Numbered from the stretch's first letter, positions 1 through 64,000 are shown. The stretch: 64,000 nt of DNA from Actinomycetota bacterium (GCA_046732465.1 JBKPND010000029.1:17123-81122), one strand, 5' to 3'. The notes: generated from the letters alone by a model not told the origin. Numbers and translations are program-made.

Positions 1-98
1 ACCGGCGGTCCGTCCCCGGCAATCCGATAGATGACCCGGTGGCCGTGGAGCTCGATCTCCCACTCGTCGAACAGCAGCGCTGACGGGGGAGTCGTCAC
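1..98 (-). CDS. Partial CDS (5' end only, continues off the window); alpha/beta-hydrolase-like N-terminus
   Basis: Own translation of the minus strand from GTG at 98 gives VTTPPSALLFDEWEIELHGHRVIYRIAGDGPP. This resembles the N-terminal strand that precedes the HG motif of alpha/beta hydrolases, but it is too short to be sure. Confidence 0.3.
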   Translation of the reverse strand, partial: MTTPPSALLFDEWEIELHGHRVIYRIAGDGPP

Positions 99-395
99 CG
101 AATGGACCCTAGACGAAGACCGACCGCCTTCCTTGGCGGCCGGTCTCTCAAACAGGCCCCGTCAGGACGGGCAGGGGTACGTCTCGGGGGCCTTACTTGG
201 GGGGTATGTAGTGGAACCAGGCGACGGGAGGCGCCTTGCGGCAAACGCCTGGAACCTATGAGCCGAGAGGTGGTGTTGGGCGTCCGGCCCAGCACCAGTT
301 CTCCCGACGTCGCCAGTATCGATGCATGGTCGTTTTTAGGCAATACCAAAAACTGGGTTGATTGGCCGCATTGATACGTGGCGGCCAAGCTGGGC

Positions 396-1385
396 TCAGA
401 CGGGCGCCAATGCGGCCGAGAGGGCCGAGCCGTGGAGGATGTCCAGCTCCGAGACCTCGATCTCCTTGACCTTGAAGGCCCGCATCACCTGCACCAGGAT
501 GACCGTGCCGGCGACGATGGTCGGGGCGCGACCGGGATGGAGGCCCGGTACCCGCAGGCGCTCCGCGAGCGGCAGCGAGGAGAGCCGGCTCAGCATCCGC
601 TGGATCCGCGGCATGCCCAGCCGGTAGCCGTGCACCCGTCCCGGGTCGTAGGGCTCGAGCTCCTGGTCGATCGCGGCGAGTGACGTCGGAGTCCCGGCGA
701 CTGCGATCGCCCTTACCGCCTTGGCCTGGGGCGCGGCGGCGATCGCCCCGTCGATCTGGTTGCGGATGTCGGCGGCGAGATCCTCGAGCTCGTGCGGGTC
801 CGGTGGGTCGGTCGTCAGGTGTCGCTCCGATTGCCGGATCGTGCCGGCCTGCAACGAGGTGTGGAAGCCGACTTGGGCGCCTGAGCCGACGATCAGCTCG
901 GTGGAGCCGCCGCCGATGTCGAAGACGAGCGTCGAGCTCTCGGCCGGCCGGTGAGCGGTGGCTCCGAGATAGGTCAGGTTGGCCTCCTCCTCGCCGGTCA
1001 GCAGGCGCGCGTCGAGCGCGAAGCGCTCACGCAGCTCGGCGATGAACGCCTCGCCGTTGACGGCGTCTCGGACGGCGCTCGTCGCGATCGCCATCACGCG
1101 GTCCGCTCCCATCTCCTCGTAGCGCGACTTGTAGTCGGCGATCACGGTGCAGACGTCGTCGACGGCGTCCGTGCAGATCATCCCGCTGTGGTCGACGCCC
1201 CGACCCATGTTGGTGACCGTGGTGCGCCTTTCGACCTCGACGACGCCGGTTCCCTCGACGTCCCCGATCAGCAACCTGGTGGAGTTGGTGCCGATATCGA
1301 CTACGGCGACCCGCACAGCGGCATCCAATCCCTCCGATCCCCGATCACGGCGGCCAATCCTAGCTCTGTGAGGGGCGTTGCGCAT
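396..1385 (-). CDS. ppx: Ppx/GppA-family exopolyphosphatase / guanosine pentaphosphate phosphohydrolase
   Basis: The ORF contains VAVVDIGTNSTRLLI, DIGGGSTE and later sugar-kinase/ASKHA-fold motifs typical of Ppx/GppA. An alternative GTG start at 1316 (VRVAVVDIG) is possible. Confidence 0.85.
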   Translation of the reverse strand: MRNAPHRARIGRRDRGSEGLDAAVRVAVVDIGTNSTRLLIGDVEGTGVVEVERRTTVTNMGRGVDHSGMICTDAVDDVCTVIADYKSRYEEMGADRVMAIATSAVRDAVNGEAFIAELRERFALDARLLTGEEEANLTYLGATAHRPAESSTLVFDIGGGSTELIVGSGAQVGFHTSLQAGTIRQSERHLTTDPPDPHELEDLAADIRNQIDGAIAAAPQAKAVRAIAVAGTPTSLAAIDQELEPYDPGRVHGYRLGMPRIQRMLSRLSSLPLAERLRVPGLHPGRAPTIVAGTVILVQVMRAFKVKEIEVSELDILHGSALSAALAPV

Positions 1386-1435
1386 GCTCTCTCCCTTGCG
1401 AATTCATTCGTGAGCGAGCTAAAATCGTCGGACCG

Positions 1436-1510
<75 letters not shown>

Positions 1511-1513
1511 CTA

Positions 1514-1543
1514 GCCAAGGGCCCTCTGAAAAGAGGGCCCTTG
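1514..1543 (+). terminator. Stem-loop terminator of the tRNA (founder copy of the GGGCCC hairpin family)
   Basis: A 12-bp perfect stem, CCAAGGGCCCTC / GAGGGCCCTTGG, has loop TGAAAA and is followed by TGTTTCC. Confidence 0.7.
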
Positions 1544-1686
1544 GTGTTTCCGGGCAGGGTTTCTTGACGGGCCCGGCAGCAGGCTCGCGTGTCGCCGCGC
1601 AGTCGATTTCACATCCGGATCGCCGTTCGTATCCTCGCTCTGCTGCTGTATCAGCCGATTGGCGAGTCCACCTAAACGCATCGCAC

Positions 1687-2157
1687 TCAGGTGACTTCAT
1701 AGAGACGGGCGGTCTTCACGTCGTAGACGAAACCCCGCACCTCATCCGTCCTGGGGATGAAGGGACTGTCCTCGATCCGGTGGATGGAGTCGCGGACGTC
1801 ATCTTCTAGGTCCGGGAATGATCGTGGGCGCCACTCCGGGCGCCGGCCAGTTTCCTTCTCGAGCGTCTGCTCGAACTCCGTGTCGCTGAAGGTGAGCATT
1901 CCGCAGTCGGTGTGATGGAGGAGCATGATCTCCTCCGTTCCGAGGAGGTGCTGGGAGATCGCCAGGGAGCGGATCTCGTCATCAGTGATCACGCCCCCCG
2001 CGTTGCGGATTACGTGGGCATCCCCGATCGACAGCCCGAGGATCGGATACGGATTAAGCCGCGCGTCCATGCAGGCAACGATCGCGACCTTCTTGGCGGG
2101 CGGCAGCGGCAGGTCGCCCTTATCGAAGCCCTCGGCAAAGGTCTCGTTTTTCTTCAC
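1687..2157 (-). CDS. Beta-class carbonic anhydrase
   Basis: The ORF carries VACMDARL, HVIRNAGG and HHTDCGM, the Cys-Asp-Arg / His-x-x-Cys zinc-ligand pattern of beta-CAs. Confidence 0.85.
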   Translation of the reverse strand: MKKNETFAEGFDKGDLPLPPAKKVAIVACMDARLNPYPILGLSIGDAHVIRNAGGVITDDEIRSLAISQHLLGTEEIMLLHHTDCGMLTFSDTEFEQTLEKETGRRPEWRPRSFPDLEDDVRDSIHRIEDSPFIPRTDEVRGFVYDVKTARLYEVT

Positions 2158-2289
2158 GAATTCGTCGATGGGCGCTCATCTGGGTCCCCTTCGGATTGGT
2201 TCCTTCAAGGATGTGAAGGGGGATTAAGTTGGTAGCAAGGTCACGCATCGCAACGCAGAAGGTCCCCACGCGGGCGCTGGGCAGGAGGA

Positions 2290-2513
2290 TGCCCAATACT
2301 CAGAGGTCTTCGCATCGGAGTGCACAAACGGGGAAGGGGTCCCGGTGACACCGCCTCGCTGCCCTACTTCACGGTTGCCGACCTCCGGCCACGCTTCACC
2401 TCGTCCGGGAGCTCGGCGGTTCGGTGATCCACCCCGGCGAGCGTTGGGCCGTGTGCCGTGACTCCGAGGGCAGCCCATTCGCCCTCGCGGCGAGCCCGAC
2501 GGACGCTCCGTAG
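2290..2513 (+). pseudogene. VOC/glyoxalase-family remnant with a frameshift
   Basis: Own translation gives ..GLRIGVH..PYFTVADL in one frame. The sequence then continues as VRELGGSVIHPGERWAVCRDSEGSPFALAASPTDAP* in another frame, with stop TAG at 2511-2513. No intact ORF is present. Confidence 0.5.
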
Positions 2514-2631
2514 GCAGGCTTGGGCGGGCGCGCTCACCCGAGCACTCAGCGCAGCAACGCAAACGGACGCCCTTAGGCCCAGGAATTAGCCTAAGTGGAG
2601 GACACAGTCTCGAGCCATCCGGTATCGCACG

Positions 2632-3453
2632 ATGCCCTTTCTCCAAGTCAATGGAACTCGGCTCCACTACGAGCGCGCTGGCGACGGGAACCCGCTCGTC
2701 CTAGTGCACGGGTCCTGGGTCGACTGTCGAGTGTGGGAGGCCGTATTGCCCTCACTCATTCGGTCCTTCGACGTCGTCGTCTACGACCGCCGTGGCCACA
2801 GCCGAAGCTCTTGCCCACCGGGACAGGGAAGCGTCCGGGACGACGTCGATGACCTCGGTGCCCTGATCGATCTCCTCGGGCTGACTCCGGCTCATGTCGC
2901 CGGCGCCTCGTGGGGAGGCTCGATCACACTGCGCCTTGCCGCCGCGCACCCCGAGCTCCTGCGTAGCGTGGTGGTTCATGAGCCGCCGTTTTTCGATCTG
3001 CTAAGTGACGAGGCCGCGGACTGGCCCCAGCTGGCCGAGCTCCGTGCGCGGCTCGCAGCCGTCGCGACCCGTCTCGAGTTAGGCGATTTGGAGGGCGCGG
3101 CCGGGTACTACTGCGATCGGGTGGCCATGACGAACGGCGGCTGGGCGGGCCTCGACGGTGGGCAGCGGCGCACGCTCCTGGCCAACGCCTTGACGTATCT
3201 CGATCAATGCCGCGATCCCGAGGCGCTGGACATCGAGCTCGAATGCCTGGCCGCATTCGGGGGGCCGGCCCTCATCACCTATGGAGACATCAGGCCGCCT
3301 TTGTTCAAGCGCATCGTCGAGTTGATTGTCGCCGTCATGCCCGGGGCTAGAGCTCAATTGATCCCCGGCACCGCGCATGACCCCCAGGTCACGCACCCCG
3401 ACTCCTATGCGCGAGCGCTTGAGGACTCCGCGGCTGTCGGGGCTCAGCCATAA
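2632..3453 (+). CDS. Alpha/beta hydrolase
   Basis: The N-terminus reads VNGTRLHYERAGDGNPLVLVHGS. A nucleophile elbow GASWGG and a C-terminal GTAHDP are present. Confidence 0.85.
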   Translation: MPFLQVNGTRLHYERAGDGNPLVLVHGSWVDCRVWEAVLPSLIRSFDVVVYDRRGHSRSSCPPGQGSVRDDVDDLGALIDLLGLTPAHVAGASWGGSITLRLAAAHPELLRSVVVHEPPFFDLLSDEAADWPQLAELRARLAAVATRLELGDLEGAAGYYCDRVAMTNGGWAGLDGGQRRTLLANALTYLDQCRDPEALDIELECLAAFGGPALITYGDIRPPLFKRIVELIVAVMPGARAQLIPGTAHDPQVTHPDSYARALEDSAAVGAQP

Positions 3454-3560
3454 TCGAGCGCCAGCCCCAGGGGCGCCAAGCGATCGCCACGGCCCTTGTG
3501 ACTCGACAATCGGAAACGCCCTATCTATCCAAGCGGCGTTGGCGAGAATCCGGGTGTCGA

Positions 3561-4325
3561 ATGACCTCATGCGACCAGCCGTGCGTCTTGATCACGATTC
3601 CGATCAGCCATTACTGCGAAAAGGCTCGCTGGGCGCTAGATCGCGCGGGCGTCAGGTACCGAGAGCAGGCGCACCTGCAGCTCATTCACTGGCTTGCTGT
3701 GCGTCGAGCAATGGGTGGTACGACCGTCCCGGTGCTCGTGTGCGGCGATCGAGTGCTGGCCGACTCGACCGACATCGTTGACGAAGCCGACGCGAACACC
3801 CCGCCGGGCCGGCGGTTGTACCCGGACGATCCATGCGCCGCCGCAGAGGTTCGAGCGCTGCAACGCGACTTTGACACAAACCTGGGACCCCACGGACGAA
3901 GGTGGATGTACAACGAAATGCGCGGACGTCGCGATCTCGCGATCGCCTACGGGTGTACTGGCGTCCCCATATGGGAGCGCCGGGCGCTAACGCTGGCCTA
4001 TCCGGCGTTCACACGGGTGATCGATCGCTTCCTCGACATCACGGCGACTACGGCGGCGCAGTCCGAGGTCCAAGTGCGGATGGTCTTCGACACCGTTGCA
4101 AAGCGGCTGAGCGACGACCGGCCATATCTCTGCGGCGATCGGTTCACAGCCGCCGACCTGACGTTCGCCGCCTTGGCGGCATCTGTCTTGATGCCGCCCG
4201 AGTACGGGGTGCCCCTGCCGCAGCCCGAGGAGCTGCCGGTGGCAATGGCGGCGGTCGTGCGGGAGTTTCGCGCGCACCCCGCGGGCGCGCACGCGCTCGC
4301 GATGTTCCGCGACGAACGGCGCTGA
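3561..4325 (+). CDS. Glutathione S-transferase-like protein
   Basis: An N-terminal thioredoxin-like segment (LITIPISHYCEKARWALDRAGV) is followed by a helical C-terminal domain. The start is uncertain, with GTG at 3498 as an alternative. Confidence 0.6.
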   Translation: MTSCDQPCVLITIPISHYCEKARWALDRAGVRYREQAHLQLIHWLAVRRAMGGTTVPVLVCGDRVLADSTDIVDEADANTPPGRRLYPDDPCAAAEVRALQRDFDTNLGPHGRRWMYNEMRGRRDLAIAYGCTGVPIWERRALTLAYPAFTRVIDRFLDITATTAAQSEVQVRMVFDTVAKRLSDDRPYLCGDRFTAADLTFAALAASVLMPPEYGVPLPQPEELPVAMAAVVREFRAHPAGAHALAMFRDERR

Positions 4326-4466
4326 AGAGAAGCGGGTCCACCCATGCTTCGGACGCCGACGGAAGCCCGATTGCGCCCACGGCTGGCGGCTTCGTAGGTC
4401 GAAGCGTTCTTTCCAGGCGAAGTGCAGCTTCTCGTCCAAGGCGGCGGTCTCCCGCGAGGCACGGGA

Positions 4467-4570
4467 GGTACCAGCGGTGGTACCGAACTGAGAGAAGGTG
4501 AGCTGATCTCAGCTCATCTCAGCGTGCCCGGCATCGCTCAGCATGAGCCCATTGAACGGCTTCAAGGCTC
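4467..4570 (+). repeat. 104-nt conserved arm, copy 1, directly 5' of the partial tRNA-fMet copy
   Basis: It aligns without gaps to 8090-8193 with about 10 mismatches counted by eye. It contains hairpins GGTACCA-GCGG-TGGTACC (4467-4484) and GAGCTGA-TC-TCAGCTC (4500-4515). Confidence 0.8.
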
Positions 4571-4650
<80 letters not shown>

Positions 4651-4668
4651 GGCGTGTCCTCGAGGTCC

Positions 4669-4716
4669 CTCGGCTGGGGGCCGAAAAGGTCGCTGGTTCA
4701 AATCCAGTCGCCCCGA
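4669..4716 (+). repeat. tRNA-Pro(GGG)-like 3' fragment (anticodon arm to discriminator), no 5' half
   Basis: CTCGG-CTGGGGG-CCGAA AAGGTC GCTGG-TTCAAAT-CCAGT CGCCCCG-A. The acceptor 3' strand would pair with CGGGGCG, which is typical of tRNA-Pro, but no D arm or 5' acceptor strand lies upstream. Confidence 0.6.
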
Positions 4717-4731
4717 CTTTAGGCTTTGCCC

Positions 4732-6078
4732 ATGAGACCTGAGGTGCGGTACGCAAGGAATGGTGAGGTCGCCATCGCGTACGCAGTGGTCGGCACGGGT
4801 CCAGACGATCTCGTTTACGTCTCGCCCTACAACAACCTGGACATTGTCTGGGAGAACCCGCTCTACGAGCGCTTCCTGCGCAGGCTCTCCTCGCTCGCGA
4901 GGCTGATTGTGATCGACCGGCGCGGGACCGGGGTCTCCGACCGTTACTCCCCGGATGATCTCCCGCCGCTGGAGGACCTCGTCGACGATCTCGGCGCCGT
5001 GCTCGAGGACGCGGAGTCGGAGCGTGCCATTCTGTTCGGCTTCTCGGATGCGGGCGCGCTCTGTGCGATGTTCGCCGCCGCCCGTCCCGAGCGCGCCTTG
5101 GGACTGGTGCTGTACTCGACCGCCGCGCGGGGCACCCGGGCGCCCGATTATCCCTGGCAATGGTCAGAACGGGAGTGGCAGGACTATCTCGCGGGGGTAA
5201 AGGCCGGTTGGGGAACCCAGGAATATGCGGTGCAGTCGCTGGCCTTCAACAACCCGAGCCTCGCGCACGATGAGCGACAGGTGGCATGGTGGGGCCGCTT
5301 CCAGCGCCTGTCTGCGAGCCCGAGCGCTCTATATGCGCAGGAGCAAGTCTTCCGCGAGCTGGACATTCGGGGGGTGCTGCCCGCGATCAACGTTCCGACC
5401 CTCGTGTTGCATCGAACTGGGGACATGGTCGAGCCGGTCGGCGCAGGCCGTTACCTGGCGCGCGAGATTGCCAGCGCCGAATACTTCGAGCTGCCCGGGG
5501 CGGACCACTTTCCGTGGGCCGGGGACCAAGATTCCCTGATCGCCGAGGTCGAGCGCTTCGTCGACATGGTCAGCCGCGAGGAGCACGAAACCTTCGATCG
5601 CATCCTCGCGACGATCGTGTTCACCGACATCGTCAACTCGACTGGGCAGGCCGCCGCAATGGGCGACCGTCGATGGCGGGTGGTTCGCGAGGAACACGAC
5701 CGGGTGACGCGCGCTCAGCTGGCTCGCTTCCGCGGTCGTGAAGTCGAAAGCCTGGGCGACGGGTATCTCGCGGTCTTCGACGGCCCCGCCCGCGCAGTCC
5801 GCTGCGCCCGGGCGATCTGCAGGTCGATGAGCCGGCACGGGGTTGAGCTTCGGGCAGGGCTGCACACCGGCGAGGTCGAGCCGCATGGCGAGGGCTACTC
5901 GGGACTCGCGGTGACCATCGGATCACGGGTTGCAGACCTGGCTGGACCCGGAGAGGTTCTCGTCTCCTCCACGGTGAAGGATCTGGTTGTCGGGTCGGCC
6001 CTCTCCTTCGAGGATCGCGGGATGCACAACCTGAAGGGCGTGCCTGACGCCTGGCACCTCTACGCGGTGGCGAACTGA
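4732..6078 (+). CDS. Alpha/beta-hydrolase / class III adenylate-guanylate cyclase fusion (LipJ-like architecture)
   Basis: The N-terminal half starts VRYARNGEVAIAY and contains GFSDAG. The C-terminal half reads TIVFTDIVNSTGQAAAMGD..GDGYLAVFDGPARAVRCA..GLHTGEVE. Confidence 0.85.
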   Translation: MRPEVRYARNGEVAIAYAVVGTGPDDLVYVSPYNNLDIVWENPLYERFLRRLSSLARLIVIDRRGTGVSDRYSPDDLPPLEDLVDDLGAVLEDAESERAILFGFSDAGALCAMFAAARPERALGLVLYSTAARGTRAPDYPWQWSEREWQDYLAGVKAGWGTQEYAVQSLAFNNPSLAHDERQVAWWGRFQRLSASPSALYAQEQVFRELDIRGVLPAINVPTLVLHRTGDMVEPVGAGRYLAREIASAEYFELPGADHFPWAGDQDSLIAEVERFVDMVSREEHETFDRILATIVFTDIVNSTGQAAAMGDRRWRVVREEHDRVTRAQLARFRGREVESLGDGYLAVFDGPARAVRCARAICRSMSRHGVELRAGLHTGEVEPHGEGYSGLAVTIGSRVADLAGPGEVLVSSTVKDLVVGSALSFEDRGMHNLKGVPDAWHLYAVAN

Positions 6079-6102
6079 GGTCGGGGGTCACGCCGCTGTT
6101 TG

Positions 6103-6181
6103 TCGGCTGGGAGCCGAGGGGTCGCGGGTTCGAATCCCGTCTCGCCACTAGCCAAGGGCCCTCTGAAAAGAAGGCCCTTGG
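6103..6181 (+). repeat. Second tRNA-Pro(GGG)-like 3' fragment fused to a GGGCCC hairpin (copy C)
   Basis: TCGG-CTGGGAG-CCGA GGGGTC GCGGG-TTCGAAT-CCCGT CTCGCC-A is followed by CTAGCC and the hairpin at 6152-6181, which has one stem mismatch. It is a direct repeat of 4669-4716. Confidence 0.6.
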
Positions 6182-6190
6182 TGTGCTGGG

Positions 6191-7993
6191 CTAGAACAGC
6201 ATCGTCAGCTCGTTGACCCCCGCGGACGTCCTCGAGCTGAGCGAGTAGTCGCCGTTCTCAAAGATCCGCATCATCGGCGAGTTGCCAAGCATTACGTCGG
6301 CGGTCAGGCCTCGTGCGCCGTGCTGGCGGGCGTACTCGACAAGTCCCCGATGGAGGATTCCCCCGAGGCCAGCGCCCTGCCACTCGGGGTCGACCATATA
6401 CGCCACCTCTGCCAGCCCCGTAGCCGGGCTGAGGTAGTAACAGCTCGCCGCGACGATCCTTTCGTGCGCCGACGGCCCGACGACCGCGGCGAACGCCATC
6501 TCCTCTTCGTAGTCGACGCTGCACAGATACTGGGCCATCGTGTCGGTGAGCGAGGCCAGCTTCTGAAGGAACCTGGTTTCGACGTCCTCCTCGCTGAGCC
6601 GATGGAAGAGCTCCTGCATCGCGGCCGCGTCGCTCGTGCGCGTCGGGCGCAGCAGCACCGAGCGACCGTCGCGCAGCTGCACATCGCGGATCGCGTCCTC
6701 CGGGTAAGCAGTGCGGCTGTGCAGCTGCTGTCGCTCCCCGACGAGCCCCCGCTGGATGGCCGCGTCCAGCAACTCGTCTCTTTCGACGGGATGCGCGATC
6801 TCGATCAGGGCGACGGCTCGCTCGGACAGCGAGCGGCCAAACAAATACGCGGTGCCGTACTCAGTGATGACCCAGTGGACGTCGGCGCGGGGGATCGCAA
6901 CGGCCTCACAGGGGTCGAGCTCGGCGGTGATCGCGGATCGACCTGCCGGCGTGCGCGAGGTCAGGCAGATGATCGCGGTTCCGCCGGGCGAGGCGAGCGC
7001 GCCGCGGTGGAACGCCGGCCCGGTTGACACCCCCCCGTAGAGCTCACCGTCGAGACTTTCGGTGGACACCTGACCCGTGAGGTCGATCGTGAACGCCTGC
7101 GTGATCGACACCATGCGCTCGTTGCTCGCGATCACCGTCGGATCGCAGATCTCCTCGATCGGACGAAAGGCGAACCTGGGGTTGTCGTCGACTAGGTCGT
7201 AGAGGCGCTTAGTGCCCATCGCCCAGCTGGTCGAGACCGGGCCCGTGACGACGCCGCCATCGACCAGGTCGACGAGCGGCTCCGTGATCACGTCCGAGTG
7301 GATGGCCAGCTCGCGCCGGTTTGCCAGGTGAGCGAGCATCTCGTTCGGTACGCGGCCAACGCCGATCTGGAGGGTGGATCCGTGATCGATGAGGCGGGCG
7401 GCGTAGCGGGCGATCTGCTCGGCGACCTGCCCAACGGGGGGATGCAGGTATTCGATCACCGGCGTCTCGACCGGCACGAAGCTCGCGATGCGGTCGACCG
7501 GGATCAGGCTGTCGCCGGCGGTGCGCGGCATGTCCGGGTTGACCTCCGCTATGACGGTGTCCGCGGCCATGGCCGCGGCCTTTGTCACGTCAACGGAGAC
7601 GCCCAGGCTGCAGGTGCCGTCCGCATCGGGTGGCGCGACTTGCACCATCGCGACGTCCAGCCGCATCTGTCCAGTCTCGAAGAGGCGCGGGACGTCGGCG
7701 ACCGAGAGCGGCAGGTACTCCACCTGTCGCATCGGCCCCTGCAGCGCGCGCATATCGCGGCCCACGTAGAAGACGCGATGCCGATAGTTCGTCTTCGGGG
7801 GCTGGTCGGTCCCGAACCGGTCGGTGAGGAAATGCACCAGCGTGACCCCTGGTCTGTTGAGCTCCTCGAGGGTCTGCACCAGGCTGCGCGGAGTGGCGCA
7901 CGCGGTGCCGATGAACACCTTGTCCCCAGGCCGGACGACGGAGACGGCCTCTGCGGCCGAAACCTGGCGGTCATGCCAATCGGATGGGGGCAT
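6191..7993 (-). CDS. Acetyl-CoA hydrolase/transferase-family domain fused to a C-terminal GNAT acetyltransferase
   Basis: The N-terminal ~420 aa resemble CoA-transferases (VFIGTACATPRSL, GVGRVPNE). The C-terminal ~170 aa are GNAT-like (WQGAGLGGILHRGLVEYAR). The start is moved to ATG 7993 because the ORF-track extension to 8188 reads through the repeat arm. Confidence 0.75.
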   Translation of the reverse strand: MPPSDWHDRQVSAAEAVSVVRPGDKVFIGTACATPRSLVQTLEELNRPGVTLVHFLTDRFGTDQPPKTNYRHRVFYVGRDMRALQGPMRQVEYLPLSVADVPRLFETGQMRLDVAMVQVAPPDADGTCSLGVSVDVTKAAAMAADTVIAEVNPDMPRTAGDSLIPVDRIASFVPVETPVIEYLHPPVGQVAEQIARYAARLIDHGSTLQIGVGRVPNEMLAHLANRRELAIHSDVITEPLVDLVDGGVVTGPVSTSWAMGTKRLYDLVDDNPRFAFRPIEEICDPTVIASNERMVSITQAFTIDLTGQVSTESLDGELYGGVSTGPAFHRGALASPGGTAIICLTSRTPAGRSAITAELDPCEAVAIPRADVHWVITEYGTAYLFGRSLSERAVALIEIAHPVERDELLDAAIQRGLVGERQQLHSRTAYPEDAIRDVQLRDGRSVLLRPTRTSDAAAMQELFHRLSEEDVETRFLQKLASLTDTMAQYLCSVDYEEEMAFAAVVGPSAHERIVAASCYYLSPATGLAEVAYMVDPEWQGAGLGGILHRGLVEYARQHGARGLTADVMLGNSPMMRIFENGDYSLSSRTSAGVNELTMLF

Positions 7994-8089
7994 CGGGCTC
8001 GTGCCGTCGAGAGTCTTCGGAACGATCGTAGAGCTCAGATGTTCTTCATGTAGCCACCGGGTATGAACGAGCCGACATTGGCCTCCGGT

Positions 8090-8193
8090 GGTACCAGCCG
8101 TGGTACCGAACTGAGAGAAACTGAGCTGATGTCGGCTCATCTCAGCGTGCCTGGCGTCGCTCAGCATGAGCCCACCGAACGGCTTCAAGGCTT
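8090..8193 (+). repeat. 104-nt conserved arm, copy 2
   Basis: See 4467-4570. The hairpins are retained at 8090-8107 and 8123-8138. The second hairpin carries an A-to-G change that keeps pairing as a U-G wobble. Confidence 0.8.
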
Positions 8194-8277
<84 letters not shown>

Positions 8278-8357
8278 AAAGCCCTGGGGAACCCAGGGCT
8301 ACCGCCCGGCCTCGCTTAGGACACGTGCGGGGTGGGTTGCGGGTTACGCGGTCCGCG

Positions 8358-8876
8358 ATGCAGGGAAGGACCGACCCACACGTGAGCAGTGACAAGCTCC
8401 TATCGATCTATCTCAATGATCATCTCGCAGGCGCGACACTCGGAGTCGAGCTGGCCGGACGCAGCCGCGCCAGCAACGAGGGCACTCCTTTGGGTGACTT
8501 TCTCGACCGTCTCTTGCGCGAGATCGAGACGGACCGCGAGACGCTGAAAAGGCTGATGCGGGAACTGGGGATTCAACCCGATCGGGTCAAGGCTTACGGG
8601 GCCTGGACGCTGGAAAAGCTCGGGCGCTTGAAGCTGAACGGCCAGTTCAAGGGCTACTCGCCACTGAGCCGCCTGATCGAGCTCGAGAGCCTGTATCTCG
8701 GGATCACCGGAAAGCAAGAGATGTGGATCACTCTGCAGCGCACGCTGACCAACCAGGTACCGGGGGTTGACTTTGGAGAGCTGCAGCGCAGGGCGGAACG
8801 CCAGGCGGCGGAAGTTGAGGAGCACCGCGTCGAGGCTGCGGAGGCGGCGTTGGCGTCGCCGGGGCAGGGCGAGTAG
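8358..8876 (+). CDS. Hypothetical protein (helical)
   Basis: The ORF has plausible composition (LSIYLNDHLAGATLGVELAGR..). The start is set at the first ATG after the repeat. I do not recognise a family. Confidence 0.5.
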   Translation: MQGRTDPHVSSDKLLSIYLNDHLAGATLGVELAGRSRASNEGTPLGDFLDRLLREIETDRETLKRLMRELGIQPDRVKAYGAWTLEKLGRLKLNGQFKGYSPLSRLIELESLYLGITGKQEMWITLQRTLTNQVPGVDFGELQRRAERQAAEVEEHRVEAAEAALASPGQGE

Positions 8877-9160
8877 GTCCCGTGCTGCAGAGCTGAGTGA
8901 AGTTGGCGTTAATGATCGGCACCTGCTCGATTCGCTCCCCCGTTCGTGGGTATTGAACGACTCCCGCTCGGCTTCGGCGTGCATCTCCCCCTTCACGCCG
9001 GAGGAACGCGGGAGAAGGAGTCGCCGAGGGGGGCGAAGGCGGGACAGGTCTCCCCTCGGCACTCCATCGCTCAGGAGACATTTGCCGCGGGCGCGGAGCG
9101 TCCCGGATTTGCGCTCACCCGAGCGGTTTCTCGTGATCTGCGGACGGGAACCAATGGGCC

Positions 9161-9943
9161 ATGTTCCGACCGGCAGCCCCTCTTGAAGCGGCACTGCGCC
9201 AGCGGAGTGTCCTCGGGGAGACCTCCCACCGGCCCTGGCCGCTCCCGGATCGGCCCTGGTTCATGGGTCAGACCTGGCGCCATCTTCTCTTCGCGCATTG
9301 GCAGGTTGAGGCGGAACGCCTGGCCGAGCGCATTCCGCCGCAGCTCCCGCTCGACACGCGTGACGGCTCGGCCTGGATCGGGGTGACGCCCTTCGGCGTC
9401 GAGGGGCTCCGGCTACGCCGCTTCCCTCCGGCACCGATCGTCTCCCAATTCCTCGAGGTCAACGTCCGCACCTACGTGACGGTCGACGGCAAGCCCGGGA
9501 TCTACTTCCTCAGCCTGGATGCGAGCAGCCGGCTCGCGGTCGCCGTTGCGCGCAGGACCTATCGCCTGCCGTACTTCCGCTCGCAGATCTCACTCGACGC
9601 CCAGGATGGCGGCTTCTTCTTCCGGAGCGAGCGCGTCTCGAAGGACGGCGAGCCGGCCGGGCTCGCGATCGCCTACGCCCCGACCGGCCGGCGGCTCCCG
9701 CAAGACGATTCGCTCGCGCGCTTCCTGGCGGAGCGCTACTGCCTCTACACGCTGTCCGAGGGCGGCCGCGTCCACCGGGCCGACATTCATCATCCGCCGT
9801 GGCCGCTTCAGGAGGCGAGTGGGTTGGTCGAGCGCAACTCGATGGCCTCGCCGTACGGGTTGGAGTTCTCCGGCGATCCGATCCTTCATTTCTCCGAGCG
9901 CCAGGACGTGGTGCTCTGGAACCTCGAGCCCACTGACGAGTGA
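9161..9943 (+). CDS. DUF2071 (YqjF-like) family protein
   Basis: RPWFMGQTWRHLLFAHWQV, GVTPF and NVRTYV match DUF2071 as I recall it. Confidence 0.65.
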   Translation: MFRPAAPLEAALRQRSVLGETSHRPWPLPDRPWFMGQTWRHLLFAHWQVEAERLAERIPPQLPLDTRDGSAWIGVTPFGVEGLRLRRFPPAPIVSQFLEVNVRTYVTVDGKPGIYFLSLDASSRLAVAVARRTYRLPYFRSQISLDAQDGGFFFRSERVSKDGEPAGLAIAYAPTGRRLPQDDSLARFLAERYCLYTLSEGGRVHRADIHHPPWPLQEASGLVERNSMASPYGLEFSGDPILHFSERQDVVLWNLEPTDE

Positions 9944-10036
9944 GCTTCGGCGAGGAGGGCTGGCGAGGCCCACGTTGTGAGGACGCGGGATCCGGGCAGG
10001 CTGAACCAGGACCCACGACCAGCAAAGGAGATCGGA

Positions 10037-10255
10037 ATGGAAGAGCAGGAGGAAGGGGCGCAGGTGAAGCGGGATGAGTCGGACGCGGAGCGCGGATCGG
10101 ACGAGCTGCCGGATCCCGATCGAGAGGGGCCAACCCCCGACCAGGAAAGGGAGGACCAGGAGTCACATGGGGACCGAAGCCCCCCGCCGGAGGACCTGAC
10201 GGATGATCCCGCCTACGAGCCCGAGGGCCACGTCAAAGGGATCGAAGGCGGCTAA
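10037..10255 (+). CDS. Small highly acidic, probably disordered protein (72 aa)
   Basis: ATG 10037 is preceded by AAAGGAG 7 nt upstream. The sequence is rich in D, E and P (MEEQEEGAQVKRDESDAERGSDELPDPDREG..) and sits 22 nt upstream of the EEP gene. Confidence 0.5.
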   Translation: MEEQEEGAQVKRDESDAERGSDELPDPDREGPTPDQEREDQESHGDRSPPPEDLTDDPAYEPEGHVKGIEGG

Positions 10256-10277
10256 GACCGCGTCTGCCGAAAGCCAG

Positions 10278-11126
10278 GTGCGCCTCGTCAGCTGGAACGT
10301 GGCTCGGCGCAGTTCGCGTCTGGTCGAGCAGGCCGCTGCGCTAGGCGGCCGCGATCCCGACGTGGTCGCGCTCCAGGAGATCACCAGCCGCACGCTGCCC
10401 TTATGGAGAGCGGCGCTCGAGACGATCGGAATCAGTCACGTGCGGGCGTCCTTGGACGGGGCCGATCCGGCGCGAGAGCCGGCGGCCCGGCGCAGCACGG
10501 GAGTGCTCCTCGGCTCGCGCACGCCGCTCAGAGCCGCCGCGGCCCTGCCCGTGCCCTGGCCGGAGACCGCCGTCGCAGCCGTCTCGCACTCCGCGGGCAC
10601 CGGCGTTGAGCTCCACTGCGTCCACGTCCCGAACGCCGCCAACGGCTGGGTCAAGGTCCGAACGCTGGAGGCGATTCGCCACGGGCTGGCAAGCGCCGGC
10701 CGGCGTCCGCGTGTGCTCTGCGGAGATCTCAACACCCCCCGCCGCGAGCTTCCCGACGGGGAGGTGATCTCATTCGCGCGCGACTCGCGAGGCCGCCTGC
10801 GACCGGAGCGCGGGCCCGAGTGGGACGAGGCCGAGCTTGGCGTCGTTCCAGGGCTCCGTGAGCTCGGTTACCGCGATGCGTTTCGAGCCCTGCACGGCTA
10901 CGCGCAGCGCGAGCCGAGCTGGACCTGGCGGCGGATCGCCGGCCACGACGGCGGCTGGCGTCTGGATCACATCTTCGCCTCGGAGGACCTTCGGCCGGCT
11001 TCAGCTGCCTACCACCACGCATGGCGCGAGCAGGGGCTCAGCGACCACTCAGCGCTCGAAGTCGACCTGCATAGGCTCAGATCAGGACGCTCGCAACGAT
11101 CGCGAGCGGCGTCCCGATCAGGCTGA
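10278..11126 (+). CDS. Endonuclease/exonuclease/phosphatase (EEP) family protein
   Basis: VRLVSWNVARR, VVALQE and a C-terminal SDHSALEVDL are EEP catalytic motifs. GTG 10278 is chosen as the start, while the ORF track starts at 10203. Confidence 0.8.
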   Translation: MRLVSWNVARRSSRLVEQAAALGGRDPDVVALQEITSRTLPLWRAALETIGISHVRASLDGADPAREPAARRSTGVLLGSRTPLRAAAALPVPWPETAVAAVSHSAGTGVELHCVHVPNAANGWVKVRTLEAIRHGLASAGRRPRVLCGDLNTPRRELPDGEVISFARDSRGRLRPERGPEWDEAELGVVPGLRELGYRDAFRALHGYAQREPSWTWRRIAGHDGGWRLDHIFASEDLRPASAAYHHAWREQGLSDHSALEVDLHRLRSGRSQRSRAASRSG

Positions 11127-11949
11127 CGCGAGCGAAGAAACGCTCGAATGGCCCGCGGTAACCGACGCTCTCCATCAGCAAGAGGGCTCCGAGATGCCCG
11201 AGGTTGATCAGGAAGAATCCGCCGGCCAAGAGATAGCGCAGCGCACACCCACCGGCGAACTGAACGATCGGCCCGCCCTGTTCCTCTTGTTTGTCGGGGC
11301 AGTCAGCCGCGAGCAGGATGAGCGCGATCGTTCCGAGGATCGCGACCGCGATCCCCAGCGTGTCTTGCTTCCGCAGCGGCGGAAGGTTCCTGGAGATCCG
11401 CCGACCCTCCTCGCGGCGCTTTGCCCCTGCCGTAGCCGTTTCGCGATTCTCAACCCGCTCTTGTTTCCCACGGCCCGTCACCAGCAGCTCTGTCGCGGGC
11501 TGGTCGAACTCGCGGTTGACCCGGTCCAGAAGCTCCGTTTCCGCGTAGCTCCGCTCTTTGTCGCGCGCATGGGTAAGGACGAGGATGCGCTCCGCCCCAT
11601 GCTTGAGAAGCTCGTCGCTGATCGCCGTCACCGGATCGGAGTCACCGACCTCCCCGTCGGCGTCGAGACCGACCGAGCGCAGCGCCTCGAGCGAAGCTTT
11701 CAGCCGTTCACGAGCGGGCGGGATCGCCTCATCTACGTCTCCGAGCACCTGCCTCAGCCCGGAGGAAGGAAGGACGGGGCAGACGAGATGTACCTCCGGG
11801 GGGTCGCCGCCAGTCGCGCGATGAACCTCATCAACGACGGCCTGAGCTGCATCACCGGCGATCTCCTCCGTGGCGACGATCAGCACCGAGCGGGTCGATC
11901 CACTCGCTGGGGTGCCACGATCTGCTGAGTTTTCGCCGGTTCCCTCCAT
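11077..11949 (-). CDS. USP-like (adenine-nucleotide alpha-hydrolase-fold) domain fused to a C-terminal multi-pass membrane domain
   Basis: The N-terminus (VLIVATEEI..GDSDPVTAISDELLKHGAERILVLTH) is paralogous to 13040-13465. The C-terminus has about 4 hydrophobic helices. Confidence 0.6.
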   Translation of the reverse strand: MEGTGENSADRGTPASGSTRSVLIVATEEIAGDAAQAVVDEVHRATGGDPPEVHLVCPVLPSSGLRQVLGDVDEAIPPARERLKASLEALRSVGLDADGEVGDSDPVTAISDELLKHGAERILVLTHARDKERSYAETELLDRVNREFDQPATELLVTGRGKQERVENRETATAGAKRREEGRRISRNLPPLRKQDTLGIAVAILGTIALILLAADCPDKQEEQGGPIVQFAGGCALRYLLAGGFFLINLGHLGALLLMESVGYRGPFERFFARVSLIGTPLAIVASVLI

Positions 11950-12062
11950 CGCGCCGGTGTACCCGAATCCGATCCAGATCGAAACACCGGCGGGTGGGCG
12001 CTTCGAACCGCTCGAGAGATACCCGGGCGGCTAAGCCGCGCCCGAGCGGGTAGCAGCGATGC

Positions 12063-12383
12063 ATGTGGTATCCCAGCCTGTCGCAGCTGCGAGACACAGA
12101 CAGGGCTGTCGGGAAAATCAACGACGGTGGCGGTCCGCGCCGTCTCCGCTTGGTTCGGGTGGGGCACCCCCAGGGCCTCTTTCTGCCCAGCACCGAGGCG
12201 ACGGTCGAGGTCGAGACGGTAAGCGGGAAGGTCGTCCGACTAAGGCCTCAGCTCCCGGTGCCCTTCCTCTACGCCTGGACATACAGACTTGCTCGTCGCC
12301 TTGGTCTTCCCCTTGCCTCGACCCTCGATCCCGAGGACCTAAGTGTCGAAGTGCCCGTGCCCGGGTGGGTTTGGCCGGACTGA
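12063..12383 (+). CDS. Hypothetical protein (weak call)
   Basis: The ORF has non-junk composition in its C-terminal two thirds (TEATVEVETVSGKVVRLRPQLPVPFLYAWTYRLARRLGLP). No motif is recognised and the start is unclear. Confidence 0.3.
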   Translation: MWYPSLSQLRDTDRAVGKINDGGGPRRLRLVRVGHPQGLFLPSTEATVEVETVSGKVVRLRPQLPVPFLYAWTYRLARRLGLPLASTLDPEDLSVEVPVPGWVWPD

Positions 12384-12449
12384 TCCGCGCTTGACCCGCT
12401 GCCGGGTCCGTCGCGCACGATGACAATGAAGGCGGCGTAAGATGGCGGC

Positions 12450-12785
12450 ATGGCATCCGAGCGCGAGGAGCGGATTGCCCGGAACGAGGCGATGTTCCGC
12501 GTCGCCAACGAGCGGATGGCGGACTGGGAGGAGCAGCACGCGAGTAGTGCGGTCGAGCCCTACTTCTGCGAGTGCGCGAATCCCGAATGCGGCGAGCATG
12601 TGGATCTGCGCAAGGCCGACTACGAGCGGGTCCGCTCGGACTCGCGCCGCTTCGTGATCGTCCCCGGTCACGAGGCACCGGACGTGGAGAAGGTGATCGA
12701 GCGAAACGAGGGCTGGGCGATCATCGAAAAGGCGCCCGAGGTGACCGGCGTGGTTGAGGAACTCGACCCCCGCCGCGAGGGCTGA
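12450..12785 (+). CDS. Hypothetical protein with a CxCxxxxC segment
   Basis: The ORF has clean composition (RIARNEAMFRVANERMADWEE..YFCECANPECGEHVDL..). I do not recognise a family. Confidence 0.55.
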   Translation: MASEREERIARNEAMFRVANERMADWEEQHASSAVEPYFCECANPECGEHVDLRKADYERVRSDSRRFVIVPGHEAPDVEKVIERNEGWAIIEKAPEVTGVVEELDPRREG

Positions 12786-12867
12786 GCGTTATGCGGCGCC
12801 CTGGGACCTACGCGGCGGTCAATTCGGCTAGCTATCCCTAAAACGAACGGCCCCCACCCCCACGGTC

Positions 12868-12950
12868 TGGCGGATCCGTATCGGGGCGTGGCGACAAACG
12901 AATCGGGCCCCCGCTACTAGCCAAGGGCCCTCTGAAAAGAGGGCCCTTGG
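12868..12950 (+). repeat. att-like copy E: short arm plus tRNA-fMet T-loop-to-3'-end fragment plus hairpin
   Basis: The segment reads GGCGGATCCG..ACGAATC-GGGCCCCCGCTA-CTAG-CCAAGGGCCCTCTGAAAAGAGGGCCCTTGG. The hairpin at 12921-12950 is identical to copy A. Confidence 0.75.
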
Positions 12951-13039
12951 TGCTTGTTGCGTCGTCACACGCGGCCCTCCTCTCGGGCAGTATTCACCTC
13001 GTCCAACTCGGCGCGGCCGATGCCACAATCACCACTGGG

Positions 13040-13465
13040 ATGACTTCCCCAGCGTTTACGCGCGTCCTGGTTGTGGCTCACCAGACCGCGGCGACACCGA
13101 GACTGCTTGACGCGGTTCGTGCCCGCGCCCGCCGGTCTCGCTGCACATTCACGCTCCTGGTGCCGCGTCCCTACTGGGACCCGGACACCGAGGTGGCCGC
13201 GGCCACACTCGAGCTGGCCATCCCGCTGCTCCGCGAGGCCGCTGGCGGCCACGTCGAAGGGATCGTCGGCGACAGCGATCCTTTCGTCGCCGTGCAGCAG
13301 GCGATCGAGCGAGGCGGGTTCGACGAGATCATTATCTCCACCCTCCCGGCACGGGTCTCGCGCTGGCTCCGTCGCGATCTCCCCCACCGCGTGGAGGCGC
13401 TCGGCCTCCCTGTCACTGTTGTCACCGCCCAGCAGTCCGAGCGCGCCGTCTCCGACGCTCGTTGA
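13040..13465 (+). CDS. USP-like stand-alone domain protein
   Basis: VLVVAHQTAATPRLL..GDSDPFVAVQQAIERGGFDEIIISTLP is paralogous to the N-terminal domain of 11077-11949. ATG 13040 is chosen as the start. Confidence 0.6.
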   Translation: MTSPAFTRVLVVAHQTAATPRLLDAVRARARRSRCTFTLLVPRPYWDPDTEVAAATLELAIPLLREAAGGHVEGIVGDSDPFVAVQQAIERGGFDEIIISTLPARVSRWLRRDLPHRVEALGLPVTVVTAQQSERAVSDAR

Positions 13466-13486
13466 GCTACATAGGAGGACGGTTAT

Positions 13487-14374
13487 TCACCCGCGCGACG
13501 CGGCGTCGAAGCGCCGATCGGCGAGCGCCAGGAAAGCCTTCCCCGCTGGGGACGTGACGGCCTCGTTCCACGCCAGGGCTGTTCGTCGCTGAAGGTGTGG
13601 GCGGGTGATCTCCAGAGCGGCGACGTCGGCACCCTTCGCCGCCGAGGAGGGAAGGACCGCGACGCCGAGCCCTTCGGCGGCAAGCTCGACCAGCGATCCG
13701 AGGTCGTCGGCCTCCGCCGTGATCCGGGGATCGAAGCCGGCGTCGCGGCAGGCGTTCTCGAGCACCATGCGCAGGCCGCTGCCGCGGACGAGCGTGATCA
13801 TCGGCTGTTCGCGCAACTGGGCGAGGGTGACGGTTCTGCGGCGGCTGAGCGGATCGCCGCGGCGGACCACGAGGACCAGCGGCTCGGTGGCGAGCACGCT
13901 GGTACGGATCTGGGGCGGCAGTGGCTGCACCCCCACCCCGACGACTCCGGTGTCGAGGTCGCCGTTGGCGACGGCCTCGAGGAGCGGCTCGTTGTGCTCC
14001 TGGGTGACCGAGATCTCGACCGCGGGATGGGCACGATGGAAGTCGCCGAGCGCTTCCGCGAAGCGATGGTCCACGGGCCCCGCGACGCCCACCGTGAGCC
14101 GCCCGTGGAGCATGCCGCGCAGGGAGGCGATCTCATCGCGGCCTCGCCCGGCTGCGGCGAGCGCCGCGCGGGCGTGCGGCAGGAGCGCCTCGCCGGCGGC
14201 GGTGAGCCTGACCAGGCGTCGGTCGCGAAGGAAAAGCGGCTCCCCGAGCTCGCGCTCAAGGCGACGGATCTGCGCGCTGACCGCGGGCTGGGCCACCGAG
14301 ACGCGGATCGCCGCGCGGGTGAACTGCCCTTCCTCGGCGACCGCGACGAAGTAGGAGAGCTGCCGCAGGTCCAT
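13487..14374 (-). CDS. LysR-family transcriptional regulator
   Basis: MDLRQLSYFVAVAEEGQFTRAA..QPAVSAQIRRLE forms the HTH and a LysR substrate-binding domain follows. The start is moved to ATG 14374, and the ORF-track N-terminal extension is rejected. Confidence 0.9.
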   Translation of the reverse strand: MDLRQLSYFVAVAEEGQFTRAAIRVSVAQPAVSAQIRRLERELGEPLFLRDRRLVRLTAAGEALLPHARAALAAAGRGRDEIASLRGMLHGRLTVGVAGPVDHRFAEALGDFHRAHPAVEISVTQEHNEPLLEAVANGDLDTGVVGVGVQPLPPQIRTSVLATEPLVLVVRRGDPLSRRRTVTLAQLREQPMITLVRGSGLRMVLENACRDAGFDPRITAEADDLGSLVELAAEGLGVAVLPSSAAKGADVAALEITRPHLQRRTALAWNEAVTSPAGKAFLALADRRFDAASRG

Positions 14375-14380
14375 AACGAT

Positions 14381-14395
14381 TTCTTCTGATAAGAA
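14381..14395. promoter_or_regulatory. Candidate LysR box (T-N11-A type dyad)
   Basis: TTCTT-CTGAT-AAGAA lies 7 nt upstream of the LysR start, in the divergent intergenic region. Confidence 0.4.
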
Positions 14396-14423
14396 TAAGC
14401 GACCTGTCTTTGACTTATGACTG

Positions 14424-14756
14424 TTGCGGCGTAACGTCGTGGACATGGCTGATGGGCAGCTCAACAGGTCCTCACGCCCTCCTCGGTGGCTGGCCGCGGT
14501 GGCGATGACGCTGGGGGCGTGGCTGGTGGCGTTCCTCGTCGTGACGGGGCTCCTCACCCTCCTCGGCGACGAGCTGGGGTCGCTGCCGCTCGGCCTACGC
14601 GTGTTGGTGATCAGCGGTGTCCTCGTGGCCCTGATGGTCAACCTGGTGATGCCCGTCCTGAACGTCGCTGTCGCTCGCTGGCTGCGGGACCCCCGCTCGG
14701 CGCCCGCTTCCATCGGCCGGCCCCGGGCGCATTCCGGAGGCGAAAGCCGTGCCTGA
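14424..14756 (+). CDS. Small membrane protein (about 3 TM), divergent from LysR
   Basis: Hydrophobic segments are LAAVAMTLGAWLVAFLVVTGLL, LRVLVISGVLVALMVNLVMPVL. Confidence 0.5.
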   Translation: MRRNVVDMADGQLNRSSRPPRWLAAVAMTLGAWLVAFLVVTGLLTLLGDELGSLPLGLRVLVISGVLVALMVNLVMPVLNVAVARWLRDPRSAPASIGRPRAHSGGESRA

Positions 14757-14893
14757 GCCCCCAGAACTCGAGGCACACACAGGGGTTGGCGCGTATTCGG
14801 CCTTCAGATACGCCTTCGCCGTGGTGGGCTGAGGGTTTGGCCTGGAGACGAGGCTGCCCCCCAGGTCGGCGTCTACCGCGACGGACTACCGCA

Positions 14894-15436
14894 TCACTGC
14901 ATCACCCCACGAAGCCGGTCACGCCGCGCCGCCGACAGCTCCTTTGGCTTCACGAACGACACCAGACCGGCGCTTCCGGGCGCCAGCTCGCGCCAGCTGC
15001 CGTTGAGCTCCAACGTCGCGAGCGCCGCGGTCGGAAACTTGCTCCTCACTCGCGCGACCTCAGCGCCGCCGCGGGCGAGGCTCAGCGTGAGGTCCTGGAT
15101 CCCGGGGTTGTGGCCGATTAGCATCACGGCCTTCACCTCGTCCGGAACCTCGCGCAGCACCTCGAGGAGGGCGGCCGCCGAGCCCGCGTAGAGCTCGGGC
15201 TCGATCCGGACCTCGGCATTCTCGCCCATGCCCGGTGCGATCCGCTCAAACGTCTGGCGGGTGCGCCGCGATGGCGAGCACAGCACCAGGTCGGGCGCGA
15301 TTCCCTTCCGCCGCAGATGCTCCGCTATGAGCTTCGCGGCGCGGCGACCGCGAGGCGCCAGGGGGCGGTCGTAGTCGACAAGCGTGGGGTCGTCCCAGCT
15401 CGACTTGGCGTGGCGCAGCAGATAGAGCCGTTTCAT
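14894..15436 (-). CDS. Histidine phosphatase family protein (SixA-like)
   Basis: MKRLYLLRHAKSSW..RPLAPRGRR carries the RHG motif, and HNP occurs later. The start is set at ATG 15436. Confidence 0.8.
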   Translation of the reverse strand: MKRLYLLRHAKSSWDDPTLVDYDRPLAPRGRRAAKLIAEHLRRKGIAPDLVLCSPSRRTRQTFERIAPGMGENAEVRIEPELYAGSAAALLEVLREVPDEVKAVMLIGHNPGIQDLTLSLARGGAEVARVRSKFPTAALATLELNGSWRELAPGSAGLVSFVKPKELSAARRDRLRGVMQ

Positions 15437-15714
15437 TCCCACTGCAGAATGGCGGGAGCCGACGGCCACAGGCAAGGGGGGACCAGTCGCTGTTGCTCCT
15501 CGCGCGTTGCAGGATCCCTGGGTTCGGTGAGCGATGACTCCAGATCTCGAGCGCATTCCCAGTTAGCGCCTCCTTGGCGCCAACGCGCCGCAGCCCGGAC
15601 AAGCCCAGGTCACCGACCGTTACCTGACAGTCGACCCTTCTTCATGGAGACGAAGAGCGGCTATTTCGGCGAGCACAGAAGTGCTGCGGACTCTCGCGAA
15701 GGGTGCAGCCTGGT

Positions 15715-16743
15715 CTATGAGCGAAGCGTTCGTGGAAGCCCGAGGTGTCCGAGGATGGCGGTGTCGGGGGGGAAGGTGGTGATCGCCGCGATCCGATCTC
15801 CCTCGAGCGTCAACACGATCAGTGAATAGGCCCGGGCGATCGGCGCCTGCGGGTCAGGGACGTAGCAGCCCAACGCCGGCTGGGTGTTGGCGCGAGTTGG
15901 CACGATAAGCAGCTTCCCGCGCAGCTCCGCGCGGTAGCCGAGGAAGGCGGCGATCGCCTCGTGTCCCTGGTACTCGAGCGGCCAGGGCGGCATCGTGAGC
16001 AGGGCGTCGTCGGTGAGCAGGGCGACGACCTCCTCGACGTCACCGCGCGCGAACGCGTCGGCGAAGCGCCCCACCAGTTCGCGCTCCTGCGCGGAGTTCG
16101 GCCGCGGTGCTTGGTCGCGGTCGGCGGCCGGCAGCCGCTCTCCGAGAGCCGCGCGGGCCCGCTGCAGGGCACCCTTGACCGCCGCCTTGCCGGTGTCGAG
16201 CATCTCGGCGACCTCCGCGGTGCTGAAGCCGAGGACGTCGCGCAGTACGAGCGCCACGCGCTGGCGGGGCGGCAGGTGCTGGAGGGCGACGATGAACGAA
16301 AGCTCGATCGACTCCCTGGCCTCGTAGCGTGCCGCCGGTCCGGGTGCGCGGTCGGGGATGTCCTCGAGCAGGACGTCGGGGTAGGGCTCGAGCCAGATCG
16401 GCTCGAACCTGCGTGTGGGCTCAGGCGCCTGATCCATTGCTGGTACCGCTGGTACCTGCCTGGGGCGGCGCGATCGGGCGCGCAGCGCGTTCAAGCAGCG
16501 GTTGGTCGCGATCCGGTACAGCCAGTTGCGCACGGATGCGCGGCCCTCGAACGCCTCGAGGCCCCGCCACGCGGCCAACAGCGTCTCTTGGACCGTGTCC
16601 TCTGCGTCCTGCAGCGAGCCGAGGATGCGGTAGCAGTGCAGCTGGAGCTCGCGCCGGTGGGGTTCGGTGAGCTCGCGAAACGCCTCCTCGTCGCCCGCGC
16701 GAGCCCGCGCGAGCGTGACCTCGCTTAGGGCGTCGCCCGGCAC
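15715..16743 (-). CDS. ECF sigma factor with a C-terminal SnoaL/NTF2-like extension (TIGR02960-like)
   Basis: Sigma-2 (AEDTVQETLLAAWRGLEAFEGRASVRNWLYRIATNRCLNALR) and sigma-4 (RQRVALVLRDVLGFSTAEVAEML) regions are followed by an extension of about 130 aa. The start is uncertain; GTG 16743 is the closest upstream start codon. Confidence 0.8.
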   Translation of the reverse strand: MPGDALSEVTLARARAGDEEAFRELTEPHRRELQLHCYRILGSLQDAEDTVQETLLAAWRGLEAFEGRASVRNWLYRIATNRCLNALRARSRRPRQVPAVPAMDQAPEPTRRFEPIWLEPYPDVLLEDIPDRAPGPAARYEARESIELSFIVALQHLPPRQRVALVLRDVLGFSTAEVAEMLDTGKAAVKGALQRARAALGERLPAADRDQAPRPNSAQERELVGRFADAFARGDVEEVVALLTDDALLTMPPWPLEYQGHEAIAAFLGYRAELRGKLLIVPTRANTQPALGCYVPDPQAPIARAYSLIVLTLEGDRIAAITTFPPDTAILGHLGLPRTLRS

Positions 16744-16897
16744 GGGCTTCTCGCATCGGTATGTCCTGTCGCGGTCATCACCGGTAAGGACACCGGCTTG
16801 CCCAGGGATGGACCGGCCGTTCCGTTCTCGTCGTCGCCGGTGTCTCAACGGACATGGACCCGAAGACGCGTTTGCAACGCGACTACCTAGGAGGGTA

Positions 16898-18583
16898 ATG
16901 ATGGAATCGTCCGCACCGGTCGTGCACCCGGCCCCCTCGCCCGTTCTCGATCCCCGCCGGTGGTGGGCGCTGGCCCTCCTCTGCGGCGCCTTCTTCATGG
17001 TGCTCCTCGACGCCACGATTGTGCTCGTGGCGCTGCCCTCGATCCAGGCGGACCTCGGCTTCTCGGAGCGAGGCCTGCAGTGGGTGCTGAGCGCCTACGC
17101 GCTCACCTTCGGCGGCCTGCTCTTGCTCGGAGGACGCGCGGCCGACCTGCTCGGACGCCGTCGCGTGTTCATGGCCGGTGTCCTCTTCTTCACCGCCGCG
17201 TCGCTCATGTGCGGGCTCGCCTGGTCGCAGGCGGCGCTCCTTGCGGCCCGGGTCGTCCAGGGCATCGGCGCCGCGATCATGACCCCGACCGCGCTCTCGA
17301 TCATCTCGACCACCTTCCCCGAGGGCCCCGAGCGGAACAAGGCGCTTGGGATCTGGGGTGGGCTCGGCGGCGTCGGCGCCACCACGGCGTGGCTGATCGG
17401 CGGCCCGCTCGTCGACGGCCCCGGCTGGGGGTGGATCTTCTTCATCAACATCCCCCTCGGCCTGGCCGCGCTTGCGCTGTCGCCCGTGCTCCTGCGGGAG
17501 AGCCGGGGCGCGCTGACGCGACGGAGCTACGACCCCGCTGGGGCGCTCACCATCACCGGCGCGATCGTCCTGCTCGTCTATGCGCTGGTCGAGGCGCCCA
17601 ACGTCGGCTGGGGTGACGTCCAGACGATCCTCCTGTTCGCCGGCTCGGCCATCCTCCTCGCTGCCTTCGCGCTGATCGAGGCGCGCCACCCCGAGCCCCT
17701 TGTGCCGCTCCGCCTCCTCCGATCGCGAACACTCGTCGGGGCGAACGCGGTGATGCTCCTCGTCGGCACCCTCGCCGTCGGCATGCCGTTCGTCCTCACG
17801 CTCTATGCGCAGCAGGTGCTCGGCTACTCGGCCGTCAAGTTCGGAGTCGGTTCGGTCGTTCTCGCAATCACGGTCACGGTGGGGGCGATCGTCGCTCAGG
17901 CGGCGGTCCTCAAGGGCGGCTTCCGCTCGGTCGCCGCGACGGGCATGGCGTTGATGGGCGGGGGGTCACTACTGCTCACCCAGGTCTCCGTGGGCGGCAG
18001 CTACCTCGGCGACATCTTCTTCGGGCTGCTCGTCTTCGGGCCCGGGGTGGGTCTCGCCTTCGTGACCGCCACGGTCGCGGCCCTCGCGGGCGTCGCCGAG
18101 CGCGAGTCCGGGCTCGCCTCGGGCCTCAGCAACACCGCCTTGCAGATCGGCTCGGCACTGGGCGTCGCCATCGTCACGACCGTTGCTGTCTCCCGCTCAC
18201 AGGACTACCTCGCGGCGCACGCAGGCGCAAACCCGCTCGTCGTGCTGAACGAGGGCTACCAGTCGGCCTTCCTGGCCCTCGTCGTGCTGGCCGGGATCGG
18301 CATGGCGCTGGCGCTCGTCCTCCTCGGCCGCCCGCGGAAAGCGCCCGCACGAGCCGCTGGAGCCGGTCCCGGCGACCGGGGCCGCGGAGTGAGGAGAGCG
18401 GTACAGGTTCGACTACCAGCGAAAGGAACGGAGCAATGGGAAAGATCGTCATCAGCGAGAACGTCACGCTCGACGGAGTCATCGAGGATCCTTCCGGTGA
18501 CGAGGGCTTCAAGCACGGCGGCTGGGTCGGCAGGGTCACGGACCGCGAAGAGGCCGGCAAGGTACTGCTCGACGAGACGCTGA
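16898..18583 (+). CDS. MFS transporter, DHA2 (EmrB/QacA, 14-TM) family
   Basis: WWALALLCGAFFMVLLDATIVLVALPSI and LGGRAADLLGRRRVF are present. AGGAGG precedes ATG 16898/16901. The Arg-rich tail overlaps the next gene. Confidence 0.85.
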   Translation: MMESSAPVVHPAPSPVLDPRRWWALALLCGAFFMVLLDATIVLVALPSIQADLGFSERGLQWVLSAYALTFGGLLLLGGRAADLLGRRRVFMAGVLFFTAASLMCGLAWSQAALLAARVVQGIGAAIMTPTALSIISTTFPEGPERNKALGIWGGLGGVGATTAWLIGGPLVDGPGWGWIFFINIPLGLAALALSPVLLRESRGALTRRSYDPAGALTITGAIVLLVYALVEAPNVGWGDVQTILLFAGSAILLAAFALIEARHPEPLVPLRLLRSRTLVGANAVMLLVGTLAVGMPFVLTLYAQQVLGYSAVKFGVGSVVLAITVTVGAIVAQAAVLKGGFRSVAATGMALMGGGSLLLTQVSVGGSYLGDIFFGLLVFGPGVGLAFVTATVAALAGVAERESGLASGLSNTALQIGSALGVAIVTTVAVSRSQDYLAAHAGANPLVVLNEGYQSAFLALVVLAGIGMALALVLLGRPRKAPARAAGAGPGDRGRGVRRAVQVRLPAKGTEQWERSSSARTSRSTESSRILPVTRASSTAAGSAGSRTAKRPARYCSTRR

Positions 18584-19008
18584 GCGCCGAGGCAGAGCTC
18601 TACGGTCGGCGTACCTACGAGTTCCTCGCCTCGCGCTGGCCATCGCGAAGCGGCGAGTTGGCGGACAAGCTGAACGCCATGCCCAAGTACGTCATTTCCT
18701 CGTCCCTCGAGGATCCCGAGTGGAATAACACGACGGTGCTGAAGGGGGACGCCGTGGAGGAGGTCTCGAAGCTGAAGCAGGAGCTGGACGGAGAGATCGT
18801 GGTCCCCGCCAGCATCCAGCTCGTGCGCACGCTGCTGGAGCACGACCTCGTCGACGAGCTGCGGCTGATGGTCTACCCGGTCGTACTCGGTGCTGGCGAG
18901 CGCCTCTTCGGCGAGACCAACGACACGAAGCCAATGCGCCTCACGGGCAGCCGAACCCTCGACGACGGCCTCGCCCTCCTCACGTACGAGGCCGTCCGAG
19001 AGGCCTAG
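18436..19008 (+). CDS. Dihydrofolate-reductase-like (RibD C-terminal domain) family protein
   Basis: MGKIVISENVTLDGVIEDP and LRLMVYPVVLGAGERLF match the family. An SD (GAAAGGAACGGAG) lies upstream. Confidence 0.8.
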   Translation: MGKIVISENVTLDGVIEDPSGDEGFKHGGWVGRVTDREEAGKVLLDETLSAEAELYGRRTYEFLASRWPSRSGELADKLNAMPKYVISSSLEDPEWNNTTVLKGDAVEEVSKLKQELDGEIVVPASIQLVRTLLEHDLVDELRLMVYPVVLGAGERLFGETNDTKPMRLTGSRTLDDGLALLTYEAVREA

Positions 19009-19064
19009 CGCGCGGGGGACGGCAGCAGGGTTCCGAAAAGCCCACTTTCGGTCGGCCGACGGAC

Positions 19065-19146
19065 TCGCGGATCCGCGCCGGATCGTCGCGAGAGACGAAT
19101 CCCGCCCCCGCTACTTGCCAAGGGCCCTCTGAAAGGAGGGCCCTGG
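19065..19146 (+). repeat. att-like copy F: short arm plus tRNA-fMet T-loop-to-3'-end fragment plus hairpin
   Basis: The segment reads CGCGGATCCG..ACGAATCCCGCCCCCGCTA-CTTG-CCAAGGGCCCTCTGAAAGGAGGGCCC-TGG. The arm resembles the arm of copy E. Confidence 0.75.
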
Positions 19147-19360
19147 CGTGCAGGAAAGCCCTGGAAATCGACCCGCATTCCAATGCCGAGCCCAGCTTTC
19201 ATGCCCAAGATCATCCACGTTCAGGAAACGCCAAAGGTCAGTGGCTGAGCCGCGGCGTCCACGCAGGCGCGGAATCGAAGCGGTCCCAGCCTTCCCACGT
19301 CTGGTGAACCGTGGTCAGCGTGGATCGCACGCGCGAAGTCGTACAGTCCAGGCAAGGCCC

Positions 19361-20353
19361 ATGGCCGATCGATCTGACGCTCCGCACGATCGCAATGACG
19401 TGGAGAGGCTTGTCCGACTGGGGCGCAGGGAGCTCACCTGGCCCGAGGTCTGCTCGCGGGCCGGGGTGGGACACGACGTTGCCGATGTGCTCTGGCGCGC
19501 TCTCGGCTTCCCGGATGTGCCGCCCAACGAGCGCGCATACACCGACGAGGACGTCAGGGCACTTGCAATCGCAGCAGAGGGAATCGACCGGCTCCAGGGG
19601 GATCGCCGCGAGGCCGCACTCGAGGTGATCGTTCGCGAGGCGCGGATGGTCGGCGCTCATCTCACCCGTGTCGCGGAGATCGAGGTCGACGCGATGGCGG
19701 AGATGCGCGCCCTCAGCCTGCGCGAGCGCCTGCTCGATGATGTGTACCAGCGCGGCCTCGAGCGCTCCGACATGGCCTGGCTGTTGCTCTACGGGTTGCG
19801 GCGCCGCTTGGACGAGGCGCTGCGTCGTCGCCTGACGATCGAGGTCGGGAGTCATCCGAAACTCGCAGTCGGCTTCGTCGACTTGGTCGGCTTTACGCGC
19901 GTCAGCGGCTCGCTACAGGACGACGAGTTCGCAGCACTCTTGAGTCGGTTTGAATCGCTGGCCGCCGACGTCGTGACGGAGGCAGGCGGCAGGGTGGTGA
20001 AGCTGATCGGCGACGAGGCGATGTTCGTCGCGCCCTCTGCGCTGGGGGCGGCCCAAGCCGCACTTGAGCTGGTGGCCGCTTGCGAGGCCAATGGGCTTCC
20101 GGCGGCAAGGGCCGGTTTGGCGCTAGGCCCAGTGCTCGCGCGGGGAGGCGACTACTTCGGCCGTGCCGTAAACCTGGCGAGCCGGTTGGTGGACGAGGCG
20201 CCGCCCGGAGGCGTGCTCGCCGACGAGCAGCTTGTCGCCGCGATTCGGCAGGACTCGACCTTCGCGCTCGAGTCAGAGGGACGACAGCCGATGAGGGGGC
20301 TGGGGGAGGTCGACGTGTGGCGCCTGCACTCCGCGACGGAAATACAGCGCTAG
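19361..20353 (+). CDS. Class III adenylate/guanylate cyclase with an N-terminal helical domain
   Basis: LAVGFVDLVGFTRVSGSL..VKLIGDEAMFVAPS..GLALGPVLARGGDYFGRAVNLASRL are cyclase motifs. The start is set at ATG 19361. Confidence 0.8.
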   Translation: MADRSDAPHDRNDVERLVRLGRRELTWPEVCSRAGVGHDVADVLWRALGFPDVPPNERAYTDEDVRALAIAAEGIDRLQGDRREAALEVIVREARMVGAHLTRVAEIEVDAMAEMRALSLRERLLDDVYQRGLERSDMAWLLLYGLRRRLDEALRRRLTIEVGSHPKLAVGFVDLVGFTRVSGSLQDDEFAALLSRFESLAADVVTEAGGRVVKLIGDEAMFVAPSALGAAQAALELVAACEANGLPAARAGLALGPVLARGGDYFGRAVNLASRLVDEAPPGGVLADEQLVAAIRQDSTFALESEGRQPMRGLGEVDVWRLHSATEIQR

Positions 20354-20383
20354 GACCGACGGGCGGGGCGCCTCGCGAGCGCG

Positions 20384-20584
20384 TTAGCCATGGCGAGACC
20401 GCTTCCACGGCGGCCCACGCCACCGGCCAGCCGGCGGCCCCATCCAGCCTTTGGGCCGATTGATGTCCAGCGCTAGGGCGAGTACCAGCGTCGCCGTCCA
20501 GGCGTTCACCGGGTCGAGCTTCAGCGGCTCATCGCCGCCGATCAGGTTGGCGACAAACCAGATCACGAACCAGGCGATGGTCAT
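20384..20584 (-). CDS. Small membrane protein (2 TM)
   Basis: A strong SD (GAGGAG) lies 7 nt upstream of ATG 20584. Hydrophobic segments include IAWFVIWFVANLIGG, WTATLVLALAL. Confidence 0.5.
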   Translation of the reverse strand: MTIAWFVIWFVANLIGGDEPLKLDPVNAWTATLVLALALDINRPKGWMGPPAGRWRGPPWKRSRHG

Positions 20585-20650
20585 GCGAGTCTCCTCGGGT
20601 CAGGCCGACTTGATCGATAAGACGGTAGTGCCAGCTGGCACGAAGTCGAG

Positions 20651-21067
20651 CTAAGACCCGGCTCGCTTGACCAGGGCGGCGAGCGTTTCGGGAAAGTCGC
20701 CGCTGATCTCGGGTCCGAGTTCCGGGCCGATTTCATCAGCTGCCGGTCCGCTGATTTCCATGCGATAGGTCACTAGGTTTCGCTCGTCGTCGAGGCGGTC
20801 GACCCGATGGAAGGTCCTTACGACGACATTGCCGAGGTCGGCTTCGTCGACGAACAAGTTGGGTTCGGAGACCTCGGCGATGCGCAGCTCGACGGTGTCC
20901 TGGCCGACCGGAGTCATGGCGATCGTGCTGCCGGCGGCGAAGGGCCCCGAGATAGTGATTCGCTCGATATCGCCGTTCCAGTCCCCCCAGCTCTGCACGT
21001 CGGACCAGATGCGCCATATCGATTCGGGGGAGGCGGTTGTTTCTTGGCTGTACTCCGTCGTCCACAT
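20651..21067 (-). CDS. SRPBCC-family protein (polyketide cyclase/dehydrase-like)
   Basis: SPESIWRIWSDVQSWGDWNGDIE is typical of SRPBCC proteins, and the size fits at 138 aa. Confidence 0.7.
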   Translation of the reverse strand: MWTTEYSQETTASPESIWRIWSDVQSWGDWNGDIERITISGPFAAGSTIAMTPVGQDTVELRIAEVSEPNLFVDEADLGNVVVRTFHRVDRLDDERNLVTYRMEISGPAADEIGPELGPEISGDFPETLAALVKRAGS

Positions 21068-21104
21068 TGGATTCGAGCCTACGTCGGCTTATGGGTTAGG
21101 GCAA

Positions 21105-22232
21105 CTACCTCCGGGGTAAGCGTTCGAGCGCCTCGGCGGCGGTTCTATCGGGCTCATCGGCGGCAATGCGCCGGGCGGCGAGGCCGGCCTCCGCTGCGAA
21201 TCGCCGGTCGGTCAAGAGTGATCGCAGTGCCTTCCGGATTCGCTCGGTTGGCGCATCAGCAGGGAGTCGGATCCCGGCGCCGAGCTGCTCGACGCGGTCG
21301 GCGTTGAAGGCCTGGTCGCGCCCGAGCGGCAGCAGAAGCTGCGGCACGCCATGGGCGAGGGCGCGCAGCACGGTCCCCAAGCCTCCATGCCCGATCACCG
21401 CCGCGCAGCCGGGCATGAGGAGATCGTGGTCGGCGAAATCGACCACCTCGACGTTGTCAGGGACCTGCACAGCGTCTGGGTCGACCGCCGGGCCGAGCGT
21501 AAGGACAGCATCCAGATCAAGACCGGCGACTGTCTCGCCGACGCGGTCGATCAACGCGGCCTGACCGGCCATCACGGTCGTGCTGAACGTCAGCAGGACT
21601 CGCGGCCTCCGGATGTCGGCGAGCTGCTCCGCGCGGACCGCGACCGCCAGTGGTCCGGCGTGCACAACGTTCGCTGGCGGGTCGCCTTCGATGTCGAGCC
21701 AGCGAGGCGCGGCGACGAGGAGCAGTTCGGGAGCCTCCCAAGCGCTGATGCCGTCCGGGGCGGGAGCGAGCCCAAGCATCCGATGGGTCGCCGCGAGGGT
21801 GGGAAGGTCCGTTGTCCAGCCGCCGCCGGCTCGGAGCATCTGCACCCGCGCGAGGCCATAGAGGAAGTGCACGAGTGACACCGTCGGTGTGCCCGCGGCC
21901 TGGCCCGCCGCGATCGCGGCCGGCAGCATGCAGTCGACGACCGCGAGGTCGGGTCGCAGATCGTCGAGCACGTCCGTGGCGTCGAGAGCGATCTCCGCAC
22001 CGGCCGCGGCGGCCATCATCAGTTCGGCTTGCGCCTCGAACGCAACAGTGATGTCTGGATCGGGACTGCGCCGGTAGCCGATCACCTCGAAGCCGAGCTC
22101 CCCCGCGTCGCCGCGCGTCTCGCCGGAGCACAGCAGCGTCACCTCGTGGCCGCGTCGGTCTAGCACCGACGCCGCGGCCAGCATTGGAGGGAGATTCCCC
22201 CCGGGAGCCCAGGTGATCACGAGCACTCGCAC
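21105..22232 (-). CDS. GT1-family glycosyltransferase (MGT/UDP-glycosyltransferase-like)
   Basis: MRVLVITWAPGGNLPPMLAAASVL opens the protein. A C-terminal HGGLGTVLRALAHGVPQLLLPLGRDQAFNA matches the nucleotide-sugar binding signature. Confidence 0.8.
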   Translation of the reverse strand: MRVLVITWAPGGNLPPMLAAASVLDRRGHEVTLLCSGETRGDAGELGFEVIGYRRSPDPDITVAFEAQAELMMAAAAGAEIALDATDVLDDLRPDLAVVDCMLPAAIAAGQAAGTPTVSLVHFLYGLARVQMLRAGGGWTTDLPTLAATHRMLGLAPAPDGISAWEAPELLLVAAPRWLDIEGDPPANVVHAGPLAVAVRAEQLADIRRPRVLLTFSTTVMAGQAALIDRVGETVAGLDLDAVLTLGPAVDPDAVQVPDNVEVVDFADHDLLMPGCAAVIGHGGLGTVLRALAHGVPQLLLPLGRDQAFNADRVEQLGAGIRLPADAPTERIRKALRSLLTDRRFAAEAGLAARRIAADEPDRTAAEALERLPRR

Positions 22233-22316
22233 ACACCGCAGCGAATCAGACCTGTATAGCGCGCGACGCGAGCGGAGATGGCTTCAGCAAGCTCTACCGA
22301 CGGAGAAGCTCGTCCG

Positions 22317-22964
22317 CTACTTGAGCGGGCGATAGCGGATGTGCGTGACGCCGGGAGCCTCGATGGCATCGACCTGATCAATCAGTGGAGGCTCCTGCCC
22401 CAGGTTCTCGAACAGCCGCTCGCCGGCGCCGAGGAAGATGGGGACCACGGAGAGGTCGAGCTCGTCGACGAGCCCGGCGACCAGGTACTGCTGGAGCACC
22501 TCGGCCCCACCGGCCAGGGAGACGTCCTTGTCCCCGGCCGCCTGCTTGGCCCGCTCCAGGGCCGCCTCGATCCCGTCGGTGACGAAGTAGTAAGTCGTTC
22601 CGCCCTCCATCTCAAGGGGCTCCCGGGGATGGTGCGTGAGCACGAAGACCGGAGAATGGAAGGGCGGGTCCTCGCCCCAGAAGCCCCTCCAAGGATCCTC
22701 TCCCCATGGGCCCGGCCCTCCACCGAACATGTTGCGCCCCATCACAACTGCCCCGTACGTCTCCGCGGCGCGCCTCTCCATGACGGGCGTGCTGGCGTTG
22801 ACCTCGCCTCCCTGTTCCCCATGGCCTTCGCGCCAGGCGGCCAAAGGGAAGATCCATTCATGAAGCTGAAGTCCCCCGACCCCGAGCGGGTCCTCGGCGC
22901 TCTGATTCGGGCCGGCAACGAAGCCATCCAGCGACATCGACATGAAGAAGTGCAGCTCGCTCAC
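22317..22964 (-). CDS. Dihydrofolate-reductase-like (RibD C-terminal domain) family protein
   Basis: FFMSMSLDGFVAGPN and LDLSVVPIFLGAGERLF match the family. It is a paralogue of 18436-19008. Confidence 0.8.
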   Translation of the reverse strand: MSELHFFMSMSLDGFVAGPNQSAEDPLGVGGLQLHEWIFPLAAWREGHGEQGGEVNASTPVMERRAAETYGAVVMGRNMFGGGPGPWGEDPWRGFWGEDPPFHSPVFVLTHHPREPLEMEGGTTYYFVTDGIEAALERAKQAAGDKDVSLAGGAEVLQQYLVAGLVDELDLSVVPIFLGAGERLFENLGQEPPLIDQVDAIEAPGVTHIRYRPLK

Positions 22965-23019
22965 CCTCTCTCCTTTGCTGTGGCTCGGCGCATCGGCGCC
23001 ACGGTCAGCACCTGGTCGG

Positions 23020-23260
23020 TCAAAACTCGACGATGATGCGATTGCAGAGGCCAGGCTTCTCCTGCAGGAGAAAGTGCGAGGTCCCCGGGGACGATCGCCA
23101 GCTCTGAATCCGGGATCCCCTCATAGGTGGCGTTGATGTGCTCGTAGGTGACCAGGTCGCCATCGCCGAACATGAGCAGGGTCGGGGCGTCCACCTCTGC
23201 GAGCCTCTCCTGGGTCAGGGCCGGCTCCCGACTCCGCCGGCATCCTGGACACGCCATCAA
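23020..23260 (-). pseudogene. C-terminal remnant of an alpha/beta hydrolase, frameshifted
   Basis: The ORF gives ..VDAPTLLMFGDGDLVTYEHINATYEGIPDSELAIVPG. The authentic tail, GTSHFLLQEKPGLCNRIIVEF*, is in another frame, and the N-terminal ~200 aa are absent. Confidence 0.65.
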
Positions 23261-23396
23261 CTGAGGTGACCTGAGTTACAACCAGCCTTCCATCCCGGCT
23301 CCTTCGTGCTACTGCGGCGATACTATCGTATAGATACTCATACCAACAGGTCGGCCTGAGCGGGAGGCCCCCCTGCGTGGGCTGAGTGCCCGCCAC

Positions 23397-23996
23397 TCAC
23401 GCGCCCGAGATGGACGGTTGCACGGGGAGGTCGTAGTAGCGCCGGACGCTCGAGCCGACCCGGGACACGTCCGTCCCGTAGATATGGAGCGAGATCGCCG
23501 TGCCATCGCCGGCGTTGCGGACTCGGTGGATGTCGCCGGGCGGAGCGAACCCGCTCACGTCACCGGTCCTGTTCACGCGGTGGCCCGCCTCCACGAGGGA
23601 AGTGCCCTCCTCGTCGAGCTCGAACAGCTCCTCGCTCTCCGTGCCCTGGATGACCCCGAAGACGCACCACGTCACGTGATCGTGGATCGGCGTCACCTGT
23701 CCCGGCCGCCAAACGAGCGCCACGATCGAAAAGCTGCCGTCGGGCTCCGAGTGGATCACCTCGCTCTTGTAGGTCTCCGGATCCCCGATCCGCTGCTCGG
23801 CCGTGAGGATGCCCGGCGACGGAAGGTGCCGCTCGAGCTCTGAGGCGACCAGATGGGCCGTCTCGGCCCAATCGGCATGCTTGCCGACAGCATCCCGCAC
23901 CGCGGCCGCGAGCGCAGGTAGCTCGTGCCCGCCGAGCGGCGCCGGAGCGAGGTCAGATCCACCCACAAGCGTTGCCGATTGATGCTGGCTGAACAT
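23397..23996 (-). CDS. Cysteine dioxygenase type I-like cupin protein
   Basis: VTPIHDHVTWCVFGVIQG and GDIHRVRN..ISLHIYG form a cupin metal-site pattern like that of bacterial CDO homologues. Confidence 0.7.
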   Translation of the reverse strand: MFSQHQSATLVGGSDLAPAPLGGHELPALAAAVRDAVGKHADWAETAHLVASELERHLPSPGILTAEQRIGDPETYKSEVIHSEPDGSFSIVALVWRPGQVTPIHDHVTWCVFGVIQGTESEELFELDEEGTSLVEAGHRVNRTGDVSGFAPPGDIHRVRNAGDGTAISLHIYGTDVSRVGSSVRRYYDLPVQPSISGA

Positions 23997-24121
23997 GACG
24001 TGCGTACTCCCTCACATAGACCGCTCGGCCGCCGAAAACTCACCGATCGAGTCGTATGAACTTAGGACGCGTGCTCACGGAGCGCAACACGAATGGCGTA
24101 TCGGGCTAGACGGCGCCGGTT

Positions 24122-25027
24122 CTATGCGGACGCCCCAGGCGCCCGGCCGAAAGCCGAGCGCGCCACATCAACGAACGCAGCGATGGCGGGCGACGTCTCG
24201 TCGGTGCGCCAGACGAGGCACGTTTCGATCGAGTCGGTGGGCTCGCTGACCCCAACCGCCGCGATGCCCTCGGGGAGCCCACTTGCGACCGTTTGCGGGG
24301 CCATGGCAACGGCCGGGATGTCAGCTAGGACTCCGAGGTCCCAGCCCGTGTGAAAGGACTCGGTGCGAAATCGCGGCTCGAAACCGGCGCGGCGGTAGAT
24401 GGCGACGAACACATCATGCAGCCGTGGTGCGATGTCGCGGGGGAACAGGACGAACTCCTCATCGGCCAGCGAGGAGAGGGGGATCGCCTCCTCGCCCGCA
24501 AGGGGATGAGCCTCCGGCAGCAGCACGACGAGGCGCTCCTTGCGAATCGGGGCGAGTTCCAGCTCCGCGGCGATCTCGGGGCAGAGCGAGAGGGCCAAGT
24601 CGATGTTTCCGCTGCGGAAGGCCGGGGCCATCCGGGCGTTCCACATCTCTTGAGCCAGCAGCTCGACACCCGGGTGGCCTGCCCTGAAAACTCTTCCGAG
24701 CGCCGGAAGTGTCTCGAAGCGCGTGCTCCAGGAATAGGCGAGGCGCAGCGAGCCGAGCTCGCCGGCCCCGGCGCGCTTGGCATCTTCCGCCGCCCGATCG
24801 GCCTCCGCGAGCGTGCGCCGCGCTCCGTCCAGGAAGGCGCGCCCAGCGTCGGTCGGCGTGACCTCGCGGGTGGTGCGCGTGAAGAGCTCGACCCCTAGGT
24901 CGCGCTCGAGCTGCTGGATCGCGGCACTCAGCGGAGGCTGGGCCATGTGCAACCGCTCCGCGGCGCGGCTGAAGTTCAGCTCCTCCGCCACGGCGATGAA
25001 GTAGCGCAGATGGCGGAGCTCGACCAT
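24122..25027 (-). CDS. LysR-family transcriptional regulator
   Basis: MVELRHLRYFIAVAEELNFSRAAERLHMAQPPLSAAIQQLE forms the HTH. The gene is divergent from the MBL operon. Confidence 0.9.
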   Translation of the reverse strand: MVELRHLRYFIAVAEELNFSRAAERLHMAQPPLSAAIQQLERDLGVELFTRTTREVTPTDAGRAFLDGARRTLAEADRAAEDAKRAGAGELGSLRLAYSWSTRFETLPALGRVFRAGHPGVELLAQEMWNARMAPAFRSGNIDLALSLCPEIAAELELAPIRKERLVVLLPEAHPLAGEEAIPLSSLADEEFVLFPRDIAPRLHDVFVAIYRRAGFEPRFRTESFHTGWDLGVLADIPAVAMAPQTVASGLPEGIAAVGVSEPTDSIETCLVWRTDETSPAIAAFVDVARSAFGRAPGASA

Positions 25028-25119
25028 CTCAGGGGGAGCGTATCCGCCCACACCGGCTCGGTCTGGCGTTAGACCGTATTCCTGTTGCCGACCGGCGAGG
25101 CCGTTCCTAGCCTGAGGGC

Positions 25120-25953
25120 GTGGCTCCGATCGTGCACACCTACCGCTCGGGTGAGACCGGACTGTTCGTCAACTCCTACCTGGTCGAGGGTGCCGACGGC
25201 GTGGTCGCGATCGATGCACCCCTGCTGATCTCCGACGGCCGCGCCTTTCGCGCCCGCTTCGAGGCGCTCAAGAAACCGCTGCTCGCTGTGCTGGTCACCC
25301 ACCCACACCCCGATCACTACAACACGGTCACAGAGCTGCTCGCAGGAGAGAGCGCGCCGGTGATCGCGCATCCCGACGTTGACCGAGAGATCCGCGCCAA
25401 CGACGACGCCAAGCGGGCTCAATGGGAGCCGATGTTCGGGGACGAGTGGCCCAGCAGCGCGACCTTCCCGAGCCGGGATGTGGGTGACGAGGAGACGGTG
25501 GAATTCGGCGACCTCCGTTTCACCGCCTGGGACTTCGGGCCCTGCGAAAGCCACAGCGAAACGGTCTGGCTGCTGGGGGACGGCGAGTCCGCGTTCGTTG
25601 GGGACCTTGCCTTCAACGGCACACACGCTTACCTGGCGGATGGGAGCACGGACGCCTGGCTGCGGGCGATCGACCGAGCGGAGGAATCGCTCGCCGGCGT
25701 GCGCACGCTGTACGTCGGCCACGGCCCCCCAGGCGGGCCGGCGGTACTGGCCGATCAGCGCCGCTACCTGCTGATGGTGCGTGAGGCGATCGGGCGGGTG
25801 TCGAACGGGCGACCGGAGCTGAGCGAGGGCGAGGCGAGTCGAGTGGCGCGCCTGATGGAGCGTTATCTGCCGGGAGCGCCTCTCAGTTGGCTCGTCGGTG
25901 CCGGCGCTCCGGCGGTCGCCACCGAACTCAAACAAGAGGCGGCAGCTTCATGA
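25120..25953 (+). CDS. MBL-fold metallo-hydrolase
   Basis: VLVTHPHPDHY carries the HxHxDH motif, and the later H and D ligands are present. Confidence 0.85.
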   Translation: MAPIVHTYRSGETGLFVNSYLVEGADGVVAIDAPLLISDGRAFRARFEALKKPLLAVLVTHPHPDHYNTVTELLAGESAPVIAHPDVDREIRANDDAKRAQWEPMFGDEWPSSATFPSRDVGDEETVEFGDLRFTAWDFGPCESHSETVWLLGDGESAFVGDLAFNGTHAYLADGSTDAWLRAIDRAEESLAGVRTLYVGHGPPGGPAVLADQRRYLLMVREAIGRVSNGRPELSEGEASRVARLMERYLPGAPLSWLVGAGAPAVATELKQEAAAS

Positions 25954-26159
25954 TCGTGGAGTACATCCGCTATGAGATCCCCGACAACGAGGCCCGCATC
26001 GAGTGGGACTCGGCCAAGGAACAACTGAAGGGGTTCCGCGCCAATCCGAAGTTCCGCATCTCCTTCAACGCCGTGCGGCCCTACGTCGACAGGATCGAGG
26101 AGACGCGCCACTACGAGGTCAAGACCACCGGCCAGAAGCAGAGCAACAATGCTCGCTGA
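25950..26159 (+). CDS. Small hypothetical protein (69 aa), translationally coupled
   Basis: Its start overlaps the MBL stop (ATGA at 25950-25953). The sequence begins MIVEYIRYEIPDNEARIEWD.. I do not recognise a family. Confidence 0.5.
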   Translation: MIVEYIRYEIPDNEARIEWDSAKEQLKGFRANPKFRISFNAVRPYVDRIEETRHYEVKTTGQKQSNNAR

Positions 26160-26541
26160 GCACCCGATCGACGTGATGCTGCTCAGCACCGATCTGGGTG
26201 TCGCGAAGGAGTTCTACGGCGACAGAATCGGGCTCGAGATCCTGCTCGACACCGACGACTTCGTCACCTTCAGCTGCGGGGGCGACAGCCGCCTCGTGGT
26301 CACCAAGAGCACCACCGGCACCGCCGAAGAGCAGACAAAGGCTTCATGGCGGGTGGAGGACATCGCGGCCGAGGTTGCCCAGTTGCGCTCCCATGGGGTC
26401 CCCGTCGCCGAGTACGACGGGCCCGGTCTCAAGACTGTCGATGGCGTAGCCGATGTCGGCTTCGCGCTTGCGGCCTGGTTCGTGGATCCGAGCGGCAACG
26501 CGATCGGCCTACTGCAGTTCAAGGATGCGGGGAAGGGGTGA
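26149..26541 (+). CDS. VOC/glyoxalase-bleomycin-resistance family protein
   Basis: LSTDLGVAKEFYGDRIGLEIL and FVDPSGNAIGLLQ match the family. It overlaps the previous gene by 11 nt. Confidence 0.8.
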   Translation: MLAEHPIDVMLLSTDLGVAKEFYGDRIGLEILLDTDDFVTFSCGGDSRLVVTKSTTGTAEEQTKASWRVEDIAAEVAQLRSHGVPVAEYDGPGLKTVDGVADVGFALAAWFVDPSGNAIGLLQFKDAGKG

Positions 26542-27113
26542 ACTTCGAGGATCTGGCTCCGCCCCCCGGGACCGGCGGCCCGGTCACCACGACGGTGACC
26601 AGGCGGGTGAAGCCGGGGCACGAGGCGGCGTACGAGGAGTTCCTGGAGGGCATCATCGCGGTGGCGAGCCGCTTTCCCGGCCACCTCGGGGTGGAGGTGT
26701 TTCGCCCCGTCCGTCCCGGGGGCGAGTATCGGATCGTCTACAGGTTCGACAGCGCCGCTCACCTGCGGAGTTGGCTTGACTCGGACGAGCACGCGGCCTG
26801 GCTCGAGCGAGCCGAGCCACACGCGGCGGGACCGATCAGGAGGCAGGTCCTCACCGGGCTCGAGAGCTGGTTCACGTTGCCGGCCGACCCCGGTGTGCCG
26901 CCACCGCCGCCCTACAAGATGGCCGTGCTGACGTGGATCACCATCTTTCCCCTGATCACCCTCGTCATCGTCGCGCTCGGCCCTTTGATCAAAGATCTGG
27001 CGCTGGTGCCGCGGCTCGCGATCACCACCGCGGTGACCGTGCCGCTGATGACGTGGGTCGTGATGCCACGGGTGACCCGCTTCCTTCGGGGGTGGCTCTA
27101 TCCGGCTCGCTGA
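26538..27113 (+). CDS. ABM (antibiotic-biosynthesis-monooxygenase-like) domain with C-terminal TM helices
   Basis: The GTG start overlaps the VOC stop (GTGA). VTTTVTRRVKPGHEAAYEEFLEGIIAVASRFPGHLGVEVFRP is followed by 2 to 3 TM segments. Confidence 0.65.
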   Translation: MNFEDLAPPPGTGGPVTTTVTRRVKPGHEAAYEEFLEGIIAVASRFPGHLGVEVFRPVRPGGEYRIVYRFDSAAHLRSWLDSDEHAAWLERAEPHAAGPIRRQVLTGLESWFTLPADPGVPPPPPYKMAVLTWITIFPLITLVIVALGPLIKDLALVPRLAITTAVTVPLMTWVVMPRVTRFLRGWLYPAR

Positions 27114-27138
27114 GCCAACGAACGGAAGGAGAGCACCG

Positions 27139-27549
27139 ATGAGTGAGGCTAAGAAGAAGCACGCGACCGGCCGGGTAGAGGTCGGGAGCTACGAGCCGAA
27201 GGCCTATGAGGAGCCCTCCGACGGGCCGGCCCTGGTCGAGATCCACATCCGCGAGAAGTTCGTCGGTGACATCGAGGGTGAAGGCGTCGTCAGATTCCTG
27301 CAAGCCCAACGCCAGGACGGCTCGGCCAGCTTCGTCGGCATCGAGCGGGTCAGCGGCCGGATCGAGGATCGTCAGGGAACCTTCCTGCTGCAAGACGCCG
27401 GGACCCTGGAAGGCAAGACGGTTACCGGTGAATGGTTCGTGGTCCCGGGCTCGGGCACCGGCGGGCTGGAGGGACTCCGTGGCGCGGGGGGCTTCACGGC
27501 CGAGCTCGGGCAGGGCGCCGAGATAACGCTCGACTACTGGTTCGACTGA
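27139..27549 (+). CDS. DUF3224 family protein
   Basis: GDIEGEGVVRFLQ..GTFLLQDAGTLEG..GTGGLEGLRGAGGF resembles DUF3224. An SD (GGAAGGAGAG) lies upstream. Confidence 0.65.
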   Translation: MSEAKKKHATGRVEVGSYEPKAYEEPSDGPALVEIHIREKFVGDIEGEGVVRFLQAQRQDGSASFVGIERVSGRIEDRQGTFLLQDAGTLEGKTVTGEWFVVPGSGTGGLEGLRGAGGFTAELGQGAEITLDYWFD

Positions 27550-27706
27550 GGGCCGCTTTCCGGAAGCGCAGTCGCTAGCTGCATGGCTCCGGCGCCACCG
27601 CAACGGCGGGGTCGGCCGCAGGCGCGTCGATCTCCTGAGGGGCCTGGGCCGCCGGGGCTGATGCAGCCGCCTGGGGTCGGATCCAAGCTTCCGCGGGGCT
27701 GCGTGA

Positions 27707-28288
27707 TCAGCTTTCGCCGGGGCGCCTGACTCGCAGTCGTACGGCAATGCGATTGCGCTTTGGCACCCGGGATTCGAGCCTGCTCCTCGCCCGCTGCATC
27801 GCGCTGTTGACCGCGGCGACCGAGGTGTCGAGGCGGTCCGCCGTCTCGGCAGCCGAGTAGCCGAGCACGTCCCGCAGGATCAGCACCTCACGCTGCCGGG
27901 AGGTAAGGAGTCGCTGGACTGCTTCGAACGCCAGCGCCACGGACTCCCGCCGCTCGTAGCTTGCGTCCGGGCCCGGGCGCTCATCCCGGATCTCAACTGC
28001 TTCGTTCTGTCTGTCGTGCGGGTCCGCGCGGGGGTCGTCGTCGATCGGTACCACCTGCGGGCGACGGTGCCGCATCACATCCAGCGAGGCGTTGGTTGCG
28101 ATCCGGTATAGCCAGCTACGAACCGAGCCGCGTCCCTCGAAGCGGGCGAGCCCCTTCCAGGCACGGACGAGCGTCTCCTGCAACGCATCCTCGGCGTCAT
28201 CTGGGGAGCCGAGCATCCGCCGGCAGTGGGCGCGGAGCTCCGCCCGATGGGGCTCGACCTGCTGCACGTATGAATCGTCGCCGGGCAT
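27707..28288 (-). CDS. ECF sigma factor (short form, ends right after region 4)
   Basis: AEDALQETLVRAWKGLARFEGRGSVRSWLYRIATNASLDVMR and RQREVLILRDVLGYSAAETADRL are the sigma-2 and sigma-4 regions. It is a paralogue of 15715-16743 without the extension. Confidence 0.85.
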   Translation of the reverse strand: MPGDDSYVQQVEPHRAELRAHCRRMLGSPDDAEDALQETLVRAWKGLARFEGRGSVRSWLYRIATNASLDVMRHRRPQVVPIDDDPRADPHDRQNEAVEIRDERPGPDASYERRESVALAFEAVQRLLTSRQREVLILRDVLGYSAAETADRLDTSVAAVNSAMQRARSRLESRVPKRNRIAVRLRVRRPGES

Positions 28289-28300
28289 CCATGCTCCACT

Positions 28301-28325
28301 CGATGCTATCGCAACGATACTATCG
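28301..28325. promoter_or_regulatory. Tandem 11-bp palindromes (candidate operator) just upstream of the ECF sigma start
   Basis: The segment reads CGATGCTATCG-CAA-CGATACTATCG. The perfect palindrome CGATACTATCG also occurs at 23318-23328. Confidence 0.35.
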
Positions 28326-28453
28326 AATCGAGAGGCATCGCGATGGATCGGCGACCGCGCTGCGCGCTGGCCCGGCGAAGCGTCCCGGCCTGGCGGTGGC
28401 CGCGATCACGCGGGTCGTAACTATCAGGGCGATACTCTCGACTCGGTAGCGCA

Positions 28454-29131
28454 ATGGCGCGTCCAGTCGAACCCGATCACATCTATCGCCACTTCTGCAT
28501 GACGGCGCGTGCCGTCGAGGTCGTGGGTGAACGTTGGTCGCTGCTGATCGTCCGCGATCTGCTGCTCGGCCCACGTCGCTTCACCGATCTCGTCCGGACG
28601 CTGAACCCGATTACCCCGACCCGGCTGACGGATCGACTTCGACGGCTCGAAGCGGCGAAGGTGATCGAGCGCGAGCCGGCCGAAACCGGGAAGGAGGTCT
28701 GGTACCGGCTGACCGATGCCGGCCTGGACCTCGAACCGGCGATAGACGAGCTCACCTTCTGGGGGATCGAGCACGCCAAGGAGCCCCCGCGGCCCGATGA
28801 GCCCGTCCACTCCGATGCCGCGATGATCGGCACCAAAGTCTGGCTCAGCCGATATTCGCCGGCGGAAGCTGATCGACTTGTCTGGGTCTGGCGCTTCCCC
28901 GACGAGGACTACTACACCCTTCGAACCGCCAACGGCACCTGGGAGCTGAGCAGGGCAAAGGCGAAGGGTGCCGCAGTCACGGTCGACGCAACGCAGGCTG
29001 CGTGGGCAACCTTCCTCACTACGCCACGAGAGCGACGACGGCTGCCGACCGATGACATTCAGCTCGAGGGAACGCAGTCGGAGGTCAGGAAGTTCGCCAA
29101 GGCGTTCAAGACAAAGCTCGGCGCCCGATGA
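28454..29131 (+). CDS. HxlR-family winged-helix regulator with a C-terminal extension
   Basis: CMTARAVEVVGERWSLLIVRDLLLGPRRFTDLVRTLNPITPTRLTDRLRRLE matches HxlR regulators. Confidence 0.8.
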   Translation: MARPVEPDHIYRHFCMTARAVEVVGERWSLLIVRDLLLGPRRFTDLVRTLNPITPTRLTDRLRRLEAAKVIEREPAETGKEVWYRLTDAGLDLEPAIDELTFWGIEHAKEPPRPDEPVHSDAAMIGTKVWLSRYSPAEADRLVWVWRFPDEDYYTLRTANGTWELSRAKAKGAAVTVDATQAAWATFLTTPRERRRLPTDDIQLEGTQSEVRKFAKAFKTKLGAR

Positions 29132-29200
29132 TCCCGGTCAACCGGTGCATCCCCGCACTTACCTCCTGAGTAATCGCCCAGACCACCTCGCCATGACAGT

Positions 29201-29743
29201 GTGCCCCTCGTGGGCACCTCCCCTGCTCAATCCGACGGGCAGCTTCGACCGGTCGAGCGGTTCTGGCGCAATCGGCTCTTTGCCCGGGTCCGGCATCGCC
29301 TCACGCGACTAGGGCGCTCGTCGCCGGCCTTCACCCGAGCGCACGCCGGCCTGATTCGGCTCAGCGGTGGGCGGATCCGGCGCTCGTTCCTGTTCACGGG
29401 AGGGATGCCGGTCCTCGTCCTGACCACAACCGGACGGAAGTCCGGCCAGAGGCGGTCGACGCCGGTCGGTTACCTGAAGCACGGAGACGCCTTCGCGGTC
29501 CTCGCGTCCAATGCCGGGAGTGACCGCTCGCCGGCCTGGTGGCTGAACCTGCAGGCAGATCCGAGCGCCGAGGTGCTCGCCGAACGCGCCCGGATCCCGG
29601 TCACCGCGCGGCGAGCGGACGCTGCGGCCGAACGGGAGTTGTGGGCCCAGTTCGCGCGGCTCAACCCCGGCTTCGACGAGTACCGGAGCCTGACCGAGCG
29701 CCAGATAACCGTGGTCCTGCTCGAGCCGAATGAACTCGATTAG
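29201..29743 (+). CDS. Deazaflavin (F420)-dependent nitroreductase family (DDN-like) protein
   Basis: PVLVLTTTGRKSGQRRSTPVGYL..VLASNAGSDRSPAWWLNLQADP matches the family. The start is uncertain. Confidence 0.75.
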   Translation: MPLVGTSPAQSDGQLRPVERFWRNRLFARVRHRLTRLGRSSPAFTRAHAGLIRLSGGRIRRSFLFTGGMPVLVLTTTGRKSGQRRSTPVGYLKHGDAFAVLASNAGSDRSPAWWLNLQADPSAEVLAERARIPVTARRADAAAERELWAQFARLNPGFDEYRSLTERQITVVLLEPNELD

Positions 29744-29781
29744 TTCTGCGATCTCGGTCAGTCACTTCGTTAGAGGGCAAG

Positions 29782-31353
29782 ATGGCCAAGAGAGGTCGAC
29801 AGCAAGACAAGAGGCTGATCCTCGGCTCGCTTCTGCTGGCGGCCTTCGCCATCAACCTGGACACGACGATCGTCAACGTCGCGCTGCCGACCCTGGTCCG
29901 GGATCTGGACGCCTCCACGACGCAGCTCGAGTGGATCGTCGACGCCTACAACCTGGTGTTCGCCGCCCTGGTCCTCGCTGCCGGCAACCTCGGCGACCGC
30001 GTCGGGCGCAAGGGCGTTCTCCTCACAGGGCTGGCGATCTTCGGGCTCGCGACGGTCGTGGGCGGGCTCGGAGATAGTCCCGGCTGGCTGATCGCTGCCC
30101 GCGCCGTGATGGGGCTCGGGGCGGCGCTGATCTTTCCGGCGACGCTCTCGCTGCTCACCAACGTCTTCACCGAGCGCGGCGAGCGCGCCCGCGCGATCGG
30201 CCTGTGGGGGGCGACCACGGGCGTCGGGATCGCTCTGGGGCCGATCATCGGCGGTTGGCTGCTGGAGCGCGATGGCTGGCAGAGCGTTTTCTTCGCCCTC
30301 GCGCCGATCGCGGCGCTCGGCCTTCTCCTGATCAGCCTTTACGTGCCGACTTCACGCGATCCCGGGGCGCCCCCCGCCGACCGGCCGGGCCTCGTCCTCT
30401 CCACGGCGGCGATGGCGATCCTGATCTACACGATCATCGAGGCTCCGAACCAGGGCTGGGACGCGGCCCGCAGCGTCGGCGGCTTCGCCCTCGCCGCGGG
30501 CCTTCTCATCGCCTTCATCGCCTTGGAGCGGCGCGCCGCGGCCCCGATGCTGGACGTCGGACTCTTCCGAAACCTTCGCTTCAGCGCGGCAAGCGGTGCG
30601 GTGACGATCACGTTCTTCTCGCTGTTGGGGTTCATCTTCCTGGTCACCCTGTACTTCCAGTTCCTGAAGGACTACGGGCCCTTCGAGACCGGCGTCCGCC
30701 TGCTGCCGGTGGCGACGCTGACCGGGATCACCTCCGTCCTCGGCACAAGCCTCGCGGTACGGAGCGGCACCAAGCTGGTCGTCGCCGGCGGTCTCGTCTC
30801 GCTGGCCGTGGGCCTCGCCTGGACCTCGACCGCGTCCGCCAGCACGAGCTATCTGACGATCGCCGGGCAGATGGTGCTGATCGGCTCGGGGATCGGGTTG
30901 ACAAGCGCACCGGCGACCGAGTCGATCATGGGCGCCGTGCCCAAGGCAAAGGCCGGAGTGGGATCGGCCATCAACGACGCGACCCGGATCCTCGGCGGCA
31001 CCCTGGGCGTCGCGGTGATCGGCAGCATCTACGCGTCGCTTTATGCCAGCCGGCTGACAAGCGGGTTGCAGGTAGGTCTCCCCGGCGCCGCGAATGACGC
31101 CGCCCACCGCTCGATCGGCGGAGCGTTCGGCGCGGCCGACCAGCTCGCCGGGGCTGGACAGGGGGATGTGGCGGCGGCCCTGCACGAGGCCGCATCGACG
31201 GCCTTCTTCGACGGCTTCCAGATCGCCTGCGTGGTCGCCGCCGCGGTGGCGATCGCCGGCTCGGTGTTCGCCCTTATCCTGATTCCGGCCCAGCCGCCGC
31301 ATCAAAGTGATGAGCCGGGCGAAGCCGCCTACACCCTGAGCGAAGCCGGATAG
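29782..31353 (+). CDS. MFS transporter, DHA2 family
   Basis: LLAAFAINLDTTIVNVALPTL, GNLGDRVGRKGVL and about 14 hydrophobic segments are present. Confidence 0.85.
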   Translation: MAKRGRQQDKRLILGSLLLAAFAINLDTTIVNVALPTLVRDLDASTTQLEWIVDAYNLVFAALVLAAGNLGDRVGRKGVLLTGLAIFGLATVVGGLGDSPGWLIAARAVMGLGAALIFPATLSLLTNVFTERGERARAIGLWGATTGVGIALGPIIGGWLLERDGWQSVFFALAPIAALGLLLISLYVPTSRDPGAPPADRPGLVLSTAAMAILIYTIIEAPNQGWDAARSVGGFALAAGLLIAFIALERRAAAPMLDVGLFRNLRFSAASGAVTITFFSLLGFIFLVTLYFQFLKDYGPFETGVRLLPVATLTGITSVLGTSLAVRSGTKLVVAGGLVSLAVGLAWTSTASASTSYLTIAGQMVLIGSGIGLTSAPATESIMGAVPKAKAGVGSAINDATRILGGTLGVAVIGSIYASLYASRLTSGLQVGLPGAANDAAHRSIGGAFGAADQLAGAGQGDVAAALHEAASTAFFDGFQIACVVAAAVAIAGSVFALILIPAQPPHQSDEPGEAAYTLSEAG

Positions 31354-31520
31354 CTCCCTGATTCGGCGTCCGAACTCGCTGCCGCCGTACGCGCGGGAAT
31401 TGTTTGAGAACGAGTACGCCCGTGAGAACAGAGACGGCGTCACGAAGCTCCAGGGCGCCTATCGGCGTGCGCGGAAGCGGTGCGTCGAGCCCACGCGCGA
31501 TGAGCGGTTCCACCGACAGG

Positions 31521-31830
31521 TCAGCTCGGCAGCGCAATCGCTTGCCGAAGCCGGACGGGCTCTTCGAAGCCGACGACCACCGCGTTCTTGTGCTCCTCGT
31601 CGCGGGCCGCGTAGAGAATCCTCACCCGACCGCGCGCGGCGCGCAAGCGTAGTCGTCGAGCAGGTCTTCGTGGGAGACGAGCTCGCGATCGTACCGGGTC
31701 CGAAAGCCGGCAAACCGCTCTCGGTGGTGGCCGAACCAGCTCCGCCGCCCGGGGCTCGGACGCTGTGCTGACCATCGTCTGGAATCGCCCATGCCGCCTT
31801 TCTCGCCTCGGTTCGACGAGCGCGAGCGGG
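31521..31830 (-). pseudogene. DUF488 (YeaO-like) remnant with multiple frameshifts
   Basis: SWFGHHRERFAGFRTRYDRELVSHEDLL is in one frame and RILYAARDEEHKNAVVV in another. The N-terminus is missing or scrambled next to the hairpin repeat. Confidence 0.5.
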
Positions 31831-31838
31831 AGGCCCTA

Positions 31839-32039
31839 TTAGCGAAGGGCCCTCGAAAGAGGGCCTTGTTCAATGCGCTCTGCATCTCCTCGTGCCTTGT
31901 TGCCGAAGTGCTCGTAGGAGGTCTTGCGCCCCACCCCTGCGCGGCGGGCCACCTCGACGATGGTGATGGCGTTGTGGCCCTTCTCCGCGAACGTGTCGGC
32001 CATCGCTTCCAGCATCCGCTCGCGCTGCGACCACAGCAC
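31839..32039 (-). pseudogene. TetR-family N-terminal (HTH) fragment
   Basis: RERMLEAMADTFAEKGHNAITIVEVARRAGVGRKTSYEHFGNK is TetR-like. The reading frame then runs into the hairpin repeat and stops, and no ligand-binding domain is present. Confidence 0.6.
31845..31867 (+). repeat. GGGCCC hairpin family copy G (degenerate)
   Basis: AAGGGCCCTC-GAAA-GAGGGCC-TT is preceded by CTATTAGCG (compare CTAGCC). It lies exactly at the junction of two truncated genes. Confidence 0.6.
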
Positions 32040-32043
32040 CTGT

Positions 32044-32124
32044 TCAGAGCAATCTGATCAGCAGGTTCAGCAAGACGGTGAGCGCGATCGAGAGGACGAT
32101 CGACCAGAGAAGGCAGCCGGGCAT
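32044..32124 (-). CDS. Hydrophobic micro-ORF (26 aa, or 42 aa from ATG 32172)
   Basis: Own translation gives MPGCLLWSIVLSIALTVLLNLLIRLL*. It lies downstream of and on the same strand as 32254-32580. The SD is weak. Confidence 0.25.
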   Translation of the reverse strand: MPGCLLWSIVLSIALTVLLNLLIRLL

Positions 32125-32253
32125 GAAGCGCACCTGTGTGCGTTGCCCGGATCGCTTCCAGATCACGAACATCGTTTGCCGCCTGCTACCGGTGTCTCGA
32201 TGGGAGATAGCCCGGCCGAGGCCCCATTGGGCCCCGGCCGGGGAGCATCGGAG

Positions 32254-32580
32254 CTAGCGACCGTTCCGATCGCCCTCGTCGAGACTCTCGGTATACGGAT
32301 CGCGCGACCCGGACTTGGCCAGTCCGCGACCGATGAAGTAGGCACCGGCGACGATTGCGACGTAAAGCCATGCCTGGCGGGCGATGAACTCGTCGGTTCC
32401 GTCGGTGTCGCCGCCCTTGATCACGGCGGCGCTGACGAGGATCGCGGCGATGACGCCGACCATCCCCCAGAATTCGGTGGTCTTGAACGCCTGCTTGGTC
32501 TCGGTCGTCAGGCGACGAATACGCCCCTGGCGTCGGACTGCATCGGTGCGCGGAGCACCGGACTTCGTTGCGGCTTCCAT
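32254..32580 (-). CDS. Small membrane protein (2 TM)
   Basis: The sequence from ATG 32580 reads MEAATKSG..TTEFWGMVGVIAAILVSAAVI..AWLYVAIVAGAYFIGRGLA. Confidence 0.55.
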   Translation of the reverse strand: MEAATKSGAPRTDAVRRQGRIRRLTTETKQAFKTTEFWGMVGVIAAILVSAAVIKGGDTDGTDEFIARQAWLYVAIVAGAYFIGRGLAKSGSRDPYTESLDEGDRNGR

Positions 32581-32763
32581 GCGTTTACTGCTCCTGTCTT
32601 GCGTTTCCCGTCTGGGCCGTGCAAGCTGACCTGAGGTGGTCACACTCGCCCATTTGCTCCCAGACTGAACGGGCAGGCGCTTCGCGTTTCGGCGAAGCAA
32701 ATGCTGCCTCGCTCCGACTGCTTACCCGCCGAGATACCGACCAAACGAGTGTTCGGGCAATGC

Positions 32764-32781
32764 GAAGGGCCCTTGCCCTTC
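32764..32781. terminator. Short GC hairpin related to the GGGCCC family
   Basis: GAAGGGC-CCTT-GCCCTTC sits directly downstream of the DUF1990 gene pair. Confidence 0.35.
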
Positions 32782-32786
32782 TGTGT

Positions 32787-33548
32787 TCAGGGAAGCTGGT
32801 AGTTGGGGAACGTCACGATCCCGCCGGCGCTCCTCGGGGCCAGCTCGGTGACGATGCCATCGAGTCGCCCCTCGACGAGCCGTTTCATGCGCTCGGCGCA
32901 GCGACGCGTGAACAGCACCTGCTGGCGCCGCCCGACAAGCCGAAAACCGCGATCCAGGATCGGACTGCGTGTATCGGCCGGCCGCGCGACAGCGTGGATC
33001 CGGTACTCCACCTCGCCTGTATCCAGCCACTTCCAGACCTGGTAGTCCATCTGCCCGCGCTCGAGGTGCCCCTGGAGGGTTCGGTATGCCCAGCCCCACA
33101 CACGCACACTTCTCGCGGCGACCTCCCGGACCTCGTCGAAGATGACCCCGATGCGAACCCCGACCCGCACCCGCAACGCGAGGTAGCGAATCTCGAGCAG
33201 CATGTCCCGTCCCTCGAGCGGCGCGTCGGACCAGTAGTAGGCGCGAATCCGTTTTGGGTCGGCGAACTCGTACTCGCGAAGGAGCCGTTTAGCAGTCTCG
33301 AAGGATCCGGCCGGGATCGGCTCGCCCGGCGGCTCCCGCCGCAGGGACCGGCGGTAGTCGTCCACGTGCCAGGCCTCCCGCTTGACGGAGGAAAGGCCCG
33401 CGGGATTGAAGTTGAGATCCAGATCGTGGATCCGTTCGAGCTGGGCGCGAACCTCGCCCCGGGTCAGCCACGGGGGCCCGAGCTCCAAACGTCGCTCAGT
33501 CGCCAAACGCGCCGGCTTCGACCTTCCGAGTGTGGATCTCGATGCCAC
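32787..33548 (-). CDS. DUF1990-like protein
   Basis: WGWAYRTLQGHLERGQMDYQVWKWLDTGEVEYRIHAVARPA resembles the DUF1990 core, recalled from memory. It is a paralogue of the upstream gene. Confidence 0.5.
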   Translation of the reverse strand: MASRSTLGRSKPARLATERRLELGPPWLTRGEVRAQLERIHDLDLNFNPAGLSSVKREAWHVDDYRRSLRREPPGEPIPAGSFETAKRLLREYEFADPKRIRAYYWSDAPLEGRDMLLEIRYLALRVRVGVRIGVIFDEVREVAARSVRVWGWAYRTLQGHLERGQMDYQVWKWLDTGEVEYRIHAVARPADTRSPILDRGFRLVGRRQQVLFTRRCAERMKRLVEGRLDGIVTELAPRSAGGIVTFPNYQLP

Positions 33549-34215
33549 CGCTCCTCCTTCCGCCGGACAGCTTGGCGATCCGCTCGAGCGTCGACGTCCA
33601 CATATGGAGCTGGACCTCCTTGCTCATCCGCAGCCGGTCGTAAAGGATGTCCGTGAGCCTGTCCTTGCTGCGGGCCCAGCTCTCGATCTCAAAGACGACA
33701 AGCCGGTCTTCCTCGTACGCCCGGAATTCGATCTGGCCGGCCTCGAGATGCCCCTCGAGCGTGGTGAGCCTGAACATCGTTCCCTGGCGCTTGGCCACTC
33801 GGACCGGTCCGTCCCACGGCCCCGCCATACGAACGACGTACTCGTCGTTGATCCGCATCCCGCCCTCGGACCCCTCCAGCTTCCGAAACGTCGCAAATTC
33901 AGAAGGGGAGACCGAGTCCGGGTCGGCGGCGACCGCTTGCACGAGCTCATCCGGTGAGAGCTCGCTGCCGCGGATCCGGACGCGATATCGGCGATGGAAC
34001 ATCGGGCCGGCGCCGTCGTGAGGCGTTTGGATCTCGGAACGCTCGAGTTCAGCCGGCAACGGCGGTGGCGAGTCCTCCTCTAGGCTGCCTTCGACCTCGT
34101 CTCGGTGAAGGGGTGTCGTCCGCCACATATAGCGCCACGACGTCAGAGCGACGCCCATCGGCCATCGAGTGGCCGTCGCCACACGCTGAGGGAGACCCTG
34201 GTTTCGCGGCATCAC
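33496..34215 (-). CDS. DUF1990-like protein
   Basis: MFRLTTLEGHLEAGQIEFRAYEEDRLVVFEIESWARS resembles the DUF1990 core. It overlaps the downstream paralogue by 53 nt as annotated. Confidence 0.5.
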   Translation of the reverse strand: MMPRNQGLPQRVATATRWPMGVALTSWRYMWRTTPLHRDEVEGSLEEDSPPPLPAELERSEIQTPHDGAGPMFHRRYRVRIRGSELSPDELVQAVAADPDSVSPSEFATFRKLEGSEGGMRINDEYVVRMAGPWDGPVRVAKRQGTMFRLTTLEGHLEAGQIEFRAYEEDRLVVFEIESWARSKDRLTDILYDRLRMSKEVQLHMWTSTLERIAKLSGGRRSGGIEIHTRKVEAGAFGD

Positions 34216-34367
34216 AGGCCTCTACCCATGCGGGAACCGCGGCACACCGGCGATGCTTCGAGCGGATCGCGGGGTTACGAGGTCGGCGGTCGGGCATAAG
34301 GCGGACCGTGTTGGTCGACCTTGTCCACCGCGCCGGCTTACGGGGTTGGCACCTCCATCTGACGTCG

Positions 34368-34553
34368 ATGGCCTCTGTATTCCTCTGCATCGGTCTATGG
34401 ATCAGAGCCAAGACACATGATCAGAGCGAACGCGGAAATGCCGAGCGCCGAGCCCTGTTCGTGGGTCTCTGGCCGCCGATGTTGTGGCTGATTGGCGATT
34501 CGCTCGAGCGGCGAAACAGCGCGACATCGCGGCGCCGGCTCCGTCGTCGGTAG
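34368..34553 (+). CDS. Small membrane protein (weak call)
   Basis: The sequence reads MASVFLCIGLWIRAKTHDQSERGNAERRALFVGLWPPMLWLIGDSLE.. There is no obvious SD. Confidence 0.25.
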   Translation: MASVFLCIGLWIRAKTHDQSERGNAERRALFVGLWPPMLWLIGDSLERRNSATSRRRLRRR

Positions 34554-34593
34554 AGCCGAAGGATCCCGAACGCCGCGTTGCTACCAGGCTCGG

Positions 34594-34668
34594 CTAAACC
34601 ACTCGCCTGACTAGGTACAGCGCCAGCAGCACCAAGATGATGATGATGAGGATGGTGATGATCGACAT
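34594..34668 (-). CDS. Ultra-hydrophobic micro-protein (24 aa)
   Basis: Own translation gives MSIITILIIIILVLLALYLVRRVV*. A strong SD (GGGAGG) lies 5 nt upstream of the ATG. Confidence 0.5.
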   Translation of the reverse strand: MSIITILIIIILVLLALYLVRRVV

Positions 34669-34891
34669 GTCGCCTCCCTTCCCTTCGATCGGAGTTGAAC
34701 CTCCGTGTCGTGCGTGAGCACCTACCCCGGAGCGTCTGCTTCGAACCTTTGAGTTGCCCAGCTGCCCAGGCCTTGCCACGCCACCCGTCCCTTCGACCTG
34801 ACGCGGTATGAGCAACGGGGGTTTATTGCGGCAAATGCGGGTAACTCCTGCCGGCAAGGAGAAATCGCAAGGATGCGAAAGGAGGGTCGAA

Positions 34892-35515
34892 ATGGCCCGG
34901 ACGAGCACAAGAGGGAACTCGCAGGCTCGCCGCAGTACGACGGGGGGGTCGAACGGCTCGGGCCGATCGGCGGCCTCCTCTAGGCGCTCGAGTTCGGCTC
35001 GAAGCCGTCAGGGGCGCAACGGAACAAGTGCTACGAGGAGTCGGGCGTCGGGAGCCGCCCGACGCGGCTCGCGCACCAGCGCGGGCTCCCGCCGTCGGTC
35101 GAGGAGTTCAGGTGGGACCGGTCCGGCAGCTTCCGTCAAGCAGGTTGCTGCAAAGGGCAAGAACGCCGTTGCCGAGGGAGTGCAGAATGGCCGTAAGGCG
35201 GTCTCAACCGCCGCGGGCAAGGTGAAGGGGCCGGCTCTCGCGGCCGGGGCAGCCTTGGCGGGCGTCGCGGGTGGAATGGCTCTGCAGTCGAAGCGCGACT
35301 CCGGGCGGAAGGTCCTGGGACTTCGGGTCGGCAAGGGCGTCGGCGATGTCGGGCGGAACCTCGCCGATGCCGGCCAGAGCGCGGGCAGGTTCACCGAGAA
35401 CCTCGGTGAGTTTGCTGTCGAGATGCGCAAGACACGCGAGGCGATCGAGGATCGATCACAGAAGCATCGCTCGCCGATTGAGGTCGTGTTGCAAGCTTTG
35501 ACCGCGCGACGCTGA
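34892..35515 (+). CDS. Hypothetical protein: Arg/Ser-rich disordered N-terminus, one TM-like segment, helical C-terminus
   Basis: AAAGGAGGG SD lies 6 nt upstream of ATG 34892. The sequence reads MARTSTRGNSQARRSTTGGS..AAGAALAGVAGGMAL..SPIEVVLQALTARR. Confidence 0.6.
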   Translation: MARTSTRGNSQARRSTTGGSNGSGRSAASSRRSSSARSRQGRNGTSATRSRASGAARRGSRTSAGSRRRSRSSGGTGPAASVKQVAAKGKNAVAEGVQNGRKAVSTAAGKVKGPALAAGAALAGVAGGMALQSKRDSGRKVLGLRVGKGVGDVGRNLADAGQSAGRFTENLGEFAVEMRKTREAIEDRSQKHRSPIEVVLQALTARR

Positions 35516-35549
35516 CGACAAATTCGCGGTCCGAATCCGGCGCCCGCTA

Positions 35550-36287
35550 TCAGCGCCTGCACTCGAGCTGATAGGTGTTCATCAGCTCGTCCTGCACGAT
35601 GATCGCGTCACCGGCGGTCCGCAATCTGAGGTCGTGACGCAGCTTGCGGGTGCGGTAGTTCCAGCCGGCGGGCAGCTGCAGTCGTGACCCGAGTCCACTA
35701 AGCGCGCCGAGTGTGAGCGCGGGGCTCACGATCTGCGAGTACGCCTGCATCACGTACATGCTGCCGTCCGGGCCGACCAGCTCGTAGACGCGGTGGCGCC
35801 GGCCCCACGTGAAGGTGTTCTTTCGCAAGACGGTCGTCTCGGTATAGGGGGCGAGCCCGGGTACGCCGTTCGTGATCGGCACATGGACCTGGGCGATCTC
35901 GCGCATCCTCATGGAGCCGAACGTGCGGATCTGCCCCATCCCGGGGGCGAGCCGGATCGAGGCACGGTCGACCAGCCAGTGGCGCGGCCCGTTCAGGCGG
36001 ATGGCCAGGGCGCCGAGCTCGGTGGCCAGCGCCTTCTCGTCCTGGGCCTCCCAGAGGGCGGGCGGGCACTTGTTGAGCCCGTAGCTGTTCCACACGTCCG
36101 CCAGGAGGTCCGGGAACGTGCCGTGGACCGCGAGGATCTCGCAGTAGCGGTCGTTGAACATCCTGAGCGTGACCTTCGGCTTCGCGGCCTTGTGCTTGGC
36201 CGCCGAGGCGGCGGCGGGCGAGAGTGAGGCGGCGATCACGAGGGCCGCGGCAAGCAGCCACCGCAACGGTCGAGGCAGCCCGTGCAT
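35550..36287 (-). CDS. Secreted hypothetical protein
   Basis: A signal peptide (LRWLLAAALVIAASLSPAAASA) is present. I do not recognise a family. Confidence 0.6.
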   Translation of the reverse strand: MHGLPRPLRWLLAAALVIAASLSPAAASAAKHKAAKPKVTLRMFNDRYCEILAVHGTFPDLLADVWNSYGLNKCPPALWEAQDEKALATELGALAIRLNGPRHWLVDRASIRLAPGMGQIRTFGSMRMREIAQVHVPITNGVPGLAPYTETTVLRKNTFTWGRRHRVYELVGPDGSMYVMQAYSQIVSPALTLGALSGLGSRLQLPAGWNYRTRKLRHDLRLRTAGDAIIVQDELMNTYQLECRR

Positions 36288-36377
36288 TGCGCCAACCTAC
36301 CGCGTCCGACGGGTGGTGAAGGTTGGCCCCGACCTGAGCGTCGGGGCCAACCGTGACCTCTCGGTCAATCGCGAACG

Positions 36378-36665
36378 TCACCCACTCGGGTTGCATGCGT
36401 CGCCGGGACTCGGCACGACCGCCTTGAGTCCCTCGCGGACGAAGCTGTACCCGTAGGACTGCACTCGACCGGGCGGATTCTCGGGATCCGTAGACGTCGG
36501 GTTGTCGTTCTGCCCGGAGAACGAGCAGACCGAGCGACCCTGGGAGTAGTCCTCCTTCTTGCCGTTTCCGGTGATCTCACCCGCGAGAGCGGCATCGACA
36601 CTGACACTCGCCAGGGCGGCCACACAGACAGCACCGGCGAGCAAGGTCTTCTTGCGCATCGTCAA
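36378..36665 (-). CDS. Small secreted protein (mature form about 67 aa, 2 Cys)
   Basis: The signal peptide is MRKKTLLAGAVCVAALASVSVDAALA. I do not recognise a family. Confidence 0.55.
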   Translation of the reverse strand: MTMRKKTLLAGAVCVAALASVSVDAALAGEITGNGKKEDYSQGRSVCSFSGQNDNPTSTDPENPPGRVQSYGYSFVREGLKAVVPSPGDACNPSG

Positions 36666-36822
36666 CCTCCTCCTCGGGGCCGGCGGCGGCTAAAGGCTTT
36701 CGCCGCGGGCCGATTGGTTGTCGGCGGCACGCTCTCGCCACTGCGCTTCGGCAGCGTCACGTCCGCGTTACTCCTGCGTGACATCTGGGTCGCGCGGGGT
36801 CTCGGCGCCCGCGGGGCTCGGA

Positions 36823-38961
36823 TCAGGCCTTAACGGCGAGCAGCTCCCATTCGCCGGGGATGCCCTTCAGAGTGTGACGGCCGCGGTCCTGGAACTCGAT
36901 GCCCGATCCGGTCACCAGGTCGCGAACGGTCCTGGTGACGAGCACCTCGCGGGGACCGGCCAGGCCGCCCACGCGCGCCCCGATGTGCACGGCGACACCG
37001 GTGAGATCATCACCCAATACGTCGCATTCGCCGGTGTGCAGGCCGGCTCGGACCTCCAAGGCGTCCGCACCGACCTTGTCGGTGATCGCCCGCGCGCAGC
37101 GGATCGCGCGCGCGGGTCCATCGAAGCAGGCGAGAAATCCGTCGCCGATTGTCCGTACCTCTTCGCCGCCGAAGCGCTCGAGCTCCCGGCGCACGGCGGA
37201 GCGATGTGCCTCGAGCAACTCGTGCCAGCGCCGATCGCCCATGCGCACGACTCGCTCGGTCGACCCGACGATGTCGGTGAACATGACCGTCTTGAGCACC
37301 CGGTCGATCGCGTGCTCCTGTCGGCTCCCGGTGAGGAATTCCTCGATCTCGTCGAGGATCTCCTCGTCCTTGCCGACCGCGCTGAAGTGGAAGTCGCCGG
37401 GAAACTCCATCAACCGCGCCTCGGGGATGTGCTCGGCGAGATAGCGGCCGTGCTCCACCCCCACCAGCGGATCGCCGGTGCGGTGAACGACGAGCGTGGG
37501 CGCCGAGATCGCGGGCAGGGCCTCGCGAGCGTCGATGTGCATGCCGAACTCGTTGGCTGCCGCGGCCATTTTCGGAGTCGCCGCGGCGCGCTCGAAGCGG
37601 GCCAGGTGGCGGCGGGTGGCCTCATCGTGGGGCGCGTCGTGGATCGAGATCATGGGCCAGACGCGACCCTGGCCCCAAAGCTGCTCGATCTGGTCGAGGA
37701 ACTGCTCGCTCAGTTGAGGATCGACTCCCTCGGGGTAGTCAGGGGCCCATGCCATGCGGGCGAAGGTGCACCAGAGCACCAGGGCGCTCACCCGCTCGGG
37801 ATAGGTCGCCGCGAACAGGATCGCCATGGGCCCGCCCTCTGAGATGCCGACGATTGCGGCCCTCTCGCACTCCGCCGCGTCCATCACCGCCCGCACGTCA
37901 TCCATTCGCTCCTCGAGGGTGGGCAGCTCCGCAGTGCGATCGGAGAGACCCATGCCGCGCTTGTCGAAGGTGATCATGCGCGCGAACCTCGACAGCCTGC
38001 GGTACATGCCCGCCGCCGCCGGTGTCTCCCAGCCGAGCTCGACATGGGACAGCGATCCCGGGACGAAGACCAGGTCTCGGCCCGTCCCGACCACCTGGTA
38101 CGCGATGCTGAGTTCACCGCTCCTGGCGTAACGGGTCTCCACGGGCGTGGCGAGGGGCGGGTATGCGACCTCGGACGCGACCGGTTGGCTCGTCGAGGCA
38201 GTCGATCCATCGCCATTCACGGCCGGATGGCGACTCGCCTCACCGCTTCGGACCCTCTCGAGCAGCTCGCGGCACTCTGCCGAGGGGGCGATGCCGAACT
38301 CGCGCTGAAGCCGAACGGCGTAGGACTGGTACGCGGCCAACGAACCGGCGCGATCCCCCGCCGCCGCGAGCCGGCGTATCAACTCGCGCTGCGCCTCCTC
38401 CGAGAGCGGATCGAGCTTCACCTGATCGCGGGTGCGGTCGAGTGCCGTGCCGAGGTCCCCGGAGCGTTCGGCCTCCTCCGCCAGCTGGCCGAGTACGCCG
38501 GCCAGTCGGTTGCGGTGGTGCTCGCGGGACTCGTTCACCCAGTCGTCGTCGAGATCGGCGAGCAGATCTCCCCGGCAGAGGGCCGCGGCGCTCTCGAGCT
38601 CCCCCCGTGACACCAGCCGGTTGAAATCGTCAAGGTCGATCGACAAGCCGGGACCCGGCTCGATCCCGACGCGCTCGCGCGAGGCGGTCACCACACCCGC
38701 GACCGACTCGCCGAGCTCGCGCCTGAGGATTGCGAGGGTGGTACGCAGGCTGGACCGTGCGCTCTCCTCGAGGACGTCGGGCCAGAAAACGCCCGCGACG
38801 CGGCTCCGAGGATGCAGCCCGGGGTGGATCGCGAGCCAGGCGAGGAGCGAGCGCGCCCTGCGGCTCGAGATCGCGTTCGACTCCCGCCCACCGACCTCGA
38901 GGGCGAGCTTACCGAGCACGCGGATTTCGACCTTCTCCTTCTCCGAGCCGCGCTGTGCCAA
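36823..38961 (-). CDS. Three-domain protein: SARP (wHTH + BTAD) / alpha/beta hydrolase / class III nucleotide cyclase
   Basis: The N-terminus (IRVLGKLALEVGG..ARSLLAWLAIHPG.. plus BTAD-like helices) is followed by a middle region (YARSGELSIAYQVVG..GISEGG) and a C-terminus (TVMFTDIVGSTERVVRMGD..GDGFLACFDGPARAIRCA..GLHTGE). Confidence 0.85.
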   Translation of the reverse strand: MAQRGSEKEKVEIRVLGKLALEVGGRESNAISSRRARSLLAWLAIHPGLHPRSRVAGVFWPDVLEESARSSLRTTLAILRRELGESVAGVVTASRERVGIEPGPGLSIDLDDFNRLVSRGELESAAALCRGDLLADLDDDWVNESREHHRNRLAGVLGQLAEEAERSGDLGTALDRTRDQVKLDPLSEEAQRELIRRLAAAGDRAGSLAAYQSYAVRLQREFGIAPSAECRELLERVRSGEASRHPAVNGDGSTASTSQPVASEVAYPPLATPVETRYARSGELSIAYQVVGTGRDLVFVPGSLSHVELGWETPAAAGMYRRLSRFARMITFDKRGMGLSDRTAELPTLEERMDDVRAVMDAAECERAAIVGISEGGPMAILFAATYPERVSALVLWCTFARMAWAPDYPEGVDPQLSEQFLDQIEQLWGQGRVWPMISIHDAPHDEATRRHLARFERAAATPKMAAAANEFGMHIDAREALPAISAPTLVVHRTGDPLVGVEHGRYLAEHIPEARLMEFPGDFHFSAVGKDEEILDEIEEFLTGSRQEHAIDRVLKTVMFTDIVGSTERVVRMGDRRWHELLEAHRSAVRRELERFGGEEVRTIGDGFLACFDGPARAIRCARAITDKVGADALEVRAGLHTGECDVLGDDLTGVAVHIGARVGGLAGPREVLVTRTVRDLVTGSGIEFQDRGRHTLKGIPGEWELLAVKA

Positions 38962-39026
38962 CCCATCGCCTTCCGTAGCGGTCAGGGCGCACCAGCCAGC
39001 ATTGCAGAGCCAGCCACGCCCAGTAA

Positions 39027-39048
39027 AGGGCCCTCGATCGAGGGCCCT
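39027..39048. repeat. GGGCCC hairpin family copy I (perfect 22-nt palindrome)
   Basis: AGGGCCCTCGA/TCGAGGGCCCT lies between convergent or divergent gene ends, immediately upstream of the start-less STAS ORF. Confidence 0.6.
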
Positions 39049-39126
39049 CGGTGCGTATAAGGTGACCTCACGGAACGCAAGGACGCAACCGAGCTGCTCG
39101 AGATCGCCGTCTCCGAGACCGGAGGC

Positions 39127-39417
39127 GTGCGGCGGGTCCGCCTGACGGGCGAGCTCGACATGGCGGGGGTCGACCGATTCGAGCGGTCACTGGCCTACGA
39201 CCAGACTCCCGAGGCGGGGACGTTCGTCCTCGACCTGCGGGGACTCACCTTCATCGACTCCTCGGGCCTGCGGGCGGTGATCATGGCCGACCAGCGCGTG
39301 CGCTCCGAAGGCGGTCGCTTCGTCGTCGTCAGGGGCTCGGACCGGGTCAATCAGGTGATGGAGATGACGGGCGTCGCCCAGCGGATCGAGCTGGTCGACG
39401 AGCCCCCGGCGTCCTAG
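39127..39417 (+). CDS. STAS-domain anti-sigma-factor antagonist (RsbV/SpoIIAA-like)
   Basis: LTGELDMAGV..LDLRGLTFIDSSGLRAVI matches STAS, including the phospho-Ser context DSSG. STAS-like sequence (LLEIAVSETGG) continues upstream of the first available start, GTG 39127. Confidence 0.75.
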   Translation: MRRVRLTGELDMAGVDRFERSLAYDQTPEAGTFVLDLRGLTFIDSSGLRAVIMADQRVRSEGGRFVVVRGSDRVNQVMEMTGVAQRIELVDEPPAS

Positions 39418-39424
39418 ACGGCTC

Positions 39425-41449
39425 TCACGCTCGGATGGGTTGCGGGACGTCCATCTCCAGCCAAACGGTGGTCCATCCCGCTTCGCGGTCGACGCCCCAG
39501 CGATCCGCGAGTCGCTCCGTCAGGAACAGGCCCCAGCCGCCTGGTCCCCTGGGGGCCGGCTCGGCGACGTTGGCGCCGAACCCCTCGCCAGGGTCGCTCA
39601 CCTCGACGCGGACGACGCGATCCGAAAGCCCGACCTGGAGCCGGACCAGGTCTCGGCGCCGCAGCCGGGCGTGGCGGACGCTGTTGGTGACGAGCTCGCT
39701 GACCAGCAGGGAGAGGTCGAGGTAGACCTTGGTGTCGAGCGCAGCCGCGAGCGGCGCGAGGGCCGACCGCGCCTCGGCCGGGCACTGCGGACCCGGCTCG
39801 AGCTCCACCACCAGCGATTCGCCCGGCGCGCGCACCGTCGAGCCGCCGTTACCCGAGTCGACCCGGCGCAGGACGACCACCGCCACGTCGTCGTCGGGTT
39901 GGGTCTCGCCGTTCAGCGCGAGCTGGCCGAGCCGAGTCGCCGTCTCGCTCGCGCTGGCGCCGACGCTGGCTCGCAGCATCTCCCTGATCCGGACGGCGGG
40001 ATCGTCGTCGGGGTCACGCCGCTCAGCGAGCCCATCCGTGAAGAGGATGAGCGCATCGCCAGGCAGCAACTCGACGCGCTGGTCGACCAGCTCCGCGTCG
40101 GAGTAGATCCCGAGCAGCATCCCGCCTTCACCGACCACCTCCTCGACCTCGCCCCGGGCACGGACCAGGAGCGGGGGCGGATGACCGCCGTTGCTCAGGG
40201 CCACGGCGTGGTCGGAGCCGTCGAGATCGAGCTGCACCAGGACCGCCGTCATGAAGCGCTGATCCGACCGCTGTTCCAGGATGGCTTCGTTGAGCGCCCC
40301 CAACGCGTCGCTCGGGCCGGTCGCCCGGCGCCCGACGGCCCGCAGCGTGTAGCGAGCGAGCGCGGTCAGGGAGGCAGCCTCGGGCCCCTTGCCGCAGACG
40401 TCCCCGATGACCGCCACCCAGCGGTCGGCACTCGCCTTGAAGACGTCGTAGAAGTCGCCACCCGCCTCCTGACCCTGCATGCCGGCCCGATACCAGCCGG
40501 CCGCCTCGAACTGGGGGATGTCGGGGAGCTGAGGGGGCAGCAGCTCCGCCTGCAGATCGTGCGCGAGATCCCGCGCTCGCCGCTCGGCGCTGGTCCGCTC
40601 GGAGGTGACGGTTGCCAGGATCAGGCCGGTCAGCCCGACGATCATCGAGAAGCCCTGGGCGAGCAGCAGGCTGGCGTCCTGTGACGAGCGGACGAATGGC
40701 CCCGAGTCGTTGCTCGTGAAGGCGACCGCAACGATGGCAAGGGCGACCGCGGCCAGGGTCGCCCCGGGCTGCAGGAATCGAAGCCCCGCCCAGACAACGA
40801 CCGGGAAGGTCAGGTAGGCGGCGGGAGAATCGTGGGTGAAGACCACGAGTGAAATCCCGACCAGGGCCGCAATCAGGACGAGCGCCTCGGCCACGCTTCC
40901 CGGTAGGTCGCGGTAGGGCCAGTGCGTGACGAGGACGAAGATCAGGGACGCGATCAGCAGGTCGCCTCCCATGTCGCCCAGCCACCACACGCGCCATGCC
41001 GAGAGGGCGCCTCCGGAGAGCGAGTCCCCGATGCTGAGGCTGGCGACGCCGATCGTCGCGCTCACCGCGGTGCTGATCACCCCGGCCAGCAGGACGAGCG
41101 TGAAGATGTCGCGGAGACGCCGCAGCGTGGGGCGGAAGCCGAAGCGATCGAGCAGGTGTGCGCCGACCACCGCCTCCAGCGTGTTCCCGACCGCGATTCC
41201 GGCGGCCGTGTATACGGGCACGTCCGTCGTGACGTTGGCGAGAAAGGCGCCCAGCAGCACGCCCGGCCACAGGTGGCGTCCCCCGAGCACGAGGGCGGCG
41301 AGGGCGATCCCGGTCGGCGGCCAGACCGCCGTGACGCTCTCGTTGGAGAAGGCGAGCGTCAGCCCGAGCTTCGCCGAGGCGAAGTACACGCCCGCCAGGA
41401 CCAGTCCCCATAAGGAGGCCTCCAGCCTCCCTGATCGCATCGGCGTCAC
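39425..41449 (-). CDS. MASE1 membrane sensor / PP2C (SpoIIE) phosphatase / RsbW-like HATPase fusion
   Basis: The N-terminus is multi-TM (SAKLGLTLAF..SVTAVWPPTGIALAAL). The middle carries GGDFYDV..VIGDVCGKGPEAA. The C-terminus carries LLVSELVTNSVRHA..VSDPGEGF..GGWGLFL. Confidence 0.8.
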   Translation of the reverse strand: MTPMRSGRLEASLWGLVLAGVYFASAKLGLTLAFSNESVTAVWPPTGIALAALVLGGRHLWPGVLLGAFLANVTTDVPVYTAAGIAVGNTLEAVVGAHLLDRFGFRPTLRRLRDIFTLVLLAGVISTAVSATIGVASLSIGDSLSGGALSAWRVWWLGDMGGDLLIASLIFVLVTHWPYRDLPGSVAEALVLIAALVGISLVVFTHDSPAAYLTFPVVVWAGLRFLQPGATLAAVALAIVAVAFTSNDSGPFVRSSQDASLLLAQGFSMIVGLTGLILATVTSERTSAERRARDLAHDLQAELLPPQLPDIPQFEAAGWYRAGMQGQEAGGDFYDVFKASADRWVAVIGDVCGKGPEAASLTALARYTLRAVGRRATGPSDALGALNEAILEQRSDQRFMTAVLVQLDLDGSDHAVALSNGGHPPPLLVRARGEVEEVVGEGGMLLGIYSDAELVDQRVELLPGDALILFTDGLAERRDPDDDPAVRIREMLRASVGASASETATRLGQLALNGETQPDDDVAVVVLRRVDSGNGGSTVRAPGESLVVELEPGPQCPAEARSALAPLAAALDTKVYLDLSLLVSELVTNSVRHARLRRRDLVRLQVGLSDRVVRVEVSDPGEGFGANVAEPAPRGPGGWGLFLTERLADRWGVDREAGWTTVWLEMDVPQPIRA

Positions 41450-41473
41450 CTCGCGTTCGAATCTATCGCGGTG

Positions 41474-42874
41474 TCAGCGACCGATGTGGAAACCGATCCG
41501 CACGGGAATCGACGCCAGGCTCCTGCTGACGGGCCCAGCCGTCGTGCCGCGCTCCTCGGCGGCCTCCTTCGCTACCAGGCCCGCCCGGATCGCGTTGCCG
41601 CCGAGCCACGACGCCAGGCCCGCGGGCACCCGTCGAGGATCGGAATCGACGATGGCCAGCCGGGAGGGTCCGTCCCGACGGTCCAGGGCCAGCGAGGCCG
41701 CGATCCTTCCCATCATCAGGGACGGGCCCACGCCATTGCCCGTGTAGCCGAAGACGCCGTAGACCCGGTCGGAGCCCAGGGGGACGATCACCGGGAGGTG
41801 GGCAGGGGAGACGTCGATCGGTCCTCCCCAAGCGTGGGTGATCCGGCGACCCTCGAGCCCGGGGAAGAAGGAGCGCAGGTGCGAGGCGACCTGGCCGACG
41901 AGCTCGGGGTCGAGCTCCGTGCGTCGTCCGAGGCGCGCGCCGCAGGCGATCCGTCCCCCGCCCCAGCCGAAGGCGATTCGCCCGTCCGGTGTCGTTCGCA
42001 TGTAGTGGACCATCGCGCGGCTGTCGGTGATGCATTCGCCGCCCGTCCAGACGATCTCCTCGAGGAGGTCCGGTACCGGCTCGGTCAGCACGATGTGGCT
42101 GGAGGTGACGGTGAGCCGACCGCGCAGGGGTGAGCCCACGGCGCCGGAGGCGGGCCCGATGGCGAGCACGCAGGACCCGGCGCGGATCCGGGCCGCCGGC
42201 GTCTCGGCCAGGCAGCCCCACGCCCCGGCGCGCAACCTGCGAAGCGGTGAGCGCTCGAAGACCCGAACGCCCGGGCGCTCGCCGAGCCGGTCGCGGAGGC
42301 CGAGCGCCAACCGCGCCGGCTGCACGGTCGCGGAGCCGGGGTAGAGCACGCCTCCGCGGAAGCGAGGCGAGCGGCACCGCCGCGCCACCTCGTCCGCACT
42401 CAGGGTCTTGGCCTGCTCGTCCTCGCCAAGCTCGTGGCAGACCTCGACCGCCTCGTCCGCGACGTGGTCCTGGGCGGGCGCCGCCGAGACCTGCAGGTAG
42501 CCGCTCTGCCGGAACCACGCATCGACCTCCTGCTCGGAGCAGAAGCGGCCGATCTCGTCCACCGCGTCCTGAGCGGCCCGCGCGACGGCGGCGGTCGCCT
42601 CCGCACCGAAGCGCTCGCGAAGGGTGTGCGCGCTGAACCACACGGCGTTCGCAAAACCGCCATTCCTGCCGCTCGGTCCGTGGCCGCAGCGGTCGGCCTC
42701 GATCAGGATCACGCTCGCCTCCGGCTCGAGCTGCGAGATCCGCCAGGCGGTCCACATGCCCGTGTAGCCGCCACCCAGCACGAGCACGTCGCAGCTCAGT
42801 TCACCGTCGGCCTCCGGCAATGGCGGTCGCTCGCCGGCCTCCTCGAGCCAGTATCCGTGCGCGGTATGCCTCAT
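41474..42874 (-). CDS. FAD-dependent oxidoreductase (DAO family)
   Basis: DVLVLGGGYTGMWTAW is a dinucleotide-binding motif. The length and C-terminal region are typical of PuuB/DAO-like enzymes. Confidence 0.8.
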   Translation of the reverse strand: MRHTAHGYWLEEAGERPPLPEADGELSCDVLVLGGGYTGMWTAWRISQLEPEASVILIEADRCGHGPSGRNGGFANAVWFSAHTLRERFGAEATAAVARAAQDAVDEIGRFCSEQEVDAWFRQSGYLQVSAAPAQDHVADEAVEVCHELGEDEQAKTLSADEVARRCRSPRFRGGVLYPGSATVQPARLALGLRDRLGERPGVRVFERSPLRRLRAGAWGCLAETPAARIRAGSCVLAIGPASGAVGSPLRGRLTVTSSHIVLTEPVPDLLEEIVWTGGECITDSRAMVHYMRTTPDGRIAFGWGGGRIACGARLGRRTELDPELVGQVASHLRSFFPGLEGRRITHAWGGPIDVSPAHLPVIVPLGSDRVYGVFGYTGNGVGPSLMMGRIAASLALDRRDGPSRLAIVDSDPRRVPAGLASWLGGNAIRAGLVAKEAAEERGTTAGPVSRSLASIPVRIGFHIGR

Positions 42875-42989
42875 CGGATGGGGTTTCCGGTGCCTTTCGA
42901 GGCCGAATACGGCAGTTCTGCCGTTTCTCGGCCGGCGAGCGGCTCCTAGCGTGGCCTAGCAAGCAATTCCCACGAAAGGAGACCGCATC

Positions 42990-43277
42990 ATGGACCTGTA
43001 CGTGATTCGCAGGCGCAGCAACTGGAAGAACCCCGAGGAGCTGGAGCTGGCCGCGGCGAGATCCTCCGCTGAGGGCGAGAAGATGAACGACGAGGTGCGG
43101 TGGATCCGCAGCTATGTCGTCGAGGAGGAGGACGGCAAGCTCGGCACCGTCTGCATCTACGAGGGCGTCAGCCCCGAGGCGATTCGCAGGCACGCGGAGA
43201 ACACCGGCATGTCCGCCGACGAGGTGACGAAGGTCGCCGACACCGTGATCGTCCGCGAGGACCCGGTCCCGGCGTGA
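42990..43277 (+). CDS. DUF4242 family protein
   Basis: [43 protein letters not shown] matches the family. An SD (AAAGGAGA) lies upstream. Confidence 0.7.
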
Positions 43278-43354
43278 TGCCGGAAGTGGCAGGGCGCCGC
43301 ACGGACCGGCGGCGCCCTGCCGAAGGCGGGCCCGTTCGGCTTACACTCACGCCC

Positions 43355-46213
43355 ATGCCGTCACGGGGCTCGTTGATTGGCCGTGACGAGGAGCTCGGCG
43401 GTCTCAGGGAGCGGTTGCGAGACGCGCTAAGAGGGGAGGGCACGCTCGTCCTTGTGTCCGGGGAGGCCGGCGTCGGCAAGACCCGACTGCTCGATCAGCT
43501 CTGCGCGGACACCAAGGCGCCCGTGCTTCGCGGCGCCGCCCAGCAGGGGACCACGCCGGCCTATGGCCCGGTGGTCGCTGCTCTGCGGTCCGCCCTCCGC
43601 GCCGACCCCGACGCGCTTCGCGACTGCGGCCCTCTCGGCGAGCAGCTGCGCGTCCTCCTGCCCGAGCTGGGCCCGGCACCCGAGAACGTGGACGGCGCGA
43701 CGCTGCAGGAGGCGCTGCGCGGCGCGTTCGCCGCGGTGGCCGAGGACGTCGGGGCGCTCGTCGTCCTCGACGACCTGCAGTGGTCGGACGCCGCGACGCT
43801 TGAGTTCCTTGCCGAGGTGGCGCCGACCCTCGAGGGCCTTCCTGTGCTGATCGTCGCCGCCTATCGCTCCGACGAGCTCGCCCGCGATCACCCGCTGCGC
43901 CGGACGCGAAACGAGCTGCGCCGGAAGCGCGCCCTCACCGAGGTCACGCTCGGCCGCTTCGATGAGGCGGGGACGGGCGGCATCCTGGAGGAGGTCCTGG
44001 GCTCGTCGGCGGCGCGGCCGCTGGTGCGAACCGTCCATGACCGCTCGCAGGGCCTGCCCTTCTTCGTCGAGGAGCTCGGCACTGCGCTGCAGGCGGAGGG
44101 CCGGCTTCAGCAGGGGAAGGCGGGGCTGGAGCTCGGGGAGGGGAGCGAGGTATCGGTTCCGGAGACGGTGCGCGACGCGGTGCTGCTGCGCTGCGCGGAC
44201 CTCTCGCCCGCCGGGCGGGACGCGGCCGAGGTCGCCGCAGTCGCCGGTCAGCACTTCTCCTTCGAGCCGGTCGTGGAGCTGGCCGACGATGCCGGTGTCG
44301 GCGAGCTCCTCGAACGGGGCCTGATTGCCGAATCGGGCGCGGGCGCCGGGGAGTTCCGTCACGCCCTGGTCCGCGACGCTCTCTACGGCGACATCCCGTG
44401 GCTGCGGCGGCGCGGCTTGCACCGCGAGCTCGCCGAGCGCCTCCAGGCCGCGGGCGCGCCGAGCGTGGAGCTGGCGGCGCAGTGGTCCGGCGCCAAGGAC
44501 GAGGCTCGCGCCCGGGAGAGCTACCTGCGGGCGGCGGAGGACTTCGCGGCCGTCCGTGCCTTCCGCGACGCGGTGGCGATGACGCGCCACGCCCTGGAGC
44601 TTTGGCCGGAGAACGAGGCACTCGACGAGCGGCTCGCCACCCTCGAGAAGCACGGGGCGTGGTCCGAGCTCGCCGGCGACCTGCCCGAGGCGGCCCGGAG
44701 CTGGCGGGAGGTGAGCGAGCTGTGCGCGGAGGACCCGGCGGGGCTGGGAGCCGCCCAGCGCCGCCTGGGCCGCATCTTCGCCCTCCAGGGCGATCGCGCG
44801 GGAGCGATCGAGGCCTTCTCCGCCGCCGCCGACGCTTCGGCCGGCGACGACCCGGCTGTGGCGGCGGGCGATCGTCTGGCCGCGGCCGATTACCTGCAGT
44901 TCGGCGGGCGCCACGCGGAGTCGCTCGAGCTGATCCGCCAGGCTGCTAGTGAGGCAGGCGCCGCGCAGCGGCTCGACCTGCAGGCGCGGGCCCTGGCGGC
45001 GGAGGGGGTCGTAATGGCGAAGCGGGGCGAGTTCGACCCGGGGGTCGACCTGGTGAAGAGGGGACTGAGCTTGGCGCTCGAGCACGGTCTGAGCGCCGAG
45101 GCGATTGACGCCTACCAGCGGCTCGGCACGGCGCTGGAGACGTCCGGCGACTACAGCGGCGCGGAGGACGCCCTGACCAGCGCGCTCGACCTCTGCGAGG
45201 TCTCGGGGGAACGGGATCCCGAGGCCGGCTGCGTCGCCTGCATGGCCTACGTGGTCCGGGAGCTTGGCGAGTGGAAGCGGGCGAGCGAGATCTCGAAGGA
45301 GCTGATCGACACTCACGAGGGAGACGGCGTGCGCACGATCGGCGACGGGGTCCTGGGATTCGTACGCGCGTTCCGCGGCGAGCTCGGGCCGGCTCGCAAG
45401 ACGCTCTCGGCGGGCCTGCAGCTGGCCAGGCGGCTCGACGTCTTCTCGATGCAGGTCGACTGCGCCTCCTCGCTCGCCGTCGTCGCCGACTACGACGGTG
45501 ACCCCGAGGGCGCTCTCGAGCAATGCCGCTTCGTCGTCTCGCGCTGGGAGGAGAGCGAGGACCACCACTACGCGATCTGGGGCCTGCGCCTCGCGGCTCT
45601 GCTCTTCGCCCAGGCTGGATCGACCGAAGAGGCGCACGCCGCGGCGAAGGCGCTCACCCGGATCGCCGACGACTCCGGCCATCCGGACGCGCTGGCGGCC
45701 CTCGCGCACGCGCTGGGGGAGATCGCCCTCGTCGACGGTGAGCCCGAGCTCGCCGCCGAGCAGATCAACCGCGCGGTCGAGCTCCACGCCTCGCTGCGGA
45801 TCCCGGCCGAGCGCGCGCAGATCCTGCACCGTGCGGGGATCGCGCTGTCCGCGGCGGGCGACCGCGAGCTGGCGATCGAGCGCCACGCCGAGGCCTACCG
45901 GCTCGCCCGCAACCTCGGGGCACGCCCCCTGGCCGGGAGGGCCGCGGCGGCCATCGAGGATCTCGGGGAGTCAGCCGAGCAGCGCCTCGGTCGAACGGCC
46001 ACCGACGGAGCGGGGAGCCAGCTCTCCCGCCGCGAGCTCGAGGTGCTGCGGCTGGTCGCCGAGGGGCTCACGAATCGCGAGATCGCCGAACAGCTCTTCC
46101 TCAGCCCGCGCACGGTCGACATGCACGTGCGGAACATCCTCTCCAAGTTCGATGTCCGCTCGCGGGTGGAGGCGAGCATCAAGGCCGGAGAGGCCGGCCT
46201 CCTGAACACCTGA
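43355..46213 (+). CDS. Large ATP-binding LuxR-family regulator (LAL/MalT-like: AAA + TPR-like + LuxR HTH)
   Basis: Walker A is [12 protein letters not shown] long helical repeat region follows. The C-terminus reads [43 protein letters not shown]. The start is set at ATG 43355. Confidence 0.85.
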
Positions 46214-46237
46214 CGCGGGTGACGTAAGGTCGCCCGC

Positions 46238-47521
46238 ATGGGGCCAGATCAGACCCAGGGGACATGGGTCCCGGGCGCCGACGGCTCCGGGTTCGGGATC
46301 GAGCATCTCCCCTTCGGAGTTGTCCGCGCCCGGGGAGGGCCGCCGCGGGCCGCGGTCCGGGTCGGTGACAACGCCGTAGTGCTCGAGGCGCTGGCATCGG
46401 CGGGCCTGCTGGATTCCGTCGGGTCCGATGCCGGGGCGCTCCGGCGGGCGCTCGAGGCGCCGACCCTCAATCCCCTGCTCGCGCTCGGGCGTCCCGCCTG
46501 GTCCGGTCTGCGCGGGCGCCTGATCGAGCTGCTCGGCACCGGAAACACCGAGGTCGCGGACGCGGGCATCGCGGAGGGCGCGCTCGTGCCGCTCGCCGAG
46601 GCCGAGGAGCTGCTGCCGGTCGAGGTCGGCGACTTCGTCGACTTCTACTCCTCGATCGAGCACGCCTCGAATGTGGGCAGGCTCGTGCGACCCGATGACG
46701 AGCCGCTCTTCCCGAACTGGCGCCATCACCCTGTCGGCTACCACGGCCGCGCGGCCAACCTGGTGGTCAGTGGCACCCGGATCTCCCGCCCGGTCGGTCA
46801 GATCGGGCCCGAGAGGCCCGGAGAGGACCCCGCGTACGGGCCCGAACCCCTGCTCGACTTCGAGCTCGAGCTCGGCTTCGTGTGCGGCGCTGGCCCGGAG
46901 GACGGTGGACCGATCCGTCCCGACGCGGCGGCCGAGCGCATCTTCGGCTTCGCGCTCGTCAACGACTGGAGCGCCCGCTCCATCCAGGCCTGGGAGTACC
47001 GGCCGCTCGGCCCGTTCCTCGGCAAGGCGTTCGCCACCTCGATCGGGGCCTGGATCACCCCGCTCGAGGCGCTCGAGCCCTTTCGGGTGCCGGGCCCCGA
47101 GCACGAGCCCGCGCCGCTGCCCTACCTGCGCGCCGAGGGCCACTGGTCGCTCGACCTCGACCTGGAGGTGGCGCTGGTGCCCAACGGGTCCGGCGAGGGC
47201 GAGACGATCACCCGGACGACTGCCCGCGACCTCTACTGGAGCGCGGCGCAGCAGCTTGCGCACGTCATCGCCGGCGGCGCGGCCGTACGTGCCGGTGACC
47301 TGTTCGCCTCCGGGACGATCTCGGGCTCGGATCCCGGCACGAAGGGCTGCTTGCTGGAGCTCACCCGTGCCGGCCAGCAGCCGCTGCGGGTGGGCGAGGT
47401 CGAGCGAACCTTCCTAGAGGACGGCGACGAGGTCGTCCTCAGAGGGGCGGGAGCCCCCGGCGAGGGTCGGCCCGCGATCACGCTCGCAGAGGTGAGCGGC
47501 CGTGTCGTGCCCGCCTCCTGA
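46238..47521 (+). CDS. fahA: Fumarylacetoacetase
   Basis: At 427 aa the size fits. An N-terminal FGIEHLPFGV and a C-terminal FAH-fold region (GDLFASGTISG) are present, and the gene is adjacent to hmgA and hppD. Confidence 0.85.
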   Translation: MGPDQTQGTWVPGADGSGFGIEHLPFGVVRARGGPPRAAVRVGDNAVVLEALASAGLLDSVGSDAGALRRALEAPTLNPLLALGRPAWSGLRGRLIELLGTGNTEVADAGIAEGALVPLAEAEELLPVEVGDFVDFYSSIEHASNVGRLVRPDDEPLFPNWRHHPVGYHGRAANLVVSGTRISRPVGQIGPERPGEDPAYGPEPLLDFELELGFVCGAGPEDGGPIRPDAAAERIFGFALVNDWSARSIQAWEYRPLGPFLGKAFATSIGAWITPLEALEPFRVPGPEHEPAPLPYLRAEGHWSLDLDLEVALVPNGSGEGETITRTTARDLYWSAAQQLAHVIAGGAAVRAGDLFASGTISGSDPGTKGCLLELTRAGQQPLRVGEVERTFLEDGDEVVLRGAGAPGEGRPAITLAEVSGRVVPAS

Positions 47522-47568
47522 GCGTCGGCGCCGCCGCGCGGCGCAGTAGCGACCCGACTGGTCCGTGA

Positions 47569-48753
47569 CTAGCCGGTTGTGCTCTGCGCCACGGGCGACG
47601 GCGCGCCTTCACGCCATGAATAGGCGTACGCCGGGTCATCGAGCTCCCGGGCGAACGTCGTCAGCTTCATCGGCGCGAATGTGTCCCACATGACCGCCAG
47701 CTCCTCGGTGCGCCTGGCTCCGAGGGCCTTCTCGACCAGGCCAGGTTGCGGTCCGTGGGGCAGTCCGGAGGGGTGGACGGTGATCGAGCCCACCTCGATC
47801 CCCTTCCTGGAGCCGAACTCGCCGGAGACGTAATAGATCATCTCCTCCGACTGCAGGTTGGAGTGGTGATAGGGGAGGGGGACCGCTTCGGGGTCGTAGT
47901 CGAGCTCGCGCGGGCAGAACGAGCAGACCACGAAGTTCGGGCCCTGGAACGTCTGGTGCGTCGGCGGCGGCAGATGGATCCGCCCCGTCCGCGGCTCGAA
48001 GTCGTGGACGTTGAACGTGTAGGGGTACACGTAGCCGTCCCAGCCGACGACGTCGAGCGGGTGGTAGTCGAGCCGGTATCGCTGGAGACCACCGCGAACC
48101 CGGAGGATGAGATCGAACTCACCCTCCTCGCGATGTGTCTCCAGCTCCACCGGTGGGTGCAGATCGCGGTGCGAGAACGGCGCCGACTCGAGCAGCTGGC
48201 CGTAGCGGTTCCGGTAGCGGTTCGGCGTCTCGATCTCCCCTGGTGTGTGGAGCACCAGCATCAGCTGCTGGTCGTCCTCGAACCGGAAGCGATAGGTCGT
48301 GCCGCGGGGGATGACGATGTAGTCGTGCTGCCGGTAGGGGAGGGTGCCGAACACGGTCTCGATCTCGCCCGAGCCCTCGTGCACGAAGATCAGCTCGTCG
48401 CCCTCGCCGTTCCGGTAGAAGGCCTCGGTCTCCTCGGTCGGGCGGCAGATCGAGGACTCGAGATCCTTGTTCCACATCAGGCAGCGGCGCCCCGTGATCG
48501 GGTCGCCCTCCGCCGGGATGCCGCCGGTCTCGAGATGGCGGTGGACGTGAGCGTCGGGCACCCACTCCTCGTGGGCCATCGGCTCGAATTCACCGGCCTC
48601 GAGGATCCGGCAGGGGGAGGTGTGGTGGTAGAGGATCGACTCGTTCCCCGAGAAGCCCTCGAGTCCCATCACCTCCTCGACGAGCAGGCGGCCGTTGGTG
48701 CGGAACTGGGTGTGCCGCTTGTGCGGCAGGTCTCCGAGCCGGTGGTACCTCAC
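47569..48753 (-). CDS. hmgA: Homogentisate 1,2-dioxygenase
   Basis: The size and motifs of short bacterial HGO are present (FSGNESILYHH, ..HPSGLPHGP). It overlaps the hppD stop by 4 nt. Confidence 0.85.
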   Translation of the reverse strand: MRYHRLGDLPHKRHTQFRTNGRLLVEEVMGLEGFSGNESILYHHTSPCRILEAGEFEPMAHEEWVPDAHVHRHLETGGIPAEGDPITGRRCLMWNKDLESSICRPTEETEAFYRNGEGDELIFVHEGSGEIETVFGTLPYRQHDYIVIPRGTTYRFRFEDDQQLMLVLHTPGEIETPNRYRNRYGQLLESAPFSHRDLHPPVELETHREEGEFDLILRVRGGLQRYRLDYHPLDVVGWDGYVYPYTFNVHDFEPRTGRIHLPPPTHQTFQGPNFVVCSFCPRELDYDPEAVPLPYHHSNLQSEEMIYYVSGEFGSRKGIEVGSITVHPSGLPHGPQPGLVEKALGARRTEELAVMWDTFAPMKLTTFARELDDPAYAYSWREGAPSPVAQSTTG

Positions 48754-49889
48754 AGGTTCCCCCTCCTCTCCTGCTCGCGCTCGATCGCCTCGAACAGGGC
48801 CTTGAAGTTGCCCTCGCCGAAGCCGCGAGCCCCGTGCCGCTCGATCACCTCGATGAAGAGCGTGGGGCGGTTCGAGAGCGGCTTGCCGAAGATCTGGAGC
48901 AGATAGCCCTCGTCGTCGCGGTCGGCGAGGATGCCGAGTTCACCGAGGTCGCCGATGTCCTCGTCGATCTCCCCGATCCGCTCCGGCAGCTCCTGGTAGT
49001 AGCTCTCGGGCGTCCTCAGGAAGTGGACGCCGCGATTCTGGAGCTCGCGGACGGTGCCGACGATGTCGGTGGTGGCGAGGGCGATGTGCTGGACGCCCGG
49101 GCCGCCGTAGAACTCGAGGTACTCCTCGATCTGCGACTTGCGCTGCCCCTCGGCGGGCTCGTTGATCGGGAATTTGATCCTGCCCTTGCCGTCGGCCATC
49201 ACCTTCGACATCAGGGCGGAGTACTCCGTGGAGATGTCCTCGTCCGAGAACCGGATCATCTCGGTGAAGCCGAAGACCCGCTCGTAGTACTCCACCCACT
49301 CCTCCATCCGGCCGAGCTCGACGTTCCCCACGACGTGGTCGATGCCCGCAAAGAACTCGCCCTCGGTCCCGCCCTCGACCGGCTCGAAGCCCGGCAGGAA
49401 GCCGTCGTAGCCATCTCGCTCGACGAAGGTGTGGACGGTCTCGCCGTAGGTGGCGATGGTCGCCAGCTTGACCGCACCGCGCTCGTCGGACTCCTCGTGC
49501 GGCTCCTCGAGCCCACGGGCGCCGCGGCGAACCGCGACCCGGTAGGCGTCCTCGGCGTCGGGGACCGCCAGGGCGACCACCTTGACGCCGTCACCGTGCT
49601 CTGAGATGTGGCGGGCGATCTCGTTGCTGCCGTGCATAGGCGTGGTGAGGAGGAAGCGGATTCGGCCCTGCTCGACCAGATGGCTGGCCCGGTCCCGCAT
49701 CCCGGTCTCCAGCCCGGCGTAGGCGGTCTCGCGGAAGCCGAGCGCGTGGGTGAAGTAGTGGGTCGCCTGGACGCCGTTGCCAACGTAGAGCTCGATGTGG
49801 TCGATGCCGAGCAGCGGCATCTCGTCGTTCTTCGGGACCGGCGGCGCGACCGTGCGGGCGCCCGGGAGTTGTGTGGTCTTGACCTCCAT
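48750..49889 (-). CDS. hppD: 4-hydroxyphenylpyruvate dioxygenase
   Basis: GIDHIELYVGN, GPGVQHIALAT and the C-terminal FGEGNFKALFEAIE match HppD. Confidence 0.9.
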   Translation of the reverse strand: MEVKTTQLPGARTVAPPVPKNDEMPLLGIDHIELYVGNGVQATHYFTHALGFRETAYAGLETGMRDRASHLVEQGRIRFLLTTPMHGSNEIARHISEHGDGVKVVALAVPDAEDAYRVAVRRGARGLEEPHEESDERGAVKLATIATYGETVHTFVERDGYDGFLPGFEPVEGGTEGEFFAGIDHVVGNVELGRMEEWVEYYERVFGFTEMIRFSDEDISTEYSALMSKVMADGKGRIKFPINEPAEGQRKSQIEEYLEFYGGPGVQHIALATTDIVGTVRELQNRGVHFLRTPESYYQELPERIGEIDEDIGDLGELGILADRDDEGYLLQIFGKPLSNRPTLFIEVIERHGARGFGEGNFKALFEAIEREQERRGNL

Positions 49890-49905
49890 CGCTCTCCTCC
49901 TGTTG

Positions 49906-49980
49906 AACGAATCCCTTGCGAAGCGCGCGGGTCGAACTTATGATTCCCGCGCAAGGAGAGGTTCACAAGCCCGATTCGTT
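49906..49980. promoter_or_regulatory. Nested inverted repeats in the hppD / lrp divergent region
   Basis: AACGAATC (49906-13) pairs with GATTCGTT (49973-80). CCTTGCG (49914-20) pairs with CGCAAGG (49950-56). CGCGGG pairs with CCCGCG around an AT-richer loop. Confidence 0.4.
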
Positions 49981-49997
49981 GCGTGGTCGGCCCGAAA

Positions 49998-50483
49998 ATG
50001 GCGATCTCCGACAAGACAGACGAACAGATCGTTGCGCTGCTCCGCGAGAACGCCCGTCGCTCCTATGAGGACATCGGCAAGCGGGTCTCGCTCTCGGCGC
50101 CCGCCGTGAAGCGGCGCGTCGATCGGCTCGAGGCCGACGGAGTGATTCGCGGCTACACCGCGACGATCGAGCCGACGGCCTTCGGCTGGCACAGCCACGC
50201 CTTCGTCGAGCTCTTCTGCGAGGGGCGGATCTCCGGTGCCGAGGTGAGCGCCGCGGTCTCCAAGCATCCCGAGGTCGAGGGCGCCTACACGGTCGCCGGC
50301 GGCGCGAGCGCGATCCTGCACGTCCGCGCCGCCGACACCCAGCACCTCGAGGAGGCGCTCGAGCGGATCAGGGAGACGCCCGGCGTCCTCCGGACCCAGA
50401 CGCAGGTTGTGCTCTCCACGCTCTTCGAGCGCCCGGTCACGAACGGGCGCCTCATTCCGAAGAAGACCGGCAAGCGGCGCTGA
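49998..50483 (+). CDS. Lrp/AsnC-family transcriptional regulator
   Basis: DEQIVALLRENARRSYEDIGKRVSLSAPAVKRRVDRLEADGVIRGYTA forms the HTH, and an AsnC-type C-terminal domain follows. Confidence 0.9.
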   Translation: MAISDKTDEQIVALLRENARRSYEDIGKRVSLSAPAVKRRVDRLEADGVIRGYTATIEPTAFGWHSHAFVELFCEGRISGAEVSAAVSKHPEVEGAYTVAGGASAILHVRAADTQHLEEALERIRETPGVLRTQTQVVLSTLFERPVTNGRLIPKKTGKRR

Positions 50484-50608
50484 CGGGGAGGAGAGTCGTC
50501 GACCAGGTAAGCGACCTGAAGCTTCAGCACCTCGTCGAGCTCTCCAAGCTGGGGGACGGCTGCGCCCAGCTCGAGGCCGACCTCGAGGCCTGGCTCGCCG
50601 CCAACGAC

Positions 50609-51928
50609 GTGGTCTTCGCCGGGCACACGATCCCATTCGTGCTGATGCCGCACTTCGTCAGCCCGCGGCAGATCCGCCACGTGCGCCGGGCGGTCGAGTC
50701 GCTCTGCGCGATCCTGAACCGATTCTGCGAGGCCTACCCCGAGGACGAGCGCCTCCAGGAGGAGCTCGCGCTCCCCTCCTTCGAGGACTCGCTGGTCCGG
50801 GTCGGCCCCGGCTACCCCGGGCCGCTTCGGATCTGCCGCCTGGACGCCTTTCTCGCGGGTGACACGGTCAAGTTCCTCGAGTTCAACGCCGACTCGCCGG
50901 CCGGCATCGGCTACACCGACGTGCTCCACGAGGGGCTCAGGCGGACGATCGCCCTGCCGCGGGTGGAGGGCGAGTTCGACACCGCCTACGAGCCGATGCT
51001 GCCCGTGCTCATCGAGACCCTGCGCGACGCGTATCGGTCCATGCGCGACGCGCGGCGAGAGGGGCCTGAGCTCCCCGAATCACCGCGGCTGGCCTTGGTT
51101 GACGTCCCGGACAGCCCCTCGGTGCCGGAGTTCCGGATCATCTGCGCCGCCGCGTCGAGGGAGGGGATCGAGGCCGTCCACGCGACCACCGACCAGCTCG
51201 CCTACGACGGCTCGGTGCTGCGGGCGGACGGCGAGCCGGTGCACCTCGTCTACCGGCGCGCCCTGATCGACGACCTCTCCGAGGGCGACCTGACCGCCGC
51301 CTACCGAGACGGGGCGACCTGCGTCGTCAACCCGCCGCCCGCCCGGGTGGCGAACAACAAGAAGCTGATGGCCCTGCTCGAGGATCCCCGGTTCGCGCAT
51401 CTGATCGAGCCGCGCGAGGCGGAGGTGATCGCCGCCACCGTCCCCTGGACTCGGATCCTGCGCCCGGGGCGTGTGAGCTACGGCCAGTGGACCGTCGACC
51501 TGCTCGATTTCGTCTCGAACAACCGGTCGCGCCTGGTGCTGAAGCCGGCCTCCGAGTACGGCGGCCACGACGTCGCCCTCGGGATCGAGACAGAGCAGAG
51601 CGAGTGGGACGGGATCATCGAAGAGCACGCCGAGGCGGGGGACTTCATCGTCCAGGAGTACGTGCCCGTGCCCGAGGAGATGTTCCCGACGGTCGAGGAC
51701 GGGCACGTGCAGATGCGCCTCAAGCGCTTCAACATCAACCCGTTCGGGATCGGCGGGCGCTACGCCGGGATGATCACCAGGATCTCCGACCGGGCCGTGA
51801 TCAACGTCTCCGCCGGCGGCGGGCTGCTGCCGAGCGTGGTCGGGCGCCACAAGCGACGTTTGCTCGCCGAGCGGGAGGGTGATGAGGAACTTCGAGAGGA
51901 GGAGGGCTCGACACATGGCACGCCCTGA
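50609..51928 (+). CDS. Glutathionylspermidine-synthase-like (pre-ATP-grasp / ATP-grasp) amide ligase family protein
   Basis: RLDAFLAGDTVKFLEFNADSPAG, NNKKLMALLEDP, LVLKPASEYGGHDV and FIVQEYV match the family. The open frame continues 126 nt upstream without a canonical start. Confidence 0.65.
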   Translation: MVFAGHTIPFVLMPHFVSPRQIRHVRRAVESLCAILNRFCEAYPEDERLQEELALPSFEDSLVRVGPGYPGPLRICRLDAFLAGDTVKFLEFNADSPAGIGYTDVLHEGLRRTIALPRVEGEFDTAYEPMLPVLIETLRDAYRSMRDARREGPELPESPRLALVDVPDSPSVPEFRIICAAASREGIEAVHATTDQLAYDGSVLRADGEPVHLVYRRALIDDLSEGDLTAAYRDGATCVVNPPPARVANNKKLMALLEDPRFAHLIEPREAEVIAATVPWTRILRPGRVSYGQWTVDLLDFVSNNRSRLVLKPASEYGGHDVALGIETEQSEWDGIIEEHAEAGDFIVQEYVPVPEEMFPTVEDGHVQMRLKRFNINPFGIGGRYAGMITRISDRAVINVSAGGGLLPSVVGRHKRRLLAEREGDEELREEEGSTHGTP

Positions 51929-53102
51929 CCAGCTCCGCCTCGGCTACGACGTGGACGAGAACGCGATCCGGTTCTCGAATTACTTTCACCTGCTCCGGGA
52001 GCTGGTGCATCTCTCGGCCGGCTGGCTGCCCCTCGCGCCGGACTTCGACGTCAAGTACGCGCTCGGGGACCACCTCCACGACGACGCCAGGGCGGTGACC
52101 AAGATCCGCCGGCGACTCTACGAGCTCCGCCACCCCAGCGACTACCCCGGCGCCCCGGCGGAGGAGCTGGAGGAGCTGCTCGATCGCCTCGGCTCGGCGG
52201 AGACTCCCGCCGAGTACGTCGCCCTCGCCTACGGGGAGGCGAAGCCGGCCCTGCTGCGGGCCTTCCAGATCCACCTCGAGCACCTCGACCCGGTCTCCGA
52301 CGAGCCCTCCCTCCGGCTGCTCACGCAGCTCGCCACGCGCCAGGAGCGCCACCTCTCCGAGCTCGGCCCGGGTCCCGACGGGCCGCTGCCGGTGATCGAC
52401 GACCTCGGCGCGCTCCCGATCCAGCTCAAGACCGAGCCTCGGGAACTCCACGTGCTGCCGCCACTCGAGGAGCCGGCCCGCGACGACTTCGTCGAGGTGA
52501 CCGCCGAGGGCGACCCCTTCCTGGCTCGCGAGCTCTACGTCAACGACCCCGAGGAGAACCACGTCCCGGTCGAGCCCGAGGAGCAACGCCACTTCTTCCA
52601 CGCGCTGATGGACGCGGAGATCTGTGCCGCGGAGCTGATGGCCCGCAACTCGCACGAGCACCCGGAGATGCCCTGGGACTTCCACGTCGACATGGCGCGC
52701 CAGACCTGGGACGAGATGCGGCACGCCAAGCTGCACTCACTGCTGATGCCGAAGGAGCTCGGCTGCGCCTGGGGCGACTACCCGGTCGGCTTCGCCTACT
52801 TCCGCTCGGTCTACGCCCACGACCTGCTCGAGCGCCTCGCCCTGTTCAACTCGACCTCCGAGCAGAAGGCCATGTGGCGCCACTCGCACCGGCGCAAGGT
52901 GCTGGTCGAGCGCGGGCAGGAGCAGATCGCGCAGGTCTTCGACTACCTGCTTGCCGACGAGGTCCCCCACGTCCACAACGGAACCCGCTGGGGCACCCAC
53001 CTCTGCGGCGGCGACGAGGCCGCCTACAAGCGCAAGATCCGCGAGCTCCGCGAGGGCCTCGACGAGACCGGCGCGCCGGCCGGCGAGCCGCAGGCGGCCT
53101 GA
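51915..53102 (+). CDS. Ferritin-like (di-iron carboxylate) domain protein
   Basis: There are two ExxH motifs (WDEMRH, ADEVPH) plus upstream acidic helices (DAEICAAE). It overlaps the ligase gene by 14 nt. Confidence 0.6.
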   Translation: MARPDQLRLGYDVDENAIRFSNYFHLLRELVHLSAGWLPLAPDFDVKYALGDHLHDDARAVTKIRRRLYELRHPSDYPGAPAEELEELLDRLGSAETPAEYVALAYGEAKPALLRAFQIHLEHLDPVSDEPSLRLLTQLATRQERHLSELGPGPDGPLPVIDDLGALPIQLKTEPRELHVLPPLEEPARDDFVEVTAEGDPFLARELYVNDPEENHVPVEPEEQRHFFHALMDAEICAAELMARNSHEHPEMPWDFHVDMARQTWDEMRHAKLHSLLMPKELGCAWGDYPVGFAYFRSVYAHDLLERLALFNSTSEQKAMWRHSHRRKVLVERGQEQIAQVFDYLLADEVPHVHNGTRWGTHLCGGDEAAYKRKIRELREGLDETGAPAGEPQAA

Positions 53103-53109
53103 GCCGGGT

Positions 53110-54525
53110 TCAGCGAGCCCGGCCGTACATCTCGGCCACCATGAAGGCGAGGTCGAGCGCCTGGCTGCGGTTGAGCCGCGGGTCGCAGGCGGTCTCGTAA
53201 CGGTTTTGCAGGTCGACCTCGGCGATCTCATGGCCGCCGCCGATGCACTCGGTCACGTCATCGCCGGTGAACTCGACGTGGATGCCGCCCGGATGGGTAC
53301 CGAGCGCGCGGTGCACCTCGAAGAAGCCGGCGACCTCGTCAAAGACGTGGTCCAGGCGGCGCGTCTTGTATCCGGATGGCGCCTCAAAGGTGTTTCCGTG
53401 CATCGGATCGCAGACCCAGACGACCGGGGCACTGTGCTCGGTGATCCTCTCCACCAGCGGCGGCAGAAGGTCCCGGATCCTGTCCGCACCGAGCCGGGTG
53501 ATCAGCGTCAGCCGGCCGGGCTCGCCATCCGGGTTGAGCCTCTCGACCAATGCGACGGCGTCGTCGGGTGAGGCCGTCGGGCCGAGCTTGACGCCGATCG
53601 GATTGCGGATCCGGCGGCAGAACTCCACGTGCGCGCCGTCCAGGTCCCTGGTCCGCTCCCCGATCCAAACCAGGTGCGCGGAGAGGTCGTAGGGGAGCCC
53701 GGTGGGGGCGTCGATGCGAGTCAATGCCCGCTCGTACTCGAGCAGCAGCGCCTCGTGGCTCGAGTAGAACTCGACCCCGTGGAACTCCTCTGAGTCGACG
53801 CCGGCGGCCCTCATGAAGGCGAGCGCCCGATCGATCTCGCCGGCGAGCTGCTCGTAGCGCTGCCCGACCGGGCTTCCCGCGACGAAGTCCCGGTTCCAGG
53901 CGTGCGCCTGATGCAGGTCCGCGTAACCACCGCTCGCGTAGGCCCGGCAGAGGTTCAGGGTCACCGCCGCGCTGTTGTACGCGCGGAGCAGCCGAGCCGG
54001 GTCGGGCTGCCGCGCCTCGGGCGTGAACTCGAAGCCGTTCACCGCGTCGCCGCGGTAGGCGGGAAGCTCCACGCCGTCCCGGGTCTCGGCGGGGCGCGAG
54101 CGGGGCTTCGCGAACTGGCCCGCCAGCCGCCCGATCTTCACGACCGGGACGCTCGCCGCGTAGGTCAGGACGAGCGCCATCTGCAGCAGGGTCTCGATCT
54201 TCTCCCGCACCGCCTCGACCGTCGCCCCGGAGAAGGTTTCCGCGCAGTCGCCTCCCTGCAGGACGAACGCCTCGCCGGAGGCGGCGGCCGACAGCCTCTC
54301 GGTGAGCTGGTCGCACTCCCCGACGAAGACGAGCGGCGGTTGTTGCTCGAGCTCCGCGGCGACGTCGCGAACCCGCGCCGGGTCCGGCCAGTCCGGCTGC
54401 TGGGCAGCGGGAAGCTCGCGCCACGCGTCGAGGTCGATCGGGTTTGCGTGCTCGCCGGTCACGAGCCCAAGACTAGGCCGGGTCGGCGTCAGAGCGATGA
54501 GTTGTCCCGCCTGTGGCAGTCTCAT
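53110..54525 (-). CDS. aroG: 3-deoxy-7-phosphoheptulonate (DAHP) synthase, class II
   Basis: AQQPDWPD and FVLQGGDCAETF match class II enzymes of actinobacterial or plant type, and the length fits. GTG 54462 is an alternative start. Confidence 0.85.
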   Translation of the reverse strand: MRLPQAGQLIALTPTRPSLGLVTGEHANPIDLDAWRELPAAQQPDWPDPARVRDVAAELEQQPPLVFVGECDQLTERLSAAASGEAFVLQGGDCAETFSGATVEAVREKIETLLQMALVLTYAASVPVVKIGRLAGQFAKPRSRPAETRDGVELPAYRGDAVNGFEFTPEARQPDPARLLRAYNSAAVTLNLCRAYASGGYADLHQAHAWNRDFVAGSPVGQRYEQLAGEIDRALAFMRAAGVDSEEFHGVEFYSSHEALLLEYERALTRIDAPTGLPYDLSAHLVWIGERTRDLDGAHVEFCRRIRNPIGVKLGPTASPDDAVALVERLNPDGEPGRLTLITRLGADRIRDLLPPLVERITEHSAPVVWVCDPMHGNTFEAPSGYKTRRLDHVFDEVAGFFEVHRALGTHPGGIHVEFTGDDVTECIGGGHEIAEVDLQNRYETACDPRLNRSQALDLAFMVAEMYGRAR

Positions 54526-54553
54526 GGTGTGACCCGACGAGGAAGGAGCCGAG

Positions 54554-55291
54554 ATGCCTGAGCACAAGACGGGAACGCGCGAGGAATGGGAGGCGGCGCG
54601 GGCGGAGCTCGCGAAGCTCGAGGCCGAGCAGGCCGAACGCGGCCAGGAGATCAGCAAGAAGCGGCGGGAGCTGCCCTGGGTCCCGGTCGAGAAGGACTAC
54701 GAGTTGGACACCGAGGAGGGCAAGAAGACCCTCTCCGAGCTCTTCGACGGCCGCTCGCAGCTGCTCGCCTACAACATCATGTACGGGCCCGACTACACGG
54801 TCGGCGCCTGCCCAGGCTGCACGAGCCTCGGGGACGAGTTCGACGGCAGCCTGATCCACCTGAACAAGCGCGACGTGACCTTCCTCTGCTTCTCGCGGGC
54901 GCCGATCGACCGGCTCGCCGCCTACAAGGAGCGGATGGGCTGGCAGTTCCCCTACGTCTCCACCTACGAGAGTGACTTTCCGTTCGACATGGGCCTCGCC
55001 ATGACCGAGGAGCAGGCGCAGTCCATACCCGAGGTCAAGGGGATGATCGACGACCCGCCCGACTGGCTCCAGGAGTGGTCGGAGCAGGTCGGCGCGGATC
55101 TCAAGGACGGCTTGCGGGAGGGGCCGGGCTTCATCGCCTTCGCAAAGGACAACGGGACCGTCTACCTCACCTACCAGGTGATGGCGCCAGATCCGTTCGT
55201 GGCCCCGTACCACTCGTTCCTGCTCGATCGCACGCCGAAGGAGCAGCCCGAGGAGCCCCGTTCCTGGCGCAAGGACGAGTACCCGGACTGA
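54554..55291 (+). CDS. DUF899 thioredoxin-like family protein
   Basis: REEWEAARAELAKLE..RRELPWV..CPGCTS matches the family. An SD (GGAAGGAG) lies upstream. Confidence 0.75.
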   Translation: MPEHKTGTREEWEAARAELAKLEAEQAERGQEISKKRRELPWVPVEKDYELDTEEGKKTLSELFDGRSQLLAYNIMYGPDYTVGACPGCTSLGDEFDGSLIHLNKRDVTFLCFSRAPIDRLAAYKERMGWQFPYVSTYESDFPFDMGLAMTEEQAQSIPEVKGMIDDPPDWLQEWSEQVGADLKDGLREGPGFIAFAKDNGTVYLTYQVMAPDPFVAPYHSFLLDRTPKEQPEEPRSWRKDEYPD

Positions 55292-55297
55292 CCCGGG

Positions 55298-55765
55298 TCA
55301 GCGATCGGTTTCGGCGAGGGTGCGGTTGAGCTCCACGAGCAGCTGTTTCAGCTGCTTCATCTTCGCCGCGCCCAGTCGCGCCCCCCAGCGATCCTCGAGC
55401 TCCGCGACGAACGCTCGCGCGATCGCGTGGAGCTCTCGGCCCTTCGCGGTGGTGCGGACCAGCTTCGCTCGCCGGTCGCTCGGGTCGGGGACCCGCTCGA
55501 CATAGCCGTAGCGCTCGAGGTGGGCAACCAGCTCCGCCATTGACTGCTTGGTGATCTGCGCGCGCCGGGCGAGGTCGCTGACCCGGGTTCCCTGGTCGTC
55601 GAGGAACTGCATGGCGTTGCCGTGGGGAGCACGGACGTGGGGGTGGCCATTTGCGGCGAAGTGCTCGTGAAGGAGATCCGAGCCGATCAGGAACGGCTCC
55701 CGCAGCAGGACGCCGAGGTTCGGCGCGTCGGGCTGGGCGGCGTGATTGGAGGGATCAGACGACAT
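55298..55765 (-). CDS. MarR-family transcriptional regulator
   Basis: VSDLARRAQITKQSMAELVAHLERYGYVERVPDPSDRRAKLV matches MarR. The start is set at ATG 55765. Confidence 0.85.
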   Translation of the reverse strand: MSSDPSNHAAQPDAPNLGVLLREPFLIGSDLLHEHFAANGHPHVRAPHGNAMQFLDDQGTRVSDLARRAQITKQSMAELVAHLERYGYVERVPDPSDRRAKLVRTTAKGRELHAIARAFVAELEDRWGARLGAAKMKQLKQLLVELNRTLAETDR

Positions 55766-55767
55766 AA

Positions 55768-55818
55768 AGACAGGGTTCCTGTCTATACTAGCCGCACCGA
55801 TAGACAGGCTTCCTGTCT
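55768..55818. promoter_or_regulatory. Two copies of a 17-bp perfect dyad (candidate MarR operators)
   Basis: AGACAGG-GTT-CCTGTCT lies at 55768-55784 and AGACAGG-CTT-CCTGTCT at 55802-55818, between the divergent MarR gene and 55844-56167. Confidence 0.6.
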
Positions 55819-55843
55819 TCAACCTGAATGGAAAGGAAACGAG

Positions 55844-56167
55844 ATGTCGACCGGATACATGACGGTGATGAAGATCAGCGGTGACCCGGACGAGCTCGCG
55901 GCCCGTTACGCGGAGTCGGCGGAGACGATGGCCGGTGTCGGCCGTGACCACGATCTGATCCTGCATGCGACCGCGAAGACCGAGGACGGCCTGATGGTGG
56001 TCAACCTCTGGCCATCCAAGGAGGAGTCCGAGGCGGCGTCCCGCGACCAGCGCCGGATCGCGGAGGTCGCGAGGCATGACCTGGAGAGCCGCCGGATCAG
56101 CCGGGACCACTACGAGCTGGAGAACTGGCAGGTGGGTCCGGCGTCGATGCAGCCAGAGGTCCGCTGA
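55844..56167 (+). CDS. Hypothetical protein (107 aa)
   Basis: An SD (GGAAAGGAAACGAG) lies upstream. The sequence begins MSTGYMTVMKISGDPDELAARY.. I do not recognise a family. Confidence 0.55.
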   Translation: MSTGYMTVMKISGDPDELAARYAESAETMAGVGRDHDLILHATAKTEDGLMVVNLWPSKEESEAASRDQRRIAEVARHDLESRRISRDHYELENWQVGPASMQPEVR

Positions 56168-56240
56168 GGGGTCGCGACGGTGAGGACCGGAATGGTCCGG
56201 AAGTGGGCTTGGCAGTCCGTGCTGGTGTTATACGGGCGCC

Positions 56241-57746
56241 ATGAAGGACGCCAACCTGGTCCTGATCGTCGGCGCCCTGCTGATCGCGGGCCTGCTCGCC
56301 ACTGTGGTGGCCGGGCGGCTTCGCGTCCCGGGACTGCTGCTTTTCCTCGGGCTGGGCATGGCGGTCGGTTCCGACGGGTTCGGCTGGATCGACTTCTCCG
56401 ACTACGAGCTCGCCCGGACGATCGGGGTTGTGGCCCTCGCCCTGATCCTGTTCGAGGGCGGGCTCAGCGTCGGCTTCGGCGAGATCCGGCCGGTCCTGCG
56501 GCCGTCGGTCGCCCTGGCGCTCGTCGGGACCCTGGTCACGGCTGCGATCACCGGCCTCGCCGCGACCTGGCTCTTCGACCTCTCCTTCCTCGAGGGGATG
56601 CTGCTGGGCTCCATCGTCTCAGCGACCGACGGCGCGGCGATCTTCGGCCTGCTGCGCCATTCGCGGTTGCGCGAGCGGCTCTCGCGGACGCTCGAGGGCG
56701 AGTCCGGCCTGAACGATCCGATGGCGATCCTGCTTGTCGTCGGGCTGATCGACTGGATTCAGCTGCCGGACTACGGGTTCGGCGACATGGCCTGGCTCCT
56801 GGTCCGCGAGCTCTCGATCGGGCTTGGGGTCGGGCTCGCGATCGGGTGGGTGGCGGTCCAGGCGCTGCGGCGGGCATGGCTCGGCAACGAGGCCGGCTAC
56901 GTCATCGGGACCATGGGAACCGCGGCGCTCGCCTACGGCGCGGCGAGCAGCCTGCACGGATCGGGGTTTCTGGCCGTCTACCTGGCCGGGCTGTTCCTGG
57001 GAAGCGTGCCGATTCCTGCGAAGCGCGCCGTCGTGGTCTTCCACGAGGGGCTCGCGCTGGTGGCGCAGGTGACGATGTTCGTCGTGCTCGGACTGCTCGT
57101 GTTCCCGTCCGAGCTGGGCGACGTCGCCGTCGAGGGGACTGTCCTGGCCGTCGTGCTCGTCTTCTTGGCGCGGCCGATCGCCACGCTGGTGAGCACCGCC
57201 TTCGAGAGGTTCAGCCTCCGCGAGCGTGCGGTGTTGGCCTGGGCAGGGCTGCGAGGCGCCGTCCCCGTGGTCCTCGCCACCTTCCCCGTGATCGACGGCG
57301 TCTCGCACAGCTTCGACTTCTTCAACATCGTCTTCTTCGCGGTGCTGCTCTCGACCCTGGTCCAGGGAGCGACCTTCGAGCCCTTCGCGCATGCCCTCGG
57401 CATGACCTCCGCGGGCGCGACCCGTGAGCCGGCCGTCCGGCGCCCCCGCACAGCCGGCCAGACCGCGCAGATCCTGATGGTGCGGCCGTGGCGGGAGGCG
57501 GACGGGGATGCGTCATTCCCGAGCAAGGTGCTCGGCGTACGGGTGGAGAAGCATCTGCTCTCGCGGCTCGACCGGCCGGGAGCTCTGCTCGTCCTCTCGG
57601 ACGGCCGCTACGCGTTCACGGGGCCGATCCTGGGGGTGGGCCCGGCGAGTGCCCTGCAGGGCGAGGGCCGGCGCAGGCTCTCCCACGCCGGCTCGGATGC
57701 GGAGCGAGCCTGGTGGCGGGACGTGATCGGCGAGCTGGCCCGCTGA
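56241..57746 (+). CDS. Cation (K+/Na+):proton antiporter, CPA1 family, with a C-terminal regulatory domain
   Basis: About 12 TM segments carry LFEGGL, SATDGAAIF and ESGLNDP. A soluble C-terminal tail of about 100 aa follows. Confidence 0.8.
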   Translation: MKDANLVLIVGALLIAGLLATVVAGRLRVPGLLLFLGLGMAVGSDGFGWIDFSDYELARTIGVVALALILFEGGLSVGFGEIRPVLRPSVALALVGTLVTAAITGLAATWLFDLSFLEGMLLGSIVSATDGAAIFGLLRHSRLRERLSRTLEGESGLNDPMAILLVVGLIDWIQLPDYGFGDMAWLLVRELSIGLGVGLAIGWVAVQALRRAWLGNEAGYVIGTMGTAALAYGAASSLHGSGFLAVYLAGLFLGSVPIPAKRAVVVFHEGLALVAQVTMFVVLGLLVFPSELGDVAVEGTVLAVVLVFLARPIATLVSTAFERFSLRERAVLAWAGLRGAVPVVLATFPVIDGVSHSFDFFNIVFFAVLLSTLVQGATFEPFAHALGMTSAGATREPAVRRPRTAGQTAQILMVRPWREADGDASFPSKVLGVRVEKHLLSRLDRPGALLVLSDGRYAFTGPILGVGPASALQGEGRRRLSHAGSDAERAWWRDVIGELAR

Positions 57747-57765
57747 GCGAGGCGGCCCCGCCGCG

Positions 57766-58497
57766 TCAGTCTTCCTCGGCGCGCTTCGCCAGCCCTTCGA
57801 CGAACAGATCCAGCAGCAGCTCGAAGCGGGCGTCCTGGTCGGCGTCCGCGAAGTGGGCCGCGACCGCCGTGACGTTCGAGAACTGATCGGCCGGGAGGGA
57901 GCCGAGGTAGTCGCCGACCATCTCGGCGCCCTCCTCCAGCGGCGGAGCGGCGCCCGTCTCCGTCTCGGCCTCGTAGCCGGCCTCGTCCATCGCGAAGCCG
58001 TTGACGACCGACATCAGGAGCAGGTAGCTCTGAACCGCGAGCCTGTCCGGGACGCCCCCCGCGCGCAGGATCGCCAGCACCCGCTCGGAGAAGCGGAGCG
58101 CGTTGGGTCCCATCGGAACTCGGCCGATCGAGATCTCGACGATGTCCCGGTGTCGCCGGGTGGTGGCGCGGATTGTCCTCGCCACCCCCTTGAACTGCTC
58201 CTGCCAGCGGTCGGGATCCGGGTCCGGGATCTCCTCGACCTGCTCGCCGATCACCTCGTCGAAGATCAGATCGAGCAGCCCGTCCTTCGAGCCCACGTGC
58301 CAGTAGAGCGAGGCGGCACCGGTGTCGAGCTCGTCGGCGACGCGGCGCATGCTGAAGGCGCCGAGCCCGTCGCGATCGAGGACCTTCAGGGCCGCGGCCA
58401 CGATCGCCTCGCGGGTCAGCGGATCACGCCGACGTCGCCCGCCGCGTTCCGGCACGCGCTGGAAGGGCGGTGGGGGAAGTGCCGGCTCGTCGGCCAT
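57766..58497 (-). CDS. TetR-family transcriptional regulator
   Basis: REAIVAAALKVLDRDGLGAFSMRRVADELDTGAASLYWHV forms the HTH. The gene is divergent from the MFS gene. Confidence 0.85.
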   Translation of the reverse strand: MADEPALPPPPFQRVPERGGRRRRDPLTREAIVAAALKVLDRDGLGAFSMRRVADELDTGAASLYWHVGSKDGLLDLIFDEVIGEQVEEIPDPDPDRWQEQFKGVARTIRATTRRHRDIVEISIGRVPMGPNALRFSERVLAILRAGGVPDRLAVQSYLLLMSVVNGFAMDEAGYEAETETGAAPPLEEGAEMVGDYLGSLPADQFSNVTAVAAHFADADQDARFELLLDLFVEGLAKRAEED

Positions 58498-58567
58498 CTC
58501 GAACAGCGTACCGCTGTCGAACGACGTTGCAGAAAACTCCGATTCGTGCTAGAACACCGTTCGAGTT

Positions 58568-58584
58568 CAAACGACATTCGTTTG
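58568..58584. promoter_or_regulatory. Candidate TetR operator
   Basis: A perfect dyad, CAAACGA-CAT-TCGTTTG, lies in the TetR/MFS intergenic region. Related GAAC..GTTC half-sites are nearby. Confidence 0.45.
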
Positions 58585-58617
58585 ACGATGAACGTTCGAC
58601 TGAGGAGGACCACGGAG

Positions 58618-60090
58618 ATGGAGGCAGCGGCGGTGGCGGTGCGCAACGGACTTGAGCGGTACCCGCGGAAGTGGCTCGCGGCGGCGGTGATGATCGGCGC
58701 GGCGACGATGGACCTGATCGACCTGACGATCGTCAACGTCGCCCTGCCGACGATCCGGGCGGACCTCGGTGCCAGTGGCACGGAGCTCGAGTGGGTGATC
58801 TCCGCCTACATGCTGGCCTTCGCGGCCGGCCTGATCGTCGCCGGCAGCTTCGGCGACCTGCTCGGCCGCAAGCGGATCTTCTGCCTGGGAATCTGGGTGT
58901 TCGGGCTGGCGAGCCTGGCCGCCGGCCTGGCGCAGTCGCCGGGGGAGCTGATCGCGGCTCGTGTCGTGCAAGGGACCGCGGCGGCGATGATGATCCCGCA
59001 GCTCCTCGCAACGTTCCGGGCGATCTTCGACCGTGAGGAGCGCGGCAAGGCGTTCGGCGTCTACGGAGCCGTCCTCGGCTTCGCCTCGGCGATCGGGCTG
59101 GTGCTGGGCGGCGTGCTCACCGAGGCCGACCTCTTCGGCTGGGGCTGGCGGACCGTGTTCTTCGTCAACATCCCTGTCGCTCTCGTCTCGCTGGTTGCCG
59201 CCGTCCGGCTGGTGCCGGAGACGAGCGACCCCAAGGCGGGGCGCCCCGATCTGGTCGGGGCGGGACTGCTCGCGGCCTCGATCGTCGCCATCGCCTACCC
59301 GCTGCTCGAGGGACGAGGTCTCGGCTGGCCGCTCTGGATCTGGGCGATGCTTGCGGCCGGGGTCTGCGGGCTGATCGTGCTCGGCGTGGTCGCGGAGCGG
59401 CGTCCGCACGCCGGCGTGGCGCCCCTGCTGCGCACCCCTGTGCTGCGGATCCCCGCCTTCTCAGCCGGGCTGTTGGTGCAGATGGCGTTCTCGGCCGGGC
59501 TGCAGGGCTTCTCGGTCGCCTTCATCGTCTGGATCCAGAGCGGGATGGGCTTCTCGCCGTTGGGCGCCGGCTTGGTGATGCTCGCGTTCAGCGTCGGCAG
59601 CTTCGCGCTGGCCCCGATCGCCGTGCCGCTCGCGCAGCGGCACGGCCGGAACGTGCTCTGCCTCGGGGGCCTGCTGATGGCGCTCGGGATGCTCGCCGTC
59701 CTGCTCGGGGCGAGTCACGTCGGTACCGGGTCCGATCCATGGCCGGTCGTGCCGGGGCTCGTCATCGCCGGGGCCGGTCTGTCGCTGATGATCATCCCGC
59801 TGGTCAACGTCGTGCTGGCCGCGGTCCCGCACGGGATCGCCGGCGGAGCGGGCGGGATCTTCAGCACCGCGCAGCAGCTCGGCGGCGCGCTCGGCGTGGC
59901 CGTGGTGGGCACGGTGTTCTTCGGCCAGCTCCAGGACCACTCGTTCACGCATGCCTTCGAGCACGCCGCCCCGGTCGTGATCGGGCTGTTCCTGGCCGCG
60001 GCCTTCCTCTCGCTGGCGCTGCCGAAGACGGCGGTAGATCCGTCGGCGGTGTTTGTGGCCGACGTTGATTCGGAGGCGGCGGAGGCATGA
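58618..60090 (+). CDS. MFS transporter, DHA2 family
   Basis: GAATMDLIDLTIVNVALPTI and GSFGDLLGRKRIF are present. GAGGAGG lies 8 nt upstream of ATG 58618. Confidence 0.85.
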   Translation: MEAAAVAVRNGLERYPRKWLAAAVMIGAATMDLIDLTIVNVALPTIRADLGASGTELEWVISAYMLAFAAGLIVAGSFGDLLGRKRIFCLGIWVFGLASLAAGLAQSPGELIAARVVQGTAAAMMIPQLLATFRAIFDREERGKAFGVYGAVLGFASAIGLVLGGVLTEADLFGWGWRTVFFVNIPVALVSLVAAVRLVPETSDPKAGRPDLVGAGLLAASIVAIAYPLLEGRGLGWPLWIWAMLAAGVCGLIVLGVVAERRPHAGVAPLLRTPVLRIPAFSAGLLVQMAFSAGLQGFSVAFIVWIQSGMGFSPLGAGLVMLAFSVGSFALAPIAVPLAQRHGRNVLCLGGLLMALGMLAVLLGASHVGTGSDPWPVVPGLVIAGAGLSLMIIPLVNVVLAAVPHGIAGGAGGIFSTAQQLGGALGVAVVGTVFFGQLQDHSFTHAFEHAAPVVIGLFLAAAFLSLALPKTAVDPSAVFVADVDSEAAEA

Positions 60091-60620
60091 GCGCGGGCGC
60101 CTGTCGCGACCGGCGGCCGGTCGAGCGCGAGTACGCGCGCGTCGTGGAGCGCCACCGTGACGAGCTGCACGCGCACTCGCGCCGGATCCTGCGCTCGTCG
60201 CAGGACGCGGAGGACGCCCTCCAGGAGGCCCTGCTGCGAGCCTGGAGGGCACTGCCCTCGTTCGAGGGGCGAAGCTCGCTGCGCAGCTGGCTCTACCGGA
60301 TCGTCACCAACGCCTCGCTCGACGTGATCAAGCGCCGCCCGAGGGGGATCGTCCCCGCGGAGTACGCGTCGCCGGCCGGGGAGGGCGAGGTGGACCCCGA
60401 GGATCGCTACGAGCGCCGTGAGTCAATCGCGCGGGCGGTTGCAACGGCCGAGCGCATCCTCCCCGAGAGACAGCGGACGGTCCTGATGCTCCGCGAGGTG
60501 CTCGGCCTCTCGGCCCGGGAGACGGCCGACCGCCTCGGCACCAGCGTGCCGGCAGTGAACAGCGCTCTGCAGCGCGCTCGCGCCCGGATCGATCGGGAGA
60601 CGGAGGAACAAGCCGCATGA
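60087..60620 (+). CDS. ECF sigma factor (short form), translationally coupled to the MFS gene
   Basis: The start overlaps the MFS stop (ATGA). AEDALQEALLRAWRALPSFEGRSSLRSWLYRIVTNASLDVIK and RQRTVLMLREVLGLSARETADRL are the sigma-2 and sigma-4 regions. Confidence 0.85.
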   Translation: MSAGACRDRRPVEREYARVVERHRDELHAHSRRILRSSQDAEDALQEALLRAWRALPSFEGRSSLRSWLYRIVTNASLDVIKRRPRGIVPAEYASPAGEGEVDPEDRYERRESIARAVATAERILPERQRTVLMLREVLGLSARETADRLGTSVPAVNSALQRARARIDRETEEQAA

Positions 60621-60733
60621 ATCACCGCACCGACTCTGTGTCATTTCGGATCGGGACCGAGTCCGCGTGTTAGCGTGCCGCCGCCAATAGCGGGGTACGG
60701 GCCCCGCGCCAACTCTCTCGGGAGGAGAGCCAT

Positions 60734-61534
60734 ATGAAGATGAGGCGCCTCGTCGCGTTTCTCTGTGTGCTTGCCGCCTGCGCCATCTTCGTCGCGCCGG
60801 CGTGGGCGACGAAGTACGTGTCGCTGGGCGACTCGTACTCATCGGGTACGGGCACGCGCACCTACTACGACTCGAATTGCCAGAAGTCGGTCACGTCCTA
60901 TCCGTACCTGCTCCACAACGCCCATCTGAGCTGGACGTTCGTGCACGCCGCGTGCTCGGGCGCCACGACCAGCAGCCTGCTGTCGGGTCAGGTCTCGAGC
61001 GTCACCTCGGACACCAGCTGGGTGAGCTACACGATCGGCGGCAACGACGCCGGGTTCTCGAGCGTGATCACGGAATGCGCCCAGCCCGGCTGGCTGTCCG
61101 ACTGCAACGGCGCGATCGACGACGCCCAGTCGTTCATCCAGAACACCCTGCCCGGCCGGCTCGATCAGGTGAACAACGCGATCAAGTCGAGGGCGACGAG
61201 CGCGAAGGTGATCGTGCTCGACTATCCCCGCCTCTTCAACGGCGAGGATTGCAACGCGGGCACCTGGTTCAGCCCGAGCGAGGAGACGCGGCTGAACCAG
61301 ACCGCGGACATGCTGAAGAACGCGCTCAGCGCGGCGGCCTCTCGCGCGGGCGCGAACTTCCTGTTCCGCGACGTGATCCCGCCGTTCATCGGCCACGCCG
61401 TCTGCGACGGCGGGGGCGGGTCGTCGACCGAGTGGATCAACGGCCTCTCCAATCCGATCGGAGAGAGCTACCACCCGAAGGTGACCGGGCACGCCAACGG
61501 CTACTACCCGGTGGTGCACAACACCACTGGCTAG
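60734..61534 (+). CDS. Secreted SGNH/GDSL-family hydrolase (lipase/esterase)
   Basis: A signal peptide is followed by YVSLGDSYSSG (block I) and GGND (block III). The C-terminal histidine is in an HP context rather than the DxxH that I recall for this family. Confidence 0.8.
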   Translation: MKMRRLVAFLCVLAACAIFVAPAWATKYVSLGDSYSSGTGTRTYYDSNCQKSVTSYPYLLHNAHLSWTFVHAACSGATTSSLLSGQVSSVTSDTSWVSYTIGGNDAGFSSVITECAQPGWLSDCNGAIDDAQSFIQNTLPGRLDQVNNAIKSRATSAKVIVLDYPRLFNGEDCNAGTWFSPSEETRLNQTADMLKNALSAAASRAGANFLFRDVIPPFIGHAVCDGGGGSSTEWINGLSNPIGESYHPKVTGHANGYYPVVHNTTG

Positions 61535-61544
61535 TCGCTCCGGG

Positions 61545-61578
61545 GAAGCGGCGCTGGGGTCTACCTCAGCGCCGCTTC
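61545..61578 (+). terminator. Stem-loop terminator after the SGNH gene
   Basis: A 12-bp perfect stem, GAAGCGGCGCTG / CAGCGCCGCTTC, has a 10-nt loop and is followed by TTCCCC. Confidence 0.55.
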
Positions 61579-61662
61579 TTCCCCGATTCCGCGGCAATGG
61601 GCGAAGAACTTGTGCGCTGACCGCACAAGGGCGTAACCTCCCCGCCAGACCCTGCGCTAGTA

Positions 61663-62052
61663 GTGGGTAGCCAGCGACTCAATCATCCGGAGGATTCGAT
61701 GAAACAGGGGCTACAGGGGCGAGGCGACGCGAGGGACCGCGCGTTCTCGGTGCAGACCGAGCACGATGAAGCGGTCGAGCGCGTGCGCCTGCTCGGAGAG
61801 ATGGACCTCTCCGTCGTCGGAGAGGTTGACAGCGAGATGCGGAGGGCGGAGGCGACCGACGCGGCCGAGATCGAGCTGGATCTCGATCAGCTCACCTTCC
61901 TGGACGCTTCGGGCATTCGCCTGCTGCTCGACCTCAACAGGCGGTCCAGCCGGAACGGCGGCCGTCTGCGGATCAGGCCGGCCACCTCCCCTCAGGTCCG
62001 GCGGGTGCTGGCGCTGACCGGGGTGGAGGAGCTGCTGCCGATCCAGGCCTAG
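61663..62052 (+). CDS. STAS-domain anti-sigma-factor antagonist
   Basis: LLGEMDLSVV..LDLDQLTFLDASGIRLLLDL matches STAS. The start is uncertain, with ATG 61699 as an alternative. Confidence 0.7.
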   Translation: MGSQRLNHPEDSMKQGLQGRGDARDRAFSVQTEHDEAVERVRLLGEMDLSVVGEVDSEMRRAEATDAAEIELDLDQLTFLDASGIRLLLDLNRRSSRNGGRLRIRPATSPQVRRVLALTGVEELLPIQA

Positions 62053-62137
62053 GGCTCGGCCTCGGCGGGTCGGGACCCGGCGCGTCAAATCCTGCGTGCC
62101 GCGTCAAATCCCCGCGTAAGGTGTTCGTGGGGAAGGC

Positions 62138-63448
62138 GTGTCGTTCGTCCGCAGAAGCTCGATATCCGCCGTCATCGCAGCTCTGACCGTCGTGCTGCTC
62201 GGGGTCGCGGTCATGCCGAGCTCCGCCTCGGCCCTGAGCCGCAGCCAGGCGCGCTATCTGGCCGCCGCCAACAAGGGCGTCAAGCAGACCCACCGCTGGT
62301 GGAGTCGCGGCCTGCACTGGTATCGCGCGGTGCTGGACCAGGGGAGGGTGGCCTCGCTGTGGGGGATCGTGCCCCTGTTCGAGGCATTGAACGGACTGCA
62401 GACGGCCCAGCCCTCGGAGCGGCACCGCCAGCAGCTCAATCGCTTCGCCCGAGGCGCGGAGCGCTACGTGAACCCGACCCTCAAGCCGGTTCCCGGCTTC
62501 GGTCCCAAGCCCGGCCAGCACAATCCCGGGAAGACCACCTGGTTCGATGACAACGGCTGGTGGGGCCTCGCCTTCCTCGACGCCTATCGCGCCACGGGCA
62601 ATCCGCGCTACCTCTACGACGCGGAGGTCGCCCAGCGATTCATCAGCGTCTCGGGCTGGGATACCACGCCGGGCCGGCCCGGCGGCATCTGGTGGAACAC
62701 CAACCACAGCTTCTACGCGGGCGAGTCCCTCGCCGGAGGGACGCTGCTTTCCGCCCGCCTCTACGCGGTCACCCACGAGCAGGCCTATCTCGACGACGCC
62801 CTCAAGTTCATCGCCTGGGGGGACGTCTGGCTGACCGACCCGGCCACGGGGCTCTACGCACGGCTCCGCAAGCCGAAGACCTACAAGACGGGCAAGCCCG
62901 GGCCGGTCACCCCGCCGAGCGGCGCGGCCGCGACGGCTGACGCCAGGGCGCTGAAGGCCAACCCCGATGAGGCGGCGAAGCTCGAGGCATCCGGCCAACA
63001 GGTCCCCGCTCCGGGTGAGGCCGCCGCGGCGTTCAACAACTACCCGGCCTTCGCCCCGTCACCGATGCCCTACGTCAACGGGCCGATGATCCTCGCCCAC
63101 CGGATCATCTGCGAGCAGACGGGCAGACAGTCATTCTGCGACCGCGCCGCCGACCTGGCGGCGAGGACGCTCCAGGTCTATCAGCGCTTCTGGATGGGCC
63201 CGCAGTTCGACTTCTGGTACGTGCGGACCATGCTCGAGTTCGCGCGCCTCGACAACAATGGCGACTGGTACGGGATCGTGCGGCGCAACGCCCGCAGCGC
63301 GCTGCACCGGGCCACCGCCCGAAATGGCCTCTACCTGCGCACCTGGTACGGGAAGAAGGCCTCCCGGGCGAATGCGCCGAAGGGCAGCATTCAGCTGCAT
63401 GCGGCGAACGCGGCGCTGTTCGCCTGGATGGGAGCGCTCGGCCGCTAG
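62138..63448 (+). CDS. Glycoside hydrolase family 76-like (alpha-1,6-mannanase-like) secreted protein
   Basis: A signal peptide is followed by WFDDNGWWGLAFLDAYRATGNPRYL and GGIWWN. The start is GTG. Confidence 0.7.
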   Translation: MSFVRRSSISAVIAALTVVLLGVAVMPSSASALSRSQARYLAAANKGVKQTHRWWSRGLHWYRAVLDQGRVASLWGIVPLFEALNGLQTAQPSERHRQQLNRFARGAERYVNPTLKPVPGFGPKPGQHNPGKTTWFDDNGWWGLAFLDAYRATGNPRYLYDAEVAQRFISVSGWDTTPGRPGGIWWNTNHSFYAGESLAGGTLLSARLYAVTHEQAYLDDALKFIAWGDVWLTDPATGLYARLRKPKTYKTGKPGPVTPPSGAAATADARALKANPDEAAKLEASGQQVPAPGEAAAAFNNYPAFAPSPMPYVNGPMILAHRIICEQTGRQSFCDRAADLAARTLQVYQRFWMGPQFDFWYVRTMLEFARLDNNGDWYGIVRRNARSALHRATARNGLYLRTWYGKKASRANAPKGSIQLHAANAALFAWMGALGR

Positions 63449-63479
63449 GGCCGAGACCGTTCAGCGACTGCGGTCGGTG

Positions 63480-63614
63480 CTACGGCCCCGTGCCGGCGAG
63501 CGCCAGCGCCAGTACCGCCACTGCTATCCCGAAGACCGCGCCGATCCCGTAGGCGAGGACGAGCCGTCCGCCCCGGATTCGATCGGTCGCCAGGTGATCG
63601 ATCAACGTGCTCAT
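63480..63614 (-). CDS. Single-pass membrane micro-protein (44 aa) directly downstream of the riboswitch
   Basis: Own translation gives MSTLIDHLATDRIRGGRLVLAYGIGAVFGIAVAVLALALAGTGP*. An SD (AAGAGAGG) lies about 5 nt upstream. Confidence 0.5.
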   Translation of the reverse strand: MSTLIDHLATDRIRGGRLVLAYGIGAVFGIAVAVLALALAGTGP

Positions 63615-63631
63615 GCCAACCTCTCTTTCTC

Positions 63632-63757
63632 GGGCCTACGGGGTTAGCTGTCGGGCTCGCGCCGAAAGAGTGCGCTACGGCTGTGCCGATTCGCCCACGG
63701 AGCTGCGCTCCAATTTGGTTCCCCCGTTCGCGTCGCACACGACGCGATTCGGCAGGT
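63632..63757 (-). promoter_or_regulatory. Cyclic-di-AMP riboswitch (ydaO/yuaA class)
   Basis: The minus strand reads GCCGAAUC-[hairpin]-GAACGGGGGAACCAAAUUGG..GGGCGAAUC..AGCCCGACAGCUAACCCCGUAGGC. This matches the conserved blocks of the ydaO motif as I recall them (CGGGGGA.CCA, GGGGUGAAUC, CCG.CAGCUAACC.CGUA.GC). Confidence 0.75.
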
Positions 63758-63910
63758 GGATTAGCGGGGACCGTACCCGATTTCGCTGAAGCCAAACGAC
63801 CCTTCGGCAGCGAACTACGGCTTCGCCATATAGCCGCGGCCACAAGCGACCGCTCTCAATAACCGCTCGGGGCTGCGCCCCTCGCTCAGGATGGAGCGGT
63901 CTGGTGGCCG

Positions 63911-64000
63911 CTAAGCGGCCTTGCCGAGCTTGCCGTCGCGCACGAGCTCCTCGCGGACCTTGCGCACGTGGCCGGTGGAGCAGTTGGCGCGCTTGGCGAT
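63911..64000 (-). CDS. Partial CDS (3' end only); C-terminal HTH-like segment
   Basis: Own translation gives ..IAKRANCSTGHVRKVREELVRDGKLGKAA*. The stop is embedded in the GGCCGC-TAA-GCGGCC hairpin. Confidence 0.35.
   Translation of the reverse strand: MAKRANCSTGHVRKVREELVRDGKLGKAA

Follow-up and report, generated by a model that had tools for sequence, protein, structure and literature searches.

We consider it likely that the window analysed here, a 64,000-nucleotide stretch of DNA, carries on its minus strand a two-part module: a riboswitch of the ydaO class and, as its only sense-strand cistron, a gene for a 44-aa tail-anchored membrane microprotein, which would be under a translational OFF switch and would modulate a membrane partner or associate with itself. 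The sensor is a known one and the mechanism is likely known as well; it is the target, and with it the output, that is new and unusually minimal.

The riboswitch itself is straightforward to assign. Scanning all 64 kb with the Rfam 15 covariance models gave two matches above threshold, one tRNA and the c-di-AMP (ydaO/yuaA) family RF00379, the latter at 63618-63764 on the minus strand. With 77.2 bits (E 3.5e-16) the RF00379 match exceeds the family's gathering score of 38; it spans the full model (1-134 of 134, not truncated) and ends 3 nt before the start codon of the micro-ORF. A first-pass annotation had read a ydaO-class riboswitch on this strand and had suggested an Infernal search with RF00379, and the scan bears it out. 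The conserved ydaO blocks that it had picked out are likewise all where it placed them: GCCGAAUC lies at 63753-63746, GAACGGGGGAACCA and GGGCGAAUC are present within the aptamer, and AGCCCGACAGCUAACCCCGUAGGC ends at 63634, where it closes the P1 helix (63753-63751 paired with 63636-63634). Unguided folding of 29 leaders with RNAalifold recovered seven helices, the canonical nested helices (P1-P7) of the pseudo-two-fold ydaO fold, with double-sided compensatory changes in 12 of 30 pairs. With the pseudoknot added, 97.4% of the cells in this alignment pair, against 37-57% when the partners are slid, and none of 500 shuffles reached values as high as the observed pairing. The blocks that form the ligand pocket, which in this class takes up two c-di-AMP molecules at high affinity, are near-invariant among the aligned leaders (two GAAUC motifs, ACGGGGGA and AGCCCG..CAGCUAACC). 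Folding energy of the single sequence is uninformative for so GC-rich an aptamer RNA (MFE z-score -0.13). Judged by its covariation, the aptamer is a bona fide member of RF00379 that is predicted to bind c-di-AMP. As an RNA it has nothing unusual for its well-known class and would be picked up by any annotation based on Rfam.

The part of the aptamer that bears most directly on regulation is its pseudoknot. An invariant hairpin, GCGC-A-CUCUUUC-G-GCGC (63675-63659, minus strand), presents a loop, CUCUUUC (63670-63664), that is exactly complementary to GAAAGAG in the 3' tail (63629-63623), and this tail strand overlaps by 4 nt the Shine-Dalgarno (SD) sequence AGAGAGG at 63626-63620, 5 nt before the ATG. 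The helix measures 6-8 bp in every lineage, 96.5% of its cells are paired in the 29-leader alignment, and its 3' strand stops 8 nt short of the start codon in the window and 8-10 nt short of it across lineages. Where the loop has 6 nt (CUCUUC, in L040, L044, L053, L054 and L056), the tail has 6 nt too (GAAGAG). Apart from this coupled 7-to-6-nt length change, the aligned columns hold single wobble-compatible changes only, with no double-sided compensatory substitution, and a shuffle control on pseudoknot length discriminates weakly (6.6 vs 5.5 bp), since a pyrimidine loop will pair with any tail rich in purines. The support for the pseudoknot is conservation together with crystal-structure precedent. 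The crystallised ydaO RNA has equivalent complementary strands, CUCCUUC/GAAGGAG, and a stable pseudoknot is described for the c-di-AMP-bound structures 4QLM/4QLN (PMC5393176), so the loop-tail helix appears to be part of the ligand-bound fold.

The SD sequence is itself well kept. Its AGAG is invariant, as is the second G of the following GG doublet, the first being G in 28 of 29 aligned leaders; three distant leaders read GAGGGG or GAGGAG, and the spacing from SD to start codon is 5-7 nt across loci. A competing pairing of CACCU (63757-63753) with AGGU of the SD was considered, since ACCU is conserved, but the AGGC variants in L019, L046 and L052 show no compensation, and the pairing was dropped in favour of the loop-tail pseudoknot. 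The terminator scan found no intrinsic terminator between the aptamer and the micro-ORF, and, since the 3' strand of the pseudoknot extends into the SD, no distinct expression platform lies between the two. The first-pass annotation had the aptamer end about 17 nt before the SD and ATG; P1 does end 19 nt upstream of the ATG, at 63634, yet the 3' strand of the pseudoknot reaches further and enters the SD.

Because the pseudoknot overlaps the SD, translational repression upon c-di-AMP binding is the most likely mechanism, although the overlap, at only 4 nt, is a point against it. Bound c-di-AMP would lock the CUCUUUC/GAAAGAG helix, occlude the ribosome-binding site and block access of the 30S subunit, so that translation of the microprotein would be off; when c-di-AMP falls, the tail would be freed and the microprotein made. 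In the bacteria that have been studied, c-di-AMP falls under K+ limitation or under hyperosmotic or envelope stress. We take the OFF direction of switching from other members of the class. Reporter experiments on nlpC of Corynebacterium glutamicum, a gene with a terminator-less ydaO switch, showed less protein but no less transcript in response to c-di-AMP, an effect confined to the first cistron (PMC9960051), and translational repression has also been proposed for ydaO switches of Streptomyces (PMC8079986).

The cistron behind this switch runs from the ATG at 63614 to a TAG at 63482-63480 (135 nt, minus strand) and encodes the 44-aa product MSTLIDHLATDRIRGGRLVLAYGIGAVFGIAVAVLALALAGTGP; both the start codon and the good SD had been recognised in the first pass. 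Searches of 5.8 billion protein clusters returned 211 homologue clusters (90% identity) with a single query and 321 with a profile. The products are 38-48 aa long and almost all of them exactly 44 aa. The profile search matches mostly the same close clade as the single query. Every homologue labelled with an organism comes from metagenome-assembled genomes (MAGs) of Solirubrobacterales, and in several cases the gene has also been called by NCBI annotation pipelines. An exhaustive HMM search of 1.84 billion representatives gave 14 clusters at 50% identity and adds about a dozen far more divergent clusters of 38-48 aa, all with the motif M-T-x-L-[IV]-[DE]-x-L-[AS]-x-[DE]-R-[IV] ahead of a transmembrane (TM) segment. 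All source organisms are uncultured.

Constraint on this reading frame is at the level of the protein. Across 30 species-level genomes the invariant residues R12, R17, L18, G25, G29, A33 and A36 each draw on three or four synonymous codons (CGA/CGC/CGG for R12; CGG/CGA/CGT/CGC for R17). The ratio dN/dS (Nei-Gojobori) is 0.21 in the frame of the ORF, as opposed to 1.79 and 2.87 in the other two frames, and variable sites fall 20/15/35 by codon position. Both halves of the protein are constrained, the N-terminal one (0.087) more than the TM one (0.29). The dN/dS values and the synonymous codons together place selection on the peptide and not on RNA structure or an overlapping frame. Conservation of the micro-ORF, on which the first-pass annotation had made its reading depend, is thus extensive, at more than 300 homologue clusters with a dN/dS well below one. 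From these patterns the micro-ORF is a real gene under purifying selection, and its translation is predicted from that selection, the SD and the start codon. Two longer ORFs that overlap it, one of 132 aa at 63445-63843 (minus) and one of 129 aa at 63258-63647 (plus), were rejected as artefacts of high GC content, because the other two sense-strand frames over the micro-ORF give dN/dS of 1.8-2.9.

The single TM segment that had been read from the 44-aa peptide is also what structure prediction returns. An AF2 model built from the family alignment has helices at residues 2-10 and 15-39 joined by a four-residue linker, with pLDDT of about 95 over the TM helix and a mean of 80. Hydropathy is maximal over residues 18-42 and R12, R14 and R17 lie on the N-terminal side, so an N-in, tail-anchored, single-pass topology is predicted, with about four residues outside. 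Near-invariant residues G25-x3-G29-x3-A33-x2-A36 line one face of the modelled TM helix as a small-xxx-small packing motif. The N-terminal helix TLIDHLATDRIRGGR, predicted to be cytoplasmic, is conserved, and the cytoplasmic segment is the most conserved part of the protein. None of 18 members scanned matches a Pfam family even at E<=10, permissive searches of NCBIfam and the PDB gave no match to the micro-ORF product, and no partner gene conserved across lineages was found among the family loci compared. Our best guess is that the microprotein would be a regulatory subunit that packs on a larger protein of the membrane (a transporter, a channel or an enzyme of the envelope, for example), or that it would associate with itself. 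More tentatively, it may be a dedicated c-di-AMP effector, made only when c-di-AMP is low, that gates or joins either an envelope enzyme or a transport system for ions or osmolytes, or that oligomerises into a conductance.

The pairing of riboswitch and micro-ORF holds well beyond the window. RF00379 lies directly upstream of the micro-ORF in all six metagenome contigs that encode an identical protein, and in 31 of 31 Solirubrobacterales loci, taken from about 30 species-representative genomes; in both sets the match ends 3-5 nt before the start codon. Within this close clade the linkage could be explained by rigid synteny alone, as the order (read with the riboswitch as plus) is GT87(-), a 488-aa protein(-), up126(+), riboswitch(+), micro-ORF(+), GH76(-) and STAS(-). 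Even here L037, the most divergent locus of the clade, is without GH76 and keeps the riboswitch and the micro-ORF. Further afield, RF00379 matches of 55-80 bits occupy the same position in 10 of 11 divergent lineages, the 11 being those with enough upstream sequence, a handful of short contigs. Scanning metagenomes for the locus with a sub-alignment of the family yielded 5 loci. The neighbours there are genes for RlmN, MFS, CBS-domain, sulfatase and DoxX-like proteins. An RlmN gene follows the micro-ORF by 30 nt on the same strand in L040-42, a DoxX-like gene by 45 nt in L050 and a sulfatase gene by 168 nt in L046-48, again on the same strand; in L045 and L049 the micro-ORF overlaps a convergent gene, the MFS transporter neighbour being convergent and overlapping. 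Since the neighbours differ between lineages, the riboswitch with its micro-ORF is, across the loci compared, the only unit conserved everywhere. The proposal that micro-ORF and ydaO motif should be looked for together in related genomes has therefore been answered with consistent co-occurrence. In the eleventh lineage, L051, the ORF is intact and there is no RF00379 match at E<=10; a remnant of the aptamer's 3' part, GGCUAACCCCGUCGGCCCAGGAAAGAG, is present and the 5' part is scrambled, which looks like a decayed switch and not ancestral absence. The protein can thus exist without the switch. The RlmN encoded beside the most divergent member shares 94% identity with a protein from a Solirubrobacterales MAG, and the whole family therefore appears confined, as far as sampled, to uncultured Solirubrobacterales.

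Transcription may start close to the aptamer, with a predicted start near 63763. A candidate -10 element of the TANNNT type, TACGGT (63775-63770, minus strand), stands about 13 nt upstream of CCUGCC, and a GGTANNNT-like element recurs at this distance in closely and distantly related loci alike (TACGGT, TAGGGT, TAGCGT, TACTGT, TATGGT). Some members of the clade have G as the last base of the hexamer, and a scan for sigma-70 consensus promoters gave no match at the element. Its position suggests a dedicated promoter, as a candidate, which would put the 5' end of the transcript within about 10 nt of the aptamer and P1. The gene upstream in the same orientation, up126, enters the window with its 3' end (63909-64000, minus), which encodes 29 of its 126 aa. 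Its full-length product, encoded at 6439-6819 in L001, combines a zinc ribbon (CxxC...CxxC) with an HTH-like C-terminus; identity across the 31 loci is 82-94%, and no Pfam, NCBIfam or PDB family matches it. A single unstranded RNA contig spans the 3' end of up126 and the aptamer, and read-through from up126 into the aptamer is therefore possible.

Soil metatranscriptomes contain contigs that join aptamer to micro-ORF (X2, 63479-63680; X3, 63552-63696; X1, 63549-63650), together with one (X5) over 63580-63650 at a depth of 47.7 and others that reach 63526. Over 63627-63688 depth becomes very high because other ydaO leaders from soil, alike in the invariant core and different beyond it, contribute there. 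This RNA evidence consists of unstranded assembled contigs from mixed soil communities and may include DNA; the contigs support expression of the micro-ORF without proving it.

As the first-pass annotation had said, the micro-ORF is followed by a convergent gene, which encodes a GH76-family glycoside hydrolase (62138-63448, plus strand; Pfam PF03663, E 1.7e-14). No same-strand gene follows the micro-ORF in the window or in the 31 related genomes. The claim that no larger gene can be the target therefore stands for sense-strand cistrons, but it leaves an antisense effect on the abutting GH76 gene. GH76 lies convergent and directly downstream in 30 of the 31 loci, with 0-59 nt between the stop codons (9 nt or fewer in 15 of the 31), so the micro-ORF transcript must end inside or against it. 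An inverted repeat, CTCGGCC-ctagc-GGCCGAG (63455-63437), surrounds the GH76 stop codon and could possibly act as a bidirectional terminator without a U-tract; its 3' arm is GH76 coding sequence and the terminator scan detected nothing there. A conserved terminator after the micro-ORF was rejected: besides lacking the U-tract the repeat is unconserved, and it is absent where the gap is 0-9 nt. With no intrinsic terminator found by the scan, the output in the clade of the window might be, or might include, antisense or transcriptional-interference control of GH76: the riboswitch transcript would enter the 3' end of that gene, and when the micro-ORF is untranslated Rho-type polarity would shorten the antisense. 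The overlaps with a convergent gene in L045 and L049 point the same way, and an envelope-glycan neighbourhood, with GH76 and a GT87 MptA/B-like gene, fits the cell-wall theme of actinobacterial ydaO regulons. We nevertheless think such control unlikely. L037 keeps riboswitch and micro-ORF with no GH76 gene to act on, the neighbours are unrelated in all divergent lineages except L051, coverage of the GH76 body in the metatranscriptome contigs is essentially nil, and a purely antisense role leaves the strong purifying selection on the peptide unexplained. A translational switch, moreover, need not alter transcript levels (PMC9960051).

Two further readings keep the micro-ORF at the centre and give it another task. 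The KdpF-like transporter subunit or an analogous accessory subunit of a K+ transporter, suggested in the first pass, has the attraction that c-di-AMP riboswitches control K+ uptake in Firmicutes, including the kdpFABC operon of Bacillus thuringiensis (PMC6488665), and that the microprotein resembles such subunits in size and in its single-TM build. It is improbable all the same: none of 18 members matches the KdpF Pfam family at E<=10, NCBIfam and the PDB give nothing either, and in more than 40 loci neither a kdp gene nor any other K+ transporter gene lies next to the micro-ORF. The conserved cytoplasmic N-terminal segment of the micro-ORF family, about 20 residues long, is presumably missing from KdpF. 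Were the micro-ORF instead a leader or uORF, whose act of translation and not its product controls a downstream gene, the close same-strand genes in L040-42, L050 and L046-48 would be its natural targets. But in the window and its 31 relatives there is no gene for it to control, the downstream genes vary by lineage and one of them encodes a housekeeping rRNA methyltransferase, and the conserved sequence, length and TM character, with dN/dS of 0.09-0.29 along the peptide, speak for the product itself; we rate this reading as very improbable. The decay seen in L051 shows that the aptamer can be lost in this family, and it might by extension be a relic elsewhere, neither binding ligand nor regulating. 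With scores of 55-84 bits in more than 40 loci, compensatory substitutions that keep its helices and a near-invariant pocket, that idea is barely credible. A riboswitch with a membrane microprotein as its only sense-strand cistron remains our preferred reading.

Set beside the described members of its class, the RNA is the same and the gene it precedes is different. With the ydaO/yuaA class (RF00379; 4QLM/4QLN) it shares the full-length model, the nested helices, the loop-to-3'-tail pseudoknot and the position in the 5' leader; here, however, the sole cistron encodes a 44-aa microprotein. Described targets of c-di-AMP riboswitches are K+ and amino-acid transporters and osmoprotection genes, to which Actinobacteria add Rpf and secreted cell-wall hydrolases (PMC8079986, PMC9960051). 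The switches of C. glutamicum nlpC and of Streptomyces rpfA and hydrolase genes are close in phylum, in having no canonical terminator and in a ribosome-binding site complementary to a pyrimidine stretch of the aptamer (PMC9960051, PMC8079986). Their targets, however, are large secreted peptidoglycan hydrolases, and nlpC heads a seven-gene operon, whereas the target here is a microprotein, presumed non-enzymatic, with no operon. The kdp switch of B. thuringiensis also leads an operon with a small single-TM gene, kdpF (PMC6488665), but that gene specifies a subunit within a four-gene pump operon under a transcriptional switch; our locus has neither similarity to KdpF nor pump genes. A full-text literature search returned no report of a stand-alone microprotein target of a c-di-AMP riboswitch and none of riboswitch work in Solirubrobacterales, which agrees with the earlier expectation that such a target would be new.

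Among bacterial membrane proteins the nearest parallels are functional. AcrZ, MgtS, MgtR, Prli42 and KdpF are regulatory membrane microproteins that form a functional class and not a homology family. They share with the micro-ORF product a length below 50 aa, a single TM helix, a short conserved cytoplasmic segment and expression tied to stress, the last of these presumably so in our case. There is no sequence relationship to any of them, and the comparison serves as a lead only. To our knowledge, none of the five is the sole cistron behind a riboswitch.

c-di-AMP riboswitches are signposts to the regulon of this second messenger, which in Firmicutes means K+ and osmolyte transport and in Actinobacteria cell-wall hydrolases. 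Across dozens of species and in several genomic contexts, the one described here points to a membrane protein absent from family libraries, and a small-protein family is thereby tied to a clear regulatory signal, something seldom available for microproteins. With an aptamer of about 150 nt and an ORF of 135 nt, the module is compact enough to offer a convenient model of purely translational c-di-AMP switching and, possibly, a minimal biosensor part. If the microprotein is indeed a dedicated effector, this would be a rare riboswitch with one microprotein as its entire sense-strand output, and it would add a new protein family to the c-di-AMP regulon of Thermoleophilia. Solirubrobacterales are an abundant and almost entirely uncultured order of soil bacteria, and the module suggests that they possess an unrecognised component of osmotic or envelope homeostasis.

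The micro-ORF, the 44-codon gene for a predicted single-TM membrane protein that lies directly 3' of the c-di-AMP (ydaO/yuaA-class) riboswitch on the minus strand, does not vary evenly along its length. Synonymous variation is far lower in its first six codons (AUG AGC ACG UUG AUC GAU; window 63599-63614) than in the remaining codons, and the N-terminal half has a dS of 0.46, the TM half one of 0.87. Together, these sequence comparisons suggest an additional constraint at the RNA level near the site of initiation.

The invariant core of the aptamer (window 63627-63688) attains assembler word depths of ~190 to 17,000 in three (X1, X3 and X4) of the soil metatranscriptomes examined. This depth comes from many different leaders, which diverge just 3' of the core. 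Fragments of ydaO leaders seem to be abundant as RNAs in soil communities, and are perhaps unusually stable there.

The co-oriented gene 5' of the aptamer, up126 (window 63909-64000, minus strand, where it is present in part; full gene at 6439-6819 of locus L001), encodes a 126-aa protein with 82-94% identity among 31 genomes, and its neighbours are less conserved. The protein has two CxxC pairs that make up a zinc ribbon, its C-terminus is HTH-like with a weak match to EutK_C, and searches of Pfam, NCBIfam and the PDB matched it to no family. Because one RNA contig, itself unstranded, joins up126 to the riboswitch, the two may be co-transcribed. The spacer between them is 147 nt in the window's lineage versus ~60-65 nt in most relatives, making it ~85 nt longer. 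Many loci share a short element 5' of the candidate -10, made up of a CAATAGC-like motif and, after it, a GTTTG/GTTTC block; the motif is found ~45-50 nt 5' of the closing helix P1 in L012, L014, L017, L023, L028, L029, L033 and L040, and does not stand out in the lineage of the window itself. This element could be a -35 region or a regulator site.

Several loci with micro-ORF homologues depart from the usual arrangement. The divergent locus L051 (3809-4147) holds a family member, P0126, with an intact micro-ORF and a convergent GH76 gene, and all that is left of its aptamer is a 3' remnant. The SD there is degenerate (GAGATGG), the product as called (48 aa) is over-extended at its N-terminus, and the real start is probably a TTG. 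Either the switch was lost or rearranged naturally in L051, or the long-read assembly is in error here. In the bin MFD04944.bin.1.92 the whole locus occurs twice, as L017 and L022, both fully syntenic, with the L022 micro-ORF frameshifted into a 93-aa read-through; a strain mixture in the bin combined with a long-read indel is a more likely source of this duplicate than true paralogy. L040-L042 form a single divergent lineage in which the riboswitch/micro-ORF pair stands immediately 5' of rlmN, a housekeeping 23S rRNA methyltransferase gene that lies 30 nt 3' of the micro-ORF on the same strand.

Elsewhere in the window, a tRNA gene (1437-1510, plus strand, 65.7 bits) has the anticodon loop CUCAUAA, giving a CAU anticodon of Met/fMet or Ile2 type; it has no connection with the riboswitch and micro-ORF. 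The locus that contains these two (L001 3352-8592; on the window side, 62138-63448 and on past the window end) encodes a GT87 mannosyltransferase of the MptA/B family, a 488-aa protein without annotation and a GH76 protein (alpha-1,6-mannanase family), then a STAS protein, a GDSL lipase and an ECF sigma factor. From this gene content, the setting of the riboswitch/micro-ORF module looks like a cell-envelope mannan locus, which may bear on the link between actinobacterial ydaO switches and the cell wall.
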